Translations under genes and position numbers: made by a program
In this document: piece after piece, positions 1 to 51,349 of the stretch
Numbering within the stretch: the first letter of the stretch is position 1
Layout: the number at the start of each line of letters is the position of its first letter
Notes under the pieces: generated by a model
What the model saw: only the letters and a program-made list of their open reading frames with translations
What the model was told of the DNA's origin: nothing
Database searches by the model: none
DNA from: an uncultured Halobacteriales archaeon
Lineage (GTDB): Archaea; Halobacteriota; Halobacteria; Halobacteriales; Haloarculaceae
Reading direction: 5' to 3'
Length of the DNA stretch: 51,349 bases
Assembly (NCBI GenBank): GCA_964569925.1
Contig: CAZMWG010000001.1
Location: forward strand, 1-51,349

Positions 1-303
1 GTGATGAAGGTGATGCCCCGCGCGAAGTACATGAACGACCCCTTCGGCGGCCACCACGCGCTGAACTTCGAGATCTACGGCCACTTCACCTCCCCCATCC
101 GCCGGCTGTCCGACCTGATCAACCACTGGATCGTCTACACCAACGACGTCCCGGAGGACCTCGTGGCGCTGTGTGACCGGGCCAGCGAGAAGCAACAGGA
201 CGCCGAGGCCTGCGAGCGCGAGTACAAGGGCTTCCTCCAGGAGGTCGGTCTCGACCCCGCCGCCGTCAACAACCGCGGGATCGAGGTCGTCGAGGAAGAC
301 TGA
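1..303 (+). CDS. rnr: 3' end of an RNase II/RNase R family (RNB domain) exoribonuclease; the 5' part lies upstream of the window
   Basis: Open from base 1 to the stop at 301-303. The translation contains the RNB-family signature HFTSPIRRLSDLINH. Confidence 0.75.
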   Translation: MMKVMPRAKYMNDPFGGHHALNFEIYGHFTSPIRRLSDLINHWIVYTNDVPEDLVALCDRASEKQQDAEACEREYKGFLQEVGLDPAAVNNRGIEVVEED

Positions 304-479
304 CCGCGGGAGCCGCTCCCGTCTCGGTCCCCTCGACACCGTCCCCGGACGCGGGCCGCGCGGTCCTCACCGCCGCCGTCCCTCGTCCCTGTCGCCCGCT
401 AGCGCCGCCGCTCCGCGTCGACCGTCGCGGGGCCCCCACACCCCGCGGCCGCCGTGGACCGGTCACGCCCGACGGGCCG

Positions 480-839
480 TCACTCCTCGGCGCTCGCGGC
501 GACGTACCGCTCGCCCCACTCCCGCATCGCGCCGACGACGCCCTCCAGGCGCCGTCCCAGCCCGGTCAGCGAGTACTCCACCCGGACCGGTTTCTCGTCG
601 ATCACCGTCCGGTCGACCAGTCCGCGCCGTTCCAGGTCGTCCAGGCTCTCGGACAGCACCTTGTCGGAGATGCCCTCCACCTGTGTCTTCAGTTCGTTGA
701 ACCCCAGCGGTCCCCGCTCCATCAGCGCGGCGACGATCAGCGGGTGCCACTTCTTCCCGACGATCCCCGCCGTCACCGTCAGCGGACACCGCGACTCCCC
801 ACCGCGACCGAGCGCCGTGTCGTCCCCCGTCCCGTGCAT
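480..839 (-). CDS. HxlR-family winged-helix transcriptional regulator
   Basis: CPLTVTAGIVGKKWHPLIVAALMERGPLGFNELKTQVEGISDKVLSESLDDLERRGLVDR...PVRVEYSLT matches the HxlR pattern. I chose the ATG (cat at 837-839) over the ORF-track start at 992, because the extra N-terminal stretch looks non-coding. Confidence 0.85.
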   Translation of the reverse strand: MHGTGDDTALGRGGESRCPLTVTAGIVGKKWHPLIVAALMERGPLGFNELKTQVEGISDKVLSESLDDLERRGLVDRTVIDEKPVRVEYSLTGLGRRLEGVVGAMREWGERYVAASAEE

Positions 840-1067
840 GCAGTTCCCTATATGTGCTCCGACGAAATAAAAGCCCGAACACTCGACCGGCCGCTCCGCG
901 GACCGCTTCGCCCCCACCGCCGATCGCCTCGACACCGCCCCGGAGTCGCCGTCCGCCGTCGATATTTTCGTGATATCATTCTCCGAACGCACCTCGACAG
1001 TTCGGGTGGCCTCCGAGGGGGTTCGGCGAACGGTACGGCGGAAACGTTTTTGTGGAACGAACGGGTA

Positions 1068-1328
1068 GTGTCGTCCGTAGAGGTGACAGGGACCGTGTCG
1101 ACGAGCGACAGCGGTACGACGGGTATCGTCTCACGACCGTCCGGTCTCTCCCGGTACGACCTGCCGCTGGCCGTGATCCCGGCGGCGTTCCTGACGGCGC
1201 TGCTCGCGGGCGAGGCGCTGGGCGTCCCCGTCCGGACGTCGCTCCCGGCGGGTGCCGCCGTGGGTGCTCTGGCCCTCGTCGACGCGCTCTTTCTCAACCC
1301 GCCCGGAACCGACGACGGCCGGCGGTGA
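1068..1328 (+). CDS. small hypothetical membrane protein; start uncertain (GTG at 1068 or 1083)
   Basis: The C-terminal part of ORF 744..1328 has two hydrophobic stretches (LPLAVIPAAFLTALLAGEALGV, AGAAVGALALVDALFL). It is divergent from the HxlR gene. No family recognised. Confidence 0.3.
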   Translation: MSSVEVTGTVSTSDSGTTGIVSRPSGLSRYDLPLAVIPAAFLTALLAGEALGVPVRTSLPAGAAVGALALVDALFLNPPGTDDGRR

Positions 1329-1706
1329 GACGCCCCACACCCCTCGCGCGGTCGGTCGATGACCGTAGCCTTATGTGCCGTCCGTTCGTCCGCTCGTCCG
1401 TATCCGCCCGAACATGCTTCACGTCGATCCGCACGCGTCCGCCGACCGCGGCCCACGGTCCGGCGCGCCGGACGCGTCTCGCGACGAGCGCGCAGTCGTC
1501 GCCCCGAGCGGGCGCCGCCCGACCGCGTCGCTCGACCCGGTCGCCGGGTCGGGCCCGGCGGGTCGGTCGGTCCCCAATGTAGTTGGGCACACGCTTTATT
1601 CGGTTCGTCCCCGTACCCGAGGCCACCGAAAGCCGGCGTGTCGTGAACGTCTCTCCAGGAGCCTCGTCGGACGTGCGCCGGCGAACCCCGCCGGCCCGTA
1701 CACATA

Positions 1707-2663
1707 ATGGTACGTGACGACGACATCGAACTGAGCAAGTCGATCCAGCAGCGCACCGGGCGGACGTTCCACTTCGCCACCCGTCTGCTCCCCGAGCGCA
1801 TCCGCCACCCGACCTACGTGTTGTACGCGTTCTTCAGGGTGGCCGACGAGGTGGTGGACCGTCCCGACGGACCCCCGCCCGCCGAGCAGCGCGAGCGTCT
1901 GGAACAGATCCGCGAGGCGGCGCTGGGCGAGCGTGAGACCGACGACGCCGTGTTGGCCGCGTTCGACGAGTTGCGCGAGCGCCACGACATCCCCGACGAG
2001 GAGGTGAACGTCTTCGTCGACGCGATGTGTAAGGACATCGACCGGGCGCGCTACGACACCTACGAGCAGCTAGAGGGGTATATGCGGGGGTCGGCGGTCG
2101 CCGTCGGCAACATGATGACCGACGTGATGGGTCCCGAGCGGGCCGAGGCCGCCCGTCCCCACGCGGCGGCGCTGGCCGAGGCGTTCCAGCTCACCAACTT
2201 CCTCCGGGACGTCCGCGAGGACATCCACGAGTACGACCGGGTGTACCTCCCCGCGGACACCCTCGAACGGCACGGCGTCACCGAGGAGCAACTGCGCGCC
2301 GCCGAGGTCGACGAGGGGTTCCGGGCCGCCATGGAGACGGAGCTGGTCCGTACCGAACGGCGCTACCGCGAGGGCGTGGCCGGCATCCGCTATCTCCCGG
2401 CCGACTGCCAGTTCGGCGTCCTGCTGTCGGCGGTGCTGTACGCCGAGCACCACCGACTGATCCGGGACCGTGACTACGACGTCCTCACGGCAACCCCCGA
2501 ACTCACCCGCCGGCGACGGCTCTGGCTGCTGGCCAAGACCTGGTGGCACTGGCGGCGCCACAACGACCCCGAGACCGCCTTCTACGCGGCCAGCGCCATC
2601 GCCGACGAGCCCGGGACCGCCGAGTCGACCCGCGAGGTCCCCGGCGCCGAGCACCCCGTTTGA
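1707..2663 (+). CDS. crtB: phytoene synthase (squalene/phytoene synthase family)
   Basis: 318 aa starting at ATG 1707. It shows the family pattern YVLYAFFRVADEVVD ... QLTNFLRDVREDI...RVYLP, i.e. the two Asp-rich regions of trans-isoprenyl diphosphate synthases. Confidence 0.9.
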   Translation: MVRDDDIELSKSIQQRTGRTFHFATRLLPERIRHPTYVLYAFFRVADEVVDRPDGPPPAEQRERLEQIREAALGERETDDAVLAAFDELRERHDIPDEEVNVFVDAMCKDIDRARYDTYEQLEGYMRGSAVAVGNMMTDVMGPERAEAARPHAAALAEAFQLTNFLRDVREDIHEYDRVYLPADTLERHGVTEEQLRAAEVDEGFRAAMETELVRTERRYREGVAGIRYLPADCQFGVLLSAVLYAEHHRLIRDRDYDVLTATPELTRRRRLWLLAKTWWHWRRHNDPETAFYAASAIADEPGTAESTREVPGAEHPV

Positions 2664-2720
2664 GCCGTCCGGGACGGCGCCGCCGCTCGTCGGTCTCGGA
2701 CCGGAGAACCGCTGCGACGG

Positions 2721-3311
2721 TTACTTCCCGCGGCTGTCGTTGGACCGGACCGAGGGGCGGGTGTGTTCGCTGCCCTTGCCGCGCTTCCCGAGCCCGCGGT
2801 TCTTCCGGCCGGCGGGGGTGAGTCCCCGCATCGCCCGGCCGTCGTGGTCGTCGCCACAGATCCAGTTCAGGTCGTCGTCGTTCTCGATCGCGGGGTGCTC
2901 GGGGTCCACGAGGATCACCTCGTGCCACTTCTGGCTGCCGTCCTCGCCGACCCAGTAGCTCGCGAGCACCCGCAGGTTCGGGTACGTACGGGCCGCCCGC
3001 TCCTCGGCCACGCGCTGGATGTTCTTGCGCCGCGTGATCCGGGTCACGCCCTGGCGCTTCGAGCGCCGACCGGCCGTGAACCGCTCCTTGCGGGCGCCGC
3101 CCTTCCGGACGGAGACCCGCGCCAGCACGACCCCCTGCTTGGCCTTGTAGCCGAGGTTGCGTGCCTTGTCCAGCCGCGTCGGTCGGTCGATCCGCTCGAC
3201 CGAGCCCTGATCGCGCCACTCCTGTTGTCGCTGCCACTGTAACTCCGCCAGCTTGCCGTCGCCCGGGTCCTTCCAGGCGTCCCGGATGTGTGAGTAGAAG
3301 CTCCGTGCCAT
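2721..3311 (-). CDS. rpl15e: 50S ribosomal protein L15e
   Basis: MARSFYSHIRDAWKDP...QWQRQQEWR...RPTRLDKARNLGYKAKQGVVLARVSVRKGG is the archaeal/eukaryotic L15e sequence pattern. ATG at 3309-3311. Confidence 0.95.
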   Translation of the reverse strand: MARSFYSHIRDAWKDPGDGKLAELQWQRQQEWRDQGSVERIDRPTRLDKARNLGYKAKQGVVLARVSVRKGGARKERFTAGRRSKRQGVTRITRRKNIQRVAEERAARTYPNLRVLASYWVGEDGSQKWHEVILVDPEHPAIENDDDLNWICGDDHDGRAMRGLTPAGRKNRGLGKRGKGSEHTRPSVRSNDSRGK

Positions 3312-3477
3312 GGTTCTGTACGGGCGTTGCGTGGTTCAACGCCGTGTGGCGTCACATCCCGACCTGCACAGGCAGGCGCCCGCCGGTGCCCGTCCCCCAG
3401 CGAGTGACAGAAAGTCGGGGGATGGCGAACTTAAGCGGTTCGGAGTCGGTCCGGGTCCGGTCCCGGTGGACCGCCGA

Positions 3478-5481
3478 TCACTCGACCTGGTTGAACAGGT
3501 CGATCAGGTCGGTGTAGTCGATCCGACCGTTGTCGTTGTAGTCGTAGTAGGCCGCGTTGGCCTGCATCTGCTCGTTCTCCATGTTCTCGAAGTACGTCAC
3601 GACGTCGTCGTAGTCGACCCGGCCGTTGCCGTTGAGGTCCTCGTAGTAGCCGTCGCCGTCCGGGTCGGCCGCCCTCTCGGGGAACGTCGGCCCGTCGCCC
3701 GACCCGGAACCGTCGCCGGGCTCGCCGCCGTCGTCGGAGCCGTCACCCGATCCGGAGCCGTCGCCGGCGTTCGCGCCGCCCGAGACGGTCTCCATCTCGA
3801 AGGGCACCATGTCGTCTTTCGTCTCGGCCAGCGCCTGCTTGACGTACTCGCCCATGTTCGGGTTGCCCAGCAGCGTCCAGTCACAGGGCAGGTCCGTGCA
3901 GTTGTCCGGGTACGCCGACTCGTCGGTGTCGTACCAGCTCCCGTTGTCCAGGTCGAGTTCGCCCTCGGCGACGGTGAAGTCGACGTCGAACATCACCGGC
4001 AGCCAGCGGTTGTCGGCACACCAGGCGACCCAGCTGATCCGCTCGTCGGACTCCAGGGCCTCGGTCACCGGTTTGCCGTACTCGTCGGTGGTGCCCTGGC
4101 CGGTGGTCGAACCCTGCAGCCAGATGCTGACCTCCTCGCTGTCGATCCAGCCGAACTCCGTCACCGCGATCGGGTGGACCTCCTGGGCGTTCTGTATCCC
4201 CTGGGCCTCGTAGGCCTCCCAGCCGTAACAGGACTGCTCGTAGACGTCCTCGGGGGTCTCGTCCAGGAAGGGGTTGGGCACCTCCATGTACTCGTAGTCG
4301 GTGTCGTTGAGCCAGTTCTCCGTCTGGCTCACCGCGTGGCCGCCGTAGTTGTGCCACACCGCGGCGACGTCCTCGAACCCTTCCTCGTCGAAACCGCCCC
4401 AGTGCAGCGCCTGGCTCGCCTGACACCAGCCCGGCAGCCCCATCAGCATGAGCTTCCCCGGGGCGTGCTCCCGGACCTTCTCCATGATCGGCGCCGCGAA
4501 GTCCTTGCGGAACGTCTCCCAGAGGGGCTTCTGCTTGAACGCCCCACACCCCTCGACCGGACCCCAGATCCCCGGCGCCGTCGGCTCGTTGTACGGCTCG
4601 TAGATCACGTGGGGCTCGTCGGCGTACCGCTCGGCCACCTCGTCCCAGAACATGATCGTCTCGTCGACCAGCTCCTGGTTGACCTCCCAGGCCGTGTAGG
4701 GGGTGTCGTCCATGTTGTTCTCCGAGAGCCCCTGCACGAAGCCGTCGCCGGGTGTCTCCGCGCGGTACTCCGTGTCGACCCACCCCCAGGAGGCGGGCTT
4801 GTCCTCGCCGTAGTAGGTGTTCTTACACCAGTACAGCGTGTTGTCGCTCTCGTAGGGTAGGTGGTTCTCGGCGCCCGCGGGCCCGTCACCCGGCGGCTGC
4901 TCGTGCCAGTGACGGTGGTAGTCGACGATGCAGTAGACGCCCCGCTCCTTGCAGCGCTGGACGATGGGGTCGTAGTAGGTGTCGAGGTAGTCCTGCAGTT
5001 GCTCCTCGTCGAACGCCGGCGGCTGGGCCGGGATCATCTTCCGCCGGTCCGGGTCGATCTCGGGCGGCGAGTCCTCGCCGTAGCGCTCGCCGGTGTTGCC
5101 GTTGGGGTGCTCGCCGATGTCGGTCGGCTGGGCCGGGACACGGATCACGCGCGGATGCCACCCCTTCTCGTTGTTCGTGATCATGTCCAGCAGCTGGCGG
5201 GGCGTCTTCCCCCGGACGTTCTTGGTGATCGCCAGCCGCTTCGGGTCGGGGATGTTCAGTCCCCGCATCTTGAACGTCTCGTCGCTCTCGTTGACGATCC
5301 GGTTGTCGGAGCTGACGCTCAGATCCTGGAACTCCGCGATCGCCGCGGCCGCGGAACCGACCGCCCCGGTGCCCACGCCCAGCGCGATGGCGCCCGCCGC
5401 GCCCCCGCTGGCCTGCAGGAACCGCCGCCGCGTCGTGTTCGAGCCTGTTCCCCCGTTCGTCCGCTGGTTTCCGTCTGTCAT
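3478..5481 (-). CDS. secreted GH5 endoglucanase-type glycoside hydrolase with acidic G/S/D linker and C-terminal dockerin-like module
   Basis: Tat motif TRRRFLQASGG. GH5 acid/base motif VIYEPYNEP and nucleophile motif AVTEFGW. C-terminus is DPDGDGYYEDLNGNGRVDYDDVVTYF...YDYNDNGRIDYTDLIDLF. I chose ATG 5481; in-frame alternatives exist at 5517 and 5580. Confidence 0.9.
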   Translation of the reverse strand: MTDGNQRTNGGTGSNTTRRRFLQASGGAAGAIALGVGTGAVGSAAAAIAEFQDLSVSSDNRIVNESDETFKMRGLNIPDPKRLAITKNVRGKTPRQLLDMITNNEKGWHPRVIRVPAQPTDIGEHPNGNTGERYGEDSPPEIDPDRRKMIPAQPPAFDEEQLQDYLDTYYDPIVQRCKERGVYCIVDYHRHWHEQPPGDGPAGAENHLPYESDNTLYWCKNTYYGEDKPASWGWVDTEYRAETPGDGFVQGLSENNMDDTPYTAWEVNQELVDETIMFWDEVAERYADEPHVIYEPYNEPTAPGIWGPVEGCGAFKQKPLWETFRKDFAAPIMEKVREHAPGKLMLMGLPGWCQASQALHWGGFDEEGFEDVAAVWHNYGGHAVSQTENWLNDTDYEYMEVPNPFLDETPEDVYEQSCYGWEAYEAQGIQNAQEVHPIAVTEFGWIDSEEVSIWLQGSTTGQGTTDEYGKPVTEALESDERISWVAWCADNRWLPVMFDVDFTVAEGELDLDNGSWYDTDESAYPDNCTDLPCDWTLLGNPNMGEYVKQALAETKDDMVPFEMETVSGGANAGDGSGSGDGSDDGGEPGDGSGSGDGPTFPERAADPDGDGYYEDLNGNGRVDYDDVVTYFENMENEQMQANAAYYDYNDNGRIDYTDLIDLFNQVE
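3481..3666 (-). repeat. dockerin-like module coding segment (dispersed repeat, copy 1 of 9)
   Basis: DPDGDGYYEDLNGNGRVDYDDVVTYFENMENEQMQANAAYYDYNDNGRIDYTDLIDLFNQVE. Confidence 0.85.
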
Positions 5482-5560
5482 GGTGCTCGTGGCGGACCGA
5501 GTCCGCCGTCCCCCCATCCACGCGGTGGTGGATTGCGCTCCGTTGGTTGAAACGCTACTC

Positions 5561-5598
5561 GAATAAATCTTTGGAACCATTATCAGAAATATAGTTCG
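5561..5598 (-). promoter_or_regulatory. AT-rich island, candidate TATA/BRE promoter of the GH5 gene 3478..5481
   Basis: The minus strand reads cgaactatatttctgataatggttccaaagatttattc, in an otherwise ~70% GC context, 80-115 nt upstream of ATG 5481. Confidence 0.4.
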
Positions 5599-5745
5599 TG
5601 TCCGACCGCCGCGTCGCTCCGCGGGCCGACCGGTCGGCGTTCCCGACGGGGACCCGTCGTCCCGCCGTCCCCGTCGCCGGACCGTCGACGGTCCCCCGCC
5701 CGACGTCCCGGGTCGCCCCGACGCGGACGTCGGGGGGAACGGCGC

Positions 5746-7467
5746 TCAGTCCACGTCCTCGAAGAGGCCGATCAGGTCCGTGTAGTCGATCCGGCCGTTG
5801 CCGTTGTAGTCGTAGGCGCCGACGTTGTCGGTCATCGCGGGCTCGTCCATGTGCTGGAAGTAGACGACGACGTCGTCGTAGTCGATCTCGCCCGACCCGT
5901 TGAGGTCCTCGTACAGCCCGTCGCCGTCGATGTCGGCCGGCATCGCCCCGTCCATCGGCGCGACCGGACGGTCGTCGCCGTCGGTCGTCGCGGTCACGCG
6001 GCCCTTCGGCGACGCGTTCCCGGCCCCGTCGACCGCCCACACCGCGACCTCGTACTCGGCCCCGGAGTCGAGTCTCTCGACGGTCGCCGTCGTGGTCCCC
6101 GCCGGCACCGTCGTCCGGCGGCCGTCGACGGCGACGACGTACTCCGCGACCCCGCTGCCCTCGTCGCTCGCGGCGGCCCACGACACCGTCACCGACTCCT
6201 CGGTGGTCCCCGACAGGGCGAGCCCGGTCGGGGTCGTCGGCGGGCTCGTGTCCTCCTCGCCGCCGCCGACGTCCCCGTCCCCGTCCCCGTCCCCGTCGCC
6301 GCTCCCCGCGGCCGGCACGTCGACGTCCTTCTTCTCGGTCAGCCGGTCTCTCACCCACCGCCCCCAGTCGTTGGCCACCTCGTACTGGCGGTTCAGCATG
6401 CCGGGGTCCCAGTCGAAGTCGAACGACCACGCCTGCCAGTGCATCGGGTGGGCGTCGAACAGCTCCGCGAACTGGGGCCCGTAGGTCTCGGCGTCCCCCG
6501 CCAGGTACGGCGCCGCCCCGCCCCAGCCGAACTCGCTCATGAACACCGGCACCTCCTCGGCCGGCTGGCCGAAGTACTTCTCCAGGGGCCGCAGCCCCTC
6601 CTGGGTGTAGACGTGTGCCGAGTAGGTCAGGTTGTCCCCCTCGAACTCGTGTTCGGGCGCCCAGTAGGTCCACTGTGTCCACCGCGGCGACCCGATGATC
6701 ACCACGTTGCGCGGCGCGTGCTCGCGGATCGTGTCCACCCACGGCTGGGCCTCCTCGCGCCAGGTGAGCCAGGTCTCCTCGGACACCGGATCCGTCACGT
6801 CGGGTCCCCCGTCGTAGACGTCGTCCCCGGCGTACGGTTCCACCGGCTCGTTGTACACCTCGTAGAGGACGTGTGACTCCTCGGCGTAGCGGGGCGCCAC
6901 CGTCTCCCAGAAGGTCCGGATCTCCTCGTCCAGCGACTCGTCGGTGTACTTCGGCCCGCTGGGCCAGTGGCGGTGGTAGTCGAGGATGCAGTAGGTCCCC
7001 GTCTCCGCGCACTTCTCGACCGCCGGATCCACGTACTTCCGCAGGTAGCTGTCCAGTTGGTCCTGGGTGAACGCCACCGGCTGTGCCACCCCGGCGCCCT
7101 CCCGGGCGATGTCCTGGGGCTGCATCGGCACCCGGATCACGTGGGAGTGCCAGCCGTCGGAGGTGGCCATCTCGACCAGCTTCTCGGCCCGTCGCTTGTA
7201 GTAGGGCGCGTCCCGGGCCGCCCTGTAGGGGTCGACGATGTTGACACCCCGCAGGACCACCTTGTTCCCGCTCGGGTCCCGCAGCAGGTTGCCGTCTCGC
7301 TCCAACCACGGCGTGGGGATCCCCGCCCCCGCCGCCGAGCCCATCCCGCTGGCGCCGATCCCCGCGGCCGCCGCGCCCGCCGCGGCGGCCCGCACGAACT
7401 CGCGGCGCGACGTTCCCGATCGGTCGTCCTGTCCCCCCGTGTCGAACTCCGTGTCCTCGGTCGTCAT
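5746..7467 (-). CDS. secreted GH5 endoglucanase-type hydrolase - FN3 - dockerin-like module
   Basis: Tat motif SRREFVRAAAAG. GH5 motifs VLYEVYNEP and VFMSEFGW. FN3-like segment PTGLALSGTTEESVTVSWAAASDEGSGVAEYVVAV...YEVAVWAVDGAGN. C-terminus DIDGDGLYEDLNGSGEIDYDDVVVYF...YDYNGNGRIDYTDLIGLF. Confidence 0.9.
   Translation of the reverse strand: MTTEDTEFDTGGQDDRSGTSRREFVRAAAAGAAAAGIGASGMGSAAGAGIPTPWLERDGNLLRDPSGNKVVLRGVNIVDPYRAARDAPYYKRRAEKLVEMATSDGWHSHVIRVPMQPQDIAREGAGVAQPVAFTQDQLDSYLRKYVDPAVEKCAETGTYCILDYHRHWPSGPKYTDESLDEEIRTFWETVAPRYAEESHVLYEVYNEPVEPYAGDDVYDGGPDVTDPVSEETWLTWREEAQPWVDTIREHAPRNVVIIGSPRWTQWTYWAPEHEFEGDNLTYSAHVYTQEGLRPLEKYFGQPAEEVPVFMSEFGWGGAAPYLAGDAETYGPQFAELFDAHPMHWQAWSFDFDWDPGMLNRQYEVANDWGRWVRDRLTEKKDVDVPAAGSGDGDGDGDGDVGGGEEDTSPPTTPTGLALSGTTEESVTVSWAAASDEGSGVAEYVVAVDGRRTTVPAGTTTATVERLDSGAEYEVAVWAVDGAGNASPKGRVTATTDGDDRPVAPMDGAMPADIDGDGLYEDLNGSGEIDYDDVVVYFQHMDEPAMTDNVGAYDYNGNGRIDYTDLIGLFEDVD
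5749..5934 (-). repeat. dockerin-like module coding segment (copy 2 of 9)
   Basis: DIDGDGLYEDLNGSGEIDYDDVVVYFQHMDEPAMTDNVGAYDYNGNGRIDYTDLIGLFEDVD. Confidence 0.85.
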
Positions 7468-7549
7468 GGTCTCCCGTCCGGGCGTGACACGCCTTCCCCC
7501 GTGGACGTGTGATAGGCTCCCGGACGTCTATCGTTACGCTATCGAACGC

Positions 7550-7566
7550 GAGAAATAAAACGTTAC
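7550..7566 (-). promoter_or_regulatory. AT-rich box, candidate promoter of the GH5 gene 5746..7467
   Basis: The minus strand reads gtaacgttttatttctc, about 85-100 nt upstream of ATG 7467. Confidence 0.35.
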
Positions 7567-7639
7567 CGACCGACGACGGCTCCCGGCCGCCGTCGCCGAC
7601 GCCCACCCGGATCGGTGACGCGGGCCGGGGTCCCTGCGG

Positions 7640-10048
7640 TCAGTCCACGTCCTCGAACAGGTCGACCAGGTCGGTGTAGTCGATCCGGCCGTTGCCGTCG
7701 TAGTCGTAGGCGCCGACGTGGCGGGTCAGGACCGGCTCGTCCATCCGTCGGAAGTAGGTCACCACGTCGTCGTAGTCGACGTCGCCGCTCCCGTTGAGGT
7801 CCTCGTAGTGACCGTCGCCGTCCGGGTCGGTCGGTTCGGCGCCGTCGATCGGCGCCACGTCCGCGGCGGTCCGGGCGGTCGTCGTCGCGGCCGGCGACGC
7901 CGTCCCCCCGGACAGCGCGACGACCGCGATCTCGTACTCGGCCCCGGGGTCGAGCCCCGCGACGGTCGCCGTCGTCGTGTCCCCCGGGACGGTCGTCTCG
8001 CGGTCGTCGACCCGGACCGCGTACCGGTCGGCCCCGGTCCCGTCCCAGCCGACGGTCACCGACGACGCCGTCCGGGAGCGGACCGACGGACCGGCGGGCG
8101 CGGCCGGAACGGACCCCGAGCCGGTCGGCCCCTCGAACTCGATCCAGTCGAGGTTGAAACTCCCCGAGACGATCACGACCCTGAGGACGTGCCGGCCGGG
8201 CGACAGCGTGGCCGTCCCGACCGGGATCGTCCGCCACGACGACCAGCCGCCGGTCGGCCACAGGTCCCGCTCGGCGACCCGCCGGCCGTCGACCTCGACC
8301 GCGACCGTGCCGCCCGCGGCGCCGGCCGCCGCCGTGCTCACCGCGACCTCGTACTCGCCGCCGGTCGGGACCGTGACGGTGTACTCGAGCCACTCGCCGG
8401 GCGCGACGTAGCCGACGTTCGCCCCCTCGGCGCCCGCCGTCCCCAGATCGACCGCCGTCTCCCGGTCGCCGCCCCCGGCCTCGTCGCCCGGCGACTCGTC
8501 GCGGTACGCGACCCCCTGCCCGCCGACGTCGAACGCTTCGGCCTGGATCCGCCCCGGCAACTCGTGGTCGGCGTACGCCGACTGACCCGCGCTCCGGGTC
8601 AGCGTCTCGACGGTCGCCGTCGCCGGCGCCGACTCGTTGTCCGTCTCGTCGACCGCCGTGACGCTCACTTCGTAGTCGGAGTCGGGCGCCAGCCCCGACA
8701 GGGTCGTCGTCGTCTCGCCGGCGACGACCCGTTCGACGGGCTCGCCGTCGACCGCCACCCGGTAGTACGAGAGGCCAGTCGGCCCGTCGTCCGCGACGGC
8801 GCTCCACGCGACCGTCGCACCGATCTCCGTCGACTCCGTGACGGCCACCGGCTCGGGCGCGGGCGGCGCCCGCGAGTCCTCGGTCGGACTCTCCGGGGCC
8901 GACGAGCCCCGCGTCTCCGCCAACCACCGCTTGATGAACCCCCCGGCCTGGTCCCCGTCGGTCTTCAGCGTCCAGGGCTCCCCGGCCCCCTGTCCGGGCG
9001 AGTCGAAGAACGTCGGCGCCCACGAGTCGTCGAAACACCAGGCCGACCAGGAGACGTTGCCGTAGGACTCGACCCACTCGCGGAACCGCCGCCCGAACCC
9101 CGAGCTAGTACCGCGGTCGACGCTCCCGCCGTCGGGGTCCCAGCCGAACTCCGTGATCCAGATCGGCACCTCCTCCGCGGGCGCCCCGTACGTCGGGTCG
9201 AACGGTCCCTCCCCGTCGGGCCCCTCCTCCTCGGGGTAGCCGTTCGCGGGGTAGACGTGTCCCGCGTAGATCAGGTGGTCCCCGTCGAACGGCTCCTCGG
9301 GAGCCACGTTCGGAACGGACGTCCACCGCGGCGAGCCGACCACCAGCGGCGTCGCCGGGGCGTGGTCCCGCACCAGGTCCACCCACGGCTGTGCCGCCTC
9401 GCGCCAGGCCGACCACGCCGCCTCGTCGTCCCCCCAGTGGGCCGGCGTGGTCGGCTCGTTGAACAGTTCGTACAGCACGTGGTCGTCCTCGGCGAACTCG
9501 GGTGCCACCCGCTCCCAGAACGTCGTGACGACCTCGTCGGGCGGCGCGTGGTCGGCGTCGTTCTCCTCGTTGTACGTCTCCGTCGCGGCGACCGTGTACG
9601 GCCGGATCAGGTGGAGGTCGACCAGCGCGTACACCCCCCGTGTCGCGAGCCGATCCACCGTCGGCCGCAGGATCTTCTCGACGAACGCGTCCACCCCGCC
9701 GTGGTGCGTGACCGAACTCCGCGTACAGGGGATCCTGACGTGGTCCGGGTGCCAGCCCGCGCTCGCGTCCGTCGCCCGCTCGACCACCTCGACGGCCTCC
9801 TCGGGGTGCCACGACCGGGCGTAAAAGCCCGGGTCCGCCGTCGCCACCCCCCGCAGGCGGACCCGGTCGCCGGTCGGGTCGGTCAGCCACCGCCCCTCGA
9901 CGCCGAGTCGGGGCGTCGGTATCGCCGTCGCCGTCCCGCCGACGGCGCCGGTCCCGACCGCCGCCGCGGCCGTCCCCGCGGCCCGCAACAGTCGTCGTCT
10001 CGTCGTCGTCCGTCCGTCCGTCCCCGATGTGTGCTCCCCGTCGGTCAT
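7640..10048 (-). CDS. secreted GH5 hydrolase - FN3 - CBM6/35-like carbohydrate-binding module - FN3 - dockerin-like module
   Basis: Tat motif TRRRLLRAAGTA. GH5 motifs VLYELFNEP and IWITEFGW. The CBM6-like segment (about 8130-8600) reads RIQAEAFDVGGQGVAYRD...GYVAPGEWLEYTVTVPTGGEYEV...SFNLDWIEFE. Two FN3-like segments. C-terminus DPDGDGHYEDLNGSGDVDYDDVVTYF...YDYDGNGRIDYTDLVDLF. Confidence 0.9.
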   Translation of the reverse strand: MTDGEHTSGTDGRTTTRRRLLRAAGTAAAAVGTGAVGGTATAIPTPRLGVEGRWLTDPTGDRVRLRGVATADPGFYARSWHPEEAVEVVERATDASAGWHPDHVRIPCTRSSVTHHGGVDAFVEKILRPTVDRLATRGVYALVDLHLIRPYTVAATETYNEENDADHAPPDEVVTTFWERVAPEFAEDDHVLYELFNEPTTPAHWGDDEAAWSAWREAAQPWVDLVRDHAPATPLVVGSPRWTSVPNVAPEEPFDGDHLIYAGHVYPANGYPEEEGPDGEGPFDPTYGAPAEEVPIWITEFGWDPDGGSVDRGTSSGFGRRFREWVESYGNVSWSAWCFDDSWAPTFFDSPGQGAGEPWTLKTDGDQAGGFIKRWLAETRGSSAPESPTEDSRAPPAPEPVAVTESTEIGATVAWSAVADDGPTGLSYYRVAVDGEPVERVVAGETTTTLSGLAPDSDYEVSVTAVDETDNESAPATATVETLTRSAGQSAYADHELPGRIQAEAFDVGGQGVAYRDESPGDEAGGGDRETAVDLGTAGAEGANVGYVAPGEWLEYTVTVPTGGEYEVAVSTAAAGAAGGTVAVEVDGRRVAERDLWPTGGWSSWRTIPVGTATLSPGRHVLRVVIVSGSFNLDWIEFEGPTGSGSVPAAPAGPSVRSRTASSVTVGWDGTGADRYAVRVDDRETTVPGDTTTATVAGLDPGAEYEIAVVALSGGTASPAATTTARTAADVAPIDGAEPTDPDGDGHYEDLNGSGDVDYDDVVTYFRRMDEPVLTRHVGAYDYDGNGRIDYTDLVDLFEDVD
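7643..7828 (-). repeat. dockerin-like module coding segment (copy 3 of 9)
   Basis: DPDGDGHYEDLNGSGDVDYDDVVTYFRRMDEPVLTRHVGAYDYDGNGRIDYTDLVDLFEDVD. The DNA at 7636-7693 is identical to 14164-14221. Confidence 0.85.
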
Positions 10049-10110
10049 GTTCCCCCCCGCGTCCCGTCCGGCCGACGCGACGCCCGCACTCCGTGATGTT
10101 TGGGTCCAGA

Positions 10111-10134
10111 GAACGTAAATATTTCCCGGAAAAC
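10111..10134 (-). promoter_or_regulatory. AT-rich box, candidate promoter of the GH5-CBM6 gene
   Basis: The minus strand reads gttttccgggaaatatttacgttc, about 65-85 nt upstream of ATG 10048. Confidence 0.35.
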
Positions 10135-10171
10135 GGCGATACGAAGTCGGCGAGCGCCGAGTGCGGCGCGG

Positions 10172-13100
10172 TCAGGACCGGTCGATCTCCTGGAACAGTT
10201 CCACGACGTCGTCCAGGTCGATCCGGTCGTTGCCGTTGAGGTCGTAGGCCGCGACGTTGTCGGTCAGGGTCGCCTCCTCGCGGTTCTGGTAGTAGGTGAC
10301 CACGTCGTCGTAGTCGACCCGGCCGTTGGCGTTGAGGTCCTCGTGGATCCCGTCGCCGTCGAGGTCTGCCGGCACCGTCCCGTCGATCGGCGGGAGGCTG
10401 GTCACGGAGACGTCGGCCTCGCCGCCCTCGACGGTGAAGCTCCCCCCGTCGTCGTCGTCGAACCGGGTCGGCTCGACCGTCAGGTCGACGTCGCCGGCCG
10501 ACCGACCCGCGAGTCGGACCGTCGCGAGGACGGCGTCCGCCGCGCCGTCCGTCACCGATCCGTCGGGCTCGTCGCTCTCACCGACATCGACCGCGCCCAG
10601 CGTGGCGGAGGCGCCGTCCGCCGCCACCGTCGACCGGGAGATGCTGAACGCGTCCGGATGGGAGACCTCCTCGACGGTCGCCACGGACGGGTCGGAGACC
10701 GTCAGCTCGGCCTCGTATCCCGAGAGGCCGTCGGGCGCGGCCGACAGCACCACCTGCGCGGTCGTCGTCCCGCCGGTCGGCACATCGTCGTCCGAGAGCG
10801 ACAGCGACAGGGTCGGCTCGTCGGCCTCGACGACCGGCAGACCGGTCACGCGCAGCGGCTCGTCCGCGGGCTCGTCGTCGGGCGTCAGGTAGCCGAGCGC
10901 CACGCCGGTGTACACCGCGCCGGCCTCGAAGGCCACGTCGTAGCTGGCCACCGCGCTCGATCCGCCGGCCGGCCGCACCTCCAGGGTGAGGTCGGCGGCC
11001 GGGACGGTCGTCGTCGCCACCTCGCCGAACTCCAGCCCCGACACCACCGGATCGCCGCCCGCGGGCGCGACGTCCACCGCGGGGGCGTCGGGCGAGGCGT
11101 GGAACAGCGTCACCCGGGCGCGCCCCCCCGGATCGGAGCGGTCGTCGACGGTGACGTCGAGTCCGAACGCCGTCTCGCCCGCCTCCTCGCTCAGCTCTCC
11201 CTCCGCGATCACCGTGTAGCTGGTGTCGGCCTCGACCGTGTAACCGCGCTCGATCACGGTCGTGTCGGGGTCGCCCGCCGGCGTGATCCGCACGGTCCGC
11301 TCGCCGGCCGGGACGATCAGGTAGTCGCTGACGGCGCCGAAGGGCACGTCCGCCAGGGCGACCGACCCGTCGACGCGGACGTCGACGTTCGGGGCGTCGG
11401 GCGAGGCGTGGATCACCCGCACGCCGGCCTCGCCCTCCGGTTCCTCGACGACCGGCAGGCCGGTCAGCCGGAACGGCTCGTCCGCGGGCTCGTCGCCCGG
11501 CGTCAGGTAGCCGAGCGCCAGCCCGGTGTACGTCTCGCCGGCCTCGAACGACAGATCGTACGTCCCGACCGGATCGCCGCCGGCGGCGGGCCGCACCTCC
11601 ACGGTCGCCTCCGTCGCGGGGACCGCCGTCGTCGCCGCGTCGCCGAAGGCCAGGTTCGAGACCAGCGTCGTCCCGCCGGCGGTGACGATGTCCACCGCGG
11701 GGGCGTCGGGCGAGGCGTGGAACAGCGTCACCCGGGCGCCCTCGGGCTCCGAGCGGTCGTCGGTCCGCAGGCCCACCTCGAAGCTCCCGGCACCGCTCCC
11801 CGTCGAGAGTTCGCCGCGGGCGATGGCGGTGTAGCTCGTCTCCGCGGCCACCGTCACCGTCCCCTCGAAGGCGACCGTGCTCGGGTCGCCGGCGGCGGTG
11901 ATCTCGACCGTCCGCTCGCCGGCCGGAACGGTCAGGTAGTCGCTGACGGCGCCGAAGGGCACGTCCGAGAGCACCGTCGACCCGTCGACGCTGACGTCCA
12001 CGTTCGGGGCGTCGGGCGAGGCGTGGATCACCCGCAGGGAGCCCTCGCCGTCGGGCTGGGTCACCCCGTCGCCGGCCTCGACGGGCGCCATCCCGTCGAC
12101 CTCCGCCAGCGCCATCACCAGCGGCGCGGTGTAGTCGATGGCCCACTCGTTGGTGGCGTACGAGCCCAGGTCGTCGTAGTAGCCCAGCCCCTCCGGCGTC
12201 CCGGGGTCGACGTGGTCGATCGTCGAGTCCCCGCCGTAGACGGCTTCGCCGCCGGCGTACAGGTCCGAGACGTGGGGTCCCCCGACGAGCATCCCCGGGA
12301 CGAGTAGCCCCTGGCTCTCGACGATCCGGTCGTGGGGGTCGTCGGGCGAGCGCTCCCCGTAGCCCGTGACGTAGGAGTAGTTCGTCGCCGACCGCCCCAG
12401 CACGTGGTGGAGCGGCTCCAGCAGCCAGTCGCCGTTCTGGTCGCCGATGTAGTCGTCGACCGCCAGGTCGACGCCGATCGAACACTGCGCCGCCCGCGAC
12501 ACCCCGGCGCCCGCACAGCCCCAGTAGTAGTCGTACAGCCCGGTGGTGTAGGCGTCCTGCGGGCGGTTCCAGTCGCCCGAGCGGTACCGCTGTGTGACGT
12601 ACACCCGCTTCTGCATCGCCGTCGCCGCGACGTCGGCGTCGGCGCCGTCCGTGTTCGCGTACGCGATGTGGCCAAGCGAGACCGGGTTGTCCCAGCCGAT
12701 CGGTCCCGCGGGGTACGTCCCCGACTCCCCCGGGAGCGGGATCTCGGACCCGCCGGCGTTCAGGTACGGCGGCAGTTCCTCCCGGATGTACTCGTCGTAC
12801 CGCTCGTCGCCGGTGGTCCGGAGCAGTTCCGCCGCCGCCCAGTACCGGTCGGGGGCGTCCTCCTGTGCCGCCTCGATCTCCGAGAGGGACTTGGGCAGGG
12901 GGTAAGGTTCGTCGACACGGCGGGCCCGCTCGACCTGCTGCTCGTAGGACTCACGCCAGTACGGCCCGGTCCCGGCGTTCTGCCCCTCCGACATCGCCCA
13001 CACCGTCTCCGGGTGTTCGATCAGGTACCCCCAGCCCGCCTCGGCGTTCTCGAGCATCTCGTCGGCGAACGCGGGGTCGTACTCCTCGAACACCCGCGCG

Positions 13101-14098
13101 GCCATGGCGAAGGTCCCGACCGCCATCGCCGTCCCCGCCGAGGAGGTCCCGAACACGTACCGCTCCTGGTCGTCGTCCTCGGGGGCGAGGTCCATGTCGC
13201 CGAAGTCGAGCCCGCCGTTGATGTAGAACAGCGACCCGTCGGACCGCTGCATCCCCGAGAGAAACTCCAGCCCGTTCCGCACCTCCACTAACAGGTCCGG
13301 CATCGTCCCTGCGTGGGGGTCGCCCAGGCTCTCGGGCAGCGCCAGTTGCCCCGTCGAGAACGCCCCGGGGTTGCGCTCGTAGGCCAGCATCAACTGCGCC
13401 GCCGTCACCGCGTGCGTGATCGTATACTTCCCGTAGTCGCCGGCGTCGTACCAGCCGCCGGTGACGTCGACCGTGTCCCCCGGCTCCTCGTCGGCCAGCA
13501 GCTCGTCGCCGGTCAGGTAGTCGGCCTCGGCCGGCCCGGCGACGGTCGCGGTCGCGTCGTCCTCGTGTCCTGGCCCGATGTCCAGTCCCGTCACCGGGTC
13601 CCGGACGTCCGCGTTGGCGCGCTTGAGCGTGTACAGCCGGCAGACGTCGCTCAGCAGCTCCCCGTACACCTCGGCCGGCTCGCCGATCCGGAACGGGTAC
13701 GACTCGTACTCGCCCGCGACGACCCGGTAGGTCCCGGACTCCCCGAGGTCGCTGAAGTCGGCCCGCTTGACCGTGTGACCCGTGCTCGTCTTGTTCGCGA
13801 ACCCCCAGTCGTCCTCGAACGGCTCGCTCAGCGACCCCGAGTGGACGCTCTCGCCGGTCTCGGCGTCGACCACCTCGAACGACGACACCGATCCCAGGTC
13901 CGCCAGATCGGAACTCACCAGCGCGGTCTTGTGCATGTCGGCCGCGTAACCCACCTGATCGACCCGGATCGCGCGCTCCGGCCGATCGTGGTCCGCGACC
14001 GCCGACCCGGTCGCCGCCGTCCCCAGCGTCGACGCCGCGGCCAGCCCCCCGACCGTTCCCAACACCGTCCGCCTGTCCAGATTGACCTCGTCGGTCAT
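10172..14098 (-). CDS. secreted GH9 endoglucanase (Ig-like N-domain + GH9) - 4 DUF4397-type repeats - cohesin-like module - dockerin-like module
   Basis: Tat motif LDRRTVLGTVGG. N-terminal CelD_N-like segment IRVDQVGY. GH9 signatures DVTGGWYDAGDYGKY and YATNEWAIDYTAPLV. Four repeats of the type [LV]RVIHASPDAPNVDV / RVTLFHASPDAPAVD (about 10830-12040). Cohesin-like segment at about 10385-10825. C-terminus DLDGDGIHEDLNANGRVDYDDVVTYY...YDLNGNDRIDLDDVVELF. Confidence 0.9.
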   Translation of the reverse strand: MTDEVNLDRRTVLGTVGGLAAASTLGTAATGSAVADHDRPERAIRVDQVGYAADMHKTALVSSDLADLGSVSSFEVVDAETGESVHSGSLSEPFEDDWGFANKTSTGHTVKRADFSDLGESGTYRVVAGEYESYPFRIGEPAEVYGELLSDVCRLYTLKRANADVRDPVTGLDIGPGHEDDATATVAGPAEADYLTGDELLADEEPGDTVDVTGGWYDAGDYGKYTITHAVTAAQLMLAYERNPGAFSTGQLALPESLGDPHAGTMPDLLVEVRNGLEFLSGMQRSDGSLFYINGGLDFGDMDLAPEDDDQERYVFGTSSAGTAMAVGTFAMAARVFEEYDPAFADEMLENAEAGWGYLIEHPETVWAMSEGQNAGTGPYWRESYEQQVERARRVDEPYPLPKSLSEIEAAQEDAPDRYWAAAELLRTTGDERYDEYIREELPPYLNAGGSEIPLPGESGTYPAGPIGWDNPVSLGHIAYANTDGADADVAATAMQKRVYVTQRYRSGDWNRPQDAYTTGLYDYYWGCAGAGVSRAAQCSIGVDLAVDDYIGDQNGDWLLEPLHHVLGRSATNYSYVTGYGERSPDDPHDRIVESQGLLVPGMLVGGPHVSDLYAGGEAVYGGDSTIDHVDPGTPEGLGYYDDLGSYATNEWAIDYTAPLVMALAEVDGMAPVEAGDGVTQPDGEGSLRVIHASPDAPNVDVSVDGSTVLSDVPFGAVSDYLTVPAGERTVEITAAGDPSTVAFEGTVTVAAETSYTAIARGELSTGSGAGSFEVGLRTDDRSEPEGARVTLFHASPDAPAVDIVTAGGTTLVSNLAFGDAATTAVPATEATVEVRPAAGGDPVGTYDLSFEAGETYTGLALGYLTPGDEPADEPFRLTGLPVVEEPEGEAGVRVIHASPDAPNVDVRVDGSVALADVPFGAVSDYLIVPAGERTVRITPAGDPDTTVIERGYTVEADTSYTVIAEGELSEEAGETAFGLDVTVDDRSDPGGRARVTLFHASPDAPAVDVAPAGGDPVVSGLEFGEVATTTVPAADLTLEVRPAGGSSAVASYDVAFEAGAVYTGVALGYLTPDDEPADEPLRVTGLPVVEADEPTLSLSLSDDDVPTGGTTTAQVVLSAAPDGLSGYEAELTVSDPSVATVEEVSHPDAFSISRSTVAADGASATLGAVDVGESDEPDGSVTDGAADAVLATVRLAGRSAGDVDLTVEPTRFDDDDGGSFTVEGGEADVSVTSLPPIDGTVPADLDGDGIHEDLNANGRVDYDDVVTYYQNREEATLTDNVAAYDLNGNDRIDLDDVVELFQEIDRS
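10175..10366 (-). repeat. dockerin-like module coding segment (copy 4 of 9, variant second repeat)
   Basis: DLDGDGIHEDLNANGRVDYDDVVTYYQNREEATLTDNVAAYDLNGNDRIDLDDVVELFQEIDRS. Confidence 0.85.
10830..12040 (-). repeat. internal duplication (~615 bp period) encoding two A-B pairs of DUF4397-type repeats inside the GH9 gene
   Basis: gacgttcggggcgtcgggcgaggcgtggatcacccgca occurs at about 11389 and about 11999. tccaccgcgggggcgtcgggcgaggcgtggaacagcgtcacccgggcg occurs at about 11073 and about 11690. Confidence 0.9.
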
Positions 14099-14121
14099 AC
14101 GGTCGTTCCACGGACCGTGTT

Positions 14122-14141
14122 CTGAAATAATTTTCCGTAAG
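14122..14141 (-). promoter_or_regulatory. AT-rich box, candidate TATA element of the GH9 gene (near-leaderless spacing)
   Basis: The minus strand reads cttacggaaaattatttcag, centred about 32 nt upstream of ATG 14098. Confidence 0.45.
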
Positions 14142-14149
14142 AGACGGCG

Positions 14150-14167
14150 AAAAAAACCCGCCGGCGG
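14150..14167 (-). terminator. GC palindrome followed by a T7 run immediately after the mannanase-type gene stop
   Basis: The minus strand after TGA reads ccgccggcggg ttttttt. Oligo-T tracts are the usual archaeal termination signal. Confidence 0.5.
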
Positions 14168-15853
14168 TCAGTCCACGTCCTCGAACAGGTCGACCAGGTC
14201 GGTGTAGTCGATCCGGCCGTTGTCGTCGTAGTCGTAGGCCGCGACGTGGTCGGTCATGACCGGATCCTCCATCCGCTGGAAGTAGGTGACCACGTCGTCG
14301 TAGTCCGTTCGTCCGTTCCCGTTGAAGTCCTCGTAGTGGCCGTCGCCGTCGACGTCTCCCGGGACGGTCCCGTCGATCGGCGCGGGCCCGGCGTCGTCCT
14401 CCTCCGCCGGGGCGGTCGTCGCCGTCACGGTCGCGGCCGGCGACCGGCTCCCGCCCTCGGCGGTGGCCACGACGCCGATGCTGTAGTCGGTGTCCGGGTC
14501 GAGGTCGCCGACGGTCATCGACCGGACGCCCGCCGGGGCCGGGGCGCTCCGCGCCCCGATCTCGACGACGTGGCCCGCGACCGACCCGCTCGCCTCCCAG
14601 CGGACGGTCAGGCTCTCGGCCGTCCGGTCGACGACCCGCAGGTCCGACGGCGCCGCCGGGGTCGACCCGCCCGATCCCGGGTCGCCGTCGCCGCCGGACT
14701 TCTCGGCGGCGCGCTCGGTGTCGGCCTCGATCTCGGCGATCGTCGGCTCGTCGTCGAGGTGGACGGAGAAGCCGTCGTGGTTGCCACGCTTCTCCTGGAC
14801 GATCTCCCACAGCATCGCCGCGCTCGCGTCGCCCTCGTCCAGCGCGTCGTACCACGTCGCGTACGTCTCCGCGCGTTCGGGGTACTCGCCCGTGCCGCTC
14901 ACGTGGACGCCGAACTCCCCACAGTAGGCCGGCTTGCCCACCTCCTCGCGGGCGTCCCGGAGGTGCTCGCGGATCCACTCGGTCCCCCACTCGTGGGACT
15001 GGTTCCAGTGGTGGGGGTAGAGGTGGAACGTGCAGGCGTCGATCGTGTCGATCGCGTGCTGGTCGACGTACGCCGTCCCCTGTGAGCCGTCGTACGTCCA
15101 GCCGCTCTCGCCCTCCTTCCCGTCGTAGAACCCCTCCATCCCCGTCGAGACGAGGTGGTTCGAGTCGTACTCCTTGACGAGCGCCGACATCTCCTCGATC
15201 CACCCCGTCAGCGCCGCCACGCCGGCGTTCTCGACCCGGGGTTCGTTGGCGAGTTCCCACACCGCCACCGTCGGCTCCTCGCGGTACTCCCGCCCGGTGA
15301 GCGTGTTCTCCCGCGTCAGCACGTACTCGACGAACTCCCGGTACATCCGCCGGGTCTCGGCGTCCGTGTAGAAGTCGTCGTGGCTCGAGGCGGTGTCGGA
15401 CCACCGCACGTACTGGTCCATCCCGCCGTAGGCGCCCCAGTTGTCGGTGAACGGGATCACCAGCCTGATCCCGTGCTCGGCGGCCCGCTGGATCACGTAG
15501 TCGAAGTGTTCGAAGCCGGCCTCGTCGAACTCGCCCTTCGAGGGCTGCAGGCAGTGAGCGCCCCGCTGGCTGTTGCCCGAACACCACCCCCACGTCCGGA
15601 CGACGTCGAGGCCGACCCGCTCGGCCAACTCGAAGAACGCGTCGACCGCCCCCCGGTCGCGCCACGGGTCCTGTATCCAGAAGTTGTTCGTCCCGCTGAA
15701 GTAGCGGCGCTCGCCGTCGACGGTGAACTCCGTCCCGTCCCGCCGGACGAACGACGTCGGTCGCGCGGTCGCCGCCCCGGTCGCGCCGGCGCCGACGACC
15801 CCGGCGAGTCCCGCCGCCACGCCGCTTCTCAGCACGTCGCGTCGTGTGTGCAT
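14168..15853 (-). CDS. secreted GH5 beta-mannanase-type hydrolase - FN3 - dockerin-like module
   Basis: Tat motif TRRDVLRSG. FVRRDGTEFTVDGERRYFSGTNNFW and WELANEPR are typical of GH5 mannan endo-1,4-beta-mannosidases; nucleophile region is AYCGEFG. One FN3-like segment. C-terminus DVDGDGHYEDFNGNGRTDYDDVVTYF...YDYDDNGRIDYTDLVDLF. I preferred ATG 15853 over 15880 because the AT-rich box at 15887-15903 lies too close to 15880. Confidence 0.85.
   Translation of the reverse strand: MHTRRDVLRSGVAAGLAGVVGAGATGAATARPTSFVRRDGTEFTVDGERRYFSGTNNFWIQDPWRDRGAVDAFFELAERVGLDVVRTWGWCSGNSQRGAHCLQPSKGEFDEAGFEHFDYVIQRAAEHGIRLVIPFTDNWGAYGGMDQYVRWSDTASSHDDFYTDAETRRMYREFVEYVLTRENTLTGREYREEPTVAVWELANEPRVENAGVAALTGWIEEMSALVKEYDSNHLVSTGMEGFYDGKEGESGWTYDGSQGTAYVDQHAIDTIDACTFHLYPHHWNQSHEWGTEWIREHLRDAREEVGKPAYCGEFGVHVSGTGEYPERAETYATWYDALDEGDASAAMLWEIVQEKRGNHDGFSVHLDDEPTIAEIEADTERAAEKSGGDGDPGSGGSTPAAPSDLRVVDRTAESLTVRWEASGSVAGHVVEIGARSAPAPAGVRSMTVGDLDPDTDYSIGVVATAEGGSRSPAATVTATTAPAEEDDAGPAPIDGTVPGDVDGDGHYEDFNGNGRTDYDDVVTYFQRMEDPVMTDHVAAYDYDDNGRIDYTDLVDLFEDVD
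14171..14356 (-). repeat. dockerin-like module coding segment (copy 5 of 9)
   Basis: DVDGDGHYEDFNGNGRTDYDDVVTYFQRMEDPVMTDHVAAYDYDDNGRIDYTDLVDLFEDVD. Confidence 0.85.
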
Positions 15854-15886
15854 TCTCTGTCCCCCGACGATAGTTGCCATCTGAGA

Positions 15887-15903
15887 GTAGATAAAATAAA
15901 CTG
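15887..15903 (-). promoter_or_regulatory. AT-rich box, candidate TATA element of the mannanase-type gene
   Basis: The minus strand reads cagtttattttatctac, about 35-50 nt upstream of ATG 15853. Confidence 0.45.
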
Positions 15904-15961
15904 TCGGGGTGCGGATAGATGAGCCGGGATCACGTCCGACCCTCGCCCGTCGGTCGACCGA

Positions 15962-17707
15962 TCAGTTCGTCTCCCGGAAGAGATCGACCAGGTCGGTGTA
16001 GTCCAGGCGACCGTTGTCGTTGTAGTCGTAGGCGGCCGTGTGGTCGGTCATCGCCGGTTCCTCCATGTTCTGGAAGTAGGTGACCACGTCGTCGTAGTCC
16101 GTGTTCCCGTTGCCGTTGAGGTCCTCGTAGTAGCCGTCGCCGTCCGGGTCGGTCGGCGTCGCGCCGTCGATCGGACCCGGCGCGTCGGTCCCGCCCCCGC
16201 CGGTCCCCGTCGCGGTGACGGTGACCGTGGTGGTGCCGTCCGAGTCCTCCAGCGAGACCCGCTCCGTGACGATGCCGGCACCCGTCGAGACGGTGATCTC
16301 GTGTTCCCCGAGGAAGGCGCTGGTGGCGTAGGTGCCCGACGAGTCGGTCGTCCCGGACTCCTCGGTCCACCACTCGTCGTACACCAGCCCGGTCCAGACG
16401 TCGTAGCCGGGCTTCTTCTCGAAGTCACTGTCGAACAGCGGCGAGTGGGGCGGCGACCAGTGGAGGTCGTCCCAGAAGCCCCACATGAGGAACTGCTCGA
16501 CCGCGGGGTGGCTGAACGTCGTCTTCAGGAACTTCCGGAAGTACTCCGCCTTCGCCCGCTCGTCGAGCAACTGCTGGGAGCTCTGCGCGAAGTCGAACTC
16601 CGTGATCCGGATGCCGGTGTCGGGGACGGCCTCGGCGAAGTGGTTCAGATCGGCCATCAGCCGCTCCGGCGGGAGTCGCCGGTCCTCGCCGTTCGTGACC
16701 TTCATGTGGGACTGCATTCCCATCCCGGCGAGGTCGACGCCGCTGTCCTGGATGTGCTGTGCCCAGTTGGGGAACCAGGTCTTGGCGAAGTCGTACTCCG
16801 CGGTGAGCACGTTGAAGTCGTTGATCGCCAGCCCGACGTCGTCGGGCGCGACCTCGTCGGCCTTCTGGTACCAGTCGGCCATGATCGGCGACTTCCAGGG
16901 GACGACTTCTCCCTGCCAGAGCTTCTCCCGGTTGATCCGGTCGCCGTACACCCCGGTCTGGATCCAGTTGGCCCCGTCGTCTCCGGCCATCGCCTCGTTG
17001 ACGACCTCCCACTCCATGATGTCGTCGCCGTAGTGGGAGATGATGTCCTCGATGTGTTGCATCGACCGCTCCCGGATCGTCTCGGCGTCCCGGTCGTCGA
17101 TCGCCCGGTTGACGTCCTGCGGGATCGCGCCGACGTCACGGCGCCCCCAGATGCAGACGTGGCCCCGCACGTCGAAGCCGTTCTCCAGCAGCCGCTCCGT
17201 CGCCGCGTCCGCCCGCTCCTGGTCGCGCTCCCAGAACGCCCACTTGTGGGCGTTCTCCAGCACCGCGGTGTTGAACAGGTCGTTCGTGACCCGGCGGTAC
17301 TTGTCCCGGACCGCGTTCGACACCTGGTTGCCGTTCTTGTCCTCGCCCCGCACGTACATGTCGGCGTTGACGGCGGTCCCGAAGTGGAAGTCGTGTTCCT
17401 GCATCGAGACCGACACCTGCGCGTCCGGGATCGCCCGCCCGGACCCGTCCTCGACGACGACCTCCAGGTCGCCCATACGGTGGTCCTCGATGCGGCTGTC
17501 GGCGGCGGCCTCCCAGCCGCCGCCGTCGGACTGTGCCGCCGCCCGTCCGGTGGACATCCCCCGGACGAGGCCGGCGACCCCCAGCGCGCCCGTCGCGCGC
17601 AGCAGGTCCCGCCGGCCGACACGGCCGTCGACGACCCCAGCCGGCAGGTGGTCGGATCCGTCGTTCGATGTCTGTTCCTCGATCGTCGGGTCGGTGTCGC
17701 GTGTCAT
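15962..17707 (-). CDS. secreted GH10 xylanase-type hydrolase - small beta domain - dockerin-like module
   Basis: Tat motif GRRDLLRATG. GH10-like motifs LENAHKWAFWE, RGHVCIWG, WEVVNEAM (acid/base) and RITEFDF (nucleophile). C-terminus DPDGDGYYEDLNGNGNTDYDDVVTYF...YDYNDNGRLDYTDLVDLF. Confidence 0.85.
   Translation of the reverse strand: MTRDTDPTIEEQTSNDGSDHLPAGVVDGRVGRRDLLRATGALGVAGLVRGMSTGRAAAQSDGGGWEAAADSRIEDHRMGDLEVVVEDGSGRAIPDAQVSVSMQEHDFHFGTAVNADMYVRGEDKNGNQVSNAVRDKYRRVTNDLFNTAVLENAHKWAFWERDQERADAATERLLENGFDVRGHVCIWGRRDVGAIPQDVNRAIDDRDAETIRERSMQHIEDIISHYGDDIMEWEVVNEAMAGDDGANWIQTGVYGDRINREKLWQGEVVPWKSPIMADWYQKADEVAPDDVGLAINDFNVLTAEYDFAKTWFPNWAQHIQDSGVDLAGMGMQSHMKVTNGEDRRLPPERLMADLNHFAEAVPDTGIRITEFDFAQSSQQLLDERAKAEYFRKFLKTTFSHPAVEQFLMWGFWDDLHWSPPHSPLFDSDFEKKPGYDVWTGLVYDEWWTEESGTTDSSGTYATSAFLGEHEITVSTGAGIVTERVSLEDSDGTTTVTVTATGTGGGGTDAPGPIDGATPTDPDGDGYYEDLNGNGNTDYDDVVTYFQNMEEPAMTDHTAAYDYNDNGRLDYTDLVDLFRETN
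15965..16150 (-). repeat. dockerin-like module coding segment (copy 6 of 9)
   Basis: DPDGDGYYEDLNGNGNTDYDDVVTYFQNMEEPAMTDHTAAYDYNDNGRLDYTDLVDLFRETN. Confidence 0.85.
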
Positions 17708-17765
17708 CGTCGTGTTCCGTGTTGCGCTCCGCGCGTGCCGTCCGCTCTCTCGCCCCCGCGGGCGG

Positions 17766-19601
17766 TCAGTCCACGTCCTCGAACAGGTCGATCAGGTCGC
17801 CGTAGTCGACCCGACCGTTGTCGTTGTAGTCGTAGGCGGCCGCGTGGTCGGTCATCGTCGGCTCCTCCATGTGCCGGAAGTAGGTGACCACGTCGTCGTA
17901 GTCCACCTCGCCCGACCCGTTGAGGTCCTCGTAGTGGCCGTCGCCGTCGACGTCTCCCGGGACGGTCCCGTCGATCCGGGCGACCGTCGACGCCACCGAC
18001 AGGGTCGCGTCGGTCGTCGCCACCGCCATCTCGTCTCCCTCGTCGTCGTCGAGGCCCCGGACGGCGACGCTCACGTCGGTCTCGCCGGCCGACCGGCCCG
18101 CGAGGGTCACGGTCGCCAGCGGCACGTCCTGCGCGCCCGCCTGGACCGCCCGGGTGAGATCCGCCGTCTCGATGCTGGCCGACGCTCCCCCGACCTCGCC
18201 GTCCCCGTCGACGGCGTCGAGCCCCCCCGCGGGGTCGATCGACGCCACGGCCGCGACCGACGGGTCGGACACCCGGACGTCGAGCGCCGTCCCGGACACC
18301 CCCGCCGGCGCCTCGGACAGCACGACGGTCGCCGTCGTCTCGCCGCTCCGGTCGACCCCGTCGCTCGCCAGTTCGACCGCCACCGTCGACTCGTCGGCCT
18401 CGTCGCCGTCGGTGGCCGCGCCCGTCCGGGCGGCCGGGGACTCGTTGCCGGCACCGTCCACGGCCCGCACCGACACCCGGTAGCTCCGGCCGGCGGCCAG
18501 CCCGTCGACCGTCGCCCGGGTCCGGCCCGCCGGGACGGTCGTCTCCTCGCCGCCGGCCCGGACGACGTACCGCTCGACGCCGGTGCCGTCGTCCGTCGCG
18601 GCGTTCCACACCGCCTCGATCGACGACTCGGTGGCCGCGGGAACGCGCACGTTCGAGGGCGGCGTCGGTGCCGTCGCGTCCGGCGCCGCGCCGGCGCCCG
18701 ACTCCCCGCCGTCCGAGCCCCCGTCGACCTCGCTCTCGTAGGTCGTCCCGTTGACGGTGAGATCACACTGCCGGTAGGTGACCTCTCCCTGCGCGCCGGG
18801 CCAGTACTCGTTGCCCAACTCGATCCCGGTGAGCAGGAGGTCCTCGCGCACGCCGTGGCGTTCGGTCATGAACTCGATCACCTCCGCGAGGTCGACCGTT
18901 CCGGCGCTCATCCCGCCGCTCACGCGGAAGACGTGGAAGTCGGCGTCCGTCCCGCCGGTGATCGACTCCGCCCAGTAGTCGACCGTGTTGCCGAACCGGT
19001 CCGTCCAGACGTCCCGTTCGGCCGAACCGTGGCTGTGTCCGCCGCCCCAGTCCAGCAACAGCATGATCTCGTGGGTGATCGGCGGGCTCGACCCCGGTTC
19101 GCCGTCCAGCAGCCACCACTCCTCGGCCCAGTCCCACTCGCCGCCCGACACCGACAGGTCGGCGTCGACTTCCAGGACGAGTTCGTCGACGTCGCCCCGC
19201 CGGATCGGGAACTCGTCGGCCCCGCTGTGTCTCCCCCACGGCCGCGCACCGCAGAACACTTCGGGGTAGTTGATCTTGGGAGGCTCGTCGGGCCCCGACC
19301 GCGCGATCCCGGTGGCGTCGAACTCGTAGCCGAAACCGCCGTCGGCTCGCTCCCAGATACACTGCCGGGCCGGCTCCAGACTCCACTGGTTGTCCATCAG
19401 CGTCCACGTCTCGCCGACGTCGATGGTGCCACCCCCTGTGTCGCACTTCTCCGTGACCCGCTCGGCGGCCCCGAGACCGCTCGCGCCGAGTCCGAGCCCC
19501 GCGGCCCCTACGGCCGCGCCGGCGCGCAGGAACCGCCGTCGGGACGTTCCCCCCGACGCCGTGTCACCTGTCCGTTCCGTCCGTTCGTCGTCCTCTCTCA
19601 T
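17766..19601 (-). CDS. secreted GH12 endoglucanase-type hydrolase - FN3 - cohesin-like module - dockerin-like module
   Basis: Tat motif SRRRFLRAGAAVG. GH12-like pattern MDNQWS...HEIMLLLDW...GIELGNEYW. One FN3-like segment. Cohesin-like segment at about 17990-18390 (VAVELASDGVDRSGETTATVVLSEAPAGVSGTALDVRVSDPSVAAV...LATVTLAGRSAGETDVSVAVRGLDDDEGD). C-terminus DVDGDGHYEDLNGSGEVDYDDVVTYF...YDYNDNGRVDYGDLIDLF. Starts at ATG 19601. Confidence 0.8.
   Translation of the reverse strand: MREDDERTERTGDTASGGTSRRRFLRAGAAVGAAGLGLGASGLGAAERVTEKCDTGGGTIDVGETWTLMDNQWSLEPARQCIWERADGGFGYEFDATGIARSGPDEPPKINYPEVFCGARPWGRHSGADEFPIRRGDVDELVLEVDADLSVSGGEWDWAEEWWLLDGEPGSSPPITHEIMLLLDWGGGHSHGSAERDVWTDRFGNTVDYWAESITGGTDADFHVFRVSGGMSAGTVDLAEVIEFMTERHGVREDLLLTGIELGNEYWPGAQGEVTYRQCDLTVNGTTYESEVDGGSDGGESGAGAAPDATAPTPPSNVRVPAATESSIEAVWNAATDDGTGVERYVVRAGGEETTVPAGRTRATVDGLAAGRSYRVSVRAVDGAGNESPAARTGAATDGDEADESTVAVELASDGVDRSGETTATVVLSEAPAGVSGTALDVRVSDPSVAAVASIDPAGGLDAVDGDGEVGGASASIETADLTRAVQAGAQDVPLATVTLAGRSAGETDVSVAVRGLDDDEGDEMAVATTDATLSVASTVARIDGTVPGDVDGDGHYEDLNGSGEVDYDDVVTYFRHMEEPTMTDHAAAYDYNDNGRVDYGDLIDLFEDVD
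17769..17954 (-). repeat. dockerin-like module coding segment (copy 7 of 9)
   Basis: DVDGDGHYEDLNGSGEVDYDDVVTYFRHMEEPTMTDHAAAYDYNDNGRVDYGDLIDLFEDVD. Confidence 0.85.
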
Positions 19602-19651
19602 ACCTGAATCCCCCGTGTGCCGGTACGCGGTACTTGATTTCGCTTCCTCGC

Positions 19652-19688
19652 ACAAATATTATTCGATAAAAAACACGAAAGAATATGC
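19652..19688 (-). promoter_or_regulatory. AT-rich island: T-run terminator of the GH5 gene 19714..22203 plus candidate promoter of the GH12 gene
   Basis: The minus strand reads catattctttcgtgttttttatcgaataatatttgtg. It lies between the stop at 19714 and ATG 19601. Confidence 0.45.
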
Positions 19689-19713
19689 GCCGGACCGCGG
19701 CCGTCGTCGGCGG

Positions 19714-22203
19714 TTACTCGCTCGCTTCCTGGACTTCCTCGTACAGCGAGACGAGGTCGCTGAAGTCGATCCGGTCGTTGTCGTTGTAGTCGTAGGCGTC
19801 GACGTGGTCGGTCATCGCCGGCTCCTCCATGTAGTCGAAGTAGGTGACCACGTCGTCGTAGTCCAGGCTGCCGTTGCCGTTGAGGTCCTCGTAGTCGCCG
19901 TCGCCGTCCGGGTCCTCGGGGACCGCGCCGTCGATCTCGGTGAGGTCCGTCCCCTCCGGCGTGCCGACCGTCAGCATCGCCTCGGTCACCTGGACGTCGA
20001 TCGCCCCGGCGTTCCGGTCGTTCTCCATCCGCTGGACCGCCACGGCGACGCCGGTCTCGCCGGCTGACTGCCCGCGCAGCGTGACGCTACCGAGTTCGAC
20101 GTCGGTCGCGCCGGCCTGGACAGCCCCCCCCGAGTCGGCCGCCTCCAGCACGGCCGAGGAGCCGTCCGACGCAAGTTCGACCGGCCGAGTGAGCGAGTCG
20201 AGGTCGCCGTACATCCCGTTCTCGATGGTGGCGACGTCGGTGTCCTCGACGCTGACCTTGATCTTGTAGCCGCTCAGCCCGTTCGGCAGTTCGGACACCA
20301 TGATCGCCGCCCGGACCATCCCGCCGGGGGTCACCGTCTCGGTCTGTTGCTCGATCGACAGCGTCGGACCGCCGTCGCCGCCGGTCTCGCCGCCGTCGCC
20401 GCCCCCGCCGTCGTCGCCGCCCCCGCCGTCGTACGCGTCGGTGCTGGCCGACGCCATGACGGGGTCGGAGACGTTGCCGGCCTCGTCGACGGCCTGCAGC
20501 GTCATCTCGTAGTCGGTGTCCGGGTCGAGCCCCGACACCGTCGCCTCCGTTCCGGAGACGGTCTTCATCATCCCCTGGAACCCGATCTGGTAGCTGTCGA
20601 CGCCGCCGCCGACGTCGTCGGGGTCGGTGCTCGGCGACCACGACAGCGAGACGCTCGTCGCCGTCGTCCCGGTGACCGAGACGTTCGACGGCGCCGTCGG
20701 CGGCGTCCGGTCCTGCCGCGGGGTCGGGTTCCCGCCACCGCCGCCGGTGTCCTCACACTCGGACTCGGCGACCGGAAGGTCCTGGTCGGCCCGGGCCGCC
20801 AGGAACTCCTTGTACCAGCGGGCGTGGAACTCCTCGTAGGGCTGGAGGGTCTCGAAGTTCTGCCCCTGGAAGAACGCCGGCGACCAGGTGTGATCGAAAC
20901 ACCAGGCCCCCGGGTGGACATCGTAGTTGTTGAAGAACTGCTCGTACTCCGGGGCCTCCGTCTCGGTCGTGCCGTCGATGAACCCGAAGTCGTTGGCGCC
21001 CCCGCCCTCGGCCCAGCCGAACTCGTTGAAGAAGACGGGCGCCTGCTCGGCCGCCGGCCCGTAGTAGTCGCCCATCGGCGAGAGCGTGTCGTGGGTGTAC
21101 CGGTGGCCGTTGTAACACATGTTCGTGATGTCGCTGTAGGTCGACCCCACGTCCATGAGTTCCATCTCGCTGGCCCAGTAGGTGTACTGGCTCCAGCGGG
21201 GCGACCCCAGCGTCTTCACGCTGCCCGGCGCGTTCTCCTCGACGATCTTCACCCACGGCGCGGCCCGTTCGAGCCACAGCCGCCAGTAGGGCTTGGCCCG
21301 CTCGGAGAGGACGTCCGTGTCGTTGCCGGCCTCGTCGCCGCCGCCCGCCGGCGGCTCGTCCGGATGCCCCCAGTCGCCCGCGTACGGGCCCGTCGGCTCG
21401 TTGAAGACGTCGAAGATGATGTGGGGCTCGTCGGCGTACCGGTCCGCGACCGTCTCCCAGAACATCGTCAGCTCCGAGTCCAGTTCCTCGGCGTGGGTCT
21501 CGTACCAGGCGTCGTCGGGCGACCCCTCGAGGCCCTGGATCTCCGAGACCTGGTCCGCGCCGTGCCACAGCACGCCGCGCTCGCCACACATCCCCTGGTC
21601 GTACTGGAAGGTCTCGTTCTGACAGCGAGGCCACTGGCTCACCTCGTCGGCGTACTGGGGCTGGTGGAAGATGGGGAAGTGTCGGTGGTAGTCCAGCATC
21701 AGGTAGACGCCCCGCTCCTTGGACATCTCCACCAGCGGGTCGACGAACCGCTCCAGATACCGGGTCAGCTCCGACTCGTCGAACGACCCCGGCAGGATCG
21801 GTCCCCAGTTGTCCTGGTGTTTCATGTTCGTCGTCCGACCCGCCACCTCGGCGCTGATGTCCTGGGGCTGCATCGGCAGCCGCAGGTACGTGTTCGCCCA
21901 CTCCTCGCTCGTGGCCATCTCCAGCATCTCCTCGGCGGTCGCCCCGCGCCAGTTGCGCTGGGCCCGCGACGGGTCGATCAGGTTTACCCCCCGGAGGATA
22001 ACCTGGTTCCCGCAGGGGTCGACGAGCTCGTTCCCCTCGCGCTCGAGCTGGGGCGTCGGGATCCCGTCGGCGGCCGACGAGGCCGCGTTCCCGACGACCG
22101 ACGAGCCCAGCGCCAGCCCGGCGGTCGCCGCGCTGACCCCCTTCAGCACCGTCCGCCGTGTGGTCGTGTTCTGTGCCGTCCCGTGACTGTGTTCGTCCGT
22201 CAT
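19714..22203 (-). CDS. secreted GH5 endoglucanase-type hydrolase - FN3 - cohesin-like module - dockerin-like module
   Basis: Tat motif TRRTVLKGVSAATAG. GH5 motifs IIFDVFNEP and VFFNEFGW. One FN3-like segment. Cohesin-like segment at about 19965-20370 (LSIEQQTETVTPGGMVRAAIMVSELPNGLSGYKIKVSVEDTDVATI...LGSVTLRGQSAGETGVAVAVQRMENDRN). C-terminus DPDGDGDYEDLNGNGSLDYDDVVTYF...YDYNDNDRIDFSDLVSLY. Starts at ATG 22203. Confidence 0.9.
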   Translation of the reverse strand: MTDEHSHGTAQNTTTRRTVLKGVSAATAGLALGSSVVGNAASSAADGIPTPQLEREGNELVDPCGNQVILRGVNLIDPSRAQRNWRGATAEEMLEMATSEEWANTYLRLPMQPQDISAEVAGRTTNMKHQDNWGPILPGSFDESELTRYLERFVDPLVEMSKERGVYLMLDYHRHFPIFHQPQYADEVSQWPRCQNETFQYDQGMCGERGVLWHGADQVSEIQGLEGSPDDAWYETHAEELDSELTMFWETVADRYADEPHIIFDVFNEPTGPYAGDWGHPDEPPAGGGDEAGNDTDVLSERAKPYWRLWLERAAPWVKIVEENAPGSVKTLGSPRWSQYTYWASEMELMDVGSTYSDITNMCYNGHRYTHDTLSPMGDYYGPAAEQAPVFFNEFGWAEGGGANDFGFIDGTTETEAPEYEQFFNNYDVHPGAWCFDHTWSPAFFQGQNFETLQPYEEFHARWYKEFLAARADQDLPVAESECEDTGGGGGNPTPRQDRTPPTAPSNVSVTGTTATSVSLSWSPSTDPDDVGGGVDSYQIGFQGMMKTVSGTEATVSGLDPDTDYEMTLQAVDEAGNVSDPVMASASTDAYDGGGGDDGGGGDGGETGGDGGPTLSIEQQTETVTPGGMVRAAIMVSELPNGLSGYKIKVSVEDTDVATIENGMYGDLDSLTRPVELASDGSSAVLEAADSGGAVQAGATDVELGSVTLRGQSAGETGVAVAVQRMENDRNAGAIDVQVTEAMLTVGTPEGTDLTEIDGAVPEDPDGDGDYEDLNGNGSLDYDDVVTYFDYMEEPAMTDHVDAYDYNDNDRIDFSDLVSLYEEVQEASE
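19717..19914 (-). repeat. dockerin-like module coding segment (copy 8 of 9)
   Basis: DPDGDGDYEDLNGNGSLDYDDVVTYFDYMEEPAMTDHVDAYDYNDNDRIDFSDLVSLYEEVQEASE. Confidence 0.85.
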
Positions 22204-22331
22204 CGTGTGTTCGTGTGGACTGTCCGACCGGTCGGACCCCCCTCCCGGTCCGCGCGTCCTCGCGCTCGTTCGTCGCACTGTACCCCCCACCGGACCCGAG
22301 CCACGACGGCCCGGGTCCGACGCCTCCGGAC

Positions 22332-25300
22332 CTACCCCGACATCTCCTCGAACAGCGAGACCACGTCGGCCAGATCCAGGCCGCCGTTGCCGTTGAAGTC
22401 GTAGGCCTCCGGGTGGGACGTGATCGCCTCGTCGTCGCGCTCGTAGTAGTACTGGATCACGTCCGTGAACTCCACCTCCCCGTTGGCGTTGAGGTCCTCG
22501 TACAGCCCGTCGTCGTCGATGTCCTGGGGCGTGATCCCGTTGATCGGCGAGACGCCGCCGGTGTCCGTCTCCTCGGTCACCGACAGGACCGCGGTCACGT
22601 CGCCGACCGACATCGGGTTGCCGTCGTCGTCGTCGAACTTGCCCGTCGACAACACGAGCTCCGTGCTGCCGGTCGACTCGGCGTCGAGCGTGACCGTCGC
22701 CAGCGTCACGTCGGCGGCGCCGGGCTGGACCTCCTGGCCGAGGTCGGTCCCGTTCATCGACACCGAGCCGCCGTCGTCGGCCACGCTCGCGCCGCCGATC
22801 ATCCCCCCGCTGCCGAAGGCGCTGGTGACGCCCGCGTCCGTGATCGTCGCCACCGCCGGGTCGGCGACCTCGAGGGTGGCGTTGAACCCGGAGATGCCCG
22901 TCGGCGCCGACGGCAACAGGATCGTCGCCTCGACGGTCCCGCCGGGCGCGGCCTCGGCGGGCGACAGCGCTAGGTCGACGCCCTCGCCGTCGACGCCGCC
23001 GCCGACCGTCCCGTCGTCGTCGCCGGGCTCGCCGTCGTCGGAGCCGTCGTCGGCGTCGTCCTCGTCACCGCCGGAGTCGCCCCCGACGACGAGGGTCGTC
23101 GTCGTCTCCCCCGGCGACGTCAGCCCGCCGTCGTCGTCGGTGAGCCGGTCGACCGACAGCGAGAGGTCGACGTCGCCCTCGCTCTCGCCGGCCAGCGTGA
23201 CCGTCGCCAGCGTGACGTCCGTGGCGCCGGGCTGGACCGCTCCGCCGAAGTCGATGCCCGTCGCCGTCATCGAACCCTCGCCCACGTCGGCGCCGCCGGC
23301 CGGCCCCTGGAACCTCTCGAGCAGCCCGCCGTCCGCGATCGTCGCGATCGACGTGTCCGAGACCTCGAACGCGAGGTCGAAGCCGGCCACCCCCTCCGGG
23401 GCGGCGCCCAGCACCAGTTCCGCGTCGACGGTCCCGCCGGCGGGGACGTCGTCGGCCTCGAGGTCGACCGAGAGGTCGCCGTCGCCGGCGTCGTCCTCGT
23501 CGTCGGAGCCGTCGCCCGTGCCGTCGCCGGCGTCGCCCTCGCCGCCCTCCGTCTCGACGGAGAGCGGGGCGCTCGCGCTCGTCGACATCCGGCTCCCGTC
23601 GCCCATGTCGACGTTCGCCTCGACGGAGACGTCCGCCTCGCCGGCGGCCTCGCCGACGAGGGTCACCGTCCCCAGGTCGACGTCCACGGCGTCCGGCTGG
23701 ACGGCGTTGTTGACGTCGCCGCCACGCAGCGTCGCCGTGGCGCCGTCGCCGCTCACGGTCGCCGAAGTCGGCTGGAACGACCCCGGGATCGTCGCCGAGT
23801 CGACGGTGACGACGTCCGTGTCGCTCACGGTCAGGTCGAGGTAGAAGCCGGTCATGTTCCCGGCCATCGACGGGAGTGTGATCGTCGCCGCGACCTCCTC
23901 GCCCGGCGCGACCGTGTCCGAGGCCAAGTCCAGCGAGACGCCCGAACCGTCCCCGGTCCCGTCGTCGCCGCCGCCGGCGTCGTCCTCACCCTCGTCGCCG
24001 GCGCCGCCGTCACCGACGACGAGCGTCGACGAGCCGCTCGCCGACGCCTGGCTCCCGTCGGCCAGGTCCATACTGCCCGCCGCGGACACCGACGCTTCGC
24101 CCTCGCCCTCGACGGTCATGGTGACCGTCGCCAGCGTGACGTCCGTGGCGCCGGCGGGGACGTCGTCGTTGACGTCGCCGCCGCGGAAGGAGGCGAAGGC
24201 ACCGCCGTCGGCGACGGAACTCTCGGCGAACCGGAACCAGTCGGCGGTCTCGATCCCGGTGATCGTCGCCACCGACGTGTCGTCGATCGAGACCTCGACG
24301 TCGAAGCCGGTCGGGTTCCCGGCGATCGACGGGAGGACGACCGTCGCCTCCACCTCGTCGCCGGGTTCGGCACCCGACGGGAGGTCGACGACGAGTCCGT
24401 CGCTCGCGGTGCCGTCCTCCCCGTCGTCGGAGCCGTCGTCGCCGGAACCGTCGTCGACGCCGCCGTCACCGACGACGATCGTCGACGAGCCGCTCGCCGA
24501 GACCCGACCGCCGTCGGCCAGGTCCATGCCACCGGTCGCCGTCAGGGAAGCTTCCCCCTCGCCCTCGACGGCCAGCGTGACCGTCGCGAGCGGCACGTCG
24601 GTGGCGCCGGCGGGGACGTCGTCGTTGACGTCGCCGCCGCGGAAGGAGGCGGAACCCCCGTTGTCGGCGACGGAACTCTCGGCGAACCGGAACCAGTCGG
24701 CGGTCTCGATCCCGGTGATCGTCGCCACCGACGTGTCGTCGATCGAGACCTCGACGTCGAAGCCGGTCGGGTCCCCGGCGATCGACGGGAGGGTGATCGT
24801 CGCCTCCACCTCGTCGCCGGGCTCGGCTCCGGACGGCAGCCCGACCGCCAGCCCGTCGCTCGCGGTGCCGTCCTCCCCGTCGCCGGCGCCGCCGTCACCG
24901 ACGACGATCGTCGACGAGCCGCTCGCCGACGCCTGGCTCCCGTCGGCCAGGTCCATACTGCCCGCCGCGGACACCGACGCTTCGCCCTCGCCCTCGACGG
25001 TCATGGTGACCGTCGCCAGCGTGACGTCCGTGGCGCCGGCGGGGACGTCGTCGTTGACGTCGCCGCCGCGGAAGGAGGCGAAGGCACCGCCGTCGGCGAC
25101 GGAACTCTCGGCGAACCGGAACCAGTCGGCGGTCTCGATCCCGGTGATCGTCGCCACCGACGTGTCGTCGATCGAGACCTCGACGTCGAAGCCGGTCGGG
25201 TTCCCGGCGATCGACGGGAGGACGACCGTCGCCTCCACCTCGTCGCCGGGTTCTGCACTCGACGGGAGGTCGACGACGAGCCCGTCGCTCGCGGTGCCGT

Positions 25301-26687
25301 CCTCCCCGTCGTCGGAGCCGTCGTCGCCGGAGCCGCCGTCGTCGGTCGCGACGGCCAGCGTGGCGCTCGCGCTCATCGAACTCCTGGCACCGTCCGCCGT
25401 GTCGACGTCGCCGGCGGCCGACACCGCGGTCTCGCCCTCGCCCTCGCCGGCCAGGGTGACCGTCGCCACCGTGACGTCCGTGGCGCCGGCGTCGACGGCG
25501 TTGTCGACGTCGCCGCCCCGGATCGACACCGAGGAGCCGTCGGCGCTCACGCTGCTGGCGCTGGGCTTGAGCAGTTCCGACGGCGTCGCGTCCGCGATCG
25601 TTGCCACCGACGGGTCCTCGACGGTCACCGTGGCGTCCATGCCGGTCATGTCGCCCGACACCTCCGGCACGACCAGCCGCGCCTGGACCTCCTCTCCGGG
25701 CGCGACCGTGTCGGCTGGCACCTCGAAGCTCGCCGACAGCCCCTCGTCGGAGCCGGCGGCGATGGTCGCCGTCGCCGTCGCGGCGGCCGACTGGTTGCCG
25801 GCGCCGTCGACGGCCGTCACGGCGACGTCGTACGTCGTCCCCGCAGACAGGCCGTCGACCGTCGCCTCGGTGGTGTCGCCGCCGACGTTCATCGCGGTGT
25901 CCCCGACCTCGACGATGTAGTGGTCGACGCCGGTCCCCTCGTCGGTCGACGCGGACCAGGAGAGCGTGACGCTCGACTCGGTCGTGCCGGTCGCCGCGAG
26001 GTTGCCCGGCGTCGACGGGCCACTGGTGTCCTCGCCGGGATCCGGCGTCGGCTCGGGCGCCCCGGAGCCGCCGCCGGCCGACCCGGCGGCAAACCGCATC
26101 TCGTCGATCTCGACGGCACCCGAGCCGTTCGCTCCCTCCCAGAAGTTGAACCGCACCGACGGCAGCGACGACCAGTCGGCGTCGACCGCCGACAGCGGCA
26201 CCGAGACCGTCGAGAAGGAGGTGCCGATCGACCCGTCCGCGACGTCCCCGAACGTCTCGACGACGCCGCCGAGCTTGATCGCGAAGTGGCTCCCCTCGCC
26301 GCCCTCGTCGCCCCGGATCACGAACTCCAGGCGCTCGTAGTCGGAGACGTCACGCCCGACGTTGCTGCCGAACCAGCCGGCGTTGTCGTACTCCAGGCGC
26401 AACGCGCCGTCGACGACCTCGCCGTTGCCGCCGCCGTTGGCGAAGCCGCCCGCGTCCGCCCAGTTACCGATGTCGTTCCCCTCCGGCCACGCCGGGTCGC
26501 CGTCGTAGTCGTTGACGAGCAGCCCCTGCGCGGACTCCTGTGCCGCCACCGTTCCGGCGCCCGCGGCGAGCAGTCCCGTTCCGGCGGCCGCGGCCTGCAT
26601 GAACGTCCGCCTCGAGGCGTCGTACCCGCCGTCGACCCCTGACGTGGTCCGATCTGTCGGTTCTGTGTTCCCTGTGTCGTTGGTCAT
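22332..26687 (-). CDS. scaffoldin-like protein: Tat signal - CBM-like beta-sandwich domain - FN3 - seven cohesin-like modules joined by acidic linkers - divergent C-terminal dockerin-like module
   Basis: Tat motif SRRTFMQAAAAGTG, starting at ATG 26687. Seven ~130-aa modules share the pattern [LV]..[DE]L......PG..V.A.[IV].LP.....G[FM]......V.D..VATI ... GATDV.LATVT[LM]...EGE. They sit at about 25345-25745, 24905-25290, 24475-24860, 24020-24405, 23555-23940, 23085-23475 and 22580-22980. C-terminus DIDDDGLYEDLNANGEVEFTDVIQYY...YDFNGNGGLDLADVVSLF. Confidence 0.85.
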   Translation of the reverse strand: MTNDTGNTEPTDRTTSGVDGGYDASRRTFMQAAAAGTGLLAAGAGTVAAQESAQGLLVNDYDGDPAWPEGNDIGNWADAGGFANGGGNGEVVDGALRLEYDNAGWFGSNVGRDVSDYERLEFVIRGDEGGEGSHFAIKLGGVVETFGDVADGSIGTSFSTVSVPLSAVDADWSSLPSVRFNFWEGANGSGAVEIDEMRFAAGSAGGGSGAPEPTPDPGEDTSGPSTPGNLAATGTTESSVTLSWSASTDEGTGVDHYIVEVGDTAMNVGGDTTEATVDGLSAGTTYDVAVTAVDGAGNQSAAATATATIAAGSDEGLSASFEVPADTVAPGEEVQARLVVPEVSGDMTGMDATVTVEDPSVATIADATPSELLKPSASSVSADGSSVSIRGGDVDNAVDAGATDVTVATVTLAGEGEGETAVSAAGDVDTADGARSSMSASATLAVATDDGGSGDDGSDDGEDGTASDGLVVDLPSSAEPGDEVEATVVLPSIAGNPTGFDVEVSIDDTSVATITGIETADWFRFAESSVADGGAFASFRGGDVNDDVPAGATDVTLATVTMTVEGEGEASVSAAGSMDLADGSQASASGSSTIVVGDGGAGDGEDGTASDGLAVGLPSGAEPGDEVEATITLPSIAGDPTGFDVEVSIDDTSVATITGIETADWFRFAESSVADNGGSASFRGGDVNDDVPAGATDVPLATVTLAVEGEGEASLTATGGMDLADGGRVSASGSSTIVVGDGGVDDGSGDDGSDDGEDGTASDGLVVDLPSGAEPGDEVEATVVLPSIAGNPTGFDVEVSIDDTSVATITGIETADWFRFAESSVADGGAFASFRGGDVNDDVPAGATDVTLATVTMTVEGEGEASVSAAGSMDLADGSQASASGSSTLVVGDGGAGDEGEDDAGGGDDGTGDGSGVSLDLASDTVAPGEEVAATITLPSMAGNMTGFYLDLTVSDTDVVTVDSATIPGSFQPTSATVSGDGATATLRGGDVNNAVQPDAVDVDLGTVTLVGEAAGEADVSVEANVDMGDGSRMSTSASAPLSVETEGGEGDAGDGTGDGSDDEDDAGDGDLSVDLEADDVPAGGTVDAELVLGAAPEGVAGFDLAFEVSDTSIATIADGGLLERFQGPAGGADVGEGSMTATGIDFGGAVQPGATDVTLATVTLAGESEGDVDLSLSVDRLTDDDGGLTSPGETTTTLVVGGDSGGDEDDADDGSDDGEPGDDDGTVGGGVDGEGVDLALSPAEAAPGGTVEATILLPSAPTGISGFNATLEVADPAVATITDAGVTSAFGSGGMIGGASVADDGGSVSMNGTDLGQEVQPGAADVTLATVTLDAESTGSTELVLSTGKFDDDDGNPMSVGDVTAVLSVTEETDTGGVSPINGITPQDIDDDGLYEDLNANGEVEFTDVIQYYYERDDEAITSHPEAYDFNGNGGLDLADVVSLFEEMSG
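22335..22523 (-). repeat. dockerin-like module coding segment (copy 9 of 9, scaffoldin-borne, most divergent)
   Basis: DIDDDGLYEDLNANGEVEFTDVIQYYYERDDEAITSHPEAYDFNGNGGLDLADVVSLFEEMSG. Confidence 0.8.
22580..25745 (-). other. array of seven cohesin-like modules within the scaffoldin gene
   Basis: Seven ~130-aa units separated by D/G/S/E-rich linkers. Approximate boundaries are given under the scaffoldin CDS. Confidence 0.8.
24001..25340 (-). repeat. three tandem ~430-450 bp repeats encoding scaffoldin cohesin modules 2-4
   Basis: 24001-24455 matches 24886-25340 at an offset of 885 bp. Within that, 24024-24368 and 24909-25253 are identical over 345 bp. The middle copy (about 24475-24880) is diverged by roughly 10%. 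Confidence 0.95.
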
Positions 26688-26746
26688 TCTTCCCCCCCAG
26701 CGTGCGTCTCCGCACTGAGGTACCCACATCGTTCGTGGTGTCCATA

Positions 26747-26783
26747 CCATAAAAAAATAGCGGTAGATAGTGAAATATAATCG
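26747..26783 (-). promoter_or_regulatory. AT-rich island: T7 run downstream of the anchor gene plus candidate promoter of the scaffoldin gene
   Basis: The minus strand reads gattatatttcactatctaccgctatttttttatgg, 60-95 nt upstream of ATG 26687. Confidence 0.45.
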
Positions 26784-26816
26784 GTTCGGCGGTCGACGGT
26801 CGGCCGGCGTCCCGGG

Positions 26817-27470
26817 CTACAGGATCTCGCGCAGGCCGACGCCCGCGAGCACGACGACCCCGAGCAACACCGTCGCGATCGCCATCGTCGCGACCAGCCC
26901 CGGCGTGCCGGAGCCACCCGGGGACCCGGAGCCGTTCGCCGACTCCGTCCCGTCCGCCGATCCACCCGCCGACCCGCCCGCCGTGGGGTTCCCGACCACG
27001 AGGGACCCGTTCCGGACCGACCGGGCCGCCGACTCGCCGACGTCGTTGTCCAGTTCGACCGTCGACGCCTCCAGCGAGACGACCGACTCGGTGTCTCCCC
27101 GGACGGTGACGGTCCCCAGGGTCACCGCCCCGGTCCCGTTTCCGACCGTGTCGTTGAGGTCGATCCCCCTGAGGTAGATCCGTCGGTCGTCGACGACCCG
27201 TACGTTCGTCAGCAGCATCTCGTCGTTGACCGATCCGCCGACGATCGTCGCGTTCGGCCCGACGGCGACGCTCAGGTTGTACCCCGCCAGCCCGTTCGGC
27301 GCCTCCGTGAGGGTCACCGTCACCGTCGTCTCCCCGCCCACCGGCACCTCGCCGTCGCCGACTTCGAGCGTCGGCCCGTCCTGTGCGACCGCCGCCGTCC
27401 CCGCCCCCGCCGCGGCGACCGCCAGCACGGCCGCCACCGCCCCGATCGTCGCCCCGCGAACGCTGTGCAT
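26817..27470 (-). CDS. cell-surface anchored single-cohesin protein: signal peptide - cohesin-like module - G/S-rich stalk - PGF-CTERM-like transmembrane anchor
   Basis: The N-terminal signal MHSVRGATIGAVAAVLAVAAAGAGTAAVAQ has no twin arginine. The cohesin-like body reads LEVGDGEVPVGGETTVTVTLTEAPNGLAGYNLSVAVGPNATIV...GAVTLGTVTVRGDTESVVSLEASTVELDNDVGE. The C-terminus GSGSPGGSGTPGLVATMAIATVLLGVVVLAGVGLREIL resembles the archaeosortase PGF-CTERM signal, with PGL in place of PGF. Confidence 0.8.
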   Translation of the reverse strand: MHSVRGATIGAVAAVLAVAAAGAGTAAVAQDGPTLEVGDGEVPVGGETTVTVTLTEAPNGLAGYNLSVAVGPNATIVGGSVNDEMLLTNVRVVDDRRIYLRGIDLNDTVGNGTGAVTLGTVTVRGDTESVVSLEASTVELDNDVGESAARSVRNGSLVVGNPTAGGSAGGSADGTESANGSGSPGGSGTPGLVATMAIATVLLGVVVLAGVGLREIL

Positions 27471-27490
27471 GGTTCGATCGTCCCTTCTCT

Positions 27491-27534
27491 AACGAACTGT
27501 AATAAACCTTTTTGCAACGTTCGAAAGGCAAAGA
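27491..27534. promoter_or_regulatory. AT-rich divergent intergenic region: candidate promoters for the anchor-cohesin gene (-) and gene 27535..28632 (+)
   Basis: aacgaactgtaataaacctttttgcaacgttcgaaaggcaaaga. The whole intergenic space is only 64 bp. Confidence 0.4.
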
Positions 27535-28632
27535 TTGAGTACGACGGGGCAGAAAGATGGGGAGAGGGGTGACACAGACGTGAACCGAGTCACGCGAACG
27601 ATCGATCGGCTGAGGCGTCCGGAGTACACCGGGGAGAACAGGTGCCTGCCCTGTACCGTCGTCAACGCGGCCCTCGCGGCTCTCGCGGCTACCGGCGTCG
27701 GGTCCGGGCTGGTGGTCGCCGGCGTGTCGGCGGCGTACGCGGCCGGCGTCGCCGCCGGGGTCCTCGGGGTCTCCGCGGTCTCCATCTACCTCCGGGGGTA
27801 TCTCGTCCCCGGGACGCCGGCGCTCACGAAGCGGTACTTCCCGCCGTGGCTACTCTCCCTGTTCGGCAAGGACCCGGAGCCGTCCGCGGGAACCGAGGGG
27901 GGCGCGATCCGGGCGGACGCGGCGATCGGCGCCGACGCCGAACCGGCCGACGGGTCGGACGACCGAGCGGCCGACGAGCCCGACGGCCAGGGGGCCCGGG
28001 ACGGAGCGACCGAACGCGCCGCCGACCCGTCCGCGAGCGACGACGACCCCGACGACGGAGCCGACGACGCGTCGGGCGCCGCGCCGCCCGACGACCGCGT
28101 CGTCGCGCTCGACGTCGAGGCGTTGCTCCTGGACGCCGGGATCCTCGTCGAACACCGCGACGGCGAGGACCTCCGCCTGGAGTCGGCGTTCGCCGCGGCG
28201 CTGTCGGACCGCGCCGCGGCCGTCCGGGAGGCCGACGCCGACCGTGCGGCGCTCAGAGAGGTCCTGGGCGCCGACGAGGACGTCGAGATCGAGTTCGAGG
28301 AGCACGGCGACGCGTTCCGCGCGGAGAGCGACGGACTGCTCGTGGGCACCTGGGAGTCCCGGGCGGCGTTCGTCGGCGACGTCGCGGCCGGCCGCCTGCT
28401 GGCCGACCGGCTCCCGGCCTGGGAGTCGCTGTCGGCCGCCCAGCGGGGCGAACTGCTCCAGGGTGCGCGCCTGTTCCTCGAGGAGTGTCCCGGCTGTGAG
28501 GGGCCGCTGTCGTTCGACACCGCGACCGTGGAGTCGTGCTGTACCACCCGCGAGGTCGCGGCGCTGAACTGCGACGACTGCGAGCGGCGGCTGTTCGAGG
28601 CGCCGGTGCGCGAGGACGCGGCCGCGGACTGA
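27535..28632 (+). CDS. hypothetical protein: N-terminal membrane segments, acidic low-complexity centre, C-terminal Cys cluster (zinc-ribbon-like)
   Basis: The track start at 27535 is TTG; an in-frame GTG at 27580 is an alternative. Two hydrophobic segments (VVNAALAALAATGVGSGLVVAGV, AAGVAAGVLGVSAVSIYL). C-terminus ECPGCEGPLSF...SCCTTREVAALNCDDCERRLFE. Confidence 0.6.
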   Translation: MSTTGQKDGERGDTDVNRVTRTIDRLRRPEYTGENRCLPCTVVNAALAALAATGVGSGLVVAGVSAAYAAGVAAGVLGVSAVSIYLRGYLVPGTPALTKRYFPPWLLSLFGKDPEPSAGTEGGAIRADAAIGADAEPADGSDDRAADEPDGQGARDGATERAADPSASDDDPDDGADDASGAAPPDDRVVALDVEALLLDAGILVEHRDGEDLRLESAFAAALSDRAAAVREADADRAALREVLGADEDVEIEFEEHGDAFRAESDGLLVGTWESRAAFVGDVAAGRLLADRLPAWESLSAAQRGELLQGARLFLEECPGCEGPLSFDTATVESCCTTREVAALNCDDCERRLFEAPVREDAAAD

Positions 28633-28793
28633 CCCGACGGCCCGTCGCCGTCGGACCGCGCTTCGACCGTCGACGGACGCCGCCGTCGGTTCCGTGGCCG
28701 GAGGCCACGCCATCTGCCCCGTGGCCGGGAGCCACGCCGCCGTCCCCCGCCGGAGGGGACGACCCTTTGTCCGTGCACCTCGTCGTCGGGGTG

Positions 28794-29723
28794 ATGGCAG
28801 TCTCGCCGGTCGCGGTCGATCTGGCGCTGGTCGCCGTCGCCGTCCTGGCCCTGGGGGTCGGCGCGGCGTGGTTCGTCGCCGGCGCCGGCCGGCTCGCCCG
28901 CCGTGCGGGCGTCCCCGGGCTGGTCGTCGGGCTGACGGTGGTCGCCTTCGGCACCTCGGCGCCGGAGTTCGCCGTCACGGTCGAGGCCGCGCTCGTGGAA
29001 GCCGCCGACATCTCCGTCGGCAACGTCGTCGGCTCGAACGTGCTCAACCTCGGGTTCGTCCTCGGCGGGGTGGCGCTGGTGCGCGCGCTGCCGACCGCGC
29101 CCGACCTGGTCCGCCGGGACGCGCCGGTCCTGATCGGCACGACGCTGCTGGTCGCCGCCCTGCTCTGGAACGGCCGTGCCGGTCGTCTCGAGGGACTGCT
29201 CCTGCTGGTCCTGCTGGTGGTCTATCTCGCCGTCCTGGTGCGGACCGGCAGCGACCGGATCCGCGCGGACCCCTCGACCGACGCCGGTCCGCTGGACGTC
29301 GTCCGCGCGCTCGGCGGGCTCGCGCTCGTCCTCGGCGGGGCCCGCCTGCTCGTGTTCGCCGCCTCCGACGTCGCCCGGGCCGCCGGCGTCTCCGAGTGGA
29401 CGATCGGCGTCACGATCGTCGCAGCCGGCACCTCCGCTCCGGAGTTCGTCACGTCGCTGGTCGCGGCCCGCCGGGGCCGGACGGCCCTCTCGGCGGGCAA
29501 CCTCGTGGGCAGTTCCGTCTTCAACTTCCTCGGGGTGCTCGGCCTCGCGGCGGCGATCCGGCCGCTCCCGGTGTCGCCGGCCGCGCTGGAGGGGCTGGCC
29601 GGACTGCTGGTCATCGTCGTCGTCGCCACCCTCCTCTTCCGGTCGAACGACGTGCTCTCGCGGGCCGAGGGCGGCGTGCTGGTCGCGCTGAACGCCGTCG
29701 ACTGGCTGCTCGACCTACTGTAG
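28794..29723 (+). CDS. Ca2+/cation antiporter (CaCA, YrbG-type sodium/calcium exchanger family)
   Basis: Both alpha-repeat signatures are present: GTSAPEFAVT...GNVVGSNVLNLGFVLG and GTSAPEFVTSL...GNLVGSSVFNFLGVLG. I chose ATG 28794 inside ORF 28536..29723. Confidence 0.9.
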   Translation: MAVSPVAVDLALVAVAVLALGVGAAWFVAGAGRLARRAGVPGLVVGLTVVAFGTSAPEFAVTVEAALVEAADISVGNVVGSNVLNLGFVLGGVALVRALPTAPDLVRRDAPVLIGTTLLVAALLWNGRAGRLEGLLLLVLLVVYLAVLVRTGSDRIRADPSTDAGPLDVVRALGGLALVLGGARLLVFAASDVARAAGVSEWTIGVTIVAAGTSAPEFVTSLVAARRGRTALSAGNLVGSSVFNFLGVLGLAAAIRPLPVSPAALEGLAGLLVIVVVATLLFRSNDVLSRAEGGVLVALNAVDWLLDLL

Positions 29724-30092
29724 GAACTCCAGACACGCCTCCCGGAACTCCGGCAGCGTGACCGGCGTCCCGCTCTCGACCTTGACCGTCACGCCCCGGC
29801 CCCCCTCCAGGTAGAGGTGGATCGCCGTCGAGCCCTCGTACTCGACGACGAGCGACCGGGCCGCCCCCAGGTGGAAGTAGACGTCCTCGACGTGGTCGCG
29901 GTTGAACACGGCCATCGACCGGTGGACGATGGTGTCCAGTTCGCGGTCGCTCAGCTCCGTCTCCAGGTCCTTCCGGATGTACCGCACGACGTACGCGTAC
30001 CGGTCGCTGTCGAAGGAGGCGACCCACCGCAGCGAGTCGCCGACCCGCTCGTCCAGTCCCTCGATCAGCGCGTCGTAGTCCGGGGAAGCCAT
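29715..30092 (-). CDS. conserved-looking hypothetical cytoplasmic protein (125 aa)
   Basis: Clean ATG ORF with haloarchaeal acidic composition (MASPDYDALIEGLDERVGDSLRWVASFDSDRYAYVVRYIRKDLE...). No family recognised. Confidence 0.6.
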   Translation of the reverse strand: MASPDYDALIEGLDERVGDSLRWVASFDSDRYAYVVRYIRKDLETELSDRELDTIVHRSMAVFNRDHVEDVYFHLGAARSLVVEYEGSTAIHLYLEGGRGVTVKVESGTPVTLPEFREACLEFLQ

Positions 30093-30149
30093 AGCCGTGT
30101 AGTCGCGCCGCGTCGAGATAAACCCGCGTGAGCGCCGGGGCCCGGTCGC

Positions 30150-31853
30150 TCACAGGGCGACGGCCACCAGGAAGAGGACGAACACGACCGCCAGCAGGAG
30201 GACGCTCCGCCCGAAGGCGTCCCGCGGCGCGGTCTCGTCGGTCGCGTCTCCCAGCCCCACCGCCAGGCCCGCCGCCGCGGCACGGTCGGCCGCCGCGGCG
30301 ACCGCGGTCCCCGCCACCCCGACGCCGCCGGCGACGGCCCGCGTCGCGGCGGCCCCCGTGGGGTGGTAGACCGCGTCGAGGTCCGGAACGGTCCCGACCC
30401 GACTCAGCGGCGCCCGGAGGAGGACGAACGCGACGGCGCCCGCCCCCAGGATCCCGCCGGCCTTGACGAACTGGCTGGACCCGAACGGCTCCGCGGCCGC
30501 CGTCGACCCCGGCAGGACGGCGAAGCCGACGCCCGGGAGGAGGCCGAGAACGACACACGGGACGGCGAGTGCGACCATCGCTGCCCGGACGGCCCGGGGG
30601 CCGGGCAGCGACCCGTCGACGGCCGCGGCGTCGGCCGGCGGGGCCCGGAGGAAGACGTAGTAGCCGAACTTGGCGAACGAGACGACGGTGCCGACGCTGC
30701 CGGCGATCAGCGCCCACCACAGCGCCTCCAGGCCGGCCGCGTCGGCGGCGTCGATCACCATCCCCTTGCTGACGAACCCGTTGAACCCCGGGACGCCGGC
30801 GATGGCCGGCGCGGCGACCAGGAAGGCGCCGAAGGTCCACGGGAGCCGCCGGGCCAGCCCGCCGAGCCGTTTCAGGCTCCCGGTGCCGGCCCGGACGATC
30901 ACGACGCCGGCGATCGCGAACAGCAGGCTCTTGTAGAGGACGTTGTTCAGCAGGTGGGCGGCGGCGCCGGCGACGCCCAGCGGCGACCCGATCCCGACGC
31001 CGGCGACCATGAACCCGACCTGGGAGACGACGTGGTAGGCGAGCAGTCGCCGGAGGTCCGTCCCGAGGACGGCGTAGGTCACGCCCACGAGCAACATCGC
31101 CCCGCCGAGGTAGGCCAGGACGAGCCGACCGTCCGGCACGGCCCGCGCGAGCGCGTACACGCCGACCTTGGTGGTACAGGCCGCCAGGACGACGCTGGTG
31201 GCGACGTCCGGCCGGGGGTAGGTGTCGGGCAGCCAGACGTGCAGGCCGACGAAGCCGACGTTGAGCCCGATCCCCACCAGCCCGACGGCGCCGGCGATCC
31301 CCCCGCCCAGTCCGTCGCCGAACAGGAAGGTACCCGTGGCGACGTAGCGGACGGCCACGGCGGCCAGCAGCGCCACCCCGCCGACCTCGTGGTAGACGGC
31401 GTACCGCAGGGCCGCCCGGGCGGCGTCGTCGTCGCCGGTCGCCCACACCAGCACGGTGGCGCCGACCGCGAGCAGTTCCCAGCAGACCAGAAGTGTCAGC
31501 CAGTCCCCGGCCAGCACGGCGCCCAGACCGGCGCCGAGGTAGGCCAGCGACAGCGCGGTCCCTCGCCGGGGAGTGTCGACGCCCCGGCCGTAGAGGACGG
31601 CGACGGCGGAGACGAACGCGAGCGCCAGGCCGACGGTCCGGGAGAGCGGGTCGACCGCGAACGGGACGACCTCGAAGCCGAACAGGCTCGCGCGCAGGTG
31701 GGTGCCCGCGGGGACGAGCGCGACCTGGAGGGTCGCCAGGGCGGCGAGCCCCGCGCCGGCGACGGTCCCGACCCGGCGCGGCAGCGTCGCCACCAGAGCA
31801 GCCCCGAGCAGGACCGGCACGGCCGGCGGGACCGCGGTCAGGGGGTCAACCAC
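30150..31853 (-). CDS. mrpD: Mrp-type cation/proton antiporter, MrpD/NuoL-M-N-like subunit (third paralogue)
   Basis: 567-aa polytopic membrane protein with proton-conducting transporter motifs (WLPDTYP, HLLNNVLYKSLLF). Its GTG start at 31853 overlaps the upstream stop by 8 nt. Confidence 0.85.
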   Translation of the reverse strand: MVDPLTAVPPAVPVLLGAALVATLPRRVGTVAGAGLAALATLQVALVPAGTHLRASLFGFEVVPFAVDPLSRTVGLALAFVSAVAVLYGRGVDTPRRGTALSLAYLGAGLGAVLAGDWLTLLVCWELLAVGATVLVWATGDDDAARAALRYAVYHEVGGVALLAAVAVRYVATGTFLFGDGLGGGIAGAVGLVGIGLNVGFVGLHVWLPDTYPRPDVATSVVLAACTTKVGVYALARAVPDGRLVLAYLGGAMLLVGVTYAVLGTDLRRLLAYHVVSQVGFMVAGVGIGSPLGVAGAAAHLLNNVLYKSLLFAIAGVVIVRAGTGSLKRLGGLARRLPWTFGAFLVAAPAIAGVPGFNGFVSKGMVIDAADAAGLEALWWALIAGSVGTVVSFAKFGYYVFLRAPPADAAAVDGSLPGPRAVRAAMVALAVPCVVLGLLPGVGFAVLPGSTAAAEPFGSSQFVKAGGILGAGAVAFVLLRAPLSRVGTVPDLDAVYHPTGAAATRAVAGGVGVAGTAVAAAADRAAAAGLAVGLGDATDETAPRDAFGRSVLLLAVVFVLFLVAVAL

Positions 31854-33444
31854 CGGGGAACACCTCCGTCGCCGCCGTCCGGGCCAGCTCCCAGAACGGC
31901 GTCAGGTCCGGGACCACCCCCAGCACGACCGCCCCGGCGGCGGTGAGCACCACCGGCACCACCAGCAGCGGCGAGGCCTCCGCCAGCGGGCCCGGCCGCT
32001 CCCGCGGACCGTCGGCCGGCGTCCTCTCGACCGGGTCCCCGGCGTCGCCCCCGTCGGGAGCGGTCGGCGCGGAGTCGCCCGCGCCGGCCGCCGGATCGCC
32101 GCCGGCCAGGGGCCGGAACCCCGCGGCGGCGTCCTCGCCGACGAACGCGATCAGCAGGATCGGCCAGAGGAAGAGTAGCTTCAGGAGTCCGGCCAGCAGG
32201 AGGACGGCGACGAACAGCGGCGCGCCGGCGTCGAGCGCCCCCAGGACGAGGTGGAACTTGCTGACGAAGCCGGCCACCCCCGGCAGCGCCACGAGCCCGG
32301 CGCTGGTGACGGCGAAGGCTGCCATCGTCGCCGGCAGGCGGCGCGCGGCCCCGCCCAGGCGGGAGACGTACTCGACGCCGGTCTCGGCGTAGATCGTCCC
32401 GGCGGCCAGGAAGAGCGTGATCTTCATGAACGCGTGGGCGACCAGGTGGAGGAAGGCGCCGAAGACGGCCGTCGGGGTGAGCAGCGCCACCCCGAGCACG
32501 ATGTAGGACAGTTGGCTCACCGTCGAGTACGCCAGCCCGCGCTTGAGTTTGTCCTGGCGGAGCGCGAGGACGCCCGCCACGAGCATCGTCGCCGCGGCGG
32601 CGACCGCCAGCGGGTCCGCCAGCCCCAGCGTCCGGACGGCGTCGGCGCCGAACACGAACAGCACGACCCGCGCGAGCCCGAAGACGCCGCTCTTGACCAC
32701 CGCCACGGCGTGCAACAGCCCCGAAACCGGGGCGGGCGCGACCATGGCGGCCGGGAGCCAGGCGTGCAGCGGCACCAGCGCCGCCTTCACCCCGAAACCC
32801 GCGACAAGCAGCGCGAACGCGACGGTCGCCAGCAGCGGGTCGGCGGTCAGCCCCGCCAGCCCGCCCGGGGTGAAGCCGGTCGACCCGGTCGCCGCGTAGA
32901 CGAGGACGATCCCGGCCAGGATCGCCACCCCGCCGGTCAGCGTGTACGCGAGGTAGGTCCGGCCGGCGGCGCGGGCCTCGCCGGTGCCGTAGTGGGTCAC
33001 CAGCGGGTAGGTGGCGACGGTCAGCACCTCGTAGAAGACGAAGAGGGTGAGCAGGTTCGCCGCCAGCGCGACCCCCATCGCCGCGCCGACGCTCGCGGCG
33101 AACGCCGCGAAGTACCGGCCCGCGTCGTCCTCGTCCAGCACCCTGACGTAGCCGGCGCTGTAGACGCTGGCGAGCAGCCACAGCGTCGCGGCCAGCAGGG
33201 CGAACAGGGCCCCGAAGGCGTCGACGCGCAGGGCCAGCGGGACTCCCACGACCAGCGAGCCCAGCGCCGTCTCGGGCGCGGCGCCGGCGAGCGCGGCGTC
33301 GGCGGCCAGCCCGGCGCCCGCCAGGGTGAGCAGGGCCGCCAGCAGCGTCCACCCCTCCCGGAGGCGGGGCCGGTCGGCGCTCGCGAGGATCGGGACGACC
33401 GCCGCGAACGGGACCGCGACGACGGCGACCGGGAGCAGGCTCAC
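31846..33444 (-). CDS. mrpD: Mrp-type antiporter, MrpD/NuoL-M-N-like subunit (second paralogue)
   Basis: Only the C-terminal 532 aa of ORF 31846..34776 look real (VSLLPVAVVAVPF... HAWLPAAMVAPAPVSGLLHAVAVVKSG...HLVAHAFMKITLFL). The GTG at 33442-33444 overlaps the stop of the upstream gene (GTGA). Confidence 0.85.
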   Translation of the reverse strand: MSLLPVAVVAVPFAAVVPILASADRPRLREGWTLLAALLTLAGAGLAADAALAGAAPETALGSLVVGVPLALRVDAFGALFALLAATLWLLASVYSAGYVRVLDEDDAGRYFAAFAASVGAAMGVALAANLLTLFVFYEVLTVATYPLVTHYGTGEARAAGRTYLAYTLTGGVAILAGIVLVYAATGSTGFTPGGLAGLTADPLLATVAFALLVAGFGVKAALVPLHAWLPAAMVAPAPVSGLLHAVAVVKSGVFGLARVVLFVFGADAVRTLGLADPLAVAAAATMLVAGVLALRQDKLKRGLAYSTVSQLSYIVLGVALLTPTAVFGAFLHLVAHAFMKITLFLAAGTIYAETGVEYVSRLGGAARRLPATMAAFAVTSAGLVALPGVAGFVSKFHLVLGALDAGAPLFVAVLLLAGLLKLLFLWPILLIAFVGEDAAAGFRPLAGGDPAAGAGDSAPTAPDGGDAGDPVERTPADGPRERPGPLAEASPLLVVPVVLTAAGAVVLGVVPDLTPFWELARTAATEVFPGG

Positions 33445-34913
33445 GGCGCCACCTCCGCGGCCGGCCGGAGGAACTCGACCAGTTCGGCCGACAGCAGCCC
33501 CAGCGCCAGCCCGACGGCCACCGTCGCGACCGTCGCGGCGACGGCGACCGTCGAGGTGGTCGACCGCTCGCTCCGCGCGGCCGACGCCCGGTCGGGGTCG
33601 TCCCGGCCCTCCAAGTAGAGCCGCTGGATCAGGCGCCCGAAGTATGAAAGCGACAGCAGCGTGCTGAGAAGCACCGCCGCCGCGACGACCGGCGCGCCGG
33701 CCTCCACCGCCGCGAGGACGACGTACCACTTGCCGAAGAACCCCACGAGCGGCGGGATGCCGACCAGCCCGAGCCCCAGCGCCGCCAGCGCCGCGCTGGC
33801 GGCCGGGAACCCGTCCGCGGCGCCGGCGTAGTCGTCGACGGTGCGGGCGCCCGACCCCCGCTCGATCAGGCCGGCGGCGGCGAACGCGCCGGCTTTCAAC
33901 ACCGCGTGACCGACCAGGTGGACGACGCCGGCGACGACCCCCGCCGGGGTGCCCAGCGCGATGCCCCCGAGCGCGATGCCGAACTGCGAGACGCCCGAGT
34001 ACGCGAGCATCCGGCGCACGTCGGGGGTCCACAGCGCCAGGACCGCGCCGGCGACGACGCTGACGACCGCCCCCACCCGCAGGACGGTTCCGACGGTCGG
34101 GACGGCCGCCAGCAGCGCCAGCCCGAACACCGACAGCAACAGTCGCACCAGCGCGTAGGCGGCGACCGTCGACACCAGCGCCGCGAGCACGGCCGCCACG
34201 CCGGGCGGGGCCGCGCCGTAGGCGTCGGGCTTCCAGCCGTGGACCGGGAACAGCGCCATCTTCACCGCCAGGCCGGCGACGATCAGCGAGAGCGCCGCCA
34301 CGGGGAGCCGTCCGTCGAGCCCGACCGCCGCCAGTTCCGTCGCCAGCGCGCCCATGTTGAGCGTCCCGGTGGCGGCGTAGAGGTAGCCCACGCCCAGCAG
34401 GTACAGCGACGCCCCGACGGTCCCCACGAGCAGGTAGTGCAGCGCCGCCGGCGCGGCGTCGCGCCCGTCGCCCAGCGCCACCAGCGCGTAGGCCGACAGC
34501 CCGGCTATCTCCAGGAAGACGTAGAGGTTGAACACGTCCCGGGTGACACAGATGCCGGTGAGCCCCGCGATCAACAGCAGGTGGAGGACGTAGCCGGTCG
34601 CCGACCGGACGCCGGTCCGCCGGAGGTACGCCGTCCCCCACAGCCCGGTCCCGGCGATCAGGGCCACGACCGTCGCCGAGAGCCGGTCGGCCGCCAGTTC
34701 GATCCCCAGCGTCGCCGGGAGGTCGCCGACGACCAGCCCCAGCGGTCCGGTCGTCGCCACCCGCCACGCCACCCACGCCGCCAGGCCGACCTGTCCGAGC
34801 AGGGCCACCCCCGCCACCGGCGCGCCGACCCCCCGGACCCGGCGGGCCAGCAGCGTCACCGCCGCCGCCGCCACGACCGGGAGCGCGACCAGCGCCGCGA
34901 GGACGTCGCTCAC
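33441..34913 (-). CDS. mrpD: Mrp-type antiporter, MrpD/NuoL-M-N-like subunit (first paralogue)
   Basis: 490-aa polytopic protein (HGWKPDAYGAAPPGVAAVLAALVS...HLVGHAVLKAGAF). Its GTG start at 34913 overlaps the mrpC stop. Confidence 0.85.
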   Translation of the reverse strand: MSDVLAALVALPVVAAAAVTLLARRVRGVGAPVAGVALLGQVGLAAWVAWRVATTGPLGLVVGDLPATLGIELAADRLSATVVALIAGTGLWGTAYLRRTGVRSATGYVLHLLLIAGLTGICVTRDVFNLYVFLEIAGLSAYALVALGDGRDAAPAALHYLLVGTVGASLYLLGVGYLYAATGTLNMGALATELAAVGLDGRLPVAALSLIVAGLAVKMALFPVHGWKPDAYGAAPPGVAAVLAALVSTVAAYALVRLLLSVFGLALLAAVPTVGTVLRVGAVVSVVAGAVLALWTPDVRRMLAYSGVSQFGIALGGIALGTPAGVVAGVVHLVGHAVLKAGAFAAAGLIERGSGARTVDDYAGAADGFPAASAALAALGLGLVGIPPLVGFFGKWYVVLAAVEAGAPVVAAAVLLSTLLSLSYFGRLIQRLYLEGRDDPDRASAARSERSTTSTVAVAATVATVAVGLALGLLSAELVEFLRPAAEVAP

Positions 34914-35398
34914 GTCTCGCCCTCCCGAGGGCCGGCGGCCCCGCCGTCGTCGCCGTCCCTGCCGTCGCGATCCGTCCCCCCGTCGGCCGCGGAGGGCACC
35001 CCCTGTCCGTCGCCGTCCTCGGAGGAGTCCGTGGTCCGCCCCGGGTCAGGGGGCGGCGACGCGCCGAACCCGACCGCGCTGGCGTCGACGGTCCCTCGCT
35101 CGGCGTGGATCCGGACGATCAGCGCGGCGGCCAGCCCGGTGACGCTGACCCCGACGACGATGGCGGTGAGCACGAGCACCTGCGGGAGCGGGTTGGCGTA
35201 GGGGCCGCCGCCGTCGACGATCAGCGGCGACCGGCCCCCCTCCCGGACCGCGACGGCGACCAGCACGAGGAAGATGCCGGTCTGGAAGAGGTTGAGCCCG
35301 ACCACTTTCCGCACCAGACTCTCGTCGTCGACTAGGACGAACAGCCCCAGCCCCGACAGGACGACCGCGACGACGTACGGGAGACGCTCGACGATCAC
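34910..35398 (-). CDS. mrpC: Mrp antiporter subunit C (NuoK-like) with acidic C-terminal tail
   Basis: LNLFQTGIFLVLVAV...LPQVLVLTAIVVGVSVTGLAAALIVRI is the MnhC/NuoK pattern. GTG start at 35398. Confidence 0.85.
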   Translation of the reverse strand: MIVERLPYVVAVVLSGLGLFVLVDDESLVRKVVGLNLFQTGIFLVLVAVAVREGGRSPLIVDGGGPYANPLPQVLVLTAIVVGVSVTGLAAALIVRIHAERGTVDASAVGFGASPPPDPGRTTDSSEDGDGQGVPSAADGGTDRDGRDGDDGGAAGPREGET

Positions 35399-35874
35399 CG
35401 CGACCCCTCCGCGAGCGAGAGCAGGAGCACGACGACGGTGCCGGCGACGGTGGCGCCGATGCCCAGTTCCACCAGTTCGATCGCGTAGACCACCGCCTTC
35501 GGCACCGGGAGGACCCCGATCTCGAGGACGCGCCCGCCGAAGGCCAGCGGGGCGAACGCGACGACGGCGAACACGACCACGCCGGCGACGGCGGCGACCG
35601 TGAGCGCGCCGGCGTCGATCCAGCGGCCGGTCTGGTCGACGCCGAAGGAGAAGGCCACCGCCACCAGCGCCGCCGCGACGACCACCCCGCCCTGGAACCC
35701 GCCGCCGACGGAACCGGTCCCGTGGAACATCGTGAACAGGCCGAAGGTGACGGCGAAGGGGACGACCAGGCGCACCGTCGCGGTGACCACGGGCGTCTCG
35801 GGCGAGCGCCGGTCCGTCCGACCGGTGGGCTCCGAGCGGGGCGGTCGGCCCCCGCTGGCCCCGTCGTCGCTCAC
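35395..35874 (-). CDS. mrpB: Mrp antiporter subunit B (MnhB domain)
   Basis: The C-terminal part of ORF 35395..36093 reads FHGTGSVGGGFQGGVVVAAALV...AIELVELGIGATVAG. The GTG at 35872-35874 overlaps the upstream stop. Confidence 0.8.
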   Translation of the reverse strand: MSDDGASGGRPPRSEPTGRTDRRSPETPVVTATVRLVVPFAVTFGLFTMFHGTGSVGGGFQGGVVVAAALVAVAFSFGVDQTGRWIDAGALTVAAVAGVVVFAVVAFAPLAFGGRVLEIGVLPVPKAVVYAIELVELGIGATVAGTVVVLLLSLAEGSR

Positions 35875-36410
35875 GTCACCACCTCCCGGTCGAAGACCAC
35901 CAGCACGGCGATCCCGGCGGCGAAGACGACGACCACCTCGCCGAACGTGTCGAACCCGCGGAAGTAGACCAGCACCGCCGTGACGACGTTCGACACGCCC
36001 AGTCCGGGAGAGTCGGCGAGGTACTCCGGCGCCACGCGGGCGAAGGCGGGGGCGGCGGGGTCGCCGACGGCCGGCAGCGCGGGCACCGTCCACAGCAGCC
36101 CCGCGACGACCCCCGCGGCGACCAACGCCGACCGGGGGTCGACCGACCGGAGTGACCGGACCGTCCGGTCGCGGCCCCCGCTCCCGGTCCGCACGACCAC
36201 GACGAGGAACAGCGCGGTCGTGACGCCGGCGCCGACCGCCGCCTCGGTCAGGGCGACGTCGGGCGCCCGGAACACCCCCCAGAGGATCGCCATCGTGAGG
36301 CTGTAGACGCCGAAGGTCACGAGCGTCGCCGTCGGGTCCGCGAGCGCGACCACGGTCAGCGCCGTCACCACCAGCAGCGCCAGCAGCGCCACCACCAACG
36401 GGTCGGTCAC
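35871..36410 (-). CDS. Mrp antiporter membrane subunit, DUF4040 / MrpA C-terminal-like
   Basis: LTMAILWGVFRAPDVALTEAAVGAGVTTALFLVV and NVVTAVLVYFRGFDTFGEVVVVF match the MrpA C-terminal / MnhB-N pattern. GTG start at 36410. Confidence 0.8.
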   Translation of the reverse strand: MTDPLVVALLALLVVTALTVVALADPTATLVTFGVYSLTMAILWGVFRAPDVALTEAAVGAGVTTALFLVVVVRTGSGGRDRTVRSLRSVDPRSALVAAGVVAGLLWTVPALPAVGDPAAPAFARVAPEYLADSPGLGVSNVVTAVLVYFRGFDTFGEVVVVFAAGIAVLVVFDREVVT

Positions 36411-36817
36411 GACTCGCCCCCCTCGACGGAGCCGGACGACCGTGAGTCCGGGTCGCCCGCGCCGTCGGTCCCGCCGGGCTCGCCGCGGTCGCCAGCGCCG
36501 TCGGTTCCGCTCGACTCCCCGGCGTCGCCCGCGCCGAGGACGGGCTCGTACCCCTCGACGTCGGCCGCCCGGACCACGGCGTGGGTGGCCGTCGGGGTGG
36601 TGACCGAGACGAACGCGAGCAGGGCCAGGAGCTTCACGGCGTCGCCGCCGGCCAGCGCCGCGGCGGCCACCGCCAGAGCGGTCCCGAGCGTGTCGCCCTT
36701 CGAGACGGCGTGCGAGCGGGCGTAGAGGTCGGGCAGGCGCGCCAGCCCGACCGTCGCGAGCCCGAACAGGAGGACCGCGCCGGCCGCGCAGGCGGCCGCC
36801 AGGGTCGCCCGGATCAC
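36407..36817 (-). CDS. mrpG: Mrp antiporter subunit G with acidic C-terminal tail
   Basis: LFGLATVGLARLPDLYARSHAVSKGDTLG...FVSVTTPTATHAVVRAA is the MnhG pattern. The GTG at 36815-36817 overlaps the mrpF stop. Confidence 0.8.
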   Translation of the reverse strand: MIRATLAAACAAGAVLLFGLATVGLARLPDLYARSHAVSKGDTLGTALAVAAAALAGGDAVKLLALLAFVSVTTPTATHAVVRAADVEGYEPVLGAGDAGESSGTDGAGDRGEPGGTDGAGDPDSRSSGSVEGGES

Positions 36818-37089
36818 AGCACCCCTCCGCGCTCGACGGCGTACCGGGCCAGCCCCAGCGACAGCGAGAAGTTCAACAGCGCGTACACGATCGCCACGTC
36901 CAGCAGTCCCGGCTCGTCGAGCCCGACCGACAGCAGGACGAGCACGGTGACCGTCGCGGTGCCGACCCCGTTGACCGCCACGACGCGGTCCGGGAGGGTC
37001 GGGCCGACGACCACACGCCCGAAGCACAGTGCCGCCAGCACCACCACCGCCAGCGCGGCGCCGACCAGGGCGTCGTCGACGCCGATCAC
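36814..37089 (-). CDS. mrpF: Mrp antiporter subunit F
   Basis: The 91-aa C-terminal part of ORF 36814..38103 reads GPTLPDRVVAVNGVGTATVTVLVLL...LDVAIVYALLNFSLSLGLARY, the MnhF pattern. The GTG at 37087-37089 overlaps the mrpE stop. Confidence 0.8.
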   Translation of the reverse strand: MIGVDDALVGAALAVVVLAALCFGRVVVGPTLPDRVVAVNGVGTATVTVLVLLSVGLDEPGLLDVAIVYALLNFSLSLGLARYAVERGGVL

Positions 37090-38000
37090 CGGCCGGCACC
37101 CCCGGTCGCCGCGCCGTCTCGATCCTCCCCGTCCTCGGGCACCTCGCCGCCGTCCGTGGCGGCCGGCGGCGTCGGGTGGCCGGCCGCGGCGGCCTCGCGC
37201 CCGGCGAAGACGTACCGGATCGCGCGGAACAACCGTCCCTCGAGCAGGTCGGCCCTGGAGCCGGCGGTGAGCGTGTGGACCACGAGCGTCGACCCGTCGA
37301 CGTCGACCGCGACCGTCCCCGGGGTCAGGGTGACGGCGTTGGCGACGGCGGCTCGTTCGAGGTCGGAGTCGGCCGCGATCGCCAGTCGCTCGACCGAGGG
37401 GTCGATCGGCAGCCGCGGGTCGACCAGCACGAGCGCGAGCGACAGGTTGGCGGCCACCACCGCCCACGCCACGTAGGGCAGGACGACGACCGCACGGGCG
37501 AGTCGGCGGAGCGTCGTCGCCGTCGGCCGGGCGACGAGGGTCACGCGGCCCAGCAGCGCCGCGACGAGGACCCCCGTCGCGACGCCGGTGACGAGGTCGA
37601 ACGGGGTCGGCTCGCCCAGCAGGAGGTAGAAGCCCGTCGAGAGCAGGAACACCGTGCCGCGGGTCACGAGCCCGGAGGTCCCCAGCAGGCGATCCCGGCT
37701 CCGACGGGCGGGTGCGACGGCGGTCACGGGACGGTCGGGGAGCCGTTCGCGGAGGGCGCGGGCGTCGAACGGGAGGCCGGGACCCAGCACCACCCGGTCG
37801 AGGTTCGCCGCCGCCAGCGCCGCGCTCGCCGTCTCGAGGTCGAACGGCTCCACGACGGTCCCGCCCCCGGTCTCCGTCGCGGGGTCTCCGGCGGGGCCGA
37901 ACACCACGAGGTCCTCGGGGTCGACGCCGGCCCGTCGCCCGACCCGCTCGAGGTCGGCGGCGTCGGCGACGACCGCGCCGACGCGGACGTCCGTCTCCAT
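37086..38000 (-). CDS. mrpE: Mrp antiporter subunit E with ~130-aa N-terminal soluble extension
   Basis: The MnhE-like core reads FYLLLGEPTPFDLVTGVATGVLVA...AWAVVAANLSLALVLVDPRLPIDP...ANAVTLTPGTVAVDVDG..LVVHTL. ATG at 38000. It is the first gene of the operon. Confidence 0.8.
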   Translation of the reverse strand: METDVRVGAVVADAADLERVGRRAGVDPEDLVVFGPAGDPATETGGGTVVEPFDLETASAALAAANLDRVVLGPGLPFDARALRERLPDRPVTAVAPARRSRDRLLGTSGLVTRGTVFLLSTGFYLLLGEPTPFDLVTGVATGVLVAALLGRVTLVARPTATTLRRLARAVVVLPYVAWAVVAANLSLALVLVDPRLPIDPSVERLAIAADSDLERAAVANAVTLTPGTVAVDVDGSTLVVHTLTAGSRADLLEGRLFRAIRYVFAGREAAAAGHPTPPAATDGGEVPEDGEDRDGAATGGAGR

Positions 38001-38166
38001 CGACCGGTACGTCCGGCGGCCGGCGCTTTACTCTTCGGGCGACGCCGGCGCCGGGGGCCGCCGCCCGCGGCGGCGCCGATCGCTCGTGGATCCGGACGGC
38101 CACGTCCCGGCGGACCCCGAACGATACGGCCGTGTTTTATTGTCCGGCCGGGACCCAGGTCCGGGT

Positions 38167-39126
38167 ATGCCGACGGTAGTCGCCAGCGACGACCCGATGA
38201 TCGACGCGGACCGCCTGCGCGAACGCCTCGACGCGACCGTCCGGGTCGTCGACACGGCGGCGGGACCGCTCGCCGAGGTCGTCGGGGACGCCGACGCGCT
38301 CGTGGTGGACGTGAACACGGCGGTCGACGCCGCGGCGCTGTCGGAACTGTCGCTGACGGTCGTCGCCCGGGCCGGGGTCGGCGTGGACAACGTCGACGTG
38401 GCGGCGGCCGCAGAGGCCGGCACCGTGGTCACGAACGTCCCCGACTACTGCCGCGAGGAGGTGGCGACCCACACGCTGGCGCTCCTGCTCGACTGTGCCC
38501 GCAACGTGACGGGCTACGACCGCGACGTCCGCGCGGGTGGGTGGGGCTGGGAGCGGGGGCCCGCGCTGGGGCGGCTCTCCGAGGAGCGACTCGGCCTGAT
38601 CTCGTTCGGACCGATCGCCCGCCGACTGACGGAGGCGGTGTCGGGGATCGGCGTGGAGGTGGTCGCGAACGACCCGTACGTCGACCCGGAGACGATGCGC
38701 GAGCACGGCGTCGAGCCGGTCGACCGCGAGGAGTTGCTGGAGACCGCACGGTACGTGGTGACGCTGGCGCCGCTGACCCCCGAGACCGAGGGGATGATCG
38801 ACGCGGACGCGCTCGACCGGATGCGCGAGGACGCCGTCCTGATCAACACCGGCCGGGGCGGGCTGATCGACGAGGCGGCCCTGGCGGCGGCGCTCCGGGA
38901 GGCGGGTGGCATCGCCGCGGCGGGACTCGACGTGCTGCGCGAGGAACCCCCCGGCGAGGACGCGCCGCTGGTGGGGCCGGACGACTGCGTGGTCACGCCA
39001 CACGCCGCCTGGTACTCCGAGTCGGCGCGGGACGACCTCAACGACGGCGTCGCGGCGAACGTCGCGGCCGCGCTGGCCGGCGAGACCCCGCCCGACCGGA
39101 TCGACCCCGACGCGGACTGGCTGTAG
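38167..39126 (+). CDS. D-isomer-specific 2-hydroxyacid dehydrogenase family protein (CtBP/PGDH-like)
   Basis: RAGVGVDNVDVAAAAEAGTVVTNVPDY, the NAD-binding region LGLISFGPIARRL, and INTGRGGLIDEAAL...DVLREEP...TPHAAW are the family signatures. ATG at 38167. Confidence 0.85.
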   Translation: MPTVVASDDPMIDADRLRERLDATVRVVDTAAGPLAEVVGDADALVVDVNTAVDAAALSELSLTVVARAGVGVDNVDVAAAAEAGTVVTNVPDYCREEVATHTLALLLDCARNVTGYDRDVRAGGWGWERGPALGRLSEERLGLISFGPIARRLTEAVSGIGVEVVANDPYVDPETMREHGVEPVDREELLETARYVVTLAPLTPETEGMIDADALDRMREDAVLINTGRGGLIDEAALAAALREAGGIAAAGLDVLREEPPGEDAPLVGPDDCVVTPHAAWYSESARDDLNDGVAANVAAALAGETPPDRIDPDADWL

Positions 39127-39177
39127 CGCGGTCGCGGAGCGGGGCCGGCGACCCACACGCGACCGCCGATCGACCGC

Positions 39178-40629
39178 CTACCGGTTACGGTAGACGGTCT
39201 TGGTGGTGGTGTAGAACTCCAGCGCGGCGTCGCCCTGCTCGCGGTAGGTGTTGGTCGAGGAGCGCTTCATCCCGCCGAACGGGACGTGTAGCTCCAGCCC
39301 GGTGGTCTTCTCGTTGATCTTGACGACGCCGGACTCGACCTCGTCGACGAACGCCTCGACGCGGTCGTGGTCGTTGCCGACGACGCTGGCCGAGAGGCCG
39401 TACTGGGAGTCGTTGGCGACCTCCAGGGCCTCCTCGAAGGAGCTCACCTCGATCACCGAGAGGACGGGGCCGAAGATCTCCTCCTGTGCGATCCGCATGT
39501 CGGTGGTGACGCCGGAGAAGACGGCCGGCGAGACGAAGTGGCCGTCGGCGTACTCGCCGCCCTCGAGACGCTCGCCGCCGGTCTCGAGGGTAGCTCCCTC
39601 CTCGACGCCGACCTCGACGTAGTCGAGGGTCCCCTCGAGTTCGTCGGCGGTGACCTGTGGCCCCATGTCGACGCCGTCCTCGAGCCCGTGGCCGATCTCG
39701 ATCGACTCCGCGCGGTCGACGATCCCCGCGACGAACTCGTCGTGGACGTCCTCGTGGACGATCGCGCGGGAGTTGGCGGTACAGGCCTGGCCGGTGACGC
39801 CGAACGCGCCGGCGGCGGCGATGTCGACGGCCTCGTCGACGTCGGCGCTGGGGAGGATCACCGAGGGGTTCTTGCCGCCCATCTCGGCCTGGGCGCGCTT
39901 GGTGTCCGCGACGGCCTGCTCGTAGACCAGGTGGCCGACCTCGGAGCTCCCGGTGAACGAGACCACGTCGACGTCCTCGTGACCGGTCAGCGTCGACCCG
40001 ATCTCGCTGCCCGAGCCGTAGACCAGGTTGACAACCCCGTCGGCGATCCCCGCGTCGTCGAGCGCTCGGACGAGCCCGCCGGCGGCGCCGGGCGCGACCT
40101 CGGCGGGCTTGAGCACGACCGTGTTGCCGGCCGCCAGCGCGGGCGCCAGCTTCCAGGCCGGGATCGCGATCGGGTAGTTCCAGGGGGTGATCAGCGACGC
40201 CACGCCCTGGGGCTCCTTGCGGATCTCGATCCGGCCGTCGCCGCCGCTGGAGCTCTTGATCCGACCCCCGAGGTCCATCGCCTTCTCCCCGTAGTAGTAG
40301 AAGATGTCGACCGCGCGACCGACCTCCCCGGCGGCCTCGGCGCGGGTCTTGCCCTCCTCCCGGACGAGCAACTCGGTCAGCTCCTCGCGACGGTCGTCGA
40401 GCAGCTTCGCCGCGTCCCGGAGCACCGACCCGCGGGCGGGCGCCGGCGTCCCCGCCCACTCGTCGGTGGCGTCGGCCGCCGCCGCGACCGCCCGCTCGGC
40501 GTCGCCCTCCGTCGACGCCGGATACTCCCCGACGACCTCGCCCGTGTTCGCCGGGTCGACGACCTCCGTCGTCCCGCCGTCCTCGGCCTCGCCCCACTCG
40601 CCGTCCACGTAGTTGTGGTGGTGCGACAT
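39178..40629 (-). CDS. NAD(P)+ aldehyde dehydrogenase; resembles haloarchaeal alpha-ketoglutarate semialdehyde (2,5-dioxovalerate) dehydrogenase
   Basis: ALDH signatures ITPWNYPIAIPAWKLAPALAAGNTVVLKP, the catalytic region EMGGKNP and GQACTANSR. The C-terminus VKINEKTTGLELHVPFGGMKRSS matches my recollection of the KGSADH-type subgroup. The family call is firm; the substrate call is not. Confidence 0.85.
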   Translation of the reverse strand: MSHHHNYVDGEWGEAEDGGTTEVVDPANTGEVVGEYPASTEGDAERAVAAAADATDEWAGTPAPARGSVLRDAAKLLDDRREELTELLVREEGKTRAEAAGEVGRAVDIFYYYGEKAMDLGGRIKSSSGGDGRIEIRKEPQGVASLITPWNYPIAIPAWKLAPALAAGNTVVLKPAEVAPGAAGGLVRALDDAGIADGVVNLVYGSGSEIGSTLTGHEDVDVVSFTGSSEVGHLVYEQAVADTKRAQAEMGGKNPSVILPSADVDEAVDIAAAGAFGVTGQACTANSRAIVHEDVHDEFVAGIVDRAESIEIGHGLEDGVDMGPQVTADELEGTLDYVEVGVEEGATLETGGERLEGGEYADGHFVSPAVFSGVTTDMRIAQEEIFGPVLSVIEVSSFEEALEVANDSQYGLSASVVGNDHDRVEAFVDEVESGVVKINEKTTGLELHVPFGGMKRSSTNTYREQGDAALEFYTTTKTVYRNR

Positions 40630-40797
40630 GGGCGACTCTGCGACTCCCCGTCACTTACCAGTTCCTATCGGGTGGACGGCCCGTGTCCCCGGCGGGCGAC
40701 GATCCGGCCGGTCCGCGGGGCTCCTCCCGTCGACTCTCGCCCGTCGCGCCGGCGAGCGGCCGTCAGGACCAAGTGGTCTCGGCTCGCCGGGAGCGGT

Positions 40798-41652
40798 ATG
40801 CGTTACTTCCACACGGAGGACGGACACCTGCTGGCCGACGACGGCGACGCCGTCCGGGACCTGACGGCGGTGACACCGCGGCTGGACTCGTTCGGGACGC
40901 TCGCCCGCGCCGCCGCGCTGACGGACCGATCGGTCGACGCGGTCGCCCGTCGCTCGCTGGACGACGCGCCGACGGTCGACCCGGAGGCCGTCGCGTTCGA
41001 CGTCCCGGTGGCGACACCGGAGGTGTGGGCGGCGGGGGTGACCTACGAGATCAGCGAGAGCGCCCGCGAGGAGGAGAGCGGCACCCCGGACGTCTACATG
41101 CAGGTGTACCGCAGCGAGCGTCCCGAGCTCTTCCTCAAGGCCACCCCGTCCCGGACCGTCGGCCACGGCGACGAGGTGGGGGTACGGGGTGACTCCGAGT
41201 GGGACGTCCCCGAGCCGGAACTGGCGATCGTGCTCCACGACGGCGAGATCGTCGGCTACACGATCGGCAACGACGTCTCCAGCCGGTCGATCGAAGGGGA
41301 GAACCCCCTCTACCTCCCGCAGGCGAAGGTGTACGACCGCTCCTGCTCGGTCGGGCCCTGCGTCGCCTCGACGGAGACGGTCCCCGATCCCCACGCGCTG
41401 GACATGTCGATGACCGTCGAGCGGGACGGCGAACTCGTCTACGAGGGCGCGACCAACACCGACGAGATGGTCCGCAGCTGCGAGGAGCTGGTGGCCTACC
41501 TCCGCCGGCACAACGAGCTACCGGAGCTGACCGTCCTGTTGACCGGCGCGACGCTCGTCCCCGAGGAGGGGTTCACCCTGCGACCGGGCGACCACGTCGC
41601 GATCGACGTCGAGGGGATCGGCACCCTGGAGAACGGCGTCCGGACGGTGTAG
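40798..41652 (+). CDS. fumarylacetoacetate hydrolase (FAH) family protein; possible 2-keto-3-deoxy-pentonate dehydratase
   Basis: FAH-fold pattern ELFLKATPSRTVGHGDEVGVR...VPEPELAIVL...IVGYTIGNDVSSRSIE...LYLPQAKVYD. ATG 40798 lies inside ORF 39367..41652. The gene is divergent from the ALDH gene. Confidence 0.8.
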   Translation: MRYFHTEDGHLLADDGDAVRDLTAVTPRLDSFGTLARAAALTDRSVDAVARRSLDDAPTVDPEAVAFDVPVATPEVWAAGVTYEISESAREEESGTPDVYMQVYRSERPELFLKATPSRTVGHGDEVGVRGDSEWDVPEPELAIVLHDGEIVGYTIGNDVSSRSIEGENPLYLPQAKVYDRSCSVGPCVASTETVPDPHALDMSMTVERDGELVYEGATNTDEMVRSCEELVAYLRRHNELPELTVLLTGATLVPEEGFTLRPGDHVAIDVEGIGTLENGVRTV

Positions 41653-41725
41653 CGGTCGGGACGGGGCGGCGTCGGCCGTGATCCCGGGGGGAGCGCTTTT
41701 TACCGACCGCCTCCACCTCCTCCCG

Positions 41726-42310
41726 ATGGCCGACGACTCCGGGGGGAGGACGCCGAAGGTCGCCCGCGTCGCCGAGCGCTACGGGCTTGAGGACCTCCCC
41801 GAGCGACTGGAGGCCCGCTGGACGGCCCCCGACGGCGACAGCCTCCGGGAACTGGCCGAGGTCTTCGACCGCGAGGTGCTCGCGGCCGCGCTGGACGACG
41901 CCGACGCCGCCCCGATCGACCACGACGTCGAGACGGTGTACCGCCGGCTCGTCGACGACGAGGTCAGCGAGGGGGTCCGCACGCGCACCCGTCGACGCCT
42001 CGAACGAGAGGGGCTCGACGTCGCGGCCGTCCTCGAGGACTTCGTCTCCCACCAGGCGGTCCACAGCTACCTCCGGGACCACCGCGGCGTCGAGAAGCCG
42101 AGTCCCGACCCGGAGGAACGCCGCCGCCGGGTCCGGGATCGCGTCCGGAAGCTACGCAACCGGACCGCCGCCGTCTCCGAGGACGCCGTCGCCACCCTCC
42201 AGCGCGAGGGGGTCGTCCCCGAGGGCGAGGTCGACGTCCTCGTCGACGTGCGGGTACTCTACCGTGAGTCAGGAGAACGATACGAGATCGGTGAACTACT
42301 CGACGAGTGA
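41726..42310 (+). CDS. conserved haloarchaeal protein, RdfA-like (rod-determining factor family); tentative
   Basis: KVARVAERYGLEDLPERLEARWTAPDGDSLRELAEVFDREVLAAAL resembles the N-terminus of the haloarchaeal RdfA family, from memory only. ATG 41726 sits about 25 nt after a T-rich box (gcgctttttacc, 41693-41704), suggesting a leaderless mRNA. Confidence 0.55.
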   Translation: MADDSGGRTPKVARVAERYGLEDLPERLEARWTAPDGDSLRELAEVFDREVLAAALDDADAAPIDHDVETVYRRLVDDEVSEGVRTRTRRRLEREGLDVAAVLEDFVSHQAVHSYLRDHRGVEKPSPDPEERRRRVRDRVRKLRNRTAAVSEDAVATLQREGVVPEGEVDVLVDVRVLYRESGERYEIGELLDE

Positions 42311-42619
42311 GTCCGCGACGGTTCCCGGGCGACGGGAGAAAGTAAAGGAAATCGTAGTATGTCAGGAAAAACTAGAGCGAGGTGACGGCAAGTGTCTGTA
42401 TCCGTGAACCCGCGCCGGAAACGCGGCCCCGGGCTCGCGTCGGAGCGATCGAGTGTCGACGACAGCGGCGCGGAGAAGCGAAAAGAGAGAGAGGTACGTC
42501 CCGCCCCTCCCGGTGGTAGGAAGTGTACGAGATCCGGCCGAACTGGTGACGGCTGTCTTACCGCTCGTCGGTAGTCCAAGACAGCTTACCTGTCCATCGA
42601 CGGGGTTCGGACGCGGGCC

Positions 42620-42641
42620 GTTACAGCCGTACGGCTGTCAC
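42620..42641. promoter_or_regulatory. perfect 16-bp palindrome ACAGCCGTACGGCTGT within the element GTTACAGCCGTACGGCTGTCAC
   Basis: Read directly at 42623-42638. A related copy lies at 44584-44607. Confidence 0.4.
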
Positions 42642-42877
42642 GGGACGGCGGCCCGACGAGGGCGGCGATACGCTCGTCGTACCCGGACAGGTCGGCGCGG
42701 AAAGCCCGCGTTGTCCGGGTTCACGCGACGAGGTAACTCGGCTCCGTGTACCGTTCGCATACGTTTCGTACTTCTGACTGTTATCGACGGTAAGTCGGAA
42801 AATCGGGGGTACTGGGGTCTTACTCCGGTGGACGGTCGTATCGGTTTTTGGCAGTTACGTGTCAACCGACGGTCGCA

Positions 42878-43717
42878 ATGGTCGGAGACAAACCACTCAG
42901 AACGCTCCTGCTGGCGCTTGCGGTAGTCGCACTGTCGGGGTTGTTCGTCGCCGCGGGCCCCGTGGCGGCACAGACGGATCAACCCACAGAGACCCCCGAC
43001 GAGAACGTCTCGGAGGGCGAGAACGTGACACAGGTGCGGGCGGTCCACGTCTCGCCGGTCCTCCCGAACGTCGACGTGTTCGTGGAGGGTGAACCGCTCG
43101 GGACGAACGTCACCTTCGCGGACGTGACCGAGTACCTCGAGGTCGAGCCCGGCGACAACGAGTTCACGGTGACCGTCAACGAGACCGGCGAGCAGATCCT
43201 CGAACGGACGGTGCCCATAGAGGAGAACGTCAGCTACACGCTGCTGGCGGTCGGGACGCTCGGCGAGGACGAGACGGTACAGTTCCAGCCGATCCTGCTG
43301 CGGGACGACATCGAGCGTCCCAGCGCGGAGAACGCCTCGCTGCGCTTCATCAACGCGGCACCCGACGCGCCGCCGCTGAACCTGACGATCCGTGAACTGG
43401 ACGCCACCGCCGCGGCGAACGTCTCGTTCCGCGGCGACAGCGGCTACGCCACCCTGCCCGCCGGCAACTACACCCTCGACGTGACGAACGCCGAGACCGG
43501 CGACCTCGTGGTGACCCGGAACGTCTCCCTCGAAGGTGGCACGGTCAGTTCGGCGATCACCGTCGGGTTCGTCGACCCCGAAGCGGCCGGCGTCGACTTC
43601 CCGGTCGCGGTCGCGCTGACCGACGACGCGCAACTTCCCGACGCGGGCAACGCGACCGCCACGCCGACCGAGGGCGAGGAGGAGGCGACGCCGACGCCGG
43701 CGCCCGCCGGCGAGTGA
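42878..43717 (+). CDS. secreted DUF4397-domain protein, rich in N-glycosylation sequons
   Basis: Sec-type signal MVGDKPLRTLLLALAVVALSGLFVAAGPVAAQ. Two DUF4397-type repeats (VRAVHVSPVLPNVDVFVEG..., LRFINAAPDAPPLNLTI...). 11 N-x-S/T sequons in 279 aa. Acidic T/P-rich tail. Confidence 0.8.
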   Translation: MVGDKPLRTLLLALAVVALSGLFVAAGPVAAQTDQPTETPDENVSEGENVTQVRAVHVSPVLPNVDVFVEGEPLGTNVTFADVTEYLEVEPGDNEFTVTVNETGEQILERTVPIEENVSYTLLAVGTLGEDETVQFQPILLRDDIERPSAENASLRFINAAPDAPPLNLTIRELDATAAANVSFRGDSGYATLPAGNYTLDVTNAETGDLVVTRNVSLEGGTVSSAITVGFVDPEAAGVDFPVAVALTDDAQLPDAGNATATPTEGEEEATPTPAPAGE

Positions 43718-43810
43718 TCTGACGACGCCCCGGAGCGGAGACCGACGGCCGGCCCGCGACGACGGTCGGTCGGCGACGAGCGGTCGACGGACGACGACCG
43801 GTCGCCCTTC

Positions 43811-44314
43811 TCAGTCGGCCGCGGCGCGCGGTCCGCGCCGCGGTCGGCCCACCTTCGAGACGGCCAGCGACGCCACCGCCAGCGCCCCCAGCACCGTGCC
43901 GTAGGTGACGTGGGCGGCGAGTCCGAGCGCGGTCCAGTCGGGCACCGGGTGGGGGACGCCGACGGCCCCGGCCCACAGCGGGAAGACGACCCCGCCCGCG
44001 ACCGCCTCGAGCAGGACGCCGTAGCCGATCCCGGCGACGACGACGGTCCGGGGGTCGGCCGCCCGCAGCGACGAACACAGGAGCGCCGCGACGAAGACGA
44101 ACGCGAGGACGACGCCGACGAGCAGGTGGACGAGCCAGCCGGCCGCGACCGTCGGCACCCCGACGAGCGCGCCGACCGTCGCCATCGACCCGGCGACGCC
44201 GTCGACGATCAGCCCCATCGCGCCCGCGGCGACGAGGCCGCTCGCCGCCGTGGCCAGCCAGACCCGCCGCGGCGCGGCCGTGGCCGCCCGGAGACCGTAG
44301 CGCTGTAGTCCCAT
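43811..44314 (-). CDS. hypothetical integral membrane protein (4 predicted TM segments)
   Basis: 167 aa starting at ATG 44314, with hydrophobic segments separated by short loops. No family recognised. Confidence 0.6.
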   Translation of the reverse strand: MGLQRYGLRAATAAPRRVWLATAASGLVAAGAMGLIVDGVAGSMATVGALVGVPTVAAGWLVHLLVGVVLAFVFVAALLCSSLRAADPRTVVVAGIGYGVLLEAVAGGVVFPLWAGAVGVPHPVPDWTALGLAAHVTYGTVLGALAVASLAVSKVGRPRRGPRAAAD

Positions 44315-44583
44315 CGTCGGCGCCTTGGGACCACGCCCTCAAACCCGTAGTTGCCATCTCGCCCACAGTAACCGGTCACTCGACGCGGCCGTCCGGGCGC
44401 CGGCCGCGGTAACCCGGACCACTCGACGCGGCGCCGACCGTCCCCGACGCCGGCCGGCCGCGGACGAGCGCACGGCCGGCCCCGACCGCGCGACAACCCG
44501 GCCTTACTCCGCGACACCGCCCGTGCCCGACGCGGAATCCGCCGGTACCCCACACCGCCGCTGTCGGGCGGTTTCCGGATCAT

Positions 44584-44607
44584 CGTTACGGCCGTACGCC
44601 TGTAACG
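44584..44607. promoter_or_regulatory. imperfect palindrome CGTTACGGCCGTACGCCTGTAACG, related to the element at 42620-42641
   Basis: 18 of 21 core positions are shared with the 42620 element. It lies in the 653-bp gap between divergent genes 43811..44314 (-) and 44968..46752 (+). Confidence 0.4.
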
Positions 44608-44967
44608 TCGGCCACGTCGCGGATAACGCGACGCTACCGCTCGCGACGGGCCGCCGGCGGGCCCCGACCGCGACCCGTCGGTCCCGTCGCGGCCGCCCGG
44701 CTCCCGTCCGTCGGCCGTCTCCCGTCGCTCACCTGGCGGCCGTCCCCCGCCCGCGCGCCGGCGACGGAGCGAGAGACGGGGACGGCGCGCGGGCGGGGGA
44801 CGACGGAGCGCGATCCCGACGACCGCGGGGTGGGGACGCCCGGGACCGCCGGACGCGGCGGCCGCGACCGACCGGTCCGTTCCCGGCCCGCAACGGCCGA
44901 CCAGCCGAACCCGACCGGCCTCGACCGGGCAGGAACCGTGTTGTACCGGCCGGCGCTACCTCCGTCG

Positions 44968-46752
44968 ATGTCCGACCAGCGCCGCGAGGCCGGGGAGCGT
45001 CCGCCGTCCGCGCTCCGGTCCGTCGAGACGGACGCCGTCCTCTCGGTGTCCGACGAGGGTCGAGTCGAGACCTGGAACGACCGCTGTGCCCGGACGTTCG
45101 GCGTCCGGGCGGCGGCCGCCGTCGGCGAGCCGTTCCGGGCGCTGTTCGCCGACCCCGACCGCGCGACGGCGCTCCTGCGGGCCGCGCGCCGGGACGGGCG
45201 CATCGAGACAGAGGCCCGGCGGCGGGGCGAGGAGTGGCTCCGGATCGCCGTCGTCGCCGCCCCCGAGGGGTTCGTCGTCGTCGCGTCGGCCGGCCGCGCG
45301 GACCGCGAGGGCGGGGACGGTCGACGCGACGTCCGCCGACGGATCGAGGCGCTGGTCCGGCGGGTGCTGGTCGCCACGGCCCCCGAGACCGTCGACCGGA
45401 CGCTGGCCGCCGGGCTGACGGCGCTGTTCGGCGCCGACGCCTGGGTGGCCGACCGGGACCCCGACCTCTCGCTGCGGGCGGGCGAGGAGACGCCGGCCTA
45501 CCGCGACGCGCTCGCCGCGTCGTCGCTCCCCGGAACGGCGCGGGCAGCTCCGGGCGCGGGCGCGGAAGCCGACGGCACCGATTCGCATCCCGACGGCTCG
45601 CACCCGGCCGGGCCGGAGTCGGAGCCGGACAGTCCGAGCTCGGGCGACGTGGATCCCGACGGCGCCGACTCCGACGACCCGGGGCACCCGGACCCGGTCC
45701 GGTTCGTCTCCGACGGCGTCGACGACGACCCGCGGATCCCCGAGCGGCTCCGCCGGGCGGCCGCCCGACGGGGGTACCGGTCGCTGGCGCTGCTCCGGCT
45801 GACCGACGGCCGGACGGACCACGGGTTGCTGGCCGTCCACGCCGAACGGTCCGGCGCGTTCGGCGCGGCCGAGCGGGCGGCCCTGGCGACGCTCGCCGTC
45901 GCCGCCGGGACGGCGCTGGAGGCGTCGCGCCGGCGTCGACTGCTGCTCTCGGACCGGGTCGTCGAGCTGGAGCTGGCGCTCGCCGACCCGGCCGGCCGGG
46001 CGGACGCCGCGTTCGCGGCGCTGGCCGCCCGGTGTGGCCCCTGTCGTCTCGAGGACGTGGTCCCCGGCTTCGAGGCGGCGCCGCTGCAGTTTCTCGCCGT
46101 CGAGGCCGACCCCGCCACGGTCCGGGCGGCGGCCGAGCGGGTCGACGCGGTCGAGGACCACCGGTTCCCGGGCGACGGCGGCCCGGACGGTGCCGGCGAT
46201 CGAACGGACGACACGGGCGAGGACGCGCCGGACGCGAGCGGCCCGGACGTCCCGCGCGACGACGACACCGCGGCACGCCCGGTCGACGGCGAGACCGCCC
46301 CGCCGAGCGCCGCGCCGACGCGCGTCGAGGTGTGGACGGGTCCCGAGGAGCTGCTCGACCGGCTGATCGACGCCGGCGCCGTGGTGCGCGAGGCGGTCGG
46401 CGGGCCGGACGGCTGCCGGGTGACCCTGGAGACCACCGCCGACGCGACGCCGGACCTGTCGGCGCTGCTGGAGCGGCGGTTCCCCGCCTGGCGGCTCGCG
46501 GGCAAGCGGCCGGCCGACCGGCCGGAGCCGGCGGCGGCCGCGGCCGACGCGATCGAGGCGCTGCTCACCGACAAACAGCTCGCGGCGCTGCGGACGGCCT
46601 ACCGGGCGGGGTACTTCGACAACCCGCGGGGCAGCACCGCACAGCAGGTCGCCGCCGACCTCGACATCTCGGACACGACGCTGTTCCAGCACCTCCAGGT
46701 CGCCCAGCGCAAGCTCGTCGAGCGGACCCTCTACCGGCGCGACGACCCCTGA
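44968..46752 (+). CDS. Bat-like transcriptional regulator (PAS - GAF-like - HTH_10)
   Basis: The C-terminus LTDKQLAALRTAYRAGYFDNPRGSTAQQVAADLDISDTTLFQHLQVAQRKLV is the haloarchaeal HTH_10 (bacterio-opsin activator type) DNA-binding domain. There is an N-terminal PAS-like segment. ATG at 44968. Confidence 0.85.
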   Translation: MSDQRREAGERPPSALRSVETDAVLSVSDEGRVETWNDRCARTFGVRAAAAVGEPFRALFADPDRATALLRAARRDGRIETEARRRGEEWLRIAVVAAPEGFVVVASAGRADREGGDGRRDVRRRIEALVRRVLVATAPETVDRTLAAGLTALFGADAWVADRDPDLSLRAGEETPAYRDALAASSLPGTARAAPGAGAEADGTDSHPDGSHPAGPESEPDSPSSGDVDPDGADSDDPGHPDPVRFVSDGVDDDPRIPERLRRAAARRGYRSLALLRLTDGRTDHGLLAVHAERSGAFGAAERAALATLAVAAGTALEASRRRRLLLSDRVVELELALADPAGRADAAFAALAARCGPCRLEDVVPGFEAAPLQFLAVEADPATVRAAAERVDAVEDHRFPGDGGPDGAGDRTDDTGEDAPDASGPDVPRDDDTAARPVDGETAPPSAAPTRVEVWTGPEELLDRLIDAGAVVREAVGGPDGCRVTLETTADATPDLSALLERRFPAWRLAGKRPADRPEPAAAAADAIEALLTDKQLAALRTAYRAGYFDNPRGSTAQQVAADLDISDTTLFQHLQVAQRKLVERTLYRRDDP

Positions 46753-46900
46753 CGCGCCGGACGACGTGCGGGCGGCGGGGGCGGACCACCGGAAGTCGAG
46801 AGCGGCGACACCCGGCGACGTGAGCGCCGGCGTCGAGTCGAACGCGCCCGCTCGGGGCGGGACCCTCCGTACGTAGGCTTCCCGACGGTCCGGTGTGCGT

Positions 46901-46924
46901 TCGGTACCTCGGTATCTCGGTACC
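46901..46924 (+). repeat. three tandem 8-mers TCGGTACC-TCGGTATC-TCGGTACC upstream of the large Bat-like regulator
   Basis: Read directly. They lie 39-62 nt upstream of ATG 46963. Confidence 0.6.
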
Positions 46925-46962
46925 CAACGTATGTGGCCCGACCGCGTACCACAGGGGACTGC

Positions 46963-49900
46963 ATGTCACGATCTCATCCCGGTCTGAGCGACCGGTTCCC
47001 CGAGGCGGTCATCGAGTACGCGGCCGAGGGGGTGCTCGCGGTCGACGGGGACGGGACGGTCGTGTTCACCAACCCCGCCGCCGACCGACTGCTGGCCGAC
47101 GAGGTCCGGGAGCGGGGAGAGGACCCGGTCGGCGAGCCGATCGCGGCGTTCGGACCGGACGACGAGAGCGACGCCGCGGGGCCGTCGGCCGACGGCGACC
47201 CCGGACCGCTCGCGGGCGCGACGGCGACCGCGGCGGCAACCGACCGGCTGACCCCGCCCGAGGAGTTCGTCGCGGCGACGTTCGACGCCGACGAGGAGCG
47301 GACCGGTCGGATCGGCCTCCGGGGTGCCGACGGCGGGATCGTGCCGGCGGCGGCGTCGGCCGCCCCCGCCGAGATCGACGGCCGGCGGCACGTCCTGTTG
47401 TTCCTCCAGGACGTCGGCGACCGGCTCCGGCGCGACGCCGAGTTGCGGGGGTACGAGGAGGTCGTCGAGACCGTGGGCGACGGCATCTACCGGCTCGACG
47501 CCGACGGCCGGATCGTCGCCGTCAACGACGTGGTCGTCGAGCAGACCGGGTACGCCCGCGAGGAACTGCTGGGCGAGGACATCTCCCTGCTGCTCGACGA
47601 CGAGGACATCGTCGCCTGCGCGGAGGCGATCCGGGAGCTGCTGACCGACGACGACCGCGAGACCGCGACGCTCCGGTTCGACGTCCACGCCGCCGACGGC
47701 CGTGCGATCCCCTGCGAGGCACAGATGACGGCGCTGACCCGCGACGGCGAGTTCCGGGGGACCGTCGGGCTCGTGCGGGACGTCTCCGGACGGGTGGAAC
47801 GGGACGCCGAGATACGGCGCCAGTCGGCGGCGATCGAGGCCACCTCCGACGGGATGGCGATCCTCGACGCCGAGGAGCGGTACGTCTACGTCAACGAGGC
47901 CCACGCGGAGATCTTCGGCCACGAGCCCGGCGCGCTGGTCGGGGAGTCCTGGCACCGACTGTTCGGGGAGGACGAGGGCGACCGAGGGCGCGGGGACGGC
48001 GCCGACGCCGGCGACGGGACCGGGCGGCTGACGACGGAGGTGTTGCCGGCGGTGCGGGCGACCGGCGACTGGCGCGGCGAGGTGACCGGCCGGCGCCCCG
48101 ACGGCACGACGTTCCCCGGGGAGCTGACGGTGACGGAGCTGAACGACGGCGGGCTGGTGTACGCGGTCCGGGACGTCACCGAGCGGAAGGCCCACGTCCG
48201 GAAGCTGGAGGCGCTGACGGAGGTGACCGGCGGGCTGATGACGGCCGGCTCGCCCGACGAGATCGCCCGCCGTGCCGTCGAGGCCGTCGACTACGTGCTC
48301 GGGTTCTCGGTGAGCTGTGTCCGGCTGTTCGACGACGAGACCAACGCGCTCGAACCCGCGGCGACCAGCGACGAGGCCCGCCGGCTCGTCGAGCGGTGCC
48401 CGGGGTTCGACCTGGACCGGTCGGCCGCCGGTCGCGCCTTCCGCCGGGGCGAGCGCGTCGAGTCCGTCGTCGAGGACGACCTCCGGGCGGGCGAGCGGGT
48501 CGACGTCCACCTCCCGCTGGGCGACCGCGGGACGCTGAGCGTGTTCACCGACCGCCCCGCGGTCGACGAGGCCGACCTCCACCACCTGGAGATGCTGGCC
48601 GCGGACGTGACGACGGCCATCGGCCGGGCCGAGCGGGAGACCCGGTTGCGGCGCAACGAGCGGGAGTTGCGCCAGCACCGCGACGAGCTGGAGACGCTCA
48701 ACCGGATCAACACGCTGATCAGCGAGCTGATCCGCCAGCTGGTCGCCAAGACCACCCGCGAGGAGATCTACCGCACCGTCTGTGACCGGCTGGCCTCCTC
48801 GCCGTTCTACGAGAGCGCCTGGATCGGCGCCGCCGAGACCGCCGACGGCCGGATCGACCCCGTCGCCGAGAGCGGCCTCGACGAGGGGTACCTCCAGGTG
48901 ATCGAGCGCCTCCCCGTGGAGTATCTCGCCAACGGCGTCGTCGCCGAGGCGATCCGGACCGGCGAGTTCCAGCTGGTCCACCAGTACGTCGCCCACGAGG
49001 GCGGGATCGGCGCCGACGTCACCCGCGACGCCGGTGCCGCCGACGAGACCGGAGCCGGCGCCGACGGGGTCCACGACGGTGCCCGCGAGACCCGTGACAG
49101 CGATGCGGGCGACGGGACCGACGACGTCGGTACCGCCGAGGACCGACCGGGCGTCGACGAGGTCCGGCCGGGCGGCGTCGGTGTGGAGGACGGAACGGGC
49201 GGCGTCGGTGTGGACGACGACACGAGCGGCGTCGGTGTGGAGGACGGGACGGGTATCGACGGCGCGGACGGCGAGCGGGTCGGCGGTGTCGACGGCGCGG
49301 ACGGCGAGCGGAGCGTCGAGACGGTCGCCGCCATCCCGCTGTCCTACGGCGACCGCACCCACGGCGTGCTGGTCGTCGAGGCCCGCCGGGACGACGTGTT
49401 CAGCGACACCGCCCGGACCGCCCTCTCCGTGCTGGGCGACGCCGTCGGCTTCGTGATCACGGCGGCACTGCACCGGGAGCTGCTCCACTCGGACGTGGTC
49501 GTGGAGCTCGAGTTCGCGATCGCCGACGACCGCTGTCTCCCGGTCGCGGTCTCGGGCGAGTTGGGCTGTCGCTGTCGCCTGGAGAAGGTCACCCCGCTGG
49601 GCGAGGGCGACTACCGGCTCTACCTCCAGTTCGAGGGGACCGACCCCGACGCCGCGGTCGAGGCCCTCTCGCGGGCCGACGCGGTCTCGGACTGTCGGCT
49701 GGTCCGCGAGTCCGAGGGCGAGCCGACGTTCCTGGTCGAGGTGACCACCGCCGAGACGGTGTTCCCGGCGCTGCTTGAGGTGGGGGCCAGCGCCCCCGTG
49801 CTCGTCGCCGAGGAGGGTGAGGGTCGACTCACCGTCGAGGTCTCCCCGACCACCAACGTCCGGGACGTCGCCGAGCGGCTCCGGGAGCTGTACCCCGAGG

Positions 49901-50175
49901 CGGAGATGCGCCGCAAGCGTGAACTCGACCGGCCGGTCAAGACCACCACGGAGTTCCGCCGCGGGCTGCGCGACCGGCTCACGGAGAAACAGCGCCTGGC
50001 CATCGAGACCGCCTACGTCGTCGGCTACTACGACTGGCCGCGCCAGCAGAACGCCAAGGAGATCGCCGCCTCGCTCGACGTCTCCGCGCCCACCTTCCAC
50101 CAGCACCTCCGCAAGGCCGAGCGGAAGCTCGTCGACGCCTTCTTCGACGACCCCGGGCCGCTCTCCGAGGAGTGA
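46963..50175 (+). CDS. large Bat-like sensor regulator (3 PAS - GAF - GAF-like/Bat domain - HTH_10)
   Basis: Three PAS-like blocks (e.g. GDGIYRLDADGRIVAVNDVVVEQTGYAREELLGEDI, SDGMAILDAEERYVYVNEAHAEIFGHEPGALVGESW). The C-terminus LTEKQRLAIETAYVVGYYDWPRQQNAKEIAASLDVSAPTFHQHLRKAERKLV is an HTH_10 domain. ATG at 46963. Confidence 0.85.
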   Translation: MSRSHPGLSDRFPEAVIEYAAEGVLAVDGDGTVVFTNPAADRLLADEVRERGEDPVGEPIAAFGPDDESDAAGPSADGDPGPLAGATATAAATDRLTPPEEFVAATFDADEERTGRIGLRGADGGIVPAAASAAPAEIDGRRHVLLFLQDVGDRLRRDAELRGYEEVVETVGDGIYRLDADGRIVAVNDVVVEQTGYAREELLGEDISLLLDDEDIVACAEAIRELLTDDDRETATLRFDVHAADGRAIPCEAQMTALTRDGEFRGTVGLVRDVSGRVERDAEIRRQSAAIEATSDGMAILDAEERYVYVNEAHAEIFGHEPGALVGESWHRLFGEDEGDRGRGDGADAGDGTGRLTTEVLPAVRATGDWRGEVTGRRPDGTTFPGELTVTELNDGGLVYAVRDVTERKAHVRKLEALTEVTGGLMTAGSPDEIARRAVEAVDYVLGFSVSCVRLFDDETNALEPAATSDEARRLVERCPGFDLDRSAAGRAFRRGERVESVVEDDLRAGERVDVHLPLGDRGTLSVFTDRPAVDEADLHHLEMLAADVTTAIGRAERETRLRRNERELRQHRDELETLNRINTLISELIRQLVAKTTREEIYRTVCDRLASSPFYESAWIGAAETADGRIDPVAESGLDEGYLQVIERLPVEYLANGVVAEAIRTGEFQLVHQYVAHEGGIGADVTRDAGAADETGAGADGVHDGARETRDSDAGDGTDDVGTAEDRPGVDEVRPGGVGVEDGTGGVGVDDDTSGVGVEDGTGIDGADGERVGGVDGADGERSVETVAAIPLSYGDRTHGVLVVEARRDDVFSDTARTALSVLGDAVGFVITAALHRELLHSDVVVELEFAIADDRCLPVAVSGELGCRCRLEKVTPLGEGDYRLYLQFEGTDPDAAVEALSRADAVSDCRLVRESEGEPTFLVEVTTAETVFPALLEVGASAPVLVAEEGEGRLTVEVSPTTNVRDVAERLRELYPEAEMRRKRELDRPVKTTTEFRRGLRDRLTEKQRLAIETAYVVGYYDWPRQQNAKEIAASLDVSAPTFHQHLRKAERKLVDAFFDDPGPLSEE

Positions 50176-50493
50176 CCGATCCCCGTCCCGACGGCGGCGC
50201 GGCGGTCCCCGGAACGACCCGGTTCGGCGCCGCCGTGGGGTGGTCGGGGCCCGGAGGGGGTTCGAGCGGATGGGGTTCCGGAAGACGGGTCCGCGAGGAT
50301 CGGGACCCCGAGCCGGGTTCGAGCGGATCCGGTTCCGTGGTCGAGTTCGCGAGCCCGAGTTAGGCTCCGCCGGCGGACGGCGTTAGGCCCCGGGCTCTCG
50401 GCGGGTGGTCCCGTCTCTCCGATACCCACTCTCCCGTCCCGCCGGCGACGACACGGAGGTCCACGACGAGCGAGACACGACGGTGGGGACGAT

Positions 50494-51300
50494 ATGTACC
50501 ACAGGACGACGCTGACGCTGCTGGTGGCGGCCCTGCTCCTCGCGAGCCCGGCCGTCGCGGCGGCGGGCGCACAGACAGAGGTGGAGTCGGACGACGACGG
50601 CCTGGACGTCGAGCGCGACGGCCAGGAGGTCGAGGTGAACGGGGGCGATCTGGAGGTGACCGACGACGACGCCGATCTCGACCTGGAGATCGCCGCCGAC
50701 GGCGACACGGTCGACGTCGAGAGCGGCGACGCGGAGATCGAACAGGACGACGGCGACGTGGACGTGGAGAACGCCGCCGAGGACCTGGAGTTCGAGACCG
50801 AGGACGGCGGCACCGTCGTCGAGGTCGAGAGCGACGACGTGGAGATCGAACGGGACGGCGGCGACGTCGAGGTCGAGCGCGACGGCCTGTCCTTCGAGGT
50901 CGACGACGACGGCGACCTGGAGGTCGAGAGCGCCGCGGGTCCCGCCGACGTCGAGGTCGACGACGACGGCGACCTGGAGGTCGAGTTCGACGGCGGCGAG
51001 ATCGAACTCGGCGAGGACGACGCGCTGGAGGTGACCTTCGACGACGGCGTCGACTTCGAGACCGACGGCGACGGCGACGTCGAGTTCGAGACGGTCACCG
51101 CGGAGATCGAACAGGACCGTGACGAGTTGGACGTCGAGTTCGACGCCGACGACCTCGACTTCGAGAACGACGGCGACGGCGACGTCGAGTTCGAGACCGT
51201 GGACGTCGACGTGACGGTCGACGGCGACGAGATCGAGGTGGACCTCTCCGGACTGAACGTCGAGACCGACGGCGACGACACGGAGGTCACTGCCGACTGA
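50494..51300 (+). CDS. secreted polyacidic repeat protein (hypothetical)
   Basis: Signal peptide MYHRTTLTLLVAALLLASPAVAAAGAQ is followed by about 240 aa that are mostly Asp and Glu. The pattern alternates acidic and hydrophobic residues (DGDLEVE, DGDVEVE, DGDGDVEFETV twice). Confidence 0.7.
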   Translation: MYHRTTLTLLVAALLLASPAVAAAGAQTEVESDDDGLDVERDGQEVEVNGGDLEVTDDDADLDLEIAADGDTVDVESGDAEIEQDDGDVDVENAAEDLEFETEDGGTVVEVESDDVEIERDGGDVEVERDGLSFEVDDDGDLEVESAAGPADVEVDDDGDLEVEFDGGEIELGEDDALEVTFDDGVDFETDGDGDVEFETVTAEIEQDRDELDVEFDADDLDFENDGDGDVEFETVDVDVTVDGDEIEVDLSGLNVETDGDDTEVTAD

Positions 51301-51349
51301 CCGGCCCGTCGACGACCGGACTCCGTACCGCCCGCGCCGGTTCGCGCGC

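What the first reader, a model, noticed from the sequence alone, without database searches (positions are those of the whole stretch)
26817..27470. Single-cohesin protein with a PGF-CTERM-like tail directly upstream of the scaffoldin: candidate cell-surface anchor
This 217-aa protein consists of a signal peptide, one cohesin-like module, a G/S-rich stalk and a C-terminus reading TPGLVATMAIATVLLGVVVLAGVGLREIL. That tail resembles the archaeosortase (ArtA) PGF-CTERM sorting signal used for lipid anchoring of haloarchaeal surface glycoproteins, with PGL in place of PGF. The scaffoldin itself ends in a divergent dockerin. This reproduces the bacterial arrangement in which a type-II dockerin on the scaffoldin plugs into an anchoring cohesin, except that the S-layer-homology domain is replaced by an archaeal anchor. 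It is the only secreted protein in the cluster without a twin-arginine motif.
Basis: partly seen in the sequence, partly recalled or inferred. Interest (0 to 1): 0.8.

Follow-up and report, generated by a model that had tools for sequence, protein, structure and literature searches.

The report
Cell-surface cohesin anchor, haloarchaeal cellulosome
This small gene encodes a membrane-tethered "socket" (cohesin) protein that most likely holds a cellulose-degrading multi-enzyme complex on the surface of a salt-loving archaeon; no such cell-bound complex turned up for archaea in the literature I could search.

Summary
The 217-aa ORF at 26817-27470 (-) is real and built as described: a Sec-type signal peptide, one module, a 29-residue G/S-rich stalk, then PGL, a hydrophobic helix and REIL. 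Pfam and NCBIfam do not label it. A profile of the modules hits solved cellulosomal cohesins, and an MSA-based AlphaFold model (pLDDT >90 over residues 31-160) matches 40 of 40 top PDB hits as cohesins, type-I-like.

It belongs to a large, uncharacterised haloarchaeal family of small single-cohesin proteins with C-terminal anchors. Of 102 representatives, 38 carry PGF or xGF tails, and several of the ~20 tails scored pass or approach the curated PGF-CTERM cutoff. PGL recurs in four independent lineages at the PGF position.

In 47 of 47 evaluable metagenomic loci the anchor gene directly follows a secreted protein ending in a dockerin (43 confirmed PhoX phosphatases; 4 cut fragments). Here its neighbour is a seven-cohesin scaffoldin with the most divergent of the nine dockerins.

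The cell-surface anchor reading is well supported. Still untested are ArtA cleavage and lipidation of the PGL tail, which fails the curated model, and which dockerin binds. I found no published archaeal cellulosome with an anchor. I rate it a new variant of a known kind, interest about 0.7.

The parts
26817..27470 (-). Anchor gene, 217 aa plus the TAG stop at 26817-26819
   Evidence: ORF and translation. GC3 is 0.94. Identical or 99%-identical proteins occur on independent assemblies.
27384..27470 (-). Sec-type signal peptide, residues 1-29. Predicted cleavage is AVA|Q. There is no twin-arginine.
   Evidence: Read directly from the sequence. An A-x-A-Q end of the hydrophobic region is conserved across the family, and 22 of 32 members lack RR.
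26991..27380 (-). Cohesin module, residues 31-160, type-I-like beta-sandwich
   Evidence: The module profile hits R. flavefaciens cohesins at E 7e-4 to 1.4e-3, and the top two hits run full length. AlphaFold pLDDT is 90-98. The top 40 Foldseek PDB hits are all cohesins, with TM normalised to target about 0.75-0.79, including A. fulgidus 2XDH.
26904..26990 (-). G/S-rich stalk, residues 161-189, containing the NGS sequon at N179
   Evidence: 16/29 residues are Gly or Ser. pLDDT is low. The protein has 6 N-X-S/T sequons in all, 2.8 per 100 aa against 0-0.7 in the other nine cluster proteins.
26895..26903 (-). PGL tripeptide, residues 190-192, at the position of PGF in relatives
   Evidence: Family alignment and tail census: 28 PGF, 10 xGF, 6 PGL and 2 PGI among 102 representatives.
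26832..26894 (-). C-terminal hydrophobic helix, residues 193-213
   Evidence: Kyte-Doolittle 2.53 over 19 residues. AlphaFold predicts a helix at 198-216.
26820..26831 (-). C-terminal REIL, residues 214-217: one Arg followed by Glu, the weakest basic end in the first 32-member alignment
   Evidence: Single-Arg-plus-acid endings also occur on literal PGF tails (P0142, P0209).
27500..27506 (-). TATA-like TTTATTA element, with 29 nt between it and the anchor ATG
   Evidence: Read from the sequence. This is inference only; the tool's sigma-70 scan does not apply to archaea.
26751..26780 (-). Intergenic TTATATTT element (26773-26780) and T7 run (26751-26757) between the anchor stop and the scaffoldin ATG. 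This is a possible terminator and separate scaffoldin promoter.
   Evidence: Read from the sequence; inference only.
22332..26750 (-). Adjacent scaffoldin: Tat signal, N-terminal domain of unknown family, fn3, seven cohesin modules, C-terminal dockerin
   Evidence: HMMER counted 8 matched stretches.
22335..22523 (-). Scaffoldin dockerin, the proposed ligand of the anchor cohesin. Positions 10-11 read F-T and L-A.
   Evidence: It is the most divergent of the nine dockerins. The same VEFTDVI...AYDFN.NG.LDL.DVVSLF.EM signature is found in the H. urmianum scaffoldin P0044.
3478..22290 (-). Eight downstream genes for Tat-secreted, dockerin-bearing proteins: five GH5, one GH9, one GH10 and one unknown. 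Three of them also carry a cohesin.
   Evidence: Pfam scans, N- and C-termini, enzyme-borne cohesins.

Best explanation
The gene encodes a cell-surface anchoring cohesin, the membrane-proximal socket of a cellulosome-like complex in a haloarchaeon.

**Proposed mechanism**
1. The protein is exported by the Sec pathway and its signal peptide is removed after AVA.
2. The mature protein is about 188 aa: a type-I-like cohesin on a short, probably N-glycosylated G/S stalk.
3. It is held at the cytoplasmic membrane by its C-terminal hydrophobic tail.
4. The cohesin binds a Ca-dependent dockerin. The most likely ligand is the divergent C-terminal dockerin of the adjacent seven-cohesin scaffoldin.
5. 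That scaffoldin in turn collects the GH5, GH9 and GH10 enzymes through their own dockerins, so the whole assembly is cell-bound.

**The tail.** It descends from the archaeosortase (ArtA) PGF-CTERM signal, with PGL in place of PGF. I cannot tell whether ArtA still cleaves it and attaches a lipid, or whether it now stays as a plain transmembrane helix. I put ArtA processing at about 0.4.

**Shown here:** gene, domain order, cohesin fold, family membership, conserved adjacency to dockerin proteins, homology of the tail position to PGF.

**Inferred:** export route, glycosylation, binding, identity of the partner, lipidation.

**Sub-probabilities:** surface-tethered protein 0.9; binds some dockerin 0.75; partner is the scaffoldin dockerin 0.5.
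For: **Cohesin identity**
- The module profile hits only cellulosomal cohesins at the top of the PDB sequence search: 5m2o, 5aoz and 5lxv at E 7e-4 to 1.4e-3.
- The MSA-based AlphaFold model has pLDDT 90-98 over residues 31-160.
- The 40 best Foldseek PDB hits are all cohesins. They include the archaeal 2XDH (TM to target 0.79) and the surface-anchor cohesins OlpA, OlpC and ScaE.
- Pfam Cohesin hits 3 of 32 family members.

**Anchor role**
- A family of about 100 representative small proteins shares the design of signal peptide, one cohesin, low-complexity stalk and C-terminal hydrophobic helix.
- The anchor gene follows a same-strand gene ending in a dockerin, at a gap of 5-203 bp, in 47/47 evaluable metagenomic loci. 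43 of these are PhoX and 4 are truncated.
- The same pairing is seen in Halorubrum, in Halomicrobium salinisoli, and in L006 and L008.

**A dedicated anchor lineage**
- The nearest neighbour of the window cohesin is a foreign anchor cohesin in 100/100 bootstrap replicates, and never one of the ten local scaffoldin or enzyme cohesins.
- Mean identity is 34.5% to other anchors against 28.8% to the local cohesins.

**Scaffoldin as partner**
- The two genes are adjacent.
- The scaffoldin dockerin is the outlier of the nine (40-52% identity) and has unique F-T / L-A residues at positions 10-11.
- The same signature appears in the H. urmianum scaffoldin P0044, and that genome also keeps an anchor, P0023.
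- Its second segment averages 63% identity to anchor-adjacent dockerins against 52% to the core enzyme dockerins.

**Surface-protein hallmarks**
- It is the only non-Tat protein of the cluster.
- It has 6 N-glycosylation sequons, 2.8 per 100 aa against 0-0.7 in the others.

**Tail ancestry**
- Among relatives the census counts PGF 28, xGF 10, PGL 6 (four independent of the window) and PGI 2.
- Of the ~20 tails scored against TIGR04126, P0205 reaches 39.5 bits, P0117 34.2, P0038 32.0, P0031 25.8 and P0033 25.6, against a cutoff of 24.5.
Against:
- Pfam Cohesin and NCBIfam give no direct hit on this protein.
- The tail scores nothing on TIGR04126 even at E<=10. An engineered PGF/RRR version reaches only 6.2 bits.
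- No PGL tail in the family scores on TIGR04126.
- 36 of 102 family tails have no motif at all, so a plain transmembrane anchor clearly works for this family.
- The basic cluster expected after the helix is reduced to one Arg followed by Glu.
- Positions 10-11 of anchor-adjacent dockerins (YA, YD or FN in segment 1; FD or YD in segment 2) look more like the enzyme and GH9 dockerins (YD/YT, YD/LD) than like the scaffoldin's (FT/LA).
- Here the anchor gene lies upstream of its presumed partner. In all other loci it lies downstream.
- The stalk is only 29 residues, at the short end of the family, so the cohesin may sit below the S-layer.
- artA is not in the window, and the rest of the genome could not be read.
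Confidence: 0.6

Rival explanations
1. The anchor cohesin takes enzyme-type dockerins directly, as OlpA and OlpC do in Clostridium thermocellum. Single enzymes or Coh-Doc enzymes (GH9, g858, g629) would then be displayed on the cell, while the scaffoldin complex is free or attached in another way.
For: - In every other context the family's neighbour is an enzyme (PhoX, or a nuclease-domain protein) and not a scaffoldin.
- Positions 10-11 of those dockerins (YD/FD, YD/YD) resemble the window's enzyme and GH9 dockerins more than the scaffoldin's FT/LA.
- OlpA and OlpC cohesins are among the close structural matches.
Against: - The gene is adjacent to the scaffoldin, not to an enzyme.
- The scaffoldin's distinct dockerin, conserved in H. 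urmianum, needs a partner other than its own cohesins.
- Segment-2 identity favours the scaffoldin.
- This rival is not exclusive of the main explanation.
Confidence: 0.25
2. The tail is a working ArtA signal. [quoted passage not shown] This is the first reader's specific proposal and is a rival only for the anchoring step.
For: - The tripartite layout is present: low-complexity stalk, PG+hydrophobic residue, helix, then Arg.
- PGL aligns with PGF of relatives that pass TIGR04126.
- PGL recurs in four independent representatives, three of them as PGLG.
- Literal PGF tails with single-Arg-plus-acid ends exist; P0209 scores 24.2 bits.
- ArtA handles both Sec and Tat substrates (PMC6098224).
Against: - The tail gets no score on the curated model.
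- The only mutagenesis known to me (PGF to PFG) shows the motif matters but did not test Leu (PMC6098224).
- A third of the family has no motif, so decay to a plain transmembrane anchor is common.
- The presence of artA in this genome is unverified.
Confidence: 0.4
3. It is a general-purpose anchor whose real partner lies elsewhere in the genome, for example a PhoX-cohesin-dockerin protein. Its position next to the scaffoldin would then be incidental.
For: - The family's canonical partner is PhoX.
- The anchor and the scaffoldin seem to have separate promoter-like elements.
Against: - In all 47 evaluable loci the partner is the immediate neighbour.
- Here the neighbour is a dockerin-bearing scaffoldin at the head of a ten-gene same-strand cluster.
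- H. urmianum keeps the anchor at the syntenic site although PhoX is absent there, and its genome encodes a scaffoldin.
Confidence: 0.1
4. It is not a dockerin receptor at all. It would be a cohesin-fold, Ig-like surface glycoprotein with another role, such as an adhesin, an S-layer accessory protein or a carbohydrate binder.
For: - Pfam gives only a weak Big_12 hit.
- Cohesin-like folds occur outside cellulosomes (2jh2, 9ifr).
- The sequon density is very high.
Against: - The protein is homologous to the scaffoldin's own repeats.
- Family-wide linkage to dockerin-ending genes is very strong.
- The closest folds are dockerin-binding cohesins.
Confidence: 0.08

Closest known systems
Ruminococcus flavefaciens ScaE (single cohesin plus a C-terminal LPXTG sortase signal; PDB 2zf9)
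   Same: Both are small proteins with a signal peptide, one cohesin, a linker and a C-terminal tripartite sorting signal (motif, hydrophobic helix, charged end). ScaE tethers the whole cellulosome to the cell by binding a scaffoldin-borne dockerin. 2zf9 is among the fold matches.
   Different: ScaE is bacterial, has a type-III cohesin, and is linked by sortase to peptidoglycan. Here the host is an archaeon, the fold is type-I-like, there is no LPXTG, and the tail descends from PGF-CTERM and inserts in or is lipid-linked to the membrane.
Clostridium thermocellum anchoring scaffoldins SdbA, OlpB and Orf2p (type-II cohesins plus SLH), and OlpA and OlpC (type-I cohesin plus SLH)
   Same: They play the same role in a hierarchy of anchor, then scaffoldin dockerin of a separate specificity, then enzymes. 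OlpA (3ul4) and OlpC (4dh2) cohesins are close structural matches.
   Different: There is no SLH module here. Type-II cohesins match less well (5k39 at rank 50). The host is aerobic and halophilic, and the enzymes are Tat-exported.
Archaeoglobus fulgidus cohesin-dockerin pair (PDB 2XDH)
   Same: It is an archaeal cohesin shown to bind its dockerin, with the highest target-normalised TM-score among the top hits (TM to target 0.79, rmsd 2.6). Cohesin and dockerin sit on the same protein, as in g858, GH9 and g629 here.
   Different: It is non-cellulosomal, with no scaffoldin, no glycoside hydrolase cluster and no described membrane anchor.
ANME archaeal dockerin/cohesin proteins (Chadwick et al. 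2022, PMC9012536; Timmers et al. 2017, PMC5244752)
   Same: These are archaeal scaffoldin-like proteins with a dockerin plus up to 5 cohesins, proposed to attach proteins to the cell envelope.
   Different: Their partners are substrate-binding proteins and S-layer domain proteins, not cellulases. No small dedicated anchor family and no link to PGF-type tails on cohesin proteins was described.
Haloferax volcanii S-layer glycoprotein and other ArtA / PGF-CTERM substrates (TIGR04126)
   Same: Both are Sec-exported, glycosylated surface proteins with a C-terminal layout of motif, hydrophobic helix and basic end. Relatives of this protein pass the curated model.
   Different: This tail has PGL instead of PGF, has one Arg followed by Glu, and scores nothing on the model. 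Processing is untested.
Dockerin-bearing glycoside hydrolases of polysaccharide-degrading haloarchaea (Sorokin et al. 2024, PMC10963439; 2026, PMC13260240)
   Same: These are the same kind of GH5/GH10 clusters with Tat signals and type-I dockerin domains in Halobacteria.
   Different: Those papers read the dockerin as a substrate-binding module and mention neither cohesins, nor a scaffoldin, nor an anchor.

Membership tests
Cohesin (Pfam PF00963; type-I cohesin fold) | Match to the Pfam Cohesin HMM above the gathering score | tested here: not met
   There is no hit at E<=1 on this protein or on the scaffoldin. 3 of 32 family members hit at E<=0.01, best 2.6e-7.
Cohesin (Pfam PF00963; type-I cohesin fold) | Beta-sandwich fold superposable on solved cohesins | tested here: met
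   The AlphaFold model has pLDDT 90-98 over residues 31-160. The top 40 Foldseek PDB hits are all cohesins, with E down to 2.3e-9 and TM to target about 0.75-0.79.
Cohesin (Pfam PF00963; type-I cohesin fold) | Sequence-profile relationship to solved cohesins | tested here: met
   The profile of 13 modules places 5m2o, 5aoz, 5lxv and 5m2s as its top four PDB hits. The first three have E 7e-4 to 1.4e-3, and 5m2o and 5aoz cover 3-133 of 134 positions.
Cohesin (Pfam PF00963; type-I cohesin fold) | Ca-dependent binding of a dockerin | not testable with these tools
PGF-CTERM / archaeosortase A substrate (TIGR04126, PF18204) | Curated HMM score of at least 24.5 bits | tested here: not met
   There is no hit on the full protein at E<=1 or on the isolated tail at E<=10. 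Positive controls in the same family score 25.6-39.5 bits. The model also misses relatives with a literal PGF (P0022, P0034), so it under-calls.
PGF-CTERM / archaeosortase A substrate (TIGR04126, PF18204) | Pro-Gly-Phe signature tripeptide | tested here: not met
   The tripeptide is PGL at residues 190-192. It sits at the alignment position of PGF in relatives, and PGL recurs in 4 independent representatives.
PGF-CTERM / archaeosortase A substrate (TIGR04126, PF18204) | A hydrophobic helix right after the motif, at the extreme C-terminus, preceded by a low-complexity linker | tested here: met
   V193-L213 has Kyte-Doolittle 2.53, the predicted helix spans 198-216, and a G/S stalk lies upstream.
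PGF-CTERM / archaeosortase A substrate (TIGR04126, PF18204) | A cluster of basic residues after the helix | tested here: inconclusive
   There is only R214, followed by E215. Most relatives have 2-4 Arg, but the PGF tails P0142 (ARHE) and P0209 (AGRD, 24.2 bits) end similarly.
PGF-CTERM / archaeosortase A substrate (TIGR04126, PF18204) | artA present in the same genome; C-terminal cleavage and lipid attachment | not testable with these tools
   There is no artA among the window's genes.
Anchoring scaffoldin of bacterial cellulosomes (SdbA / OlpB / ScaE type) | Cohesin(s) joined to a cell-envelope attachment module, with no catalytic domain | tested here: met
   The protein has one cohesin, a stalk and a C-terminal membrane tail and nothing else.
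Anchoring scaffoldin of bacterial cellulosomes (SdbA / OlpB / ScaE type) | SLH repeats or an LPXTG sortase signal as the attachment module | tested here: not met
   There is no SLH or LPXTG hit in Pfam or NCBIfam. It works like an anchoring scaffoldin but is not a member of those bacterial families.
Anchoring scaffoldin of bacterial cellulosomes (SdbA / OlpB / ScaE type) | Cohesin specific for the primary scaffoldin's dockerin and not for the enzyme dockerins | not testable with these tools
   Only indirect evidence is available: a divergent scaffoldin dockerin and an anchor cohesin that lies outside the local cohesin group.
Haloarchaeal small anchored single-cohesin family (defined here; database names include 'cell surface protein', 'cohesin domain-containing protein' and 'PGF-CTERM protein') | 190-300 aa with a signal peptide, one cohesin, a low-complexity stalk and a C-terminal hydrophobic helix | tested here: met
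   The alignment runs full length with 31 relatives at 25-37% identity. HMMER gives E=3.7e-48 for its twin P0002 against the family profile.
Haloarchaeal small anchored single-cohesin family (defined here; database names include 'cell surface protein', 'cohesin domain-containing protein' and 'PGF-CTERM protein') | Gene adjacent, on the same strand, to a secreted protein ending in a dockerin | tested here: met
   The scaffoldin with its C-terminal dockerin starts 66 bp downstream. The family norm is 47/47 evaluable loci. The gene order is reversed here.

The most novel reading that the evidence does not exclude
This is the membrane anchor of a complete archaeal cellulosome (anchor, seven-cohesin scaffoldin, eight dockerin-bearing proteins including seven glycoside hydrolases) in an aerobic extreme halophile. 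Its PGL tail is a working archaeosortase signal, so the complex hangs from a covalent lipid anchor. More broadly, haloarchaea would have a dedicated family of cohesin anchors forming a general plug-and-socket system. That system would display exoenzymes such as PhoX phosphatases, nucleases and cellulases on the cell surface.
Probability: 0.3. Interest if true: 0.88.

Novelty: new variant of a known kind. Interest (0 to 1): 0.72.

Why it matters
**Cellulosome distribution.** A 2025 review describes cellulosomes as a feature of some anaerobic bacteria and fungi (PMC12484212). Earlier surveys, cited in PMC9012536, noted that archaea with cohesins lacked multi-cohesin scaffoldins. Papers on cellulose- and mannan-degrading haloarchaea treat the dockerins on their enzymes as substrate-binding modules (PMC10963439, PMC13260240). 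They also call the degradation mechanism almost unknown (PMC10267330).

**What this adds.** A dedicated surface anchor next to a seven-cohesin scaffoldin and eight dockerin-bearing proteins (seven of them glycoside hydrolases) makes a cell-bound archaeal cellulosome a concrete, testable model. It also re-reads those dockerins as assembly modules.

**Wider biology.** The anchor belongs to a widespread family whose usual partner is a PhoX phosphatase. This points to a general cohesin-dockerin display system on haloarchaeal cells.

**ArtA specificity.** PGF, PGL, GPL and motif-free tails on orthologous proteins form a natural series for working out what archaeosortase A actually requires.

**Applications.** Salt-stable cohesin-dockerin pairs and anchors would be useful parts for designer enzyme complexes in high salt or ionic liquids.

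Tried and rejected
- Direct Pfam and NCBIfam scans of the protein gave nothing useful; the best was a weak Big_12 hit at E 0.014.
- A single-sequence phmmer search against PDB gave only low-complexity matches to Gly/Ser-tagged 'lysis proteins', which are spurious.
- Single-sequence AlphaFold gave pLDDT 45 and was discarded.
- The first large-database search with the protein alone found only its two near-identical copies. A profile of the modules was needed.
- Fine placement of the window anchor with P0026/29/31/33 and H. urmianum P0023 appeared in one NJ tree. I rejected it after bootstrapping gave 28/100, and 2/100 with P0023. P0023 is closer to its congener P0024 (43%) than to the window anchor (38%).
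- Reading the negative PGF-CTERM HMM result as proof of a plain transmembrane anchor was rejected. The model also misses relatives with a literal PGF, and by construction it penalises Leu.
- Overlapping ORFs on both strands (26464-27531 -, 26770-27177 +, 27226-27492 +) were rejected as high-GC artefacts by codon bias.
- The sigma-70 promoter and intrinsic-terminator scan found nothing and does not apply to archaea.
- The locus of the H. urmianum scaffoldin P0044 could not be fetched.
- The PGF-permutation paper PMC4810604 is not held, so I relied on the review PMC6098224.
- Alignment A2 was too divergent for the metagenome pattern search, so I used a tighter one.
- One dockerin regex was wrong and returned zero matches, and one bootstrap run timed out. 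Both were redone.
- The scaffoldin's N-terminal domain has no PDB sequence match.
- The organism could not be named. Even ribosomal protein L15e has no relative at 90% identity or more.
Full report
**1. The observation**

The ORF at 26817-27470 on the minus strand has an ATG start and a TAG stop and encodes 217 aa. The window is 72.5% G+C and full of spurious ORFs. This is the only ORF at the position with coding-type codon bias, GC3 0.94. The same protein occurs on two independent assemblies, at 100% identity and at 99% with two substitutions.

It is the first of ten consecutive minus-strand genes spanning 3478-27470:
- the anchor;
- a 1472-aa scaffoldin;
- eight proteins with glycoside hydrolase or unknown domains: five GH5, one GH9, one GH10 and one unknown.

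All nine other proteins have a twin-arginine signal and a C-terminal module with two Ca-binding F-hand motifs. Pfam Dockerin_1 hits all of them, mostly below the gathering score; g573 passes at 24.7 bits. The anchor alone has a single Arg in its N-region (MHSVR) and an AVA|Q cleavage motif. Residues 161-189 are 16/29 Gly or Ser. Every factual statement in the finding holds.

**2. Is the module a cohesin?**

Pfam Cohesin does not hit this protein or the scaffoldin, so I tested the call in other ways.

- The module shares 25-33% identity with each of the seven scaffoldin modules and with single modules in three enzymes: g858, GH9 g1308 and g629.
- A profile of 13 such modules, searched against all PDB sequences, puts four Ruminococcus flavefaciens cellulosomal cohesins at the top. 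The first three have E 7e-4 to 1.4e-3, and the top two are full-length matches.
- Single-sequence AlphaFold failed with pLDDT 45. With a 42-row alignment the model reaches pLDDT 90-98 over residues 31-160.
- The 40 best Foldseek PDB matches are all cohesins, with TM to target about 0.75-0.79. They include the archaeal A. fulgidus cohesin 2XDH and the surface-anchor cohesins OlpA, OlpC and ScaE. The type-II cohesin 5k39 ranks only 50th.

The module is a cohesin with a type-I-like fold.

**3. The family**

A profile search of 5.8 billion proteins found about 36 small relatives of 217-258 aa with the same layout. Sources name them 'cell surface protein', 'cohesin domain-containing protein' (Halomicrobium urmianum, with a Pfam Cohesin hit) or 'PGF-CTERM protein'. 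An exhaustive HMMER search of 1.84 billion cluster representatives found 2,702 relatives at E<=1e-3 and 404 at E<=1e-30. These include many single-module anchors and proteins with up to eight modules. Most family members lack a twin-arginine, 22 of 32.

**4. Genomic context**

- In Halorubrum amylolyticum and H. saccharovorum, in Halomicrobium salinisoli and in a metagenomic contig, the anchor gene directly follows a PhoX alkaline phosphatase of roughly 890-910 aa (a contig-cut 666-aa fragment in the metagenomic case) whose C-terminus is a cohesin plus a dockerin.
- In another contig the neighbour is a nuclease-domain protein with the same C-terminal cassette.
- I then pulled 80 related metagenomic loci. 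All 47 anchor loci with enough upstream sequence have a same-strand upstream gene ending in a dockerin, at a gap of 5-203 bp. 43 are PhoX homologues and the other four are contig-truncated fragments. This sample is biased towards Halorubrum-type anchors.
- In H. urmianum the anchor stands alone at the site syntenic with the H. salinisoli PhoX-anchor pair.

The family is therefore tightly linked to dockerin-bearing secreted proteins. I take this as strong comparative evidence that its cohesin is a dockerin receptor at the cell surface.

**5. Which dockerin?**

Seven enzyme dockerins of the window share 63-81% identity with one another. GH9 shares 56-61% with them. The scaffoldin's shares 40-52% with all the others. 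The recognition positions 10-11 of the two segments differ as follows:

| Dockerin | Segment 1 | Segment 2 |
|---|---|---|
| Core enzymes | Y-D | Y-T |
| GH9 | Y-D | L-D |
| Scaffoldin | F-T | L-A |

A search with the scaffoldin found P0044, a 1001-aa protein on a 3,355,004-bp NCBI contig. That is the same length as H. urmianum CP084090.1, which carries anchor P0023. P0044 has the same N-terminal domain, about six cohesins and a dockerin with the same VEFTDVI...AYDFN.NG.LDL.DVVSLF.EM signature. A conserved, distinct scaffoldin dockerin implies a conserved, distinct partner.

The anchor cohesin is the obvious candidate. Its nearest neighbour is a foreign anchor cohesin in 100/100 bootstrap replicates, and never one of the ten local cohesins.

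The evidence is not one-sided. Positions 10-11 of anchor-adjacent dockerins elsewhere (YA, YD or FN in segment 1; FD or YD in segment 2) resemble the enzyme and GH9 dockerins at least as much as the scaffoldin's. Only the whole second segment favours the scaffoldin, at 63% against 52% mean identity. I put the scaffoldin dockerin as partner at about 0.5 and direct binding of enzyme dockerins at about 0.25. The two are not exclusive.

**6. The tail**

The curated PGF-CTERM model TIGR04126 gives no hit on the protein or on the isolated tail. An engineered PGF/RRR version scores only 6.2 bits against a cutoff of 24.5. The model does work in this tool and on this family:

| Protein | Tail type | TIGR04126 bits |
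|---|---|---|
| P0205 | PGF | 39.5 |
| P0117 | PGF | 34.2 |
| P0038 | PGF | 32.0 |
| P0031 | xGF | 25.8 |
| P0033 | xGF | 25.6 |
| P0209 | PGF | 24.2 |
| P0023 | PGF | 22.5 |

. It also misses relatives with a literal PGF (P0022, P0034) and every PGL tail, so it weights the Phe heavily.

A census of 102 anchor-type representatives gives:

| Tail class | Count |
|---|---|
| PGF | 28 |
| xGF | 10 |
| PGL | 6 (four independent of the window protein, three as PGLG) |
| PGI | 2 |
| GPL/LPL/GLP-type | 20 |
| No motif | 36 |

The PGL of this protein therefore sits at the homologous position of PGF and is a recurrent variant. The family also shows that a motif-free transmembrane tail is viable. The window tail has the weakest basic end of the first 32-member alignment, one Arg followed by Glu. 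Two literal PGF tails end similarly.

According to the review PMC6098224 and PMC7157517, ArtA substrates have a PGF motif, a hydrophobic domain and basic residues. Permuting PGF to PFG blocks processing, and both Sec and Tat substrates are processed. I found no test of a Leu variant. I estimate ArtA processing of this tail at about 0.4. Either way the protein is membrane-tethered.

**7. Other surface hallmarks**

The anchor has six N-X-S/T sequons, 2.8 per 100 aa, and 55% of its Asn lie in sequons. The other nine cluster proteins have 0-0.7 per 100 aa. The anchor is also much less acidic, at 10% Asp+Glu against 17-19%. A TATA-like TTTATTA lies with 29 nt between it and the ATG. A TTATATTT element and a T7 run lie between the anchor stop and the scaffoldin start, so the two genes may be transcribed separately (inference only).

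A caveat is that the 29-residue stalk is at the short end of the family, so the cohesin may sit under the S-layer.

**8. Comparison with what is known**

- The closest functional analogue is R. flavefaciens ScaE: one cohesin plus a C-terminal sortase signal, tethering the cellulosome through a scaffoldin dockerin.
- Next are the C. thermocellum SLH-type anchors SdbA and OlpB, and OlpA and OlpC.
- The protein works like an anchoring scaffoldin but is not a member of those bacterial families. There is no SLH and no LPXTG, and the fold is type-I-like, not type-II or type-III.
- In archaea, cohesin-dockerin pairs are known from A. fulgidus. Scaffoldin-like proteins with up to five cohesins have been noted in ANME genomes, with non-cellulolytic partners (PMC9012536, PMC5244752).
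- Papers on polysaccharide-degrading haloarchaea note type-I dockerins on GH5, GH26 and lyase enzymes but read them as substrate-binding modules. They mention no cohesin, scaffoldin or anchor (PMC10963439, PMC13260240). PMC10267330 calls the mechanism in haloarchaea almost unknown.
- A 2025 cellulosome review confines cellulosomes to anaerobic bacteria and fungi (its abstract) and mentions archaea only through the A. fulgidus pair used as a tool.
- I found no description of an archaeal cellulosome or of this anchor family in the searchable library. Subscription-only papers could not be checked.

**9. Organism**

The flanks encode ribosomal protein L15e, phytoene synthase, an Mrp antiporter and Bat-type HTH_10 regulators. 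The best relatives of the cluster proteins are in Halorubrum, Halomicrobium, Halorhabdus and Halosimplex. This is a member of the Halobacteria. Even L15e has no relative at 90% identity or more, and the source contig is 72.7 kb. artA is not in the window.

**10. Verdict**

This is a membrane-tethered single-cohesin protein of a dedicated haloarchaeal anchor family, placed at the head of a cellulosome-like gene cluster. Its tail descends from PGF-CTERM.

Still inferred are binding, the identity of the partner, and archaeosortase processing. I rate it a new variant of a known kind: the cellulosome anchoring principle in an archaeon with an archaeal type of anchor. Interest is about 0.7.

Noticed in passing
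L001:7024-10564, L003:7059-10582, L005:7309-10687, L006:3-2666, and L010-L069: There is a conserved gene pair in Halobacteria. A Tat-secreted PhoX alkaline phosphatase ending in a cohesin-dockerin cassette is followed, at a gap of 5-203 bp, by a small membrane-anchored cohesin protein. This held in 47/47 evaluable metagenomic loci, 43 with PhoX homology. It suggests cohesin-dockerin display of a phosphatase on the cell surface.
   Followed up: yes
window 19957-20373 (g858), 10379-10822 (GH9 g1308), 17988-18389 (g629), all minus strand: Three enzymes carry their own cohesin just before their dockerin, as the PhoX proteins do elsewhere. Such Coh-Doc cassettes could let enzymes chain onto each other or extend the scaffold.
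   Followed up: partly
window 26046-26543 (-), about residues 70-235 of the scaffoldin ORF that starts at 26750: This N-terminal domain (LLVNDYDGDPAWPEGNDIGNWADAGGFANGGG...) has no Pfam or PDB sequence match. It recurs at the N-terminus of the H. urmianum scaffoldin P0044 and twice in a Halorhabdus GH5 (P0045). It is a candidate new carbohydrate-binding module playing the role of CBM3 in CipA.
   Followed up: partly
window 24891-25286 and 24006-24401 (-), scaffoldin modules 2 and 4: Modules 2 and 4 differ at only 2 of 132 residues, and module 3 is close to both. This points to a recent internal duplication of a two-module block.
   Followed up: no
L004:10001-10663 compared with L005:7309-10687: Halomicrobium urmianum keeps the anchor (P0023, PGF tail, 22.5 bits on TIGR04126) at the site syntenic with the H. 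salinisoli PhoX-anchor pair, but has no PhoX gene there. The scaffoldin-like P0044 lies on a contig of the same length as that H. urmianum chromosome, so it is presumably from the same genome. This is a cultured organism in which the model could be tested.
   Followed up: partly
protein P0094 (997 aa): This protein has four cohesin matches and its own C-terminal PGF-CTERM-like tail (KKTPGFGLVSCIIGLSAVFLYRKKQK), and its composition is not halophile-like. A scaffoldin anchored directly by an archaeosortase-type signal may exist in other archaea.
   Followed up: no
window 28536-29723 (+): A Na+/Ca2+ exchanger family gene lies about 1 kb from a cluster encoding nine Ca-binding dockerins. This may be coincidence.
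   Followed up: no
window 27535-28632 (+): A 365-aa protein is transcribed divergently from the anchor gene. It has an N-terminal membrane segment, a very acidic middle and a Cys-rich C-terminus (CPGCEGP...CC...C..C). No Pfam or NCBIfam family matched.
   Followed up: no
window 10172-14098 (-) and 42848-43717 (+): The GH9 enzyme carries four DUF4397 repeats between its catalytic domain and its cohesin-dockerin cassette. A separate 289-aa DUF4397 protein is encoded 29 kb away.
   Followed up: no
window 44830-46752 and 46933-50175 (+): Two adjacent Bat-type regulators (PAS/GAF, BAT and HTH_10 domains) lie downstream of the cluster. They are possible regulators, but this is untested.
   Followed up: no
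Natronoglomus mannanivorans gene 2719 (table in PMC10963439): A 258-aa 'S-layer glycoprotein, 2 TMH' is listed in the middle of a published GH5/GH10 cluster with dockerin proteins. Its size and two hydrophobic ends fit this anchor family. I could not retrieve the sequence.
   Followed up: no
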